Source: Aplysia californica (Eukaryota). Taken from it: a stretch of DNA of 51,660 nt. The position numbers and the translations under genes are program-made. Shown here piece by piece: positions 1 through 51,660 of the stretch. Location: assembly GCF_000002075.1 (NCBI RefSeq), contig NW_004797311.1, forward strand, positions 1,581,517 through 1,633,176. Direction: 5' to 3'. The notes under the pieces were generated by a model, which worked only from the letters and a program-made list of their open reading frames with translations, did no database searches and was not told where the DNA came from. The first letter of the stretch is position 1. Every line of letters starts with the position of its first letter.

Positions 1-35
<35 letters not shown>

Positions 36-242
36 GGGTAGAGAACAGGGGGAAGTGCTAGAAGAAAATATCACAAGCCCTAGTTGACAGGGAAGGAACG
101 AGAGAAAGATAGAGTGGGAAAGTAGGAGGAGGGGGAGAAAGATAGAGTGGGAAAGTAGGAGGAGGGGGAGAAAGATAGAGTGGGAAAGTAGGAGGGGGAG
201 AAAGAAAGACAGAGACAAACAAAGAGAAAAAGAAGGCGAGCG

Positions 243-304
<62 letters not shown>

Positions 305-320
305 GGGGAGATGGAGAGAC
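1..320. repeat. (GA)n microsatellites with a 33-bp purine-rich tandem repeat (x3, ~102-202)
   Basis: (GA)n at 1-32 and 248-300; unit GAGAAAGATAGAGTGGGAAAGTAGGAGGAGGGG repeated three times (third copy slightly shortened). Confidence 0.95.
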
Positions 321-1214
321 AGAAGAACAAAAATAGAGAGAGTGACTGCTCGATTGAAATTATGACATTGTTCTTTGCTTCAAATTGTCTTATATATTGA
401 TTCCTCCAACGTACCCCTCCAACTCCAAAAAGGAGGAAAAACGATCGACAATCGAAAAGACATCCGCAATCTTCATTTAGAATCTACCTAGATCTAGATC
501 TAGATCTCGAAACTTTCCGAAATCACAAAAGATTTCCCCTACCGGGTCACTGTATACTTTGTGACTTTGTTCCCGGTTACCGGGTCTGGAATCCCTCAGA
601 AGAGGCCCTACACTCCCTTTTTTAAAAACACATTTCAATGCTACAGCATTACCTTTTTTAAAATATGTATGACACTGCATTGGCCAACTTATTTTTCCTT
701 ACAAATGAAATTCCTTCTCAAACAAGACACACACACACTTATCATATAATCATTATTAACACTATTAACAGTCTGGTGCACAGCAGAGACAGAGAAAACC
801 AGTGAAAGCTGGTGAAATAATGGGGAGAGAATGAGTTAATAACTTAAAATCAGGATTTAGATTTCTAGATCTCTAGAATAAAGTATTTGAGAGAGAGAGA
901 GAGGGGGGGGGGAGAGAGAGAGGGGGGGGGGGGGGAGAGACAGAGACAGAGAGAGCAGAGATACTGAGTCTTCTATAAATAGACTGCCCCCAGACAGACT
1001 ATTTTAGGGATGACAAAATAAACAAAGTAGGTCAAACATCTGCCGACTCGGCGTCGAGTTTAGCATCGATGACACGTCAACGATATAAGACACTCAAGTT
1101 ATGTCAACAATACATACTGCAAACAACAAACGTTTCTCTGAGCTCTGGAAAATCGCAGGGCCTACACAGTCAATGGCCCGGCTCAGATTGTATCCCTTTG
1201 CCTGCAGTACTTAC

Positions 1215-1459
1215 GCGCAAGATGCACACTGGCCTTTTTCGTGAGCCTCCATCAAATGCCATGCCAAGCTCGAATCTTTGAGTTTTAGTGTTGATCTAAG
1301 TTTCCTCCACCGATCGAAAGAATCTGCCAAATACACACGTCTAGCGTCCCTCCATTTATAGGCTTCCTGGCGTTTGATTATCCTGTCTCTTTCGTTCTTT
1401 GCGGGACGCCCTTTCGACAGTCGTTTGTGCATTATGTCAGTCCGCCGGATGGAAGCCAT
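1215..1459 (-). CDS. First coding exon of a ZNF653-like protein (N-terminal domain); gene continues off the left edge
   Basis: ATG in AAAATGGC context and a GC|GTAAGT donor at 1214. Translation GRPAKNERDRIIKRQEAYKWRDARRVYLADSFDRWRKLRSTLKLKDSSLAWHLMEAHEKGQ matches, from memory, the ZNF653 N-terminus (GRPRLTESDRARRRLESRKKYDVRRVYLGEAHGPWVDLRRRSGWSDAKLAAYLISLERGQ). Confidence 0.7.
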
Positions 1460-1960
1460 TTTGTCAGTGTCTGCCAGTCAGCCAGTCAGCAGTCAGCAGT
1501 GCAGTTTGATTGGTCAGGTTTACCTTTCAAACGCCATGTCGGTGAAAAGGAAGTTTGACTTCGTTCAATGTAGCCTAGGGCCTAACAGAACGCAAGTCAG
1601 ATTTTTAAAAGACGGGCTAATAAAGGCTTGACAGTTTTGAAACATGAACTGTATTTTAAGCATGAGTAGGCCTTGGCCCTAATTTATTGAAGTAAAATTA
1701 GGTAAAACTTTACTCTTTGTTTTTAAAACTACCTTAGGCTACTTCAACTTGGGAAAACTGTTATACATCTAATATCGTATGTATGTTGTACTAGTAAGGA
1801 TTAAAAACAAAACAATAAACATTTAATTGATCTTAGTTTTAAAACATGATTGGGTTCTCTGGAGCATCCATGACCTTTTATAGATCATTCTTCAAATCAA
1901 GAAATCCACCCTGGCAATAAACTAAATGGTGCGCATGTGCAGTACAGAGGAGTGTCACCT
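1460..1960 (-). promoter_or_regulatory. Putative promoter of the ZNF653-like gene
   Basis: Directly upstream of a CpG-rich first exon; CCAAT box (ATTGG at ~1509); NRF1-like TGCGCATGTGCA at ~1930. Confidence 0.35.
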
Positions 1961-2399
1961 GGCGGGTTGGCATGGCATGTTAGCCTGTCAGTGCTGTCTG
2001 TCTGTCTGTCTCGTCTGTGGCACTAAGCTTCCAACGGCAATAGGCCTAGCTCAGCAGTGAACTCTTTGTGTTATGGTCCCTTTTTGTTTTAAGATATGTA
2101 TATATTCAAACACGTTGACTTTTAAGTAAAGAACAATGGCAAACACGTTTAGATCTAGAAATCTAGATTTACTTGAAAATACATACACGATATTATTGTT
2201 CATCAGAAAAAGCGCTTTGCCCTGTGGAAGAAAGTACATGTATCATTCATTGTAGGGTAGGTCTACAAAAAAGAACAAGTAGGCTACATAAAGAGAACAT
2301 TCTCCCATTCATTCCATTGTGTAGTTTAATAAAGACAACCGGAGACCTTTTATTCTTCTTTTTGGTCCCGCCCCCCCCCCCCCCCCCCCCCGTGGTTGA

Positions 2400-3088
2400 C
2401 TTTTTTAGGGGGGGGGGGGCTACACCTGAAGGCTATCTCGCTTATTACAGGACCGAATTTTACCAAATTTCACACATGTAACAAGCATAGTAAGGAGTCT
2501 TTAAATCCGCAGTCAAATTTGAGAAAAAGTTTCGTTTCCATGGATACGGTGGCCATATTGGATTTTGTTGACATGTCTTACGTAATGAATACCGCACTTA
2601 TCGCTTATGGAAATTGAATGGGGGTTTTTGCATGCGTGTTCACAAACATTAGATCTAAAAATTTGTCTTTTGTTTTTTTCCTAAACGAATTAGAACATTT
2701 TTTATAAATTTTTTCCTGAGGTAGCATCCAAGTTTTTTAAAAATCCGTAAAAATCCACACTCCAGACACCACCAACAAAAATCTATTCCATACATCGAAA
2801 ATATCTTCTCTTCATTCGGTGAAAATTTCATGAAGATTGGAAGAAAAATGGTGGAGTTATTCAAAAAAGTATAGAGAAAAGTCGCGTTTCGAGAAAACGG
2901 CCGATAAAGACAAATAAAATACTGACTTTATGAGGAAATGGCGGTGACAAACATGCCTGGTATGGGGGAAAATACGGTTTTTGGGGTTCGTATGTGATGA
3001 AATAGTTGCAGGAGAGGCTGAGGAAGCTATAAATGCCTACAACTCAAATTCCATAATTTTGAGCCGAATTTTGACTTTTGGGGTTACG

Positions 3089-3119
<31 letters not shown>

Positions 3120-3142
3120 TTTGGGCTTTGGGAATGGCCTAA
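2400..3142. mobile_element. Non-autonomous DNA transposon fragment with right terminus ...GGAATGGCC-TAA (Harbinger-like or TA-targeting)
   Basis: Terminus GGAATGGCCTAAAGACA recurs at ~38371 and a related end occurs at ~7205-7270; no coding capacity; left end not identified. Confidence 0.35.
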
Positions 3143-4189
3143 AGACATTGTAACAGTCAGTGGCACNNNNNNNNNNNNNNNNNNNNNNNNNNNNNNNNNN
3201 NNNNNNNNNNNNNNNNNNNNNNNNNNNNNNNNNNNNNNNNNNNNNNNNNNNNNNNNNNNNNNNNNNNNNNNNNNNNNNNNNNNNNNNNNNNNNNNNNNNN
3301 NNNNNNNNNNNNGCCTAGAGCACGGTCGTGCAGTGCCGCCCAAAATTTTTGAATGTTCTATTACGCAAAACACCCACAATAATATTATAAATGAAACCGG
3401 AAACAAACACTAGCCAAATATTATATCTAAACAAAGGTCCTCACTTGCGCCATTACTGTCATTTCTATGTCTATAGCGCCGTAAAACATCTACTATATGC
3501 CAAAGTCCACACGCTTTAGCTAAACAGAAAAAGGATATTCAACAGTGTAACCTGACCTATAAATCGCTCTTGGGGATAACCCAAGCGATGTCGACACTCG
3601 TAGCGAGTTTGGCGGTACAATAATATTAATAAGCCGGCACATGTCAAATGTTCTCCTGCCGAATAGTGCTGAAACATAACCCACTGTAGGTAGTCTAAAA
3701 ATAAACACGATAGACCCTACGCTCTTCTTTACTAGTATTATGGGAGCCCCGGAGCAACCCAGGGGAGTGCTCAAGTGAATTGTGATTGGTTCACTGTTTG
3801 TCTTGCCACTATTTTAAGTGACTCTGTAGCCGTGAACCTGAGGGAGGTGAACGTGACCGTCCTATGAGTTGTGCCTTTGAATGGTTTTGTAGTGGAGTAG
3901 TAAAAGTTATTACATGTACATGTACTTGAGTGTTCAGTTCCAATACAAGATGAACAAAATTGATGTTTAGGTAACAAACAAATTTAGTACTAGAAATAAA
4001 AGCGACAAGTAAAAAGAATGAAAATAAAACCACGAGGCCCTCCCTCACCAACCCAAAGATCCTAAACTTATACACCGTCTCATTTACTATGCCCTTGACT
4101 ATCTTCAGCATACCATAGCTTAATTATTATTGAGCACGCCCACTTTTTAGCCCCACGAGCCTCCCCTGAGATATATATATATATATATA

Positions 4190-5168
4190 TAGTAATCTCC
4201 GCCTAAGATCCCGGTGCTCGGGAGAAAGGAAAATGCGGGATCTTAGGCGAACCGGGATCTTAGCCGAATGGCCAGGGGGAAGAATCCACAGTAACTCATG
4301 GTCAAGCACAAAATCTGTACAATGACCTCTCCTTACTTTAAAATGAACTGACGTGACTCATGGGTACTAAAAGTTCTTTTCAGATGTCAGTTTTTCCTTC
4401 TTTTTTGTTTTGTTTGTTTGATACTGTGTCAGAAGGGAACCAGTTTACTTCAAGCAATGCGCCACATCAAAAATGTATTGCCTTCCATCTCTAATGGAGT
4501 TCCCCGCCCATGGCATGATGCATCATGCATAACTCGTTGTGCTTTGACCAAACCGACCAGATTAAAAAAGAAAAGAAAGGCATGTTCACTGCCAACAGAT
4601 GACCACATTACGCAGAGGCGATCGGACAGTCCACGATTATGGGCGCAAGTCTGTCTATGAAGTTAAAACACAAAACTGGTTTAGACGAGAGCGATGGTCG
4701 GGAAAACGTAAACGTCTACGAGTTCATAGTTTGATGGAATGCGGTCTGATCTAGGGTCTGATGCTTGCTTGTAGGCCCTCCCCACTTAGTGTGTGATGTA
4801 AGATCAGGCTGGCGGCTCTGGTGATCGGGGAGAGCACGGCATCGATGAGTTCACGCTTGGTGCGATCCCGTCTGGGGCAAACATTGTAACCGCTTATCGA
4901 GATTTACAACAGAGGTGTGATCGCATTCATGAGAGTGAATGATTCGTGACGCGACGGACCATATTATAATGATCGCACATCTTTGCTACTTGGTTGATTC
5001 TTAAATAAAGAAAAAATTAACTAAATTATGACCTGAAAAGCGGGATCTTAGCTCCTGCCGTGTGTGATCTTAGTGGTGACTTTTATATAAAAATTCTATT
5101 TTTCCAAAACAGCGGGTTCTTTGGCGAACCGGAACCATAAGCGGTGGGATCTTATGTGGAGACTACTG
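4190..5168 (+). mobile_element. MITE family A, copy 1 (Tc1/mariner-type, TA target)
   Basis: TIR (C)AGTA(A/G)TCTCCGCCTAAGATCC ... GGATCTTATGTGGAGACTACTG; inserted in a (TA)n tract; internal GGGATCTTAG repeats; homologous to the copies at 11872, 17205 and 26276. Confidence 0.85.
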
Positions 5169-5755
5169 TATATATATACATANNNNNNNNNNNNNNNNNN
5201 NNNNNNNNNNNNNNNNNNNNNNNNNNNNNNNNNNNNNNNNNNNNNNNNNNNNNNNNNNNNNNNNNNNNNNNNNNNNNNNNNNNNNNNNNNNNNNNNNNNN
5301 NNNNNNNNNNNNNNNNNNNNNNNNNNNNNNNNNNNNNNNNNNNNNNNNNNNNNNNNNNNNNNNNNNNNNNNNNNNNNNNNNNNNNNNNNNNNNNNNNNNN
5401 NNNNNNNNNNNNNNNNNNNNNNNNNNNNNNNNNNNNNNNNNNNNNNNNNNNNNNNNNNNNNNNNNNNNNNNNNNNNNNNNNNNNNNNNNNNNNNNNNNNN
5501 NNNTCACTTTCCGACCTCGTAAAAAAAAAAAACTCTTGCTCATTTATTATAAGTTACCTGCGGCCCACAAAACTGCGATGGCACTTCTGCAGGCCATGCA
5601 CCGACCAAACAAATAGGCCTATATTTTTTTTTAAAATCCTGATCAAGTAGAAATGACTTAACACTCAGTGTAAGTTATTTGTAGGCATTGATTTCATCCC
5701 TGGGTTGTCTAGACGTCTCCACGTGCTCCATGTTAGTCTCGAAAATATACATGTA

Positions 5756-7056
5756 CTCTTCAAAAAAAGAAACCTGACACTAACTTTTTAAAACTGAATT
5801 TTTTAATAAAGCGAACATAATAAAAAGAACAAAACAAGACAATGTTCAGGCAGATGATAACTATATGTACACACACGTTTAAAATGTTAGGCCCTGGTGA
5901 ACAAACCGAATGTCCTGTACAAGCTTGTAAACAGAATGGGGTACATGAAAAGTCAATACCTGGTAGCAACATTTGCGTTGATCACTATTCGGCATCGGGA
6001 ACCCATGGATGCAATCAAGTTTGCAATAACATGTTGCGGGATGGTCAACCACTCGCATGCTGGAGTGCCACAATATGGAGCTCCGGACGTTTGAGGTGGC
6101 AGATTCGGAGATTCCTCTGCCACACTTGTCAATCCAACTGTCCCGTAAGTGTTCGATTGGAGACAATCAGAATGTTGTTGGCACGCAGGAAGTCCTCACA
6201 TGTCCGTGCAACATGAGGACGAGCGTTGTCCAGCTGCAAAATGCCGCCATTAGCGTTCAGGTGTGGAACAACATGAGGCTGCAGGATCTCATCTCTATAC
6301 CTGTTAACTGTCACTCTGTGCTGGCACCACTGGAGACGTTCTGCCACGTGGTGTTCGGTCAACACGTTACGGCGAACTGGTCTTCGAGTAAAGAGTCATG
6401 TCTCCCTGAGACGATTCACATTCGGACTGTCTGCTCAGAAATTCTTCCATGTCAATGGATTTGAGCAGCTGTAGACGTTGCTGTTGTGGTTCGATCTCGA
6501 CGGTGGCGCACACGGATATATACGATCCTGGGTGGCAGTAGTGACCCTGGGTTGACCCGACCTTGGCCTATAATTATAACTTTGAGTGTTGTTGTATCGT
6601 ATCCATAACGTAACAAAGGTCTGTCTTGGCATGCCAAAGTGGATTGCCACGGCTTGCTGAGTCACCCCTACTTCCAATTGTTCGATTGCCTTATTGCGTT
6701 CAGCATCAGTCAACCTTGCATTTTTCAGTTGTCTACGGTTGTGTTGCATGGACTGTGTGAACTGTGCGTTGTTGCGGCCATTTGTACGGCAGTGAGAGAG
6801 GTTACAGAATACATGTACCGAATAGCTGTCCACTACTGAGCATGAGAAAGTGGTCAAGGCCGCCATTATTATGGATTTAGTAAAAACTCGCCTATACGGA
6901 CGTTTTGATGTGCACTGCACGTGATTATTGGTGTTTTGGCGACAATACTTGATCCCCTACAAAACTCTGTCCCTAATATTTACAGATCTTTTTTTTTGTG
7001 TTTCCTAATACCGTATTCAAAATGTACCAAGTGTCAAGTTTCTTTTTTTAGAAGAG
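5756..7056 (-). mobile_element. Degenerate, internally deleted Tc1-like transposon (transposase pseudogene)
   Basis: TIR CTCTTCAAAAAAGAAACCTGACACT vs AGTGTCAAGTTTCTTTTTTTAGAAGAG, TA on both sides. Frameshifted pieces: HTH RLTDAERNKAI..VAIHFG..RPRSGQPRVTT, then LTEHHVAERLQW, YRDEILQPHVVP..LQLDNARPH and SPIEHL. Confidence 0.92.
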
Positions 7057-7700
7057 TATAATACTCACTCCGTCTTTTGAATCGTGTTTCTTATAATCTT
7101 AGGCGAACCTTGAAGTATGGGGTTAAGGAAAATAATATTTAAACTTATTATCAAAACTTTTTTGTGTGCTTTAGATGCTATAAATCCCCGATTATTTTTT
7201 TTACCCCCTTTGGGCTTTCACCAAAGAAAACGTGTCGGAACCTTAGTTTACAGTGACCTTTAGGAATGGGCTTTTAGATTCTGTGGGTCATCCAATTTTT
7301 AGACCCGCATGCAAATATCTGTAAAGATTAAACTAATTGATTTCATTTTTATCTTATTTCAAACGCGGTCAGACGAAAGTGAATCGAGCTGTGATAATGG
7401 TACAAATAGAATCTAGTACAATGTAATCCACACTGCGAAGCGAGATTGGGCGAGGCGAGGCGAAAACATCGGTGGTCACAATGGGATCGAGGCTAAGCGG
7501 ACGATAAGAGCAGGAATACATGTTTTATTATTCATCGTATGCCTGCTTATAGTCTTTTTGCGTTTTGATAGACTTTAAACGGCATTCAAGAAATACTTGA
7601 GGCCTTGCTTTGTCTGGACGGAAGACAAACAAGAATTAAAATAGAATACCCAGTTATCATACTTCCGTCCTTTCAGATCTTTTAATTCTCCCCCTCTTTT

Positions 7701-7936
7701 ATTGTTGATGTTGTTCTTAATGTTGTTGTTTTTACGCCCCGACCGATATAATTTAGATGATTTAAGAGGCGGCCTTCGGACCCTGCATGTCGGGGCCAAC
7801 CCACGTTGAGAGAGATACAACATTCTAGCAGAAAGACCGAGATACTCGATAAAAATATTCTCCCCACTTGGGAATCAATCTTGGGTCTCGTGCCTGCAAC
7901 AGCGAAGTCCTTTAACGACGCTACGCCACAGGCGCC
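7701..7936 (-). mobile_element. tRNA-derived SINE
   Basis: Head GGCGCCTGTGGCGTAGCG (A box) and GATTGATTCCC (degenerate B box); tail GGCGTAAAAACAACAAC; second copy at ~21015-21205. Confidence 0.7.
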
Positions 7937-9208
7937 TGTCGACTTCTTAGATGACATTTGTATATAATATGTTTGTTTCAAATTCTGCCGGGTTGTCTGC
8001 CTACGTCCTACTCTTTTCGATGTTCAGCTGTCGACTGATCGTATATAAAAGGCAAAAGGCCTTATTATGCACAATGTGCACAAGAGACCCAGAAGACGTT
8101 TCGTTCCTATTCGAGAAGATGATGTGCTCGCCCTTAGCGAACCANNNNNNNNNNNNNNNNNNNNNNNNNNNNNNNNNNNNNNNNNNNNNNNNNNNNNNNN
8201 NNNNNNNNNNNNNNNNNNNNNNNNNNNNNNNNNNNNNNNNNNNNNNNNNNNNNNNNNNNNNNNNNNNNNNNNNNNNNNNNNNNNNNNNNNNNNNNNNNNN
8301 NNNNNNNNNNNNNNNNNNNNNNNNNNNNNNNNNNNNNNNNNNNNNNNNNNNNNTATTGTACGTGCAAACATGAGTAAATTTCAGGCGATGCCACCGAAAA
8401 TAAATTCATGTAGCCTTATAAGCCCTAATCGGACCGCTTCCCCCCCCCCCCTCCCCCATGATTAGCCGCGAATCGCACCGCTCTGTCTTGGGGCGGAGTG
8501 CGGCCAGTAACCTCTTTACGTTTGTTTTAGTTTTAATTTAAATCGGTTCGCCCGCGCCGCTTTGCCTCGCCTGCATCGTGGCCTTTTCTTCAGAAATGTA
8601 TTCAATTTGAGACGAGGTGAGTACTTTTTGAGACTCGCGTGGAGACTCTAAACACTCGTGGGATAAAATCTAAGCACTGAAGAAATGTGGGGGCTAGGTG
8701 ATGTCGCTATTTCAAAATGAGCAATTCGTAGGCAAAGTTGCCGTAAGTCATTTATTTCAGTGATCCTGTGTATTCACATAAAGAGCGGATCGTTAATGTA
8801 GTGTCCGTACAGAGAAACTTTTTACTACTGGATCAATTTTTTTATTTAATTGCTTGGTCGCTGGCCTGGAGAAGTGCCATGCAAGGTATCGTGTGCATAC
8901 AGTACAGGTAATTAATATAAATGAGCTAGAATTCTTTCAACGCGGACAAACGAAAGCGAACAAGCTACCCATACATGTATTGCTTTACTTTATTATAGTT
9001 TACTCACTAAGCTTGTGAATTTCACACTTGAGAATTCCTTGATTTTGAATGTGAAACTGCACCCGCTTACACGGAAGAAAGACACCAGAAGTGCTGGTAC
9101 AATTTGCAATTGTTGATGTTTTACGATAAAATCTAATTAATCATCTATAGAAAAGGCAGACTGTTTCAATTCTACCTGTCTAGGCCTATCCGGGCGGATA
9201 GATACAGC

Positions 9209-9378
9209 TGTCCCCGTGCAAGAAAAATTCTGAAATTATGCAAACTGAGCTCAAAAATGTGAAATTATGCGATTCTGTTAATTTTAACAAAGAATGATAA
9301 AGGAAAATAATCACAAATCATGTAAAAAAATGATCAAATTTTGCTAAATTATGCGGGGTGCATAAAACCACGGGGACA
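9209..9378. mobile_element. 170-bp MITE with 8-bp TSD (hAT/Merlin/P-type)
   Basis: TIR TGTCCCCGTG / CACGGGGACA; perfect TSD GATACAGC at 9201-9208 and 9379-9386; internal AAATTATGC x3. Confidence 0.85.
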
Positions 9379-10059
9379 GATACAGCCCTACAAAACGTCC
9401 CAGCATACAGACGGAGAGGCCCACCTCCCTTTTTTTCACCCCCCCCCCCCCCCCCACACCCACCCAAAAAACAACCAGCAAACAAACCAAAACCCCAAAC
9501 AAACAAAAAAACAAACAAACAACCCAAAAATTAAAAACCTAACAACAACAAAGAAACAACCCCCCCCCCCCCCCGGAAATCGAACATATACATGCGTAAA
9601 ATCCCTGTTGTTGTTATTAATTTTTTGGGGGGCAAAACTGTGCTAAATCAATCAAACTTAAAAGTTAAAAGTAGTGTTTTCGCGCATGTATTGAGGTGTT
9701 TTAAAATCGGTGGAATTGAATAGTATTTCATATCAAATAAATTGAGAGTTGTGTATTGGCATTAGGATAAAAAGTATTTTATTACGATGGTTTCAAACAG
9801 AGTGAAAAACAGAGCAGTCACTAGTGCCACAGAAAATTTGGATCTAAGGTGTTTAGGAGTTGTTAGTTTTGTGTAGAGTACAAACCTTTTTGGGCATGGA
9901 CTATGTTAAATTTTGGACATAAAAGCTACCGTGTAGTGTATCATTTCATCCCAAATGTCGCGCAAAGTTGCAAACAGGGCGTTTGAATTGGGAGCAAAGC
10001 GGTGTTTCTTAGCTTTTGTTTCATGGGGCTTAACATTACATGTATACATATATATATGT

Positions 10060-10290
10060 ATTCTTTGGGATCTTATCGGGGCTATTCATTTACTGGTGAC
10101 CACTCTAAAGTTGGTATGATTTGGTTTTCCCAAAATTGTCGTTGCCCTGCGAGAAGGTGCTTTGTCAAGCATTATAATGTCCCCTTTAATTAATGACACC
10201 ATGACGAAATAGGGCCTGTCATGACGTTCCAGTACTTGTGCGATGTAGCCCGTTAAATTAAACGGAGCCATCCGTTGATTTTCACTACTG
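10060..10290 (-). pseudogene. Old Tc1-type DDE transposase remnant
   Basis: NLTGYIAQVLERHDRPYF...IIMLDKAPSRRA resembles the Tc1 Y...L..P....DNAP.H motif; NSPD-like motif near 10075. Confidence 0.5.
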
Positions 10291-11871
10291 GGGGGGGGGG
10301 GGGGGGGGGTTCATTCTAGCCAGGCTACCACAAACCATGGCAGTTTTATGGCCTCTGTTCTCCAATGACAGGTGATTATATAGGCTACTAAATCTATCTA
10401 ACATTGTCCATGCTCTGCACGAAACCAGTGGCTCCTATACAAAGTGCCAATGACCACATTTGTTAATGTGATGTTAAGTGCAGTTTTTGCGTGGCATTTG
10501 AGACTGCTCTGTTCTCCAATCTGTTTGAAAATATCGTAATAAGATACTTTTCATTGCAGAGACGATAATATTCTCAATTCATTTGCCCAATGCAAATGCA
10601 CCTGAATACAAGCGCAAAACAAACACACTTTTCAGTTTATTTGGTTTCACGCAATTTTGCCAAGTTGGATTTTTGAAGGTTAATTTTGAGCGACAGTATC
10701 TCGGGTGGCTCTTATCGTAAGACATCTTTTAATGTGTCAGATGATGCAGAATTCATACAGCTTGCAATTGGTATGTTGCACGACGAGTGGGTAATACTAG
10801 TACAAGGCTTTAACACGACGAATGGGTCAATACATTTTCAAGTTGTTTTTTTTCGGACGCCACTGTAGCCTACACAGCATGGTCGAGAGTTTCTGTGAAA
10901 ATATAATTTCACGTCCTCCTAAGGTTTCTTTAATAAAAAAAAAAAAAAAGAGAACGTTCCACTGTGAAATTGACTTTTGCATTCCTTTTCCCCTGAAGTA
11001 TCAACATCTTTTCTGTATTTGGAAGGCTCTTCTCATTAAAAGCAATAGATGCGAGTTGGCAGTTGACAATGAAAGTTGACAGTAGTGTCAGGTATCTCTG
11101 TCTTTCTTCTGGAATTCCAGGAATACTGAACTCCAGACAGGTTGGGTTGGCCCTGACAGTGACTAAGCAGCCTTACCCCCGTAATGAATGATATAAACTG
11201 TGTCAATGGAGGCCTACACTATAATAGCTGATCAATGCTCCCACTGTCCGAAGCAATCCATGGCCGTCTCACATCAAAGTACAAAGAATATAATACATAT
11301 ATTTCAAAAAATTTTTGATATTTTTTACACCTCTATGTATATCGACACAATTTAGACCATTTATTAAGAATACCGGCTGCTTCAACTCTGTCAGGGACAA
11401 CCCTGGCAGAGATTTACTGAGAAGGATACTACGTCTCAGCAGACAGTGACAGACAAAACACCTGATAAAGAACCTCCCCACACGGGAATAAAAGTCACAT
11501 CTTCTGCATGAATGATAAAATACCTTACTGCTATATATTACAGATGCCGTTGAAGTATAAAGAGTAGCTACCATGAAATACTGCGAAAAGTATAGATAGA
11601 AGGTAACATTCGTACAACAAAACTCATCTGGTTCAAATTTGCTGTAATTTGAATAGCATGCGTCTTGTAGTAAAGTAATCCCCCCCCCCCAACCCTTAAA
11701 GTATGCTTTTCTTTTACAAAGCTTTGATTGCATTAATTAATTTGAGTCATGTCACCTAAACTGTTGTTGTGACGTGAATACAGTTGCACTTGGATTAAGT
11801 CAATTTTGTCAACAAAATATGATCAGCAGAGCTACCATTTCTTTCACAAAATCTGTCCCATGAATTAAATA

Positions 11872-12762
11872 CAGAAGTCTCTGCCAAGGATCCTGGTGCT
11901 TGGGAGCAAGAAAAATGCAGGATCTTTTAATTAAACTAACGGGATCTTAGCCATAGTAAGAGTAAGAGACTCATGGTCAGGTCCACAATCGGTCAAATGG
12001 ACTCCTCTTAGTCTTACTCGGAAATGAACTGAGTGGGTTTATAATTTATGGCAAGAAAAAAGTGCTCAACTTTGATGACCGATCACAGTGGCATGAGGCA
12101 TGCAATTTGCACTCATCCTATCGTGAGTTTCAAGATATACTTCTACACTATTGCTCCTCCCCTTTACCTGTCCGACATTTATAGCTTTCCATCCCACTTT
12201 TGTTGCAATGCACCATTGGGTTGTGACCACACCAACTTCAGTCTGTTTAGCAAATTGGGGTGCTGCTGCAATGGACAGGGATACAAAAGCAGCGAAGAAT
12301 TCACAGTTCGATGTGATCCCGTCTGATGCGGACTTGTAAGTCCTACCAACCCAGCTTGTGATGTAAGTTCAGGTGGAGAACTCAGTTGCAAGTGCAGTGT
12401 TTGGGAAAACAACCTATCAATAAGTTCATACCTCAGTGTGACCCGTTTGGGGCAAACATTGTACCATTTCATCGAGATTTTAACAACACAGCCGTGATCA
12501 CTTTCACCACAGCAGATGATCTGTGATGCAACACGCAGTATAATGACTGCAAATTTTACTGCTAGGTAAATCAGCTACGCCAGCCCTGGATTTTGTTCAA
12601 TAAATTATTATCTGAAATGCAGAATCTAAGCCGATGTCGGCCTTCAGAGCAGAATCTTAGGGGTGACTTTAGTGTAGAAAAACATCTGTCTTCTTAAAGC
12701 AGCGAGATCTTAATTAAGCGAACCGGGATCTTAAGCGATGGGATATTAGGTTGGGACCACTG
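11872..12762 (+). mobile_element. MITE family A, copy 2 (diverged)
   Basis: TA-CAGAAGTCTCTGCCAAGGATCC ... GGATATTAGGTTGGGACCACTG-TA; shares internal GGGGCAAACATTGTA with copy 1. Confidence 0.8.
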
Positions 12763-14503
12763 TAGTATGCAACTTTGGATGAAGCAGTAAACACATTTGT
12801 GCCGTCCACTCAACCCTTTCTTGAACTTGAACCCAAGTTTTTTTCGACTGAAACATTTCATCCTCTCAGCTAGACTTGTACTTTCAAACTGCAAGTTTGC
12901 AAGTTGACTCTATGCTACATAAAAGAATATAATGAAATAAGTACAGACTAGATCACTGTCGTCATTGAATTCAGTTTATTTGATCACCCACTCTAGAAAA
13001 AATTAATTAGGGTCATCTACGATTTCATTTGTATTTTGCATAAAATGCAACGAAGACAGACAAAAATAACACAGATGATATTACGTTCAAGTCGTGAGGA
13101 AAAGGTAAAACATGAATTCGCTTCTATAGATGAAGGCAGTTTTGAAAACTTTGTACAGACAGATATTTACTATAAATAATCATAAAGGACGGGAAAACGC
13201 CAGTTAACTTCTTACATTTACAGCTTTCAAAAAACTTGTAGCATAAAATCTCTGATAAGACAACATCAAACACTTGTATTAGTCACTGAAAACTAATGTC
13301 AGATCTTGGATTAATTTCATGGGCAACTAAAATCTAAAGGTATTCATTGGGTTCCCAGTAGCTCAACAGGTATGATATTTACCTGATAATCAGGCGATCT
13401 GGAGTCCAATCCTCACCTGTAAGATGCAATGTAGTGCTATCACTAATCTGACCCCCAATGTGAAACTGGATCTGACTTTCCAGTTAATCAATTCTGAACT
13501 GAACGGGGAGTTCCAAGTCTACTATTACCTACCAGTAATTTTCAATGGATTTCTGGGACAAAATCACAGGTTATCACAATAACCATACATCTTAGAAACC
13601 TCATAAGGTAAGCATTCCTAAAATAGGGCATTGAAACTCACTTCAAGCTTTTGCTTTGAAATCATCTTTCATGTTACTCATTTCGTTGACGTCGCGCACA
13701 AATCTTCTAAGCGACAAAATTTTCAAAATTTACTTTTATGGCTTATAAGATTCTGTATAACATACAGTACGTCCCAGTCAAACTCAAACCATATTTCACA
13801 CACACACACACGCACGCACACACAGACAAATACACACAAGCCGTCATTAATGATTCACTCAAGAATGAAACCACCAAAGTGACATGAACTGACGACAACC
13901 AAACTCAGATCCGTCGTGCACGGACCTCGTATGCGACACGCCTGGCGCTTACTGGGTCTGTGACGTGTGCATGACGATAAACTTGAGCAGAAACCACGTA
14001 AGTCCTTTTCTTTGCAATTATTCATTTTACTACTCAAACAACATGTGGGAAGATAAAGAATCATATTTTATATGTAAAAGTTGAAAAGTTTTCTAAAATA
14101 TTAAGAAATAAAGGAAATAATCCTTTTTTGCTTCTCCTGCAAAAATTTTTTGGAGGCGCTTTGGGGGTTTGTGCACGACGGCAACAATTTTTTTAATGCA
14201 CATCATTTCTTGTTACAGTACGTACACTTTAGAGACTTAAATTCATACAATATGATTATACAGACATTATTGGAGAAAAAAAATTGAATTGCAGCTCTTT
14301 CAATTGGCACAAAAATGCATTTATAAATATATCTTTCCATTAAAACATCAATATCCAATTCCAATGTTCCCCTTTCATTGTATTAAAATCACAAACTCTT
14401 TCCAATTTTCAACAAAGCTTTCTTTAATTAAAAGGAAAACCCACAAAAAGAAACAAATTTGTTTAACTCTTAAGTAGTAAACACTGCCATTGGACTATTG
14501 AAA

Positions 14504-14740
14504 ATCATCATCATCATCCGGTGCCTTGCCGACTGGTGTGGGCGATCATGGACCTCCACTTCCATCTGTCTTTCGATGCAGCAATGGTGTCTGTTGTTCT
14601 TGCTGCTCCCAGCCATGTTGTCATCTTGTCAAGTATCTTTTCCCTCTGTCTGCCTCTGCCTCTCTTTCCATCAAACTTTCCTGTTGTTACAATATTCTCT
14701 AATGCTTCTTTCCGCATTGTGTACTATTGAATAAGCCCCT
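14504..14740 (-). mobile_element. RTE-clade LINE 3' end
   Basis: RKEALENIVTTGKFDGKRGRGRQREKILD..W..KDRWKWRSMI followed by a (TGA)n tail. Confidence 0.85.
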
Positions 14741-15561
14741 GCTTTGAACATTACTATTGTTTTCCTTGCAATGTGCTGGTTTTGAGAGGTAATAAACAGC
14801 AAACAGTAAGAAGCATATATATCTCAATAGTCAAGCACAGAAAATGAAATTTCATTTGAATCCAATTTGTTAGAAATTTGAAAATATCAATNNNNNNNNN
14901 NNNNNNNNNNNNNNNNNNNNNNNNNNNNNNNNNNNNNNNNNNNNNNNNNNNNNNNNNNNNNNNNNNNNNNNNNNNNNNNNNNNNNNNNNNNNNNNNNNNN
15001 NNNNNNNNNNNNNNNNNNNNNNNNNNNNNNNNNNNNNNNNNNNNNNNNNNNNNNNNNNNNNNNNNNNNNNNNNNNNNNNNNNNNNNNNNNNNNNNNNNNN
15101 NNNNNNNNNNAATAACTTATTTATTTCAGGTGTTACTTGTTACAGCAACAAGTAAGAAAAAGATGGGGGAAAAAAGCCAACAGTATGGAATAAAACATAG
15201 CAACAGTAACAACATGAAAATAAACAAAAAAGAAACAGATAAATTGATGAAATCAATTATGAAAATTCAGAGGACATTTAGGGTATGTAATTGTTACAAT
15301 AACTCTTTAAAAAAAAAAAGAAATACATATTACCCCAAGTAACACAGCCATGAAAAACTGAATGACTACCTCCTCTCCTAACCCATCCCTGCCTTTCCTA
15401 GCCCCCAAACTAGGTTGAGCTATCCATGTTCACAATACATTGCTTATTTATTGACTGTTCCTAGTAGCACTAACATATCAGTAAGAAGAAATCACCAATT
15501 AAAGTTTCAAAAGTAAAGATTCTTGTATCAATAGGCCAAGCCACTTCACAGGTTTTTATTA

Positions 15562-15634
15562 TTATGAACTCTGCTTTTCCGTCATGGTGAACAAGACCTT
15601 ATTGCAGCTGGTGCTCTTGGTACCTGTGCTTGAA
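15562..15634 (-). CDS. Candidate terminal exon of the C2H2 ZNF gene
   Basis: Strong acceptor CTTTTGCCTTTATTCTCAG; read in phase 2 gives DSSTGTKSTSCNKVLFTMTEKQSS*; AATAAA just after the stop. It could instead be 3' UTR. Confidence 0.4.
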
Positions 15635-17204
15635 CTGAGAATAAAGGCAAAAGAAAATGGGAGTATAAGCCTACGGAGAGAATAAAATTGTCTTAAAGGA
15701 ATCAACCACCTAAATGGAGAAGAGCTGCACATTGACAAAATAACTATCATTTAGTTTAGCACTTGGGGGTAAGACAGATATATATACAGAAGCAACAGAA
15801 TGAAAGGAAAAGAAGTCAACATTTGTAGATTGTTAGGAGAAACTTCACAATCAAATGTTATCCCAATTTGCTGAGCATTTACTGAATTTGCTCAGTGGCA
15901 CAGTAAGTCCGTGTACTTGGTCACAGAGAACAGCTTTGGGATTAAACCCAACTGTGGGTATACTTTATTTCTTGCAAGGAATATGTTTTTCATCTCTTAT
16001 TATTAGCCCATATTTCAATAATCTTATCCAAATGTCCTGAATAGTCTTTGGTTGTGCCATACATAATTTACCTCAGATAAAAATTTATACTGTAGAATCA
16101 CTTGTCCAATTTTGAATCAGTTTATGATTAGTTTTTGCATGGCCTCATTGAAAGCAAAAACACCAGTAGCTAAACATCAGGGCAATCTCTTTCTGCAATT
16201 TTCCCAAACTGTCATTTTCATCTGCACTTTTCCTACATTGTCATTTTTATCCACTGCCAATTTTCCTGATGTTTGTGTTCACAACAGATAACAGTGCATA
16301 ACAGCTCACATGACTTTTCAATCAGTTTTCATTTTACACAATCCTCCTGTAACATACAAATATAATAATGTATTTACAAGATGAGATTGAATTCTCTCTT
16401 GCTTTTCCAAAATTTTGAAAAAGAACTGGGGAGAACTGAGTTCCCTTGTACTACATTGTTAAACATGGACCATGGATGTTATTTGTTTTGTGATTTCCAG
16501 CAAAGCTTGCAAAACAAATTGGCTAAACAAAATGGCTAAAAACTTAGCTTAAGGGAACTTGACACTAAAGTTGCCCCCCCCCCCCCAAATAAATGAGAGT
16601 GGGATAAAGGTTGCTATAGATCTAGTTATGAAGTATAAATAAACAACTAAAGACCCGTTTTACAGCCTTTCAGACCGCGGGTACCGTAGGTGTTTCTTTG
16701 TTATTGTTACAGCCAAAACGTGGTCCTTGTCTCACCATGAGAGGTTTGGAGGAAAGGGGGATGGGGAAGGGGGGTTGGCGTGTGATGCAGACCACACCGC
16801 ATGACTGGCTCGCCACACTTGCATTCATGCTGTGGGACACACACGATGCAGATGGCAAGAGGCATAACTTTCTGTGAGCCAATGAAATGAGAGGAAAGGA
16901 ATGACGTAAGAGTTGGCGGTGCACATGTGAGATTTTCTGTTTTCCACTTGCAACTTTCATTCATCTTCCTACTTTTACACCGTCAACATGTTCATCAAAG
17001 GAGCTAACCACGTTAATAGTTTTAATGTTCCTTTTTTAAATCTCCCTTGATTTTCTCTCTATTTCTTTCTATTTAGGGCTTTCACAGACATGACGAATTA
17101 CGGAAATCTCGACATTATTTCCAATCCCCGACGAATTCGAGTTACCCGTGTTTGACTGTAGAGGGATTTGTTTGTCATGTTGACACATCCATAAAAAAAA
17201 AGTA

Positions 17205-17942
17205 CAGCCTCATGGTAAAAAAGTTGGGAGCAAGGAAAAAGCGGGATCTTAGGTGAACCGGGATCTTAGCTGAATGGCCAGGGGAAGGATCCACAGTAAC
17301 TCAGGGTCAGGCCCATAATCTGTACAATGATCTTCCCTTACTTTAAAATGAACTGACGTGACTCTGGGCACTAAAAATTCTTTCAGAAATCAGTTTTTCC
17401 TTTTTTTTTTGGTTTGGGGGTGGGGCTTTTTAAAAAATACTGCGTCAGGTGGGAACCAGTTGGCTTCAAGCAATGCCCCTCCACCATAAATGTATTGCTT
17501 TCCATCTCAAACGGAGTTCCCCGCCCATGTCATGATGCATCATAAATCATTGTTGTGACCACACTGACCAAATTTTAAAAAAATGAAAGGCAGGTTCACT
17601 GCCAACAGATGACCCTATTATGCAGAGGTGATCAGTATGGGCGCCAGTCTGTCTAGGAAGTTAGAGCGCAAAACTAAAAAACGAGACAAGATCTATGTTC
17701 GGGAAAACGTAAGCGTCCACGAGTTCATAGTTTGATGGAATGGAGTCTGACACGCCCAGCTTTCTGATTTTTTTCCCCCTTAAAATTATGACCTTAAAAG
17801 CGGGATCTTAGCCGAATGTAGCTCCTTCAGTGCGGGATCTTAGGGGTGATTTTTATAGAGTAAAAATTCCATTTTTCCCAAAACAGCGGGATGTTAGGCG
17901 AACTGGGACGATAAGTGGTGGGATCTTAGGTGGAGACTACTG
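17205..17942 (+). mobile_element. MITE family A, copy 3 (left end damaged, internal deletion)
   Basis: Colinear with 4220-4750 and 5030-5168; ends GGATCTTAGGTGGAGACTACTG-TA. Confidence 0.85.
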
Positions 17943-18050
17943 TATTTCCTTTTCTAAGTTAATGCACAACAAATTTTAAAAAACGACAAGTGAACCTATA
18001 AGCCATGAAAAATACCACTTCCAAAGCATGTACAATCACACACAACTCAC

Positions 18051-18216
18051 TCTGTTTCTTGTAGCTTCTGGTGTACTGTCCTTAAGATGATATCTTTATG
18101 CGAAGCTTTCATATGACGAATAAGTGTTGTCTCACAGGCGTATTTTCTATCACAATGTCCACATGTCAACTGGGAGTTTGGTCGATGGGCTCTTCGCACA
18201 TGGCGGTTTAGATCCC
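18051..18216 (-). CDS. C2H2 ZNF gene, coding exon 4 (end of finger 5, finger 6)
   Basis: caag| acceptor, |gtgagt donor; GDLNRHVRRAHRPNSQLTCGHCDRKYACETTLIRHMKASH; phase continuous with exon 3. Confidence 0.93.
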
Positions 18217-18873
18217 CTTGAAAACAAAAAAATGTTCATGTATTAAAGTTAAAGAGAACGACAAAACTTGACAGCTGCTGTTAATAATGATAACATTTTA
18301 ACACAGAGGCATTTTATTAATAATACCATTTGTATTCCCGCTCAAACCATCAACCTAATGTTCCCATCTCCATCTAATATATTTTTACATATATTTTGAA
18401 AATAAGGATCACTTGAATTGAACTTTATAAGAGAAGACAATAAAAACAGCTTGCCTCCATATCTTTTTAGTAAAAGTTTTCAACAGTTTATCAAGTTTAT
18501 AAATACTCCCTTAAGCCTTAAGCTTGCACCATCCATTACCTCAACCTCAGAACAGAAGCGCTCATTAAAAAAACAAGTAATTTCCATTCAAAGTTCAATG
18601 AATCAATGAGATTATTGTTACAGCCCCATCAGCATGCTTTTCATTACATGATGGGGGGGGGGAGAGTCAGTTCATAAGAGTGCTGAGAGGCTTGATGTTA
18701 GATGATATATTACAACGTGTTTAATTTTTAAAAACCCACAGCAAACAAACCAAGGACATTTGACTAAAATAATGTCAAATAGTGCAGAGTATAAAGCAAG
18801 TTCAGTTGTCACTCCAAGTCAGTCAACCTGGATATCAAAGTCGAACACTATTTCAACACAGAGGCACAATATA

Positions 18874-19706
18874 CGGTCGAACTTGTGTAAGACAGCCACC
18901 CATTGTCAAGGAGAAAAGTGGCCGTATAAGACAGGTGGCCGTCTTAGGCAGGACTGACCAAGATGAAGAAAACAAACCATTCCATTCTGAGGTCCCAACC
19001 GAAGGTAGCCGCATTGTTGTTGTTGTTGTTGTTGTTGTAAAATGTCATTTCCGCTGGGTTTTTCTTTTTCTTTTTTTTTTCTTTTGTTGCTGCTTTTGTG
19101 CAAGGGTGACAATAAAACGAAATGTGTCAGACAAGGAGGACCGAGTGCTATGGTAAAACAAACATATGGGTCGCCATCACTCGGAGAACGAGCAACGCTT
19201 CTGTCACAAGTTCACATTGACATCCATTGTTACTTTGTTACAGACTGGGTAAACAGTGACCACTCCTCTCACTTACGATTTTAATGAGTTCTGGGTGGGG
19301 CGTCTGGGTTATGAAGGATCACACGATTACCTCACCAGCGGCTGAAAATTTGTTACCTTTAGGTCAACAGTGGGAGGGGCCTACGCAACATGATCGGTTG
19401 GAAGGACTAGACCTACCTAACACAAACAGGTGATTGGATTATGACGGCTCGCCTAGAACGCCAGGGGCCAATGCACAGTTTATGACAAAACGTAATGGAG
19501 TCATTAAGGTGGCCGTCTAAGACAGGTGTTATTACTTGGTGTGATAGGAGTTGTGTGTTAAAATGTGGTGGCCGCGGCCGCGTTGGACAGGTGCTCGTTT
19601 TACACAGTTAAATTATATAGAAAAAAACGCAAGGGGGGGAAATGGAAAGTGGCCGTTTGTACAGGTGGCTGTCTTAGAGAGGTGGTCGTCAGGGCAGGTT
19701 CGACTA
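18874..19706 (+). mobile_element. MITE family C (pogo/Tigger-like CAGTCGAACC termini), longest copy
   Basis: TA-CGGTCGAACTTGTGTAAGACAGCCACC ... GGTGGTCGTCAGGGCAGGTTCGACTA-TA; subterminal GGTGGCCGTC repeats. Confidence 0.8.
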
Positions 19707-21014
19707 TATATTAGCATCACAATATATATCAGCAGCATTTAAGATCATACAAGTGCCAACCCAAAATCCACATATAGCTATACTCCTTGATATAAGTGAG
19801 CATACATATATACTGAACAGGTTTAAAAACACATTGTGCTCATGGAAACAGACTTAAATGATGATGGTTCTTTTCTCCATTCCGAACCAAGCCCCATGAT
19901 AAAATCATTTCATATGTAGATTAATTAATTGAAGCAAAGAGACCAGATTGAGAAACAAATCTCACTTTCATGAGCGGCCAAGTGAAAAAATCAAACACTC
20001 AAAGTATGTTCTGCTACTATCATCTACTCCTAATAGATCTTATGAGATTAAAGTACAGTAAACTGAAGAAATTAAACACCTTATGTTTTTGTGGAAGGAC
20101 AGCTACCAACCGGAATATTATATATAAATACCATTTGAGGCACTCAGACACTGACAAAGCTAATTCCAAAGATGTTCATTATAGTCTATGCCTGGTGAAA
20201 AGACAGGCCAGTAAATAAGATTGATTCGACATTGATGAATACAGAATAAAATTCCAATGAGGAATGAGCAGTATTGTCTGTGACATTATCCCATTTCAAG
20301 ATTTTAAAATGATCTGCTGAGGCTGAAAAAATTAAGTTAGGAAGGTCTGTGTATTCTTTAACCCTTGGAAAACAAAAACTGGGTTCAATTTTTAAGCTGA
20401 TTGCCCTACGCACGCATGCTTTCTCCTCCTTGTCAGTTATGATGCATAACATTAACATTGGCATCAGTAGAAAGTTCTCTAGATCTCATCCAGATCCATA
20501 TATAGCCGATCATAAAATTGAGACAAATTGAACCTGAGAGCAAGGAAGAGTTACTATGGCATTAGATATTCCAGAATGCTGACTTAAGCATATTAAGTGG
20601 AGCTGTGGGCAATTATTAGCCCAATACTTACAAGACAGTGACAGCAAAAAAGAAGGCCCACCTTGCACAATAGGAAAGGGTTTTAGAACAGAGCACCTCC
20701 TTTTTTATAAGTGTCACTATCATTATGTGCGAATCCAAACCAGTTGCATTGATGTGTCGATACAATATAATGGCACTGTTGAGTCTTCATAGTTACGCAT
20801 TGTTGACCTCTATGCCTCTCTGTGGTCAGTTATCAGCATCGAAATAGCAGCTTTGAAAAGTCTGAATGCTCTGTTATAGTTAGGGTCAGCCAGTTACATT
20901 TCCGTGTTTTCTCAGCAACGTAAAGAAAGTGATTACAATCTGATGTTGTTTATAAAAACGTAAGCTACACAGCTTAACTGATATTTATAAATCTTTACAG
21001 CCTCAGGTGTTTAA

Positions 21015-21205
21015 AAAAGAAATGTTTTACATCCCTATCAACAAAATCTAAATGATTTAAAAGGCGGGCTTCGACCCTGCAAGTCACAGCCAACCCAGGC
21101 TGAGAGGGATACAATGTGCCAGCAGAAAGACCAACATAATCTTCATAATAATTTATCATAAAAATCCAACTCAGGTCTTCTGTGTGCCTAATTGCTACAC
21201 CACAA
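21015..21205 (-). mobile_element. tRNA-derived SINE, second copy
   Basis: Aligns by eye with 7730-7930 (GACCCTGCA..GCCAACCCA..GATACAA..AGCAGAAAGACC). Confidence 0.65.
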
Positions 21206-21596
21206 AAGGTTTCCAGACGATGCAGAAACCCTCTTGATTTAGTGTTCAGGGATTAATTGACCACCTCTTATTGCAAACAGCACAGACGAACTTTAATGAG
21301 GACTCTTCAATAGTATGTATCAGTTACAAAAACACTCGTGAAAAATTGGATGTCAGCAATTTTGCATCAACAGCATCTTTCAATATTCAGAAGTGTTGCG
21401 TCTTTACATGCATTATACAAAAACTATAAACATTTGTAAAAGCATACTCATTTCTAAAGAAAAATGATTTTAGTTGACTTTTTTTCGCAGACTTTCCACA
21501 AAAAAATCTAATACAGTTATAATTATAGCTTGGAAGATCTATGGGAAAGGGATCTCAAGGTCTGAGAGAAGAAAAAGTACGTTCCTAATCTATTAC

Positions 21597-21695
21597 CTGT
21601 CTGAAAAAACTTTTTATCACAGGATGAACACTTGAACGCTCGATCTTTGTTGTGGAATCTCATGTGCACTACCAGGTCACTGCGACGAACATAAC
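21597..21695 (-). CDS. C2H2 ZNF gene, coding exon 3
   Basis: 99 nt, phase 1-1, AG/GT boundaries; GYVRRSDLVVHMRFHNKDRAFKCSSCDKKFFQTG. Confidence 0.95.
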
Positions 21696-22509
21696 CTTCA
21701 AGGAGAAAAAAAAAGTCAAAACAAGTGAACATGAAATCTAATTAAAATCATGTTCCTTAGAAGTTTAAGAAAGCACAGATTACTGACTAGCAGTGCTGTT
21801 CTTTCAAAACATGAGATGTAATTCTCCACCTCAACTACTCAATCTTGTGCTTTACATCCACACCAGAAGATCACAATCATACTGTTCCAATTTTATTTCA
21901 ATTTTGATACCACTAGTTTACAAGAGAGGGAGAAAGCATTTAAGTTTTCAGACTCATCAGTTTGCAATGCCCTCTCTCAAAGAAGAAAGAAATNNNNNNN
22001 NNNNNNNNNNNNNNNNNNNNNNNNNNNNNNNNNNNNNNNNNNNNNNNNNNNNNNNNNNNNNNNNNNNNNNNNNNNNNNNNNNNNNNNNNNNNNNNNNNNN
22101 NNNNNNNNNNNNNNNNNNNNNNNNNNNNNNNNNNNNNNNNNNNNNNNNNNNNNNGAGATGGTGAGAGAGAAAGAAAGAAAGGAAACATGCAATCTTTAAG
22201 AACTAATTACCAGTTATTACTATAAAGTAGCTGGAATATACCCTCAGAGAGAAGTACTGCATCAAATCAGCCTAGTGACCAAACTTTATTCTCCTCCTAC
22301 CTCTCTCAATTCGGTAATTGTTGTTGAGACATGTTTTGTTGACTTGTGGTCTCAGCAATAAAGATTAAAAACCGTTGTATGTTGCATGGACACTGGGCTT
22401 TGTAGGGCAGTGGTAATGAGAATGATGACAATGATGACAATAATGACAATGATAATGATCATCATCATGACAATAACACTAGGAGCTATATATAACAGAA
22501 ATAATGTAC

Positions 22510-22630
22510 CTTTGCCACATTTTTCACATCGATAGGGTTCTTGCTTGGCATGAATAAGTAAATGTCTCTTGAGGTCACATCGTTGAAGAAACTCCCGTCC
22601 ACAGACATCACAATTGTACACATTCTGAGT
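22510..22630 (-). CDS. C2H2 ZNF gene, coding exon 2
   Basis: 121 nt, AG/GT boundaries; TQNVYNCDVCGREFLQRCDLKRHLLIHAKQEPYRCEKCGKG. Confidence 0.95.
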
Positions 22631-23422
22631 CTAGAAAGAAAATTAGATACAAACACAGACAGGTTTAATTCAAAGCAATCTGTAAAATTTACAGCAAATT
22701 ACCATTCCACTATATAGGTGATGAGAGGAGGCGACTGGTGGCATCTACATGCAGTCAAACCTGTCAAAGACGGAATCGCAAAGGAGCCAGAAAAAAATTG
22801 TCCTAGACATTCTCCGTCTTGGACAGGGGAATTTCAGGTAGAGGTGGGGTTTCAGAGCGTTATAACGGTCACCTATCCGGTTACATGCAGTGGTCAAAAC
22901 TTCAAGCCTTCCAATTGCTATCATAACTTCTCTGATAATGGCATGCTTACTTATCCATTGCCACCAGTGCTTGCATCTCATTGGACCACTGTTTGACAAA
23001 TTAAAAACAGAAACAGTTGAACATCTCTAATGTTTCCACCCTTAGCTCCTCCCATCGATCAATGCCTCTCTTGAAAAAAAGTCAACTAAAAATTGAGTTA
23101 CACATTCTAATAACAAAGGAAATGATTGATTTGTATTAAAATATTCCACGAAAAACGGTTTTGCTTCCATTCTCATAGAAATTGAAAATTTTGACTTGAT
23201 GCCAAATAGGCAGAAATGTTACTTTTATGTTCTAGTACCAAAAAAATTAGGCTGTTGTCTTCCACTCAAGAAATGAAGACTGACACAAAATTTTGTACTG
23301 TCTCCAGATCAGACATTTATACGGTATTATCTAGATTAGGGCACATGATCCAACATTCACTTGTCTTTTTACTCCATTTTCTTACAGAAGTGTACATGAT
23401 ATGGTTACAACATTTGGCTCAC

Positions 23423-25675
23423 CTCTGATTGTAGATTATGTATTTTTCTGTGTCTTGTGAAATTTCCCATTCTTGTAAAAGAAGCATTACACAGGTCACA
23501 TTTGAAAGTTTTTTTGTGAGTTCTCTCATGCTTGGTGAGTTCCATTTTCGATTTAAAAGTTTCCTCACAGTTGACACAAGGAAACAAGCAGGGGGCCTCA
23601 ACTGCATCTTCTACCGCTGGCTCCTCTGAACTAATGGCATCTTGTGCATTGCACTGGTTTGAGTAGATTTCAGAACACGACACAGGCTGGAGGAAAGGTT
23701 CTGCATTACCTGTAGAAGCCTCTTCCGTCATTATCACAGTGGCTGGAATGTTTGAAGAGTGAGCTGAAGGTGTGACATTCACAAGTGTGGCATGAGAAGC
23801 GTCTGAGCCTTCTGATTCTGAGTTAGAAGTCAGGTTACTGGGATGGAAGAAAACAGCGTTGGTGCCCAGAACAATGTCAGTTTGAGTTTCCTTGGCCGAC
23901 ACTTGTACTGGCTGGGCCTCACCTACTGTGACAGCAGACGCTACAGCTTGCTGACTACCTGGCATGATGAAGGCATTGTTGTACTGTCCCATTTGCAGCA
24001 AGCCAGAGATATCAAGAAGGTCTCCAGACAAACACCTCAGCATGGGCACCTGACCATCACCATAGCTTAAGAAAACATCATTAACAGAGTTGTTGGTAGA
24101 ACTATTCAAAACAATAGACAAGGGAATCCTCGATAGATTTGGTAATTGAGAACCACCCATACTAGCACTTTGAACAAACGATTTACTATCTGTCGAGGCA
24201 TTGTCACTCACATGAGAAGATGACTCAGGTGTACTGGCAGAGAGTGTTGACAAAGTTTTGAAGCTAAATCCCTCTGAGAGTCTGTCAGGCTCCTCTGGTT
24301 GCTTTGACTTCTCTTCCTCTGAAAGAATAAGTGTTTCCTCCGATGCAATCAATTGAGAGGCCCTAGAAGATGATGGCTTGTCAGTTTCCAGAATTACAGT
24401 ATCACTTCTAGTCAAACTATCTTGTTTAACATCTTCATTGTCAGTGAGCTCTGTGTCAGTATCATTTTTATCCTCTACTGCTGTTTGAAGCTGCTGATTA
24501 CTTGTCTCTTCTTGAGATGAACTTTGGAAATCCATCAAAACTAGTGGTAGTTTATCACAATTGTCATATTTGCTCCCCATATTACTTTTCTCCTGTGGTG
24601 GAACACCTGCTGCTGTATCTGCAGGGACTGATGAAGCTGGTGCTTTTGCTTGCTTCACAAGGAGAAAAACAGATTGTGGAATCCTGTGACCACCCAAGAC
24701 AGCCACCCCTGCATTTGCCAAAGTGCTAGAGGAGAGCAGTGTGTTGGGCGGGGAGATCTTGTCACAGGCTGAGATTGTACCAATTGCATTGATAACCTTG
24801 GCATTGTTCGCTGATGGATTGAATACACTTACAGAAGGTATACTTTCCAGAGATACACTTCTGTCTGAGATATCAGATAACAAACTAAAGGGTTTGTCTA
24901 TAGAAAAAAGTGACTTCTCTTTGGATAAAATTGTTTTTGTAATACTGTCTTCAGAGAGCACTGACACTGAGTTAATAGAGAGAGCATCTGATGGCAGCGA
25001 TAAAGCTGAACTAAGTAGTAAAGTGTCAGATGACATGAGAGCAGGTTTACAAGAAGCCTCAGAGTCTGTGCCCACCAAGTCTGCTTTCCCTTCAATATCC
25101 ATGACCTCACTGACCGGTACATTTTCAGACAGCCTTTGTTTCCTATCACCAACACTACAAGACGTGAAAGAGTTTTGGCTGCTCAAGCACAGCAGGGGTG
25201 TAGACGTCACAGTATCAGGATTCCTACCGCCTAGATCTTGTTGAATCAGTAAAGGAAGGACACCCTGAAAATTACTTCCTCCATACTCAGCTGATACACT
25301 GGCTTCTTGAGACAAAGTATTGTCATTTGGCCTGTGTATAAAAGCCGTAGGCAGTATATTTGCAGCATTTATATTTCCTAGTATGATGGGATGATTAACA
25401 CTATGGATTATATGTGAAGGATCAGAAACCTTGACCTGAACAGAGTTTTCTTCTCCAGAGGGACGAACTGCATGAACAGAGGCCTGCCTACTGCTAGGAA
25501 TTGAGGTCATGTTGACTTCAGGATCATCTGGAATTTGCAATGAATTCGCTGGGTTAGCAATCATATCTGTACTGTCATAATTCTCTGAGACACTGATGGT
25601 AGGCGCTGAAGTCAGTAAACAAGCCGTCTCAAGTTGACCAACAGATAAATCTTGTTCTGGACCTTGATTATCCAT
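23423..25675 (-). CDS. C2H2 ZNF gene, coding exon 1 (751 codons: Ser/acidic low-complexity region plus fingers 1-2)
   Basis: Long ORF from ATG (MDNQGPEQ...) to a GAG|gtgagc donor; fingers CVNCEETFKSKMELTKHERTH and CDLCNASFTRMGNFTRHRKIH; probable exon acceptor at 25841. Confidence 0.93.
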
Positions 25676-26181
25676 TGTAGAAAACAAAAATAAATGCAGA
25701 AAGGATCTTTTATCTCTTATCACAAAGTTAACTTGATTCCTAGGAATGCAGAAAAATCTTGCTTGAGGATTTCATCTACATTCCAGTGAATTTCCATCCA
25801 TGGCACTCTGTGAAATCACCTTACAGCAGTCTTTGATTGACCTAAGAATAATGAAAAACAAGAAAGAAAATCAAATCAAATATAGTTAATATAATATAAT
25901 ATATTTTTAAAACGCAAAGAGGGAAGTGGGAAGTATTCATTAGTGCAGGCGATATTGTCCTGAACTGGCATCCATTAGAGATGGTTCAATTGTACTTTAA
26001 ATACAAAGAGAGGGGCAAATTAAATTTTTAAAAAGACCCCCCCCCCAAAAAAAAAGGCCAGAAAAAATATGAAAATTTGTTTTTAAAGGAAATTATGATG
26101 AGATAAAAAAATTTAAAAAAATCAATGCAGAAACAAGAACTGGAGATCTCACAATTTGATGTCTCAATCCCATAGCCTACA

Positions 26182-26965
26182 CAGTCAAACCTGTCAAAGA
26201 TGACTATCCAATGTCAAGGAGAAAGGGGGTTATATCTTCTTAGACAGATGGTCCTCCTGGACTGTCATTGCGATACAGTAGTCTGTGCCTAAGATCCTGG
26301 TGCTTTGGAGGAAGGTGAACGTGGGGTCTTAGGTGAACAGGATTTTAGCTGATTCATCCAAGGTGAATCATGTCATAGTAAGGCCCACAATTGGTAAAAT
26401 GATATCTCCTTTCTTTGAAATCAACCCACGTGACCTCTAGGTGAGTTTTTATTAAGATTTATGGCAAGCAAAGAGTGGTTAACTATTATGACCAGGCACA
26501 AAGGCATGAAGCATGCCATTTTCACTTATCCAATCGTGAGTCTCAAGTTCTATGTCAATCTCAATGCTCGACTCCTTTAACTCTCCAAAATGTATAACTT
26601 GCTATCTCTGACCGAGTTCCCTGCTCATCTCAAAACCCACCACTGTTTGTGACAGCACCAATTAAAACCCAGTCTGTGCAGCAAATCCAGACATTCAGAC
26701 GAAAGACAACTGCTATGGTTAGGGAAACCGAAGCACCAAAGAGCGAACTGTTTGATATGATCCCATCTGATCAGGATGATTTGGGTGACTTTTACAGAGA
26801 AAAAATATTGTTTCCTTAACACAGTGGGATCTTAAGCAAACTGGGGTTGTAAGCAATGGGATCTTAGGTGGAGACTACTGTATAGAAAAAAATAAAAAGG
26901 GAGAAGTGAAAGTTTGTATAGAGGATATTGTCTTGGAAAGGTGGTCATTAAAGTAGGTTCAGTTG
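26182..26965 (+). mobile_element. MITE family C copy interrupted by a family A insertion
   Basis: CAGTCAAACCTGTC..CCAATGTCAAGGAGAAAG at left; AGGTGGTCATTAAAGTAGGTTCAGTTG-TA at right. Confidence 0.7.
26276..26880 (+). mobile_element. MITE family A, copy 4 (nested)
   Basis: TA-CAGTAGTCTGTGCCTAAGATCC ... GGATCTTAGGTGGAGACTACTG-TA. Confidence 0.85.
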
Positions 26966-27180
26966 TATTATATCCTATAAAAGTATTCAGTCTGCATTTT
27001 CAATTAATTTTTTTAAACAATAGAAACAGGTTCATGTCAGGCATACTAAAGAGTAATACAAATCTATGACAAGGACAGTGGTCTCTGATTAAGAACCTGG
27101 TCACCACGTGACAGAAAAAGCAGATTTTTAGGTGAACTAGGTTCTTAAGCAGATTTCAATGGATACATCCTAACTCCTAC

Positions 27181-27470
27181 CAGTACCACTTAGCTTCCCT
27201 TGTTGTTCAATGATAAATAAATGATCCGTAGGTTCTTTAAATGCAGAAGTGTCGAAGAAGGAGACCACTGTATTCGAATTTTGCTCAGGCAGCCATCCTG
27301 GGAAGGCCTGCTTTTTTTCAATTTCAACTACAGTACAACCCGGATTGGTCGAAGACAGATAACTCGAAATCACACATCTGTCGAAATGTGCCTGCGGTCC
27401 CGTTTTTTCTTCTTCTTTGTCTTTGTAAGAAAATTACGCGAAGCTCGAACACAAACACGGAATAGTCAAA
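27181..27470 (-). other. Candidate non-coding first exon of the ZNF gene
   Basis: CTG|GTAGGA donor at 27180; CpG-richer segment; would splice to the acceptor at 25841. The upstream boundary is a guess. Confidence 0.4.
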
Positions 27471-27479
27471 CTAATTACA

Positions 27480-28040
27480 ACACTGTAGAAGTCTAAAGTC
27501 AATGTACTTTGAGGTGCACTTGAGACAAAATAATAATAATAATCATAAAAACGGAAAAAGGCAAGGGCGGTAAATACTCTCCCCCCCCCCTCCACAGAAG
27601 CAATTAGCTGTGCTTTTTTTTGCGTGCTTAGGTCCTAGGCTTGTGTGGAGTAGGCGAGAGGAGGGGTTGTGTATCACAAGATTGGCAGCCCCACCCCTCT
27701 TTGCAAGAGGCTGCACACTTGTTGGGAGAGGTGGGGTAAGGCTGCATTGTTTCGTCGAGTTGTTGATTACTGTTGCAATATGCTTATTGTGGTGTAAACG
27801 CACCTTGAGAATAGAAGGACATGTAGTGTGAACACACCTTAATAATAATTATTGTGATGTAGGCCTAAGGGACGTATCACGTGACTGTGATTTCGTGCAA
27901 GAGGCGGGAAATCTGGTCACTCTCTCACTGAAGCCGAAGCGAGTAACATCGGCTAACGAAGAACTAGCAGACGACCAGCAGGTGGGGCCCCACCAACATC
28001 AACTATCATCTAGATCTACTACTCCAAGACTCAAGTAAGT
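27480..28040. promoter_or_regulatory. Putative, possibly bidirectional, promoter
   Basis: E-box TCACGTGAC at ~27877; E2F consensus GGCGGGAAA at 27903-27911; CCAAT at ~27681; + strand donor CAA|GTAAGT at ~28035. Confidence 0.45.
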
Positions 28041-30559
28041 CGTAACATAACACTTATCTTGTCAAATTGAATTGTTTATGTTCTGAAAAATTTGAAAAGG
28101 CACCATTCGATTGGTGCAGACTAATGACTGCCCACACTGACCAACGCAATTAAACTGTCTTGGTACCGGTAGGCCCATTACCGATCGAACTCAAAAGCGT
28201 TGCTCATCATGTTTCTCATTCTCAATTTGTCAATTTCAAATTCTCTCAAATTTCAAATTCAAGTCAATAGGCATAGATCTAACCTATCTAATCTAGGGCA
28301 ATGGTCGAAAAAAGAAAAATCTCCGTTCCGACCCAATCTTTGTTGCTTCCCTTGATTCTCTGACACAGCCAATGCATAACACTGTTCACGTATCCCTTAA
28401 ACTACTGAGGCTGGTCCCGACAAAACTCTATTGAGGTGTTCTTCATTATACATGCTCAACAAAGACAGATCTGAGGTCTGAGCAGTGAAGTGTTGTTGAT
28501 TGGACAAGCCAGTCAAATTACTGTAGGCTACACAATGAACTTTTAGTTGAAATCTTTCTTTTATCTGGATTTTTTTAGGGAATTAAATATTTCTCCAAAT
28601 ATACATGACCAAATAAAGAACTTCTGATTTATCATTTTGATTCACTATCTAAAGTGCGTGGTACAAATCTACCAGTCTGTGGTGAAACATTGTTTAGTAG
28701 GCTCTAATTTTTCTCTACTTTTATCACTCTATGTAAATCAAGTTTCAAAGAACATCAATCATCCCTTACGCGGAATACTTGTTCTTTGGTCTAGAAGTTG
28801 ACCATCAGGGAGGTAATCAGAAAAATGCCAACAAAGCCTGACAAGGAAAGTTGGTATTCTTTTACTTTCCTTCCCGTCTCACACTTAGCGACCAGTTGTC
28901 CATTTTCGACTAAATATTGATGTGCTGAACACGAATATCAACTTCATTTCCGTCGCACAATAGGTTTTTGGAATATTTTATTGTTCGTAATTGAGCTATA
29001 GATACATCACAATATGTCTAACTGCGTGATAATTTGCACGCTTTGGACCAATCCGGGGATTCCAGCCCCCCCCCTCCCCCTAGACCTAGAGTGACAAAAA
29101 AACAAACCCGGAGGGTTGTTTTAACCCAGAATTTGATGGTAGCCAGTCATTTCGTCATACGGTCATCTCGTCGCACCCCATCATGCATGAAATCTGATAG
29201 ATGGAGCCACCACACATTTCAAAAATAATTTTGAATTCAAGGTCCAGAAATTGCATAAAAATAGAGCAATTTCATTGACATAGAAGGCCACCTCTATTCT
29301 CACCCGGGGTGAGAATAGTGCAGGCGGGTCTTGTGGCTATTCTCACCCGGTGCGCGTGTCAACAAATTTTGCGTTCACCCTAAACCACAGAATTCTACAC
29401 TGTGATAAGAGAAAAATTGTAGAATTCTGTGCTGTGAACAAACGTTCCATTACAACTGTACTTGTAGCCTACTAAAAGCGTACAATTTTGTCTGTGGGCA
29501 GGGGAGAGAGAGAGAGTGAGAGAGAGAACAAAACAAAATGGCGACCCGCGTAGTTCGGCTCGATTCGAAAAGTTAAATAGCCGTAGCATCTTTGTAGACA
29601 ACCAAATTAATTTACTTTTGTGTTTTAACATCATTTTTAAACTTTGTTTTGGTCAATTTGATCGTCCACACCGATAGACAGTATTCAGAAAGAGACAGAG
29701 AGAGAGAGAAGAGGGGAGGAGTAGATCTTGTGAGAACTTCCGGGCGGGTGAGAATAGCCACTTTCGACATAGAAAGTGAAAGGTAAGGAAACATGGCGAG
29801 AATGAGAATGGGCATGGAGGACTGCTTTTTACGGTAGTCTAGCTAGATCTAGATCCAGATCTTGAAGTACTAGTACTAGAAGCCATCATGAAGTCTGCAA
29901 CTATAGAGGAGTTCTTAGACTTAGTTACCAATTAGTTTTGATTTTAACTTGCGTTGACTTCCAGTATCATCAGTTTACTGTGTAGGGAGCTATCATAAAA
30001 TAGTAGCCTGACAGACAAGATAAGTTGAGAAAGAGTAGCCTATCTACAAAACAAGCTGACTCTGACACCAAAACATCAAAAAAATCAAGTGAAGGAAAAA
30101 CAGGTCCACTCCACTTTCACCCAACAATCCCATTCCAAAAATTTGAGCAATATAAAACATAGATCTAGATTTAGATTCTAGTATCTTACCCTTCAAAATG
30201 GTAGGAATCTATTATACAGCACCAACAAATTTGGTAAATAGTAAATTCAATCAATAATATGACCATGGGGCCTCGCCTAGATTCTAGAGTACGATTGTCA
30301 TAGTCAACATTTTTGGCCGTTCCATTTCCCCCCCCTCCAGAATAGGATAATCACAACTGGTTCCAGCGGTCATTGGAGTGTGAGCTGGGGCATTAAAAAA
30401 AATAAAAATATTCCAGCATCTTCGTATTTTAACCAAAATCTAACAGTGAATACGAAAACATTAAACTTGATGAGCCAGCTACGCCAGAATTATCAGGTAA
30501 AATCAGTGGATGTAATACGTAATGTGACGATGGCAGTTGGACAGCAGACTGAACAGTTC

Positions 30560-30860
30560 AAAATACATTATGTGGTCGGATATTTAGGCCTAAGTCAAAT
30601 CGATTTGGTCCAAAGATATTATGATCCTTTAAACCAGCTTTTGTTTTGTTTTTGTTTTTTTGTACAGGTTGGTGTACTGTGCCATCAGAGCATACGACAC
30701 TGTTTGTTATGTTTAAGGGAAGGCGTTTCAGAAATTCCCATATATTTAGATTCGTCATATGGGCTACACAATGTCATCGATTGTGTTCAGCATGTTCTTG
30801 GGAAATGATCAGAATCAGACATTTGAATGCAGATGAAACATTCATCGACAGCTGACATGT
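30560..30860 (-). pseudogene. Possible hAT transposase remnant
   Basis: HCVAHMTNLNI (HCVAH at 30759-30773) matches the hAT C.AH.LNL motif; the flanks contain stops. Confidence 0.3.
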
Positions 30861-32200
30861 ATAGAGCTATTATATAACAGTTACCTCAGAATTTAGGACA
30901 ATGAAAAAATCCTAAGGCTTTTCATTTTTCAAGCAATCTCTTTGTTATTTGGTAAGTTCATCACAAAACTTTTGTCAACAAGAAAACTGCATACTTCAAT
31001 GAATCTAGACTCTAGTTTTGTTTTAGTAGTAGATTATTTTGTGTGCTACATTGGAAAAAACGCGAGAATTTTAGGGGGGAGGGTTAAAAAAAATTCCCCT
31101 GCAAAAACTTATTAGACTAGCCTAGGATATGATGTTGACAAAACGTTGCAATATGGTTGTAGATCTAAAGACATCTTGCGAAATTTGAACCCTATTGATA
31201 GAAAAATGTTGAAACCTTCATATTTTTAGTACTAAAATCTTATGAAATGAGACGTAATTTGTACGATAAGTGTGAGCAAAAAGCAACCTAAACATATATA
31301 ATATTCCTCTTGGTTGCCCAGGAATGATACAATGTAGTTCTTTCCATTCAAAACCCTATCTATTACATGTACCCTCAATTACACTGAAGACAGTTATGTA
31401 ACAGCAAACATTACACATATGGCAAATTAAAAAAGAGCCCAATTTTTTTTAGCTCCTTGCCTTAAGTGCTTTCTGTGTGCTGTGCTAAACAAGCTTGTGA
31501 CAGACTGAGCCAATGAATTCAATGATTGATAGGAAATCCTAGTTGCAGTGAGTGTAAAGAAAGGCAGATTTCCTCAGTTCTGTATCTTGCGACTTCCAAG
31601 TATACAGTAAACCTACTAGTATTGCATTACAATGAGGTATTATCTAAGTCCTCAAAATTATGCCTTTTTCTTTCACCTTGAGGATGATCTTGTCTTCACT
31701 TTTCTATTAGCTGCGATCCTCTGTCATCTCTTCCCAGGTTCACTAAAATTGATCTCAGTTGAGGTTCTTGCCGGCACCTTTAAACATGTTGTGCATCCTG
31801 AAAGTGGTCTTTACTTTCAAAATCTTTTCTCTTCCTCCAATTCTCCTAACTGGAGAAAGAAAAATCTCATTGTAACACGTCATATTAACTGTCATTATAT
31901 ATATATGACACCATGCTGAATATCCTTAGCACAAAAGACAAAATTGTGAAAACTGCGTTTTGTTGAAAATGTACTTTTAACCATGACGCTCATATTTTTC
32001 CTTATTGGCCTATTTCAGAAAAAGAGAGGATGCTTAATTGCTGTGGCTGCGCAAGAAATATTTTTGTTCAGTTGCTTTGATGTTGACTGCAGAGATTATA
32101 ATTTTTTTCCGGACAAATGACTCCAGCCAACTGTTGTGCCATTGATTTCTGTGTAAATAAAGGTCCCAGTACAGTGCATGTTTTTTTTTCAAGGGTAATG

Positions 32201-32980
32201 CAATGGAACTCAGATTCAATGAAGTCGTCGGGCCTGGCCTGTAAATTAGTTAAATTCGAGTGTTTGTTATGGCCAATATGATGAGGTTTTTCTGTTGATA
32301 ATTACAGGCACCGAGCAAGTAATGTATCTATTTGACTTTCTCAATTAAAAGTAGTTTGATTTTAAATGAGAGGCATTTTCGTTTCTTTGACACCAAAGAA
32401 TTGCTGGAAAATTCCAGGAAAATACACTTAACTCTACCAAGTACACACTGTCCAAAAAGGCCAACACATTCAAGTGCACGCCTGTGTTATCTATCATCTA
32501 TAACGTATTGTTTGCCAAACAAGTTATATTTCTGAGTAGAGCCTAGCATACAGCAAGGTTTGATTCCACAGTCCAGCAGGCAATTCATTACGTAGATCTA
32601 GGTCTATTTCAAGCTTAGCTTATCATTGTAATATTGATCAGAAACCGGGGAAAATATCTCTACTGACGTTCCACACCCAGACTGTTTGTACGCCCTCCCC
32701 CCATCCCCCCAGAAACACGCACACACAGTCATATGTCACATGTGTGCTGGCTGCCTATCCTAACCCAACACATGCGCTAAGACATGGGTGCATGATAACA
32801 GCACATGTGTTGATATAAAAAAGAGGCCGTTGATTGGTCGTATGCAGTATAGAGCAGTTCATTCTGCAAGCAACTTCATTGGATCCGAGCGTGCTCATTT
32901 ATGTGTTCGTTGAATCAGACTTATTTTCATGATTTTTATGAATAAAAAGATCGGGGAACCCAACACCTTTCGTTGAATCT
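32201..32980 (+). mobile_element. MITE family D, copy 1
   Basis: CAATGGAACTCAGATTCAATGAAG ... TTCGTTGAATCT; colinear with 41038-41953. Confidence 0.8.
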
Positions 32981-34320
32981 TTGGCAGTCATTTTCTCTCT
33001 AATTTTACCTCTGAATTCAGGTGATTCCTACCTCCTTCATTCGCAAATATCTCAACTTGTATTCAAGAAACATGGATATATAGTTTTCACCAAAAGCAAG
33101 ACAAATGAACAAGCTTTAGGATGACAACAATAACTCTAAACTCCCCAAAATTGACGAGAGCCAGATTCCACCGTACCGTGTCTTGACACATATATATACA
33201 CTAAAGTAAATATCATGCATAAAAATATCTAGGCTTAGATATATAATAGAATCTGTAGTATGCGTTTCACCACCATTAGAGGAATTGTACCATCTACTAG
33301 TCACATTTATTTACTATCACCCCCATCCAATCTACCAAAGGATAGCAATGATTGAAGAACAAGATATCAAAATAAGAAACAAAAAGAACAAAAAAAGAGA
33401 CAGGTTGGCTAGATGTATTTGCAAGAAAGCAGATAAGACAAAATAATATGAATAAATGGACAATGGGAAGTTGGGGAACGGACACAATGCTGAGTGACTG
33501 ACTGACTGACTGATGAGTAAATAAACAAGTGACTTAATACCCGGGCATAATAAAAACAAAACAACAACAAAATGCTTGGACTGTGTCAATATTTTCTGCA
33601 AAGGCCTTCTTGTGTCTTATGTCTGTCAAAATTTTGAAATATTCCTTTCTTGTACCTTAAGAAGCATATATGCCGTTAACAATCCCTCTTCAAAGACGTA
33701 TTTCCTGAGCATCTTTTTCAAACTGCATTCAGTTTCTTGGCATTTTCTTCAACTTTTTGTATCTGGAACAGTCTACAGGTACCATTCACATTCGTCAATA
33801 TTTTGTGTAGGTAAATAGTACACACATGATACAAGAGTGGACAACTACAAAAGAAGTTTAAAAGAAATTATATAGAGTCCTTTAAAGTCATTTTCAGCCA
33901 GTGAATGCACATGTACCGGCGGTACATCTCAGTCACAGATTAAACCGGTACCTCAGTCCTACTTTTTCTCTATAGATGTACTGGTGTAACATAAAAAAGA
34001 AAAGACATCAGGTTGAACTATTTTGAACAAATGTCAAGTTTAATATTTTGAGATTCCATTCCAAGCCATGAAAAACTTTGAGGGAAAAAAACATGAACCA
34101 TTAGAACTGGAATCAACATAGAATTAAAATTTGGGATCTGCATTAATTATACTTAGTTACAATGCATAAATGATCAAAGTTACATGATGCAAATAATTTG
34201 AAATAACAATAAGGACTTCTTTCCAACAATTTCAGCCAGACAAATGAATACAGATCTTTGAAACACCTGAGAAAAAACAATGTATTTTTACAATCAACAT
34301 TGACTTACGGAAAAGTAATT

Positions 34321-35147
34321 CAGTGGAGTCCACTTATAATGAATCCGGAAAAAACGAGAAGTCTGTTATAAAGACACGATTCTAAAACCCTGCTTTTTTT
34401 CTCTTCTTTACCTTTGTAAATAAAATACTGCTATAGCGCTATCAGACAAACACACGAGTCGGTTATAGTTATAGCGGAATATAGCTGCTGCTGTGCACAG
34501 TGCATGGGCCAATTATACACAAAGAAAAACCTCGCCAGTTGAGAAAGTTGTTGGTGATCTAGTGAAACAAAGAATAGGAGAGCCCACGTGTGCCAACAAT
34601 GAAGGCCGGAGCGACTGAATGGGGAGGGTGTGACATGCGCAAACAAGCAGAACGCATCGGGTGATAGGCCAGCGTAAGCCTAGTTTAGATTATCAAGGCC
34701 TACCATGCCTCTCACTTCTCCGATGTGGGGATGGAGAGGTTACAGCAATGTGATGGACGGAGCGAATGTGTGACGTGCGCAAGCAGATAGAATGCACCAC
34801 ATAGTGAGGTGGGGTGGGGTGGGGGGAAAACACAGTGGGCGAGTTAGCCCAGAGCCCTTTCTTTCTGATCGCCAACGCCGAGTTGTCAACATCGCTAGAT
34901 CTAGCGCTAGAGAAAGAAACCTGATTCGATTTTTGATCAAGTAAGATCTAAAGGTCACGTTGAAACAAAATCATCATCAGGGGAGATAGAAAAAGGAAAT
35001 AAACAGAACACCAAACTCATAGATTAGGCCTACTTTACAGTTTACCCTTTAATTTATTACTGGATCCCTTATAGTTATAGCGAGAATCCTGCTATAGCGG
35101 ACATTTTGCTCCGGTCCCCTCCCTCTCGTTATAACAGGATTCCACTG
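34321..35147 (-). mobile_element. MITE family B, copy A (uninterrupted)
   Basis: TIR CAGTGGAGTCCACTTATAA / TTATAACAGGATTCCACTG-TA; reverse complement is homologous to the copies at 44355 and 46782. Confidence 0.9.
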
Positions 35148-35506
35148 TATCTTGCAATTGTGACAATAGTAAAAAGGTCAAGCAATCGTCAAAATAACGT
35201 ACACAAGATCTTTCATCCAGCTCATAAACCTTTATCTTTAAGTATTCATTTGTATTGCAAATGAATAGAACTGGATCCATGGAACAGATGGCAAAAGATA
35301 GTAGCCAATGGAAAATATAACTCAGTATCAATCTCAAGACGAAAAAGACAAAGAATGACTAGGTAGAGAAGGTTTAACAACTGACAAGACACAAATTGAC
35401 AAAACAAAGTGAAGAACATCAACTTTGCCCTTGCATTCATTGCAACATACATTTTCTTGAACATTTGTCCAATGAGACACAAGTGCCACCATCACAAGAC
35501 ATTTAA

Positions 35507-35811
35507 TCCTTTGAGCCCTTGCGGAGGCGCGTGAAACTGCCTATATGCCTAGCCACCGGTACACCAGAGAGCGAGACCTTATTTCCAACCCGCTCAGCCT
35601 AGGACAAAATGCACACGGAGAACAGTGTTTACCACACAAAATGTTATTGGTCATTTTGGAGATCGTTCTGAATTAGATGCTGGTAATGACGAGGACTACC
35701 GTGAGTGGGATATGGAATGTGATTCTGACGATCTTATGGATGTTAGTAATATATTACTCAGGAGCTCAGGCAGAGAGGTATGGTAACCTCAGGAGGTCAG
35801 GGCTCAAAGGG
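35507..35811 (+). mobile_element. piggyBac-type non-autonomous element
   Basis: TTAA TSD on both sides; TIR (T/C)CCTTTGAGCCCT / AGGGCTCAAAGGG; internal acidic 58-codon ORF (ELDAGNDEDYREWDMECDSDD). Confidence 0.85.
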
Positions 35812-36106
35812 TTAAAGAAGACTACTCTGCACAGACACTGCTATCTGTCATGATGTAACAATGCCTACAAGTACGTTTGCCTACAAACTACATTCATCTC
35901 CATGGAAAATACAATTGTGTTAATGTTATCATACCCTTTTAAGATTACAATAAAGGATAAGAGGGGGGGGATGAAACATAAAAAGATGACATTGAAAGAC
36001 TGAGGAAAAAAATTATTGTTCAACTTGCGTTCTTGTTGCCGAGGTAAAAAAGAACAAATAAACAAATTCACCCCCTTGTGTGAGCTTATTGAAGTAATTG
36101 TCACCA

Positions 36107-36260
36107 AAATAACACCAAAGAATTAAATGGTTCGGATATCTCATGCGATTACCAAAACACCACCCAGCACAACGTGCCGACATTAAAAAAATGGATGGCA
36201 ACATGGCTGGAGAGCGACAGAGAAAGACAGAGTCAGGGAAACATTAACAATTCACGGCAT
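36107..36260 (+). mobile_element. RTE-like LINE fragment
   Basis: HQRIKWFGYLMRLPKHHPAQRA resembles the RTE C-terminal RL.WFGH..RM motif. Confidence 0.6.
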
Positions 36261-36327
36261 CCCCCTATCCCAGGCTCTCCGGCTGGTGGCAGAGAGACGT
36301 CTTTCTTCCCGCGACACCCAAAAGGGT

Positions 36328-36385
36328 ATTTTAGTTTAGTATGGGGTTTTACGGAGCTCGCAACTGCATAAGGTCACATGAGCCT
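36328..36385 (-). mobile_element. I/Nimb-type LINE or SINE 3' tail (second copy at ~38020-38078)
   Basis: Stem-loop of the form GGCGCTCATATGACCTT..GCAGTTGCGAGCGCC followed by an A-rich tail; two copies in the window. Confidence 0.55.
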
Positions 36386-36969
36386 ACGGAACACAAGGGT
36401 ATAATATAAGCGGCGGATAAAAGTAAAGTAAAGTCACCAAAATAGTCATTGCCTTAACATCAAGCACAGAAATAAAGCTTGGATTTGGTTTGAAATTAAC
36501 TTTACTGAAAGTGAGACCTTCCCTTAGACCACACACCAAAGAAAGGAGTCAAATTATCATCATTAGTCTGATCATCACTGAAAGCAAGGGATGTATGGAG
36601 AGATATATTAATATCTAGAGAGCTCAACCTCTTTCATTACCCACCCCTCTGTGGGTATTGAAGATCACACATACAGATGTCCTCCAAGGCTCTCATAATT
36701 TATGTACATTGCAACCTACAGTCAAATCATCACACTCATACTCCCATTTCTTATATCTTACATCAACCTCACCCACCACCAGTATTTTATTTCAGCATGA
36801 AAGGACGGAATCAATGTGAAGGATGAGGAGGGGGGGGGGGGGTTAGGGCACTGTGAAAATTTGACATTTCTTTTTTGTCCTACCTCCTTTGAAAAAAACA
36901 GTCTTGAGTAACACCACAAGAGGCAGTGAGCTAAAAATTAATTTAAAAATTACATTATACAGAGTGATA

Positions 36970-37269
36970 CAGTTGAAACTGTCTAAGATGGTCATCCATT
37001 GTCAAAGAGAAAGTGGTTGTCTTACACATATGGACGTCTTGGGCAGAACAGATGAAAATAAAGAAAACAAACCATTCCCTTTATAGGTATCAACCACCCA
37101 TTTATTTATTGTTTTCTTTTGAAAGGAGGGCAGAAAGGGAGGTTTGGGAGTTCATCTTGGGCAGTGCTAATATATATAAATAGAGAAAAAACGCAAGGGA
37201 GAAAGTGAGAAATGGTAATTTATACAGGTGATTGCTTTGGACAGGAGGCCATGAGGGAAGGTTCGATTG
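36970..37269 (+). mobile_element. MITE family C, short copy
   Basis: TA-CAGTTGAAACTGTCTAAGA ... GGTTCGATTG-TA; shares GATGAA.A.AA.AAACCATTCC with the copy at 18960. Confidence 0.75.
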
Positions 37270-38599
37270 TACTTTGCTTTCAACAAAAGCACAAATATGC
37301 AATTGAAATTGAAACAGAAAAATCAAATTTGTTTGTCTATACCACAGAAAGTCAGGTATTCATTTATGCACAAAGTTACAAAAAAAATATTGGAAATAAA
37401 TTGAAAGAACAAAGGAAATTTACAGTGGATGGGGCAGACCACGTCTCTTCTAGCTTCACTCACAAACTGTCTGTACTTACTGTAAAGCAAATTTATACAC
37501 TCATTCTTGTGTGAAATTTCTCTCTGATCACTTTGGTACACAAATTTGACAGCAGGCTAGATTTTATAACCAACATTACTCTAATGATCATTGTAGTGCA
37601 CAATGTCATTTGTAGACTCTTCTCTCCTTTGTATTTAACCCCCCTCCCCCTGCTTTTTAAACTGGAAAACAGGTAATGGAAAAGTACTGAGTAGTTCAAC
37701 ATCAGGAGTGCCAAGAAGTAATCACGATGAAAAAAAGGTAGTTTTTTTTTCAGAATGGGTAACATGATCTACTAGTCATTGTTTGCCTTATTAGGTTTAT
37801 AGAACAGACCCACTGTGGAATGTAACCATCCTCTTTGAAGTCTGTTCACTAATTATACACATGTGCTACGATAGAGTCTTTAGTTCTTTACAAATTTAGG
37901 ACTCTGATTTTCAGAGTCTTTAACCTGAATGAAGTACGTGTACATTTGTTTGAGGTCTGCATACTTTATCTTGGTTGAGGAGCTTCAAAATGAGGGCAGA
38001 CCTGCAATAGTTATTGTCATTTTTGTTTTAGTAGAGCTTTTACGGCGCTCGCAACTGCACAAGGTCATATGAGCGCCAAGGGGTGGATGTCAACAGAGAA
38101 GTCCTTACAGGGAATCAGACTTACTCTGCTCAACTCTCTAGTTTAAACAGCAAAAGTCTGCTTTGACTATTAAGGCACCCCGGAAATAGCGGGTCACAAG
38201 AGTGCGACAAACATACAAAAGAAGTAGAGGAAAATGACGATAGTAAGAGTTAGAAAAGAAAAAGCAGCAGTTCACTGTTGTAGTTCAGGCACAGTTATGA
38301 GCATGACATTGTTGGATCAGCCCATTTACAATTCTACTGTGCATTAGAACGAGAAATGCCCCCCCTTTAGGAATGGCCTAAAGACACTTCGTCAGTGGCA
38401 TCGCCAGGGGGTATTTTACATGATGCAATGACTAGGATTCAAAACAACAAAAGAAGAATTGTGATTTGATTTTTTAAAACCCACAAAATAGGGGAAGATG
38501 GCGCTCATTAGCGCGCAAGAAAATCCAAATCCTAACTCAGGGCAAATTTACACAGAACAATGGGTGTTTTGAAAAAACACTGAACACAGTTTCCCAGTC

Positions 38600-38834
38600 T
38601 CAGTTTTGAGGATTTGGTTGAAAAGACCACTTATAAACTGTAAGCGACCCATCTATTTCCACCACATCATAACACCACTTTCGATTCAACCTGCATTCAG
38701 CTCCACATTTGCAAGAGTTGCATTTTGGGCATGGAAAGTGGCAACCAGGACAGTCAACTTCCAAGCAATCACACCAGTCTGCACCATTGTCAATCAGCAA
38801 CCCATCTGCATTGTACATCCGATTTTTGTGAACC
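38600..38834 (-). CDS. ARL14EP: ARL14 effector protein-like, last coding exon (Cys-rich ARF7EP_C domain)
   Basis: MYNADGLLIDNGADWCDCLEVDCPGCHFPCPKCNSCKCGAECRLNRKWCYDVVEIDG matches, from memory, human [52 protein letters not shown]; ttgcag acceptor; TGA stop. Confidence 0.95.
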
Positions 38835-40647
38835 CTGCAAAATCAATAAAGTAAGCAAAAATACATATATCTATGCACCAACACTAGATATGCAATATCT
38901 GCCTAAGGCACGCATTCGCTATACGAATTTTTTTCTGACTGTATAATTTAGACCTACAATCATAGAAACCTCTAAACACAAGCTTTGATCCGCAAAATAT
39001 GACGACAGGTAACACTCGACAAATGGAAATTTTCCCAACAAACTAGACACCTTGCATCACAGTTAAAGTGATAACACCCTACTGTCCACGGACATGTACC
39101 GGTATATATGATTAGGTGAGCCATATGTTTGGGTAACTGAAGTGTCTCTTTAGAGGTCACTTGAAATGTGTCTTTGAGGGAGTCTCTAATTGGTCGCCGA
39201 CAGTAATATTTAGGTCTTTGATGCACAACACAAAGGAATGCGATAGAAAACTAGATACCGTAGGCCAATAGATTTAATGACTTGGTCAAAAGATAAACTG
39301 TGCTTGAAGAACTTAAAACATACTAGTTCAAGGAATCACTACAGAAAAGTCTCTCAGAAGGTCAAAGCACAAAACTCTAATGCCCAATACAAAATTCAAA
39401 ATTACTAAAGGAACATGTGTCCTCAACAAGAGTTCAAAGTTCTATTTATTACTAGCATTACACAATTGTAAATGCCCCATTCCTACCCCCCACCTATCTC
39501 AAACCTCCATTTATTACATACTAATACTATTTTCCTTTTGTCACTGGATGTATCATTTGCCCGTCATTGGTTACACGACTACATGTATTGTGATGTACCC
39601 CTCTGGAGGTTAAACATACATGTTATACTACTGAAGACTATGATGCGCCACTCTTTAACATTGTACAATAATTATGAAGAGTAATCTTTTCATGAAATGA
39701 ACAATAGACAGCCATCATGTATAATGAAGGTGCATGTGTGCAAGTGCAACAAATTTCACTGCACATTTGATGGAGTAAATGAAACTTAAACATAAATTCC
39801 CCCCATTATTCTATTCCTATCCTCCCAACCTGACCAAAAAGAACAAAAAATCCCCTCCCCCTCCCCCCAAAAAAAATCTTACCCCCCCCCCCCCCAACTC
39901 GAGAGTCTATTGACCAGGCTGGGCACGCCATTAGCAGTGCAAATGGCCCTAGTCTGAATTCCCAACGTGGTGTTCTGAACGTGGATTGCTCTGGAGAGTT
40001 TTTTAAGTTCTCCACCCATCTGGCTCCGTCTAATCAAAGATGAGTGTTGAATTCGGAGGTCCTTTCTTACAGTTGAAAGGGACATTAAACCTAAACAATT
40101 TAGGGGGGGGGGGGGCAGGGTACAAATCCAAATAAATCACTAAACTATGAAGCAAATGACATGGATGTACCCTTTCCTCCCCTTTGCTCATATAAACGTT
40201 TGCCCTGTGTAAACATGCTTTTAGAGATTAAGGGCCCTTTGAGTTCTGTGTTTAGGTGGGAACTACAGTAATACATTATGATTAAAAAGTGAGAGAAAAA
40301 AATAGAAGAAAAAAAAAAGACACTCAGGCACATGCAACTTTGTTCTTTATTGCACCTTGACAAACTGTAAGAGGCTTGACAAAGGTAAAAATATAAATAG
40401 TTAATCAAAGGTTTTATAGGGTAGAAAGCTAAAGGCAGCATAAAAAAAAAAAATGCAATAAATGACTCTCATCCAACAGATTATTAAGATTTGGTCATTC
40501 GGAATCTTCAGTTTGTGTACATTCTTGACTTGAATAGGTATGACAAGCTTTCAAACAACAGGTAAACCTAATCTAACCTTGTGTCACCTATGTCTTGACA
40601 AACTATATCAAGAACAATCTAAAAGAGTACAGAAAATATAGGTTTAC

Positions 40648-40772
40648 TTGTTACTGCCAAGTTTTCTTTTCAACTTTCTCAGCTCACGGGTACTCTGCTC
40701 GGGGTTGAAATCCTCCATGAACTTTCCAGGGTTGGAAAATGACAACTTTCGCAATGCATGACCACTGTCATT
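40648..40772 (-). CDS. ARL14EP: ARL14EP-like coding exon 2
   Basis: 125 nt, tttcag/gtaaac boundaries; NDSGHALRKLSFSNPGKFMEDFNPEQSTRELRKLKRKLGSNK resembles human LRSLQFTNPGR..EFAPE..KREKRRL; phase 2 matches the next exon. Confidence 0.92.
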
Positions 40773-41037
40773 CTGAAATAAATTAATATAATGGGGTATG
40801 TGTATTAATTAATGTTACAGTTCTTAACACAAATGAAAATACATTTTTCAAAAAGATCCTCCAAAATGTTTCCTCGTAATTGTCATCTAACAGAGGAGTG
40901 TTGACAGAGCTACAGTACAGTACATTGTCAATTTGCCTCATTCGATTCAGTCTGGGCCAGCAAGATATTCCTTCATGGATGGAGCATATAATTGATTTGA
41001 AGTGAACTAAATTTGACTGGGCCTTCGAAATTAAATA

Positions 41038-41953
41038 AAGTGGAACTCGCATTCAACGAAGTCGCCGGGCCTGACCTTCAATTTAGTTGAATCCAAGTGT
41101 TATAGTTACAGGAAACATGAGGTTTTGTTGTGTCAATAACTACAGGCACCGAGCAAGTAATGCATACTATATTTCGACTTCCTCAATCAAAAGTAGCGTA
41201 GCAAGGTTTCAAATGATGGGCATTTTGGTTTTCGTTTCTTTAATGCCATACCAAAGAAATGCTGGAAAATTCTAAGAAAATACACTGAACTCTACCAATC
41301 ACACACTGCAAAAGATTCAATTCCTTCAATGGCACGCCCGTATCTCCTATCATCTATGATGTATTGTTTGCCAAACAAGTTGTGTTGCTGTGTAAAGCCT
41401 AGCATACGTCAAATGTCTGATTCCACAGACCAGTGCGCAATTCATTATAATATGTAGATTACGTCAAGACTAACTAATCATTGTAATATACAGGAGCCGG
41501 GGGGAAGGAACTGACTGTGACGCGTTTCTATCTCTACTGACATTCCATGTTCAGACTGCTTGTGCCCTCTCACCCAAGACACACGCACACACAGTACAGT
41601 CACACATGTGCTGGTCACTGGTTCGATTCTGACACATGCTAGGAAGAGACGTGCGTATGCCAACAACGCGTATGTTGGTATAAAAGAAGGCCGCTGATTG
41701 ATCGCATAAGATATAAACAATAAGTAAAGCGAATAATGGTTCACCATGCAGGTGCCATGGACGGTTTCCAGGAATAGATAAACTTTGTTTCGGGAGAAAA
41801 ATAACAGAAGCTATGTCAGCAGGGGCTGTTCATTCTGCAAGCAATTCTTTGAATCTGAGCTTGCTCATTTATGTATTTTTGTTGAATTTACTGATTTTTA
41901 AGAATTAAAAAAACGGGGAATCCATCTCCTTTCATTAAATTGGAGTTCCATTG
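41038..41953 (+). mobile_element. MITE family D, copy 2
   Basis: GTGGAACTCGCATTCAACGAAG ... GGAGTTCCATTG-TA; lies in ARL14EP intron. Confidence 0.8.
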
Positions 41954-43070
41954 TACATTAAATTGTTTTTCATGGTCGCAAGTAGAATCACAGGTTTGAG
42001 ACCTACTTGTAGCAAAAATGACCGACTGAGGCCGCATTGGACAGGGATCATTATGAACAGGTTAAAAATACAGGAAAAAACACAAGGGCCTCACAAACAA
42101 AGGCCATTAGTTCAGATGAACGTTATGGAGAGGTGACCGCCGAGGCAGGTTCGACAGAACAATATAGTGTCACGACGCTGTGGAATCAGGAATCATCAAT
42201 TTTGGGGCATAAGGAGTTATTGGTATAATCTTAGAGCTTGTTCATTGGTCTTGCTTTTGAGGAAAAAAAAATACCATCTATCTTGAATAGAAGCAAAGAT
42301 ATTTGTGATTGAAGGAGGTTGGGGTTGTCTGGTGTCGGAGGTAAAATTAGCAAAAAAATAGCCGCTAAGATTTGGAGAATTCCAAAGCTTGAATGTCCTT
42401 GAAAACCTGTAAATTTACATTACATTTGTGTTCCTTCGATCAATGTTTTTCAGTAAAATCCACCCAGAAATGTGTTTTTAGGTCCATAGGCTTATAGATC
42501 TAGGTGTTGAGGAGATTTTTAAAAATTGATAAAAATTGCCCAAAGAGTGGAAAAAGGCCAGTTTCTTCGATTTCTTTTGATAATTGCCTGATTTCACCAC
42601 GATGCCTCATATATAGATGGGATCAGGAAGCTGTGACAATGCAGATGCAGAGAGCTATCAATCTCAAATCTCAGTATAATGCTTAACAGTCAGAATCAAA
42701 ATCATTCAAAATGTCATTGCATAATCGTAGCACATGATAATACGAACTCAAACTTTGTATACAGATAGCCGCAGGTAAATTGTTCTCTGTGACGAGGCTA
42801 AAGGCACATATTGCATAATTATTTGCAACATTAAGATAAAACAACACATATATAACAAATATGATATCAGAAATAAAAAAAACAAAAACAAAACAAAAAT
42901 AAGTGGAAAAAACATTTAATGAAACAATAATAAAAAGGCATGGGTGAACACTTTCATACCACTGCATCTACTAATAATTACAAGTATTTTTCAAGAACAC
43001 ACACTAAAAACACACAGATAGATTACACTGTTTATCGCTGCTACCCTTTCATCGAAACTTGTAAACTTAC

Positions 43071-43199
43071 GTTTTCAACTTGCTGTGCACGTGATCTTAA
43101 ACGTTTGCCTGTCTTCTCTTCGCTTACCGGTGGAACTTGTGATGAAGACTGTCTGGTAAGTTTTGGTGCTAGTTTATTTTTCCCTTTATCTAGATTCAT
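43071..43199 (-). CDS. ARL14EP: ARL14EP-like coding exon 1 (probable start)
   Basis: Exon begins at 43202 after an AG; MNLDKGKNKLAPKLTRQSSSQVPPVSEEKTGKRLRSRAQQVEN then |gtaagt in phase 0; total CDS 489 nt (162 aa). Confidence 0.8.
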
Positions 43200-43440
43200 G
43201 ATCTAATGATGTAACCAGCAACGATAAAAGGCCCTCCTGGTGTGTGTTCTGTGGACGAATTTGAAGCAACAAAGCTGAGATAATGACAGGAAGCGATGGA
43301 TGGGAATGAATGGGGGGGGGGTGGGGGGGGGGGGTTAAAGCTGAGTCGACTTTGTATGGGAAAAGAAGACAGATTTCCTAACACACAACAAGGAATCAAA
43401 CTCAGAAAATTGAAAGAGAGATCCAGCCTTTCAGTTAATA

Positions 43441-43601
43441 AAGTCGAAACTGTCTAAGACAGCTAACCATTGTTGAGGAGAAAAGTGGCCGTCTCACACA
43501 GTGTCTTATAAAATGTAAAAATACCCAAGAGAGGAAATGGAAAGGGGCTGTTTGCAAAGATGGTTTCTTATACAGGTGGCCATTAAAGCGGGTTTGACAT
43601 T
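43441..43601 (+). mobile_element. MITE family C, short copy
   Basis: AGTCGAAACTGTCTAAGACAGC..GAGAAAAGTGGCCGTC ... GGTGGCCATTAAAGCGGGTTTGAC. Confidence 0.65.
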
Positions 43602-43659
43602 ATAATAGTGTTTCTCTGGAAATATTAGTGTCATATATAGCAGTATTATGTGGTATTGT

Positions 43660-43990
43660 GGTTCTCTAGAGTGCGCCTTGCGGCCCAATACCTCCGATTT
43701 CAGCACTCCAGCTCCAGGTCCAAGGACCTACCCTGGGAGCACAGGGAGGAATTGTTACCGGATCCCACCCGTAGCCAGGACTTAATGCGGTCCTTTTCCG
43801 CATGATGCTCCCGTCAGAGGACTCCTAGGGCATTTAATGACGTGGTAGTGCCACCTACCACCTCACCCCGTCCTGGTAAGAGCATCGCCAGTTGGTCCGG
43901 GGCTGCTTATTCAACATATTCACAGCTAACCTACATTACAGTGGCCGTTCCCTATCCGCCACCTGGGACCCGCCGGGTCGGGGATGGTCA
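43660..43990 (-). mobile_element. RTE-like LINE 5' region fragment
   Basis: GCTGCTTATTCAACATATTCACAGCTA..CCGCCACCTGGGAC resembles the conserved 5' block of RTE-1-type elements (recalled, not searched). Confidence 0.45.
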
Positions 43991-43994
43991 ACAT

Positions 43995-44172
43995 GTACTG
44001 TTGAACACATCCTTCAGCACTGCAAGACACACTGGGCCCTGAGACAGGAAACGTGGCCAACCCCACTGACGCTACAAGAGAAGCTATACGGGCCGCCAGA
44101 TGAACTGAGCAGGACGGCCCAATTTACGACAGATACCGGACTTCAAGTGTGATGCGATCGAGAAGAAGAAGA
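43995..44172 (+). mobile_element. I-group LINE 3' end
   Basis: TVEHILQHCKTHWALRQETWP...KLYG...TAQF..TGLQV* (second half of a CCHC knuckle) followed by a (GAA)n tail. Confidence 0.75.
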
Positions 44173-44354
44173 TGGAAATATTAGGAAGGAATTTCAAGTC
44201 AGGACAAGCTATAGTACGTCTTTCAGTTTAACATCTTGCAGGACCAAAACATTTATGGAAAGAATGAAAGCTGTAGGCCTGCTGTCTCTTTAATTATACA
44301 ACCTTTGTCTTGTTGCTGACTTTACAGTGAGGGCCATAGAACAAATTCTATGTA

Positions 44355-46401
44355 CAGTGGAATCCTGGTATAATGAGAAGGAGGAGACAGGTGCGAAATG
44401 TCTGTTCTGCCGTCGTAAGGGAAAACGACGAATGGTCAAAATTTTTCCATTATTTTATTTTTATTTATTTCATAGAGTATTTAATTCTGCATCTGATGGT
44501 GTAAAAATTTTTGTCATATCCTAATCCGTTGTTGCGTAATTGAGAGTTCCATCGTTTTCCCTTACACTGGCAAGCTCCGAACCAGAGCTCAGTGTAAGGG
44601 AGAACGACGAATGGTCGATCGGTCAAGGATCACTGCTCGCTCGGCGTTGTCCCCTAGTCTCTGCCGTTGGGCAAATTCGGCATCACTTAGTGTGTCTTTC
44701 TGTCTGTCTTCACGTATTAGGCCTATGCTGATGGTGTGAATTGACAAGAGCAGGCGATCGAGTATAATAATGTCTTGCAGATTCAAACTGTCCTTGTCGA
44801 TCTCTACTTTGTGGTATGTTTTCCGATCCGATCAACTGAATCCTTTATTAAATAAATACAACGCGTCGCATTATCTCTCCCAAAAGCGTTTGTGATACAG
44901 TCTTGTTAGATTGTTACATTTCTTACGAGAAAGTTTGACTTTGCAATGATTTGATCGTATTATTGACATTCTAACATTGTTGATACTTTTGGTCGTGCAG
45001 GGAAAATTTTTGCAATTAGCGAAAATAAAAGTAAAACTCGCTTCTGAAGAGAATACAATAAAGAGATATCATGGAGACCAAACTTTGGTTCCGAATGAGA
45101 CAGTTTTTAATCAAGCTGTTGAAAATGTGTGCACATCTGATTTGAACCCTGACTGTGTAGTATTTAACCAAGTGAGGAAAGAAAACTAAGGACGTCTTCC
45201 GAGTTACAGTTGGGATATAACAAACACCTATCTTTATACGTATAATAGATAGTTTGTATACATCTTATTTTTATTTGCAGTAACTAGTACACAGTCATTA
45301 CTGTCAATAATGCGTCACAACTGACCATCGCTTACGCCCATAGACGTTCAAAAGTGTAAAGGAGAATGACGAACCGTACCATTCGTCGTTTTCGCTTCAT
45401 TCGCAAGGCTCACCTGAGGGTGTGCAATGTATGGGAGAACGACGAATGTCGAATAATTTTGCTACTTTTCAACCTAAACCATTCAAACTTTAGAAACTGC
45501 TTTATGAACACCTCAATCAGATATCTGGTGAATTACAGCTTAAAAGATTGAAAAATAGAAGAGATAAAGTGAAAACAGTTCTTGCCTCTCCCGAAAAATT
45601 TGCCTCGCTACCTGTGCAGGACCATTCGTCGTTTTCCCTTACGACTGCAGTGTTATTAAAGTAGGCCTAATCTATGAGTTTGGTGTTTTATTTATTTCAT
45701 TTTGTTATCTCCCATAATGATGATTTGGTTCAACATGACTTCCAGGTCTTACTTGATCAAAAATCGAATCAGGTTTCTTTCTCTAGCGCTAGCAATGTTG
45801 ACAGCTCGGCGTTGGCTGACGATCAGAAAGTTCTCTGACTCAAGGCTAACTAGCCCTCTGTGTTGTCTCCCACCCCACCACACCCTGTGGTGTGTTCCGT
45901 CTGCTTGCGCACAATGTGAACATACCACATCCTGCCCACATCACACAATCGCTCCATCTATCACAGCACTGTGACCTTTCCATCCTCGCATCGGAGAAGT
46001 GAGAGGCATGAAGGCCTAGATAATCTAGACTAGGCTGGTCTGTCACGCAATGCGTTTCTGCTTATCTGCGCATGCCACACCCTCCCCACTCATTCGCTCC
46101 GGCCTTAATTGTTGGCACACGTGGACTCTCCCATTCTTTGTTTCGCTAGATATCACCAACATGTTTCTCAACTGGCCAGGTTTTACACGCATACCATATT
46201 GTGTAAATGGCCTATGCATTGTGCACAGAAGCAGCAATATTCCGCTATAACCGACTCGCGTGTTTGTGTGATTGCGCTATAGCAGTATTTTATTTACAAT
46301 GATAAAGCAGGGGGAAAAAACAGACTTTTACTACTTTTAGAATAGTGTCTTTATAACAGACCTCTCATTATTTCAGAACTCGCTATAAGTGGACTCCACT
46401 G
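44355..46401 (+). mobile_element. MITE family B, copy B (interrupted by a Sola1-like element)
   Basis: TA-CAGTGGAATCCTGGTATAA ... TATAAGTGGACTCCACTG-TA. Confidence 0.9.
44407..45650. mobile_element. Non-autonomous DNA transposon with 4-bp TSD (Sola1-like)
   Basis: 31-bp TIR CTGC(C/A)GTCGTAAGGGAAAACGACGAATGGTC; TSD TGTT on both sides, consistent with the single CTGTTA at the same site in copy C. Superfamily inferred from the 4-bp TSD and CTGC termini. Confidence 0.8.
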
Positions 46402-46781
46402 TATTGTTTATAAATATAATAATTTATAGAACCACTCCCGTCTCATAAAGGGTGTTATTTTGTAGCTCTTTTCGGTTTCTTTAGGGTCCTGAACACAACT
46501 TGGGCATAAAAAAACGTCGCAAATGGTTATTTCAGGGGACCCCCCCCCCCCTTGACTATTAAAGCAAGCTTAAACAAAAAAGCGGCATGGATAGCAGCCA
46601 TCAGACGGGAGTGATTCTATAAAAATACCCCCTTACCCCCTTTTTCTTTGCTTACATCTAACATGCATTACAACAAACTTGAATAAATACACATATGGCA
46701 GGTAAAAAACACTCAATATATTAGGCCGCTACCATTTTACACTTCTGCTCCAGAAGTTTTGAAGTCCAGGTACCACTACTA

Positions 46782-49596
46782 CAGTGGAATCCTGTTATAA
46801 CGAGAGGGAGGGGACTGGTGCGAAATATCTGTTATAGCAAGATTCTCGTTATAACCTGTATTACATGTCCTGGGCAACAACGTCATTGCACACCAGACAG
46901 GTCCGTAAGTGCTCAGTTCTCCCCAGCATCAAAGCCCGCAAGGTATCCATACTGATTGTGGCTGTCTGATTATGGCGACGTCTTTCCTCTACAGATAATA
47001 GTTCCTTTCTTCCTTCTCCCCTCTCTATCCCCATTTCCTGCATCCTAATGATTGCGTGGTGTTCTGCTGTCTCCCTGTCTTCTTCATCCCGCAACTTTTT
47101 CTCCAGGGTCTTCAACACTTCTCCTTTGTCAAATTTCACCTAACCAACAACCACAGCACTGCCTGCCAGCCTATCAGACTCCTCATTGCCTTTCACTTCA
47201 GAGTGCCCAGGACAGAATATCCACGTGATAGCTCTAAGTGATGAGTGTTGTATTGGGTTCATCCATTCACTCTGAAGAAGCCCTTTCTCGACCCTTCGCA
47301 AGATGCTCTAAGAGTCTGTGACAATGATGAGATGGGTAGTTTTTGTTCTTGTATTTTGAAGCCAGCCAAGCGCTCTTGTTATGGCCTCAGTCTCCATTTT
47401 CATGCTTGAAGTCGTTCTTTCTATGGCCCCTGACATGCTATGAACCTTTTTATTCCCACTGTACACCACAAAACCCCATCCACTTCTCTCACCCCTCCTG
47501 ACTGATTCATCCGTATAGATCACTGGATCCTCTGGCTTGAAATGCTCTTCAATTAACTGTCATATGTCATTGTTGTTAATGACAGCAGCACATTCCCGTC
47601 TTTCACGACCCATAGTGATGTGAACGTTGGCCAGGCTTCTGCAAATGGGGCTCAGTTCAAACCATTCCTTTCCACAGCATATTTCATTGATGCCACAAAC
47701 TTTCCTCAAGGAGTCTTCGGCTCCTGCCATCCATGAGCTGCCCCGTTTGACCCTGTTTCCTTTGATGCTGCTTAGGTTGTCATGCAAAGGGTGCCTCGGG
47801 TCTCCCAAAACATTCAAGTACAACTTTGCCTGTGCCACCTTATGCCTCACTCCGATGCTGGCCAGGTCAAGGATGTATCTCATACAGACAACATGGGTGT
47901 CCTTTGTGCAACCTAGAACAGCCCTCACAGCTGCATTTTGTACTCTCTCCAACCTGCCTTTCTGAGTCTTGGACAGGGAAAGGATGCCCAGACCATAGTC
48001 TATGACGAAATGAACCACCAGCTGCATTAAGAGAAAAAGAACTCTCTGTTGAATTCCCACTGAAGCCAAGGTCTTCACTACATTGATGCCCTTCTGAGCC
48101 CCGACAGTAACATTGTCAATATGTCTTCGGAAAGAAAGTGTCCTGTCCAGAGTGATTCTCAGATACTTCAACTCATGCTGTCTGTCTATGAGAAAGTGGT
48201 CAAACACAATTGGAGGGGTAGGATCTTTCACAATACGATTGTTTTGTTGAGTGAGCACCAGATGACCTGTGCTTTGTCTGGATTGATGACCGGATTGTAT
48301 TCCTCACACCAAATTGCGACCTTGCTCAGCCTGTCCTGTAGCATCCATCCAACTGCTAGCCTATCATGACCTTGTCCGTAGACCATCACATCATCTGCAA
48401 ATATTAGGATTCTTCTTGCTCCACTTTTGGCAATTTTGAATGTATTATATTTATATGTTGAACAGAACCGGTGATAACCTTGGGGCAGTCCTGAGGCAAT
48501 CACTACTGGGTCTGACATCCATCACCCACTTCTCAGTGCCACCTTCCTCTCAAACAGAGCAAACAGGGGTCAACATCCATTTCCATCAGGAGATCCATGA
48601 GCTTGCAGTAATCAACTCGGTTGTAAACATCCTCTAGGTCTACAGCAGCCATTGCTGTCTCCTCCTTTCTCTGGAACGATTCAAATACATCAAAGGCTAA
48701 CACAGCCATGTTTGTGCAGGTGTCTTTCCCTGGTCTATAGCTTCCAAGGCCGTCTGGAAGGAGCTTTTTCCTCTCTAAGTAATTTGCCAGCCTTTTGGCC
48801 ACAATCTTTTCCATTCTGTAGCCCTTGATGTTGGGATTCTTGTTATAAGGGATCCAGTAATAAATTCAGGGAAAACATTAAAGTAGGCATAATCTATGAG
48901 TTTGATGTTCTGTCATAATAATTTCTTTTTGTTATCTCTCCTTTGACGATGATTTAGCTCAACATGACCTCTAGGTCTTACTTGATAAAAAATCAAATCA
49001 GGTTTCTTTCTCTAGCGCTAGCGATGTTGACAGCACCAGAAAGAAAGGGCTCTAGGCTAACTCGCCCGCTGTGTTGTCCCCAACCCCACCATACCCTGTG
49101 GTGCGTTCTGTCTGCTTGCGCACATTGGGTACACACCTCATCCTGCCCACATCACACATTCGCTCCATCCATCACAGCATTGTGACCTCGGCTCACCATC
49201 TCCGCATCGGAGAAGTAAGAGGCATGGTTGGCCTGGATAATCTAGACTAGGCAGCATGGCCTATCACGAGATGCGTTCTGCTTGTCTGCGCATGCCACAT
49301 CCTCCCCACCCACTCGCTCCAGTCTTCATTGTTGGCACACGTGGGCTCTCCCATTCTTTGTTTCACCAGATCACCAACAAGTTTCTCAACTGGAGAGGTT
49401 TTACATAATATATATATAAATATAATTCACCTACACTGTGCACAGCAGAAGCAATATTCCGCTATAACCGACTCACACTGTTTGTCTGATTGCGCTAAAG
49501 CAGTTGTATTTTATTTACAAAGATAAAGAAGGGAAAAAAACAGGGTTTTAGAAGAGTGTCTTTATCCAGATTTCTCGTTATAAGTGTACTCCATTA
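46782..49596 (+). mobile_element. MITE family B, copy C (interrupted by a LINE)
   Basis: TA-CAGTGGAATCCTGTTATAACGAG ... TTATAAGTGTACTCCATT. Confidence 0.9.
46855..48834 (-). mobile_element. 5'-truncated, frameshifted non-LTR retrotransposon with RT and RNase H (I-group)
   Basis: RT motifs EKIVAKRL, VDLEDVYNRVD, GLPQG, FADD, LKYLRITLDRTLSF; RNase H motifs IYTDES, ETEAI, VTDS, WIFCPGH..VKGNE..DRLA; 14-bp TSD GATTCT(C/T)GTTATAA at 46841-46854 and 48835-48848. Confidence 0.92.
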
Positions 49597-49788
49597 CTAC
49601 TACCAAGGGACCTGTGTAATTCTACAATCTAAGTACTACAAAGTCAAAGACAAAAATAAGAAGAGGCTAGCAGTACTCAATGACGGCTAGACGGCTAGGC
49701 TAGCCTCAAATTAATAGTGATGGCAAGACTGGCAAACAGCAAAAAATAGGCCTACTCAATTATGCTTGCTACGTCGCATTGCGCTTAC

Positions 49789-49920
49789 CTCCAGTGCTAA
49801 CACGCCGCGTTGCAATTAGCGCCAGTGCTAAATAAAACGCAGTGTGTGTAAATATAATAAGGCTTAAAATCTACGCTTCGTTGTTGGAAGTTCTGATAGC
49901 CGAATCGAGAGCGCGTCTGT
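49789..49920 (-). other. Candidate non-coding first exon of the ARL14EP-like gene
   Basis: GAG|GTAAGC donor at 49788 in a CpG-rich unique segment; no ATG and an in-frame stop. The upstream boundary is a guess. Confidence 0.35.
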
Positions 49921-50635
49921 GTTTGAACCATAATTTTTTTTATAAGCGTGATCTAGATCTAATGAGACCTGTGTACTCAACAGGTTTCGGTAAGGCCTTA
50001 CCTAAGTCCTTAGAAGTTTAAGTACACGGCTAGCCATAAATCGAAAATATATCCATCATCCATCTTGTCAAGTAGGCCTAGATCTATGATCAGTTCTTTT
50101 CGGGAAGGCTATCTACATCTAGATCTAGTGGTAGACCTACTACTAGATCTAGATCTATCAACATCCACACTGGATCAGGTTGAAAATAAATCCTGACAAC
50201 GATGAGCAAACGCCAAGTGTGTTTCTCTATGATTGACAAACCAAATGAACCAACTTGAACTGTGAACAAAAAAGCGGTGATCTTATACTTTAGCACGTTA
50301 AATTCCCAAAGCCAAAGTCTACTAATCCCCGACTCAGATCTTCAAAACTTTGAACTGGCCTTAAAATGCGCAAACTACCGTAATTTTGTCATGGATAGAT
50401 GGTAAATAACATTGGATTTTGGTCTTCTATCATGATTTTTGGAAGCCATAATTAATGAGTAAAATCAAGATCTAGAGTCTAGATCTAGATTTAAAAGTGG
50501 TCGCTCGTTACGGAAGTCCTCAATTGATGAAGAATTTAACATGCTAAAGGCTAAAGTATAAGATTACCAAAAAAGCAAACATCATTCCGACATGATGTCG
50601 TTTCACTTCGATTTCATGGTTAGAAATCTTCCAAA

Positions 50636-50700
50636 TCTAGATCTAGAATTGATCTAGATCTAGATCTAGATCTAGATCTAGATATCTAGATTTAGATCTA
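50636..50700. repeat. Palindromic (TAGATC)n hexamer array
   Basis: TCTAGATCTAGAATTGATCTAGATCTAGATCTAGATCTAGATCTAGATATCTAGATTTAGATCTA. Confidence 0.95.
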
Positions 50701-50893
50701 CACTACACTATGCCAAGTTACATTTTTTTATGAACTGTAAAGCTACCTGGCGGTCCGATGAGTCAGGGGTAACTTTACAACGAACTACAAACTGCAAGAG
50801 GCAACGTTAAGTCAAGCAAAGATAAAGATCAAGGCTATGGCTAAAGCAACTTAGAGAGGAATTTCGAAGTCTAGATTCTAGGTCTTTGGAAAT

Positions 50894-51059
50894 ACTTCCG
50901 TAACGAGCGACCACCCCATCAAACACAATAAAGAAGAGCCAGAGGCCTAGACCTAACGCTACCCCTAACCCTACCCCTACCCTTACTCCTACCCCTACCC
51001 CTACCCCAAGCCCTCAATTCTGCTCTGTCTCATAGTGGTCGCTCGTTACGGAAGTCCTC
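50894..51059. mobile_element. Inverted-repeat element with telomere-like (CCCTAM)n core (Helentron/HINE-like)
   Basis: Perfect 21-bp IR ACTTCCGTAACGAGCGACCAC (50894-50914) / GTGGTCGCTCGTTACGGAAGT (51035-51055) flanking CCCTAA/CCCTAC repeats; third motif copy at 50497-50517. Confidence 0.55.
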
Positions 51060-51660
51060 CCAGGTCTTTTCTTAGACAACGGGGTCTTTCTTTGATGTAA
51101 TTTAGATCTACCTAAATGATGGCGTTCCTTACAATGATTACTCACCTCTAGTTTTGACGTCAGAGTCAGGAGCAACAAATGAGCGTCTTTATGATTCAAA
51201 AAGCGTGCTAAAATTTTGTGCACTTTTCGCAACCACCCAGAGTTCACAGACCTCTGCTGCGGACTGTCTAAAGATAAAGACTAGAATCTAATACAGATCT
51301 AGATTTAGGCCTACTGAACTGAAATTGAAAATCGCGGCATTCTCCAATGCGCCTAGATAGTAGAGTGTGAGTGGCGAGTGGCGATGAGTCCGACAACAAT
51401 CCTATTTTGAAACTGCAAAACTGTCTTCCAGGCACACCCCTTCTTTTGGTTAACTCCGGTTTTACCAGAGCTGGTTTTACTTAGAAGAGAGGCTAGCACT
51501 TGCGGCTAGCTGCAGCCCCGTCAGCCAGAAGCTGATTGGCTGCGGTAGGCTAGTGGTAAATATTGTGTTGGGCCTATGATTCCAGTTTTAGCAGTTTGGA
51601 AACTTCTGAAACAGTGCTATAAATATATGAATCCTAATCTACCTATTCCAGTACGGAGCT

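Follow-up and report, generated by a model that had tools for sequence, protein, structure and literature searches.

A TA-GATC-TA insertion in an Aplysia californica MITE copy as a probable transposon excision footprint

Introduction

How did six bases come to lie at a TA dinucleotide in one copy of an old MITE, where two further copies in the same stretch of DNA have none? The stretch, called the window here, comprises 51,660 nucleotides of Aplysia californica nuclear DNA (contig NW_004797311.1, positions 1,581,517 to 1,633,176, forward strand); it holds many old repeats and, on its minus strand, a C2H2 zinc-finger frame of 788 codons. We report that the six bases were inserted, and that they are probably the excision footprint of a TA-targeting cut-and-paste transposon whose tips start with G, the donor itself being putative. 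Excision footprints are already known as a kind, and one with a GATC core is a variant.

The repeats of the window

The MITE, family B, fits the Tc1/mariner type, with CAG-starting terminal inverted repeats, TA flanks, high copy number and no long open reading frame. Its three copies in the window, A, B and C (Table 1), are 85 to 87% identical in pairwise comparison. Copy A has TA beyond its right tip and TT beyond its left, where the flank consensus of other copies has TA; contigs of the sequencing runs compared below that align to it break off at 34321 and at 35149, the loose ends being AT-rich and their consensus having a TA beside the left tip. The summed depth in run X4, which is not a copy number, rises to 1e5 inside copy A against about 11 outside and indicates a very high-copy MITE. 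Of the 40 substitution positions listed for X4, 36 set copy A apart from most other copies, which puts its divergence at 4% at least. An autonomous partner was not found in this analysis, and no match to the family came from pattern scans of contigs from genomes, metagenomes and viruses.

TABLE 1 Coordinates of the features discussed (positions of the window)
Feature	Position	Strand	Description
Family B MITE copy A	34321-35147	+	827 nt, CAGTGG..CCACTG tips
Family B copy B	44355-46401	-	Flanked by TA on both sides, with an empty TA at 45790-45791; carries the nested element of about 44408-45650
Family B copy C	48844-49581	-	Truncated beside LINE relic; empty TA at 49019-49020
Short family B end derivative	46783-46860		One full tip, TA flanks
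TA-GATC-TA	34896-34903		Six inserted bases plus original TA; within 14-nt palindrome 34893-34906
AGATCTA	34944-34950	+	From C>T at 34947, rare in other copies; candidate local template
Nested element, 1.24 kb	44408-45650 (about)		Inside family B copy B; 30-nt inverted ends
189-nt element	46429-46617		GAA tips; inverted arms of 18 nt with 2 mismatches; flanked by TA or TATA
Decayed Tc1-like transposon (presumed family)	5756-7056	-	GQPR and QLDNARPH motifs
Decayed non-LTR retrotransposon (LINE) relic	47300-48843		Motifs of reverse transcriptase and RNase H type, identified by eye
Further TA-flanked MITE family	4190-5170, 11870-12764, 17193-17942, 26276-26880		CAG- or similar tips
Further TA-flanked MITE family	18872-19708, 36970-37270, 42030-42155, 43440-43600		CAG- or similar tips
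Further TA-flanked MITE family	32200-32980, 41040-41945		CAG- or similar tips
Chained TA-GATC-TA array	50638-50700		Includes GATATC and GATT variants
Presumed promoter-like region	27500-31400		13 merged motif sites, 3.3 per kb; chosen post hoc
Presumed promoter-like region	49600-51660		13 merged motif sites, 6.3 per kb; chosen post hoc

At least three more TA-flanked MITE families lie in the window. The words TACAGTA/TACTGTA occur in it 16 times against 6.7 expected, an excess that partly reflects the ends of CAG-tipped MITE families and partly, it is possible, +5 footprints. The nested element of copy B shows internal repeats of its end motif and has cost its host about 60 nt; no target duplication was visible and no obvious long open reading frame was seen in it. 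The element at 5756-7056 is, we presume from its GQPR and QLDNARPH motifs, Tc1-like. Directly beside its left end stands TACATGTA at 5748, perhaps because a scarred site was used again. The 247-residue frame of the LINE relic gave no match in Pfam.

The insertion and its polarity

At the site in question copy A reads CAACATCG-CTAGAT-CTAGCGCTAGAG, which contains TAGATCTA, and copies B and C both lack the six bases, copy B with one substitution upstream of its empty TA. The filled/empty difference described in the initial annotation is therefore real. The accompanying difference in the translated peptide is present too, but it translates the same bases and so is not independent evidence. Five placements of the gap are equivalent (starts 34895 to 34899), and by itself the site reads equally well as TA+GATC+TA, TAG+ATC+TAG or CTAG+AT+CTAG.

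We compared positions 34200-35260 at 80% likeness with contigs of 4 of the 22 listed sequencing runs, which belong to at least three named studies and possibly include the source sample; runs X6 and X7 (share 0.05) were left out. Contigs that leave out six bases at 34895 numbered 52, 28, 44 and 10 in the four runs (134 in total), against a comparison value of 0 to 17 in single-copy flanks. The corresponding depth of the empty state was 7489/24955, 1328/2985, 1976/9552 and 1288/4036 (21 to 44%), and loose ends at 34898 and 34901 likewise run on with empty sequence. As a control we used the tandem duplication at 34462, present only in copy A of the three window copies, for which the shares were 18 to 41%; shares below 100% at the insertion match these and would come from contig clipping. 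None of the 12 indels listed, of 130, was an insertion.

Because many other copies in the four runs lack the six bases, they are an insertion in copy A and not a deletion in B and C. A family consensus carrying them, which as the annotation had pointed out would turn B and C into deletions, does not agree with an empty state so widespread. A minor filled subfamily among the other copies is possible, the contig listing omitting those that match the reference. The copy A site thus gives the process a direction, which is not a proof of excision.

Only 1 of the 28 indel segments among the three family B copies has this form, and inspection by eye of five further repeat families brought no clean second case. 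In another repeat, one copy has TAGATCTAGGTCTA at 32593-32606 where a second has TAGATTA at 41455-41461, both being motif words; this pair is possibly a second +6 event, perhaps +GGTCTA, and was left uncounted since its alignment is ambiguous.

Related words across the window

The word TAGATCTA occurs 26 times in the window against 0.9 expected, about thirty times over-represented, and once poly-C and GA repeats are set aside the top four 8-mers by enrichment all derive from it. When merged sites were compared with 200 local shuffles, TAGATCTA had 21 (shuffle mean 0.9, maximum 5), TAGGCCTA 11 (0.39, maximum 2), TACATGTA 8 (0.96, maximum 4), TAGACCTA or TAGGTCTA 8 (1.04, maximum 6) and TAGGCTA or TAGCCTA 14 (3.84, maximum 8). 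TAGACTA/TAGTCTA (7 against 5.16) and TAGATTA/TAATCTA (16 against 8.0, maximum 17) were not clearly enriched. No CG- or GC-bounded palindrome is enriched in the window, and the AT-bounded ATCTAGAT, with 20 occurrences, overlaps the TAGATCTA units.

Three motif matches in the window are native codons of the LINE relic. We repeated the counts on a set of 45,149 nt in which the second and third family B copies, the zinc-finger frame and the LINE-relic hits were masked. Observed and expected numbers by core were 26/0.81 for GATC, 6/0.51 for GAWTC, 1/0.06 for GATATC, 10/0.38 for GGCC and 12/3.1 for GGC or GCC; GAT/ATC was not significantly enriched (11 against 7.3), nor were the +4 classes enriched (28/32.9, 28/26.8 and 14/15.2). 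GACC/GGTC, with 7 against 1.0 after masking, may be a class of its own or a product of transition decay of GATC and GGCC, as neighbouring transition words show similar excesses.

Ten chains, such as TAGGCCTAGATCTA at 50073, have TAs in common, and several of the ten are of mixed cores. The sites are clustered: 35 of the 58 merged sites fall in three regions totalling 9.1 kb, chosen post hoc, with 0.55 per kb elsewhere and no merged site in the 2.4-kb zinc-finger exon or frame. Two of the regions we take to be promoter-like from their CpG content and from motifs that we recognised. The median CpG observed/expected ratio was 0.66 at the sites and 0.54 at TA sites (p=4e-4, the sites not being independent of each other).

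Two side observations concern these words. A 26-nt word with CGCTCGTTACGGAAGT occurs in the motif-dense region twice in direct orientation (50891-50914, 51035-51059) and once partly inverted (50496-50521), and is possibly regulatory. The family B consensus itself appears to bear TAGTCTA, TAGATTA and TAGGCCTA words (34673-34703, 35020-35032), which suggests that its master copy was already scarred.

An excision footprint should derive from a site with a single TA, and the ancestral site has one in both the window copies and the contigs; its TA should be doubled around a non-tandem core of 2 to 4 nt, as is found in copy A; and the same product should recur at unrelated sites, as the merged sites of TAGATCTA do, one of them polarised by alignment. 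Of the mechanism proposed in the initial annotation, the insertion, its non-slippage character and the stereotyped TA-core-TA class thus hold, whereas excision itself we only infer, because the comparison is between an empty site and a scar and not between an empty site and the element; none of the contigs listed reads across the site.

Alternative explanations

A templated insertion during break repair of the polymerase theta type, with AGATCT at 34944 as the template for a broken end that then rejoined at CTA, is an unlikely account of the copy A site. In its favour, an AGATCT stands 47 nt downstream, and hardly any other copy shares it (at 34947, run X4 gives T>C in 56093 of 56629 depth). 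However, not one of the remaining 13 sites as far as position 49954 has AGATCT within 13 to 60 nt, the word occurs 48 times in the window so that a chance neighbour is expected, by our estimate, roughly 1 time in 10, and the GGCC and CATG classes are left unexplained.

Less probable again is a staggered break at CTAG by a host nuclease or topoisomerase, with fill-in and one untemplated A per end giving CTAG-AT-CTAG and no transposon at all. Copy A reads exactly so, and C..G is the commonest flank of TAGATCTA (12 of 26, mostly in chains); the other 14 lack one or both flanks and so are not CTAGATCTAG, and a 4-nt duplication is lacking in the GGCC and CATG classes. Because the flanks of the enriched words vary, the duplicated unit is TA and not CTAG.

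We give marginally less credit still to the idea that the words are protein-binding or structural motifs, assembled by mixed small mutations and selected near promoters. The location of the sites in higher-CpG DNA and their clustering in promoter-like regions would suit it, but the sole polarised case arose as a single +6 step within an old repeat, and cores of 3 to 6 nt would be atypical for one motif.

Slippage that duplicated CGCTAG is the least credible, even though copy A bears two ordinary 6-nt duplications (at 34462 and in a G-rich run near 34815, so that the +6 length alone is not diagnostic): as the annotation had held, plain slippage does not account for the insertion, since the best tandem reading leaves CG>AT, two adjacent transversions with a chance of about 1.5e-4 at 7% divergence, and CpG decay yields TG or CA rather than AT. 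In simulations of 400,000 trials each, random 6-mer insertion produced TA-GRYC-TA or TACATGTA 604 and 582 times (about 0.15%). Tandem duplication with 7% substitution did so 4208 and 4338 times, figures that are an upper bound.

A proposed model of cutting and rejoining

For the excision-footprint reading we propose the following course. A second transposon would enter the TA of an old MITE copy, duplicating the TA, and later excise, leaving short 3' overhangs of its tips on both flanks, as in Tc1/mariner, which end-joining would seal. In the simplest fit the tip is the trinucleotide GAT, whose last two bases would pair across the break to give GATC; with less overlap the same overhangs would give GA(A/T)TC through one mismatched base, and GATATC with none. 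By the same scheme GGC tips would yield GGCC, or else GGC or GCC where the overlap is complete, as it is in Sleeping Beauty, and CAT tips would yield CATG. A GAA-tipped element joined 2+2 and 3+2 would produce GATC and GAWTC and is nearly as good a fit. Each scar would restore two TA targets, so that repeated visits or later slippage could build (TAGATC)n chains.

Overhangs of 3 nt that rejoin via 2-nt microhomology would fit the several scar lengths observed, in a model made after the counts were seen and with some classes small. A plain 2+1 joining model would also give GAC or GTC, cores that are not enriched in the masked set (4 against 5.1 expected), in keeping with the 3-nt overhangs.

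Search for a donor

Family B is not the donor of its own scar, as its CAGTGG..CCACTG tips (CA..TG) cannot supply GATC. Any other CAG-tipped element was likewise rejected: the core would be CA, CAG, TG or CTG, and GATC is observed. Nor did the window yield a TA-flanked element whose tips are GAT or GGC.

The 189-nt element at 46429-46617 is, from its sequence, a candidate, though unproven, member of the donor class. It is the only convincing TA-flanked pair among the 26 G-tipped inverted pairs listed. Its GAA tips differ from those of the surrounding CAG-tipped MITEs. No second copy occurs in the window, and its arm had 0 matches in genome contigs and phages. The arm did match 44 metagenome loci and 1 viral locus; we treated these matches as chance because the similarity is no longer than about 24 nt and the second inverted arm is present in 0 of the 44 metagenome loci.

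Comparison with known systems

In published accounts, the cut that Tc1/mariner transposases make in the non-transferred strand falls a few bases within the element and produces 3' overhangs, and end-joining leaves 2 to 4 tip bases between two TAs (PMC6943129, PMC7913693). The footprints given there are TACAGTA/TACTGTA for Sleeping Beauty (PMC6943129), 0 to 3 bp for ZB (PMC7913693), 0 to 4 bp for Passer (PMC9976928) and the canonical +4 TACATA/TATGTA for Tc1 of C. elegans (PMC12632400). The copy A site is similar in having a short core between two TAs, within the range of 2 to 4 nt; it is different in that its GATC core needs G-starting tips and that the main product is palindromic and +6, not +4 or +5. 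The canonical C. elegans Tc1 footprint, as described in that source, was rejected for copy A, which gained six bases, and the +4 classes are unenriched.

Footprints of Stowaway MITEs in Triticeae were inferred from filled and empty orthologues and consist of 1 to 4 tip bases inside the TA duplication; new insertions into a TA next to an older footprint are described too (PMC1925063). The copy A footprint too comes from alignments and would place tip bases inside a TA duplication, but for Stowaway an element-bearing allele is known at the same site, whereas ours is known as empty and scar only.

The PHIS group, which includes ISL2EU, has tips starting with G or A, usually GG in ISL2EU, and ISL2EU is described as duplicating AT in A|AT|T (PMC4482050); TA-duplicating PHISTA families are described from rust fungi (PMC12730594). 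The G-starting tips proposed here and the 2-bp duplication resemble this group. ISL2EU itself was rejected, the duplicated unit here being TA, and no transposase was found in our analysis. Families with GAT tips may exist within the group. The literature that we searched, most subscription journals lying outside it, gave, as judged by titles and abstract openings, no account of these words as genome-wide animal footprints and no GATC footprint class at such density.

Implications

A wider interpretation, which we advance tentatively and regard as possible rather than likely, is that TA-targeting transposons of an unclassified group, tipped with GAT and GGC, leave overhangs of 3 nt that are rejoined by 2-nt microhomology, and that their cycles of insertion and exit have been a main writer of promoter-side DNA in this animal, seeding (TAGATC)n microsatellites and mapping past germline open chromatin. 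If the footprint reading is correct, the words that, microsatellites apart, show the strongest enrichment in this region would record departed transposons and not binding sites, a caution against calling such words regulatory in promoter scans. It would also provide an origin for a hexamer microsatellite, and the scar lengths would reveal the cutting geometry of a transposase that has never been seen.

Follow-up and report, generated by a model that had tools for sequence, protein, structure and literature searches.

The octamer cluster at positions 49740-51320 of the window (the whole stretch of 51,660 nucleotides of Aplysia californica DNA that was analysed) is best read as a local hotspot of six-base insertions at TA dinucleotides that occur throughout the genome. 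Most likely, these insertions are excision scars of IS630/Tc1/mariner-type transposons, a reading to which we give a probability of roughly 0.55. The insertions are real, recurrent, untemplated and in phase with TA; they cluster and are more frequent in DNA that is less depleted of CpG.

A dense cluster of palindromic octamers

The preliminary description reported 18 octamers in this region. All 18 are exact TAGRYCTA matches (49747, 49954, 50073, 50079, 50120, 50132, 50144, 50150, 50480, 50638, 50655, 50661, 50667, 50673, 50693, 50948, 51103 and 51306), where about 0.1 is expected by shuffling. Six of their 17 neighbour gaps are of exactly 6. Over the whole window, 45 TAGRYCTA are found against 2.47 expected from dinucleotide-preserving shuffles, whose maximum was at most 5. 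To place the cluster, 195 one-kb bins were drawn from the window and from 200 kb at other places in the genome. Bin 50001-51000 is the densest of them, with 7 separate loci and 14 octamers; the mean is 0.48 octamer loci per kb. The local density is therefore real, but the enrichment is genome-wide and further clusters are present elsewhere in the window. The 1.6-kb stretch is one among thousands of local octamer pile-ups in the genome.

Organization of the region

On its left, the cluster is adjoined by part of a non-autonomous, TA-flanked element of about 835 bp with Tc1-like inverted ends beginning CAGTGGAATCC (48844..49579, minus strand). It was recognized by BLAST against copies in L011-L030 and at window positions 34316-35150, and several copies show TA flanks and inverted ends of 17-23 nt. 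The segment 49660..49977 (plus strand) is a patchy copy of a dispersed repeat also present in L001. Alignment of the two copies gives an identical block of 28 nt at about 49950-49977 and a common block at about 49739-49755. Because both copies carry them, the octamers at 49747 (TAGGCCTA) and 49954 (TAGATCTA) were inherited and not made here.

At 50073..50086, two unlike cores are chained through one common TA (TAGGCC-TA-GATCTA), as had been described. Such hetero-chains are mildly enriched across the sample (5 against 1.8 expected). Four octamers (50120, 50132, 50144 and 50150) lie in a near-palindromic cluster at 50111..50157. This is an inverted repeat whose two 21-nt arms have 90% complementarity and a spacing of 2 nt, with TAGACCTA at the centre; TRF reports a period of 6 and 7.8 copies with matches of only 68%. 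At 50464..50490 lies a short, degenerate (ATCTAG)n array in which one octamer (50480) is perfect (TRF, 4.3 copies). In another sample its length differs: a contig from run X10 returns from 50490 to 50470 with 12 extra letters, or about 33 bp more. The segment 50497..50521 (plus strand) is a solo inverted-repeat end of a MITE family with 8-bp target duplications, matching at 100% a 21-mer with about 2,000 genomic occurrences; this solo end lies outside the octamer process. A true hexamer array (ATCTAG)n is found at 50635..50700 (TRF, 10.8 copies, 80% matches), with six octamers (50638-50693) and internal variants such as TAGATATCTA and TAGATTTA. Read depth over it is single-copy or lower, and reads seem to be cut there.

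A complete MITE (50888-51061) with its 8-bp target duplication AGGTCTTT (50880-50887 and 51062-51069) fills 50880..51069. Its inverted ends are of 26-27 nt, and internally it has a telomere-like run of CCCTAA/CCCTAC. The ends are the same in copies from L001, L004 and L006-L010, several of which have an internal TAGACCTA or TAGGTCTA, and the L001 copy has its own 8-bp duplication, GAAAAATC. The inverted ends, the 8-bp duplication and the copy number (2,012 genome matches of the end 21-mer) liken this element to hAT- or P-like MITEs. It is a bystander of the octamer process: TA is not its target, and the octamer TAGACCTA at 50948 is part of the family consensus. In all, three of the 18 octamers (49747, 49954 and 50948) arrived within repeat copies and not through local events.

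Further right, an isolated TAGATCTA stands in single-copy DNA at 51103..51110; it is confirmed by the contig of another individual (51037-51497), which shows 2 differences and no gaps. Finally, AGATCTAGATT-TAGGCCTA at 51292..51313 joins a decayed GATC unit to the GGCC octamer at 51306. The run X10 contig over 51146-51384 has 1 difference and lacks 6 letters somewhere within that span.

Genome-wide abundance and core specificity

The octamer TAGATCTA occurs 177,062 times in the genome and, in a 270-kb sample, is over-represented more strongly than any other 8-mer. Counts were also made in a 235-kb sample in which the repeats targeted in the analysis were masked. There, TAGATCTA is found 104 times against 3.8 expected, TAGGCCTA 29 times against 2.3, TACCGGTA 11 times against 0.9 and TACATGTA 42 times against 5.4. 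About 0.66% of the TA sites of this masked sample (104/15,769) carry TAGATCTA. The remaining twelve TA-palindrome-TA words are close to expectation, except TATATATA (182 against 12.3), whose excess belongs to the (TA)n dinucleotide microsatellite. The four enriched cores, GATC, GGCC, CATG and CCGG, all consist of a dinucleotide N1N2 followed by its reverse complement.

GRYC does not hold as a single class. The GATC and GGCC palindromes are distinct and differ in their flanks (C..G and G..C, respectively), and the GACC and GGTC octamers are enriched only 4.3-fold, as expected for one-transition neighbours common to both palindromes. The variants TAGATTCTA and TAGAATCTA (27 against 1.7 expected) and the variant TAGATATCTA are explained equally well by slippage of one or two bases.

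Six-base insertions at existing TA sites

Comparison of repeat copies supports the proposal that TA-GATC-TA and TA-GGCC-TA arise as 6-bp insertions at an existing TA, recurrently and without a local template. In the filled/empty pairs, the empty allele has a single TA, and the insertions in dispersed-repeat copies fall mostly at C-TA-G. The left arm of a MITE copy in L012 reads GGTA[GATCTA]GTTCC; the right arm of this copy is empty, as is the L004 copy. L013 carries TA[GGCCTA] and TA[TGCCTA] 10 bp apart, and neither is present in L017.

Abundant SINEs allow such insertions to be counted at a fixed site. One TA in a SINE tail is empty in 17,587 copies. Among 50 exact-flank TA-NNNN-TA insertions at this TA, two are GATC and one is GGCC, for estimated chance expectations of about 0.2 and 0.1; the remaining insertions are either AT-rich or tandem duplications. 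GATC accounts for 3 of 9 insertions at a C-TA-G site in a SINE head, where no template lies nearby. At another C-TA-G site it accounts for about 30 of 66, with one GGCC and one CATG at the neighbouring TA; this richest figure could be inflated by templating or by a subfamily, because TAGATCT lies 6 bp away and several matches are on one contig. The share of GATC at non-CTAG sites is 2/50, 0 and 0, and two of the five tested TA sites have neither GATC nor GGCC insertions.

The filled/empty example at window position 34896 given in the preliminary description has another history. The 835-bp family comprises 256 empty and 14 filled copies. The filled copies are 84-93% alike among themselves and 74-84% alike to the empty ones, which identifies the +6 as a single event in a subfamily founder, inherited since, and not as a fresh local event. 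A set of 200 CCTTAGA copies at the SINE site, considered as element ends, belongs to another SINE subfamily. A supposed high-copy repeat is a single 22-bp tandem array on one contig and is irrelevant to the question. Fold-back and template-switch models for the change from CTAGA to CTAGATCTAGA were worked through by hand; none gives the observed product from local sequence, and they are also inapplicable at the T-TA-T site.

Phase, chaining and the microsatellite alternative

The excision reading has to be weighed against an ordinary (CTAGAT)n hexanucleotide microsatellite with its decay products and repeat-borne copies. Rare seeds would then come from insertions other than transposons, for instance error-prone end joining at TA, and everything beyond the seeds from slippage, duplication and point decay. 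We regard this explanation as rather unlikely, although several observations agree with it. Head-to-tail single-unit copies are clear at 50635-50700 and weaker at 50111-50157 and 50464-50490, and array length varies between samples. Around TAGATCTA, the flanking sequence has a decaying periodicity of six. Paralogs differ by whole units or blocks (a 40-bp block between L012 and L004, one unit between L020 and L021), and the octamer is in the consensus of several dispersed repeats. The lack of a matching transposon in our searches, described below, also agrees with a microsatellite.

Other observations do not fit. The seeds are not copies of adjacent sequence: slippage cannot make GATCTA at CCTTA^TGCAG, GGTA^GTTCC or GGCCTA^GAGG, where no similar flank is present. 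Genome-wide, the TA-frame TAGATCTA (177,062) outnumbers the frame-shifted ATCTAGAT (95,245), and in the sample the six frames rank with TA first, then C/G, then the others. From this excess, the runs begin and end on TA, unlike those of a random-phase microsatellite. Most neighbouring octamers are not in tandem. Gaps among the first 100 genomic TAGATCTA matches have a median of 131 bp; 67% are at or below 1 kb, against 25% expected, and only 18% equal 6. Arbitrary-phase tandem arrays thus leave part of the octamer copies unexplained. Moreover, the same process yields GGCC, which is never in arrays, and a generic end-joining error would not repeatedly choose the same two palindromes.

Chaining itself depends on the core. 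There are 21 homo-chains for 104 GATC octamers, 0 for 29 GGCC and 2 for 42 CATG. A GATC octamer is followed by G in 47-63% of cases, against a background of 19%. Chaining restricted to GATC fits an agent that prefers CTAG.

Candidate donor elements and known systems

The preliminary description had predicted a TA-targeting element with GR...YC termini. The 270-kb sample (TIR scan, repeat-boundary census and nested-insertion census) and pattern searches yielded no TA-flanked element with GA..TC or GG..CC ends, and the SINE site holds no element with GATC- or GGCC-matching ends either. Because the 270-kb sample is 0.03% of the genome, this absence is weak evidence. The only elements recovered there were of CAGT type, plus one with CC..GG ends. 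The CATG filler matches the abundant TA-flanked CAGT... elements and the CCGG filler matches the CC..GG MITE, in L023. The abundances of scars and elements do not agree: the most frequent scar is GATC, whereas the most frequent TA elements are of CAGT type. Three donor candidates were rejected: L028 9379-9996 proved to be a palindromic satellite, L012 4299-5485 an inverted repeat continuing beyond TA, and L023 122-7297 a pair of inverted SINE copies. Pfam scans of 14 ORFs of the window detected no transposase, the only hit being a C2H2 zinc-finger gene at 23405-25723.

The octamers nonetheless resemble footprints of IS630/Tc1/mariner/pogo elements in having TA on both sides of a short palindromic filler (PMC2170065, PMC7913693, PMC9976928). 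In Tc1/mariner-type elements, cleavage at the 5' end falls 2-3 nt within the element, and the footprints measure 2-4 bp (PMC2170065, PMC7913693). The fillers observed here (GATC, GGCC, CATG, CCGG) are of 4 bp, within the literature range of 2-4 or 0-4 bp. As for footprints, the filled state is the derived one, octamers appearing as insertions relative to empty paralogous sites. One difference lies in the donor: in the 270 kb, or 0.03% of the genome, no resident TA-duplicating element was found whose end bases correspond to GATC or GGCC. PMC2170065, in its reference list, cites IS630 as preferring TA within CTAG, and the GATC-type insertions share a strong preference for C-TA-G.

The data analysed here give no sign of an IS630-like transposase in this genome. 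IS630 is bacterial. To our knowledge, a scale of about 1.8e5 copies, tight kilobase clustering and growth into phased arrays have not been described for footprints. Hexanucleotide microsatellites, for their part, are matched by the period-6 array at 50635-50700, its length variation and the gain or loss of units between paralogs; the untemplated seeds, the TA phase and the mostly non-tandem neighbours set the octamers apart from them. Literature searches with the motif strings returned only cloning primers, and those on footprints and microsatellites returned no report of TA-GATC-TA insertion.

CpG context, promoter and binding-site alternative

The number of octamer loci per kb rises with CpG o/e over the 195 bins (rho 0.24, P 6e-4). 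Mean CpG o/e is 0.74 in bins with at least 3 loci and 0.54 in empty bins, and the CpG-poor body of the ZNF gene contains no octamers. Of the suggested link with open chromatin, clustering far above chance in less CpG-depleted DNA stands; the link beyond it comes from the CpG correlation, and CpG o/e in 195 bins is a weak proxy for germline accessibility. The cluster had also been placed at a putative promoter. Outside the repeats of 49.6-51.5 kb, the reads of one polyA RNA run are essentially lacking, which gives no sign of a promoter; a gene may lie further right, beyond the end of the window at 51660.

Alternatively, the palindromes could be selected binding sites of a dimeric DNA-binding protein, such as an insulator or promoter factor, clustered by regulatory need. 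The words are perfect palindromes with a half-site TAGR. Enrichment is 13- to 28-fold for perfect copies and only 1- to 2-fold for one-mismatch neighbours, and clusters are found upstream of the ZNF gene and where CpG is less depleted. We nevertheless consider selection improbable. The same octamers are found genome-wide as fresh insertions in SINE tails, SINE heads and MITE arms, and such scattered repeats point to a mutational source. In addition, the flank preferences of the GATC and GGCC cores are opposite, 177,062 copies would make a very large cistrome, and the RNA run shows no transcript start near the cluster. An artefact of sequencing or assembly, such as debris of linkers or restriction sites, is hardly credible. 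GATC, GGCC, CCGG and CATG are each recognized by a common four-base restriction enzyme, but this is a resemblance only. Contigs from independent samples and studies reproduce the octamer-bearing segments 49964-50301, 50701-50921 and 51037-51497, each with 1-2 differences; there are no gaps in the first and third and 2 gap letters in the second. Octamers also lie inside repeat subfamilies that were amplified later.

Proposed origin of the octamers

From these observations, we infer a transposon origin, a type of element, and a correspondence between clustering and accessible germline chromatin. In the model, six bases are added at an existing TA to give TA-GATC-TA or TA-GGCC-TA. Their probable source is excision of IS630/Tc1/mariner-type cut-and-paste elements. 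On insertion, such elements duplicate TA; cleavage falls two bases within their 5' ends, so that after their departure the donor site would be resealed as TA, two end bases, two end bases and TA. The product would be palindromic because the element ends are inverted repeats. The GATC type would insert mostly at C-TA-G. Since its scar, CTAGATCTAG, contains two CTAG sites, repeated visits together with ordinary duplication and slippage could build the phased (TAGATC)n runs. The GGCC type would make no new preferred site and would stay single.

A broader version of the model is possible, and we put it forward tentatively. The approximately 1.8e5 TA-GATC-TA units, with the rarer GGCC, CCGG and CATG units, may form a self-amplifying record left by TA-duplicating transposons excised in the germline, and this record would be concentrated in accessible DNA that is unmethylated in the germline. 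Amplification would follow from a CTAG-preferring element leaving CTAGATCTAG, that is, two new targets. If so, the genome sequence alone would record germline open chromatin and the activity of a now rare or extinct element.

If the octamers are not footprints, a highly specific, untemplated six-base insertion at TA still wants a mechanism. If they are footprints, cut-and-paste elements would shape the DNA of this genome mainly through their departure and not their residence, with scars that seed a phased satellite and mark kilobase-scale zones. Past germline accessibility could then be read from sequence alone. Footprints would also offer a concrete way in which a palindromic microsatellite can be born, and would call for caution in motif discovery near mollusc promoters.

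Over-representation of TA-palindrome-TA octamers

The GATC-core octamer TAGATCTA occurs 177,062 times in the A. californica genome (927,310,431 bases, 4,332 contigs). Octamers were also counted in a sample made of the window, 200 kb from 20 other genome places and ten 3-kb loci. There, TAGATCTA is the most over-represented 8-mer, and dinucleotide microsatellites rank behind it. After masking of the deliberately sampled repeats, and with a third-order Markov model as expectation, TAGATCTA was seen 104 times (3.8 expected), the GGCC-core octamer TAGGCCTA 29 times (2.3), TACCGGTA 11 times (0.9) and the CATG-core octamer TACATGTA 42 times (5.4). Of the other twelve TA-palindrome-TA words, one, TATATATA (182; 12.3 expected), represents the (TA)n dinucleotide microsatellite; the rest show no marked excess in the masked sample, with counts close to expectation.

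The whole window contains 45 TAGRYCTA matches against 2.47 expected from dinucleotide-preserving shuffles. Eighteen fall in region 49740-51320, where each octamer listed in the preliminary description was found at its position. Bin 50001-51000 tops the 195 one-kb bins: it contains 14 octamers at 7 separate loci, against a mean of 0.48 loci per kb.

Treating GRYC as a single class of core was wrong. GACC and GGTC, the hybrid cores, show just 4.3-fold enrichment, the level expected because they are the one-transition neighbours common to GATC and GGCC; other one-step neighbours reach 1- to 2-fold. Flanks also differ, with C..G around the GATC type and a weaker G..C around the GGCC type. Therefore, TA-GRYC-TA is two motifs, GATC and GGCC, plus decay products of both. 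The 7-mers TAGGCTA and TAGCCTA are increased 3.8-fold sample-wide (62 versus 16.3; window and comparison stretches L001-L030 from elsewhere in the genome). By analogy with the TAC(A/T)GTA of Sleeping Beauty, an element ending GGC...GCC would leave 7-mers of this shape as three-base footprints with a central mismatch. Words of the GGCTAG type crowd stretches 49660-49710 and 51490-51560 as well.

Composition of the cluster

A patchy copy of a repeat shared with L001 covers 49660-49977. Octamers 49747 and 49954 are inherited, since the L001 copy carries both too. A complete MITE occupies 50888-51061 (50880-51069 with its duplications). Its inverted ends measure 26-27 nt, its target duplication AGGTCTTT is 8 bp long and a telomere-like run lies inside; the octamer at 50948 is part of its family consensus. 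A solo end of this MITE family lies at 50497-50521, and exact or near-exact matches to the 21-nt end number about 2,000 genome-wide. Members of the family (ca 175-190 bp, ends GGGAGGACTTCCGTAACGAGCGACCAC, 8-bp target duplications) were seen in L001, L004 and L006-L010, with CCCTAA/CCCTAC runs of variable length; solo ends also occur, and so do elements in which these ends enclose a different interior.

The other fifteen octamers are local. They form a hetero-chain (50073-50086), a near-palindromic group (50111-50157), a short array (50464-50490) and a true period-6 array (50635-50700; 10.8 copies, 80% matches), with single octamers at 51103 and 51306. Contigs of other samples match 49964-50301, 50701-50921 and 51037-51497 with 1-2 differences, so that the octamers are not assembly artefacts. 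One contig of run X10, the read set of another sample, shows 1 difference and 6 gap letters somewhere within 51146-51384; this gap may mark a scar that segregates at 51295-51313.

On the left, 48844-49579 belongs to a TA-flanked, Tc1-like, non-autonomous element of ca 835 bp with CAGTGGAATCC... inverted ends. Its window copies are 34316-35150, 45657-46405 and 46780-46854 plus 48844-49579, the third being split by a 1,989-bp insertion (46855-48843; CpG o/e 0.19-0.34) whose 232-aa ORF (47560-48258, minus strand) has no Pfam match. In L028, a 1,037-bp element (3831-4869; CAGACCTGCCA... inverted ends, 6-bp duplication AGTAGG) sits inside the TAGGCCTA octamer of another 835-bp copy.

Filled and empty TA sites

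Several independent lines of evidence show that the octamers are insertions at TA. Direct comparisons of filled with empty sites support the core of the earlier reading, six-base scars at TA. A MITE in L012 reads GGTA[GATCTA]GTTCC in its left arm and plain TA in its own right arm and in the L004 paralog. TA[GGCCTA] and TA[TGCCTA], ten bases apart in L013, are both absent from L017. At a SINE-tail TA, 17,587 empty copies with exact flanks compare with 604 insertions of 1-14 nt. Among the 50 exact-flank TA-NNNN-TA cases, GATC was found twice and GGCC once, against an estimated ca 0.2 and 0.1 by chance (four letters drawn by base composition); most others are AT-rich or tandem duplications. The flanks of this site, T-TA-T, are unlike either insert.

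At a SINE-head C-TA-G site with no similar sequence near, 3 of 9 insertions carry GATC and the rest are near-tandem duplications. A second C-TA-G site shows GATC in ca 30 of 66 insertions, with one GGCC and one CATG at a neighbouring TA; it was weighted lower because TAGATCT lies six bases off and several hits are on one contig. Neither GATC nor GGCC was found among the insertions examined at two more sites, one G-TA-A and one T-TA-A. The insertion at 34896, in an 835-bp element, had served as the filled/empty example. It is genuine and represents a single old event, since all 14 of 14 filled copies form one subfamily (84-93% mutual identity versus 74-84% to empty copies).

Slippage as an alternative origin

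The octamers might instead derive from plain slippage of a random-phase microsatellite. Slippage and duplication are clearly at work too: paralogs differ by whole blocks or single units, and a run X10 contig (labelled as a different organism, B) has ca 33 bp of extra CTAGAT-like sequence at 50470-50490. However, this origin accounts poorly for four results. Seeds are not copied from adjoining sequence in the filled/empty comparisons. Random phase would give equality between TAGATCTA and the frame-shifted ATCTAGAT, whereas the genome holds 177,062 and 95,245, and the TA-frame ranks first of six frames in the sample. Octamers crowd without being in tandem: gaps among the first 100 hits in the genome have a median of 131 bp, 67% of them are below 1 kb (25% by chance) and just 18% equal 6. 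Finally, only GATC forms chains (21 per 104 octamers; GGCC 0/29, CATG 2/42). The TAGATTCTA and TAGAATCTA variants (27 seen, 1.7 expected) can arise by either route, scar or slippage.

Two further repeats contain these words. A dispersed repeat (19380-19420, 41440-41475; L003, L009, L013, L017) has a consensus with the 14-bp palindrome ACG-TAGATCTA-CGT; an extra unit (TAGACC) is present in the copy near 19408, and that near 41461 reads TAGATTA instead. A palindromic satellite in L028 (9340-10000) consists of tandem ca 55-60-bp units (GGTGGACCCCGGGGTC...) followed by the same units inverted, with several TAGATCTA and TACATGTA words at unit borders. At least 11 perfect copies of a 22-bp tandem repeat (CATGGTAGTGACTATCTGTGGA...) lie in L022 7750-8000 (C509:78448-78694), their only place in the genome.

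Promoter and open chromatin

The promoter proposed at the cluster is possible but unsupported. In one polyA RNA run, the non-repeat parts of 49.6-51.5 kb are essentially without reads, and no ORF near the cluster within the window (right edge 51660) has a Pfam match. For the proposed link with open chromatin, CpG o/e was used as a stand-in for germline methylation (window value 0.58). Octamer loci per kb rise with CpG o/e (Spearman 0.24, P 6e-4; 195 one-kb bins), mean CpG o/e being 0.74 in bins with at least 3 loci versus 0.54 in empty bins. None or one octamer is found in the body of the zinc-finger gene (CpG o/e 0.23-0.34) and in the CpG-poor 2-kb insertion at 46.9-48.8 kb; clusters occupy the DNA upstream of this gene and region 49740-51320 (CpG o/e 0.6-0.96). 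The pattern fits open chromatin, an idea that this proxy supports weakly. The gene is a 772-aa ORF (23405-25723, minus strand) whose C-terminal end carries C2H2 zinc fingers. Its body is octamer-free and strongly CpG-depleted; the 5 kb upstream (27-33 kb) hold ten octamers.

Proposed excision of a TA-duplicating element

Transposon excision is the best available mechanism for the octamers, with a probability of roughly 0.55. A TA-duplicating cut-and-paste element explains the seeds, phasing, crowding and GATC-only chains. In such elements, 5' ends are cut 2-3 nt inside and 2-4 bp are left between two TAs (PMC2170065, PMC7913693, PMC9976928). Two bases of each inverted end would give a palindromic filler N1N2-N2'N1'. 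IS630, as cited in PMC2170065, is a precedent for preferring TA within CTAG. On leaving, a CTAG-preferring agent would turn one CTAG into two, and phased runs would grow for GATC but not for GGCC.

Among the fillers, CATG agrees with the TA-flanked CAGT... elements, which are abundant in the genome, and one CC..GG MITE is present too. A TIR scan, a repeat-boundary census and a nested-insertion census found no TA-flanked element ending GA..TC or GG..CC in 270 kb. This is the main gap in the argument, though weak evidence because the search covered 0.03% of the genome. Three apparent donor candidates failed on inspection, and 200 copies with CCTTAGA at the SINE site, considered as element ends, are another SINE subfamily.

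Footprints are in general a known kind of feature, and the octamers share that form. Accumulation by the hundred thousand, clustering at the kilobase scale and expansion to a palindromic satellite with fixed phase would, if true, be new for footprints.
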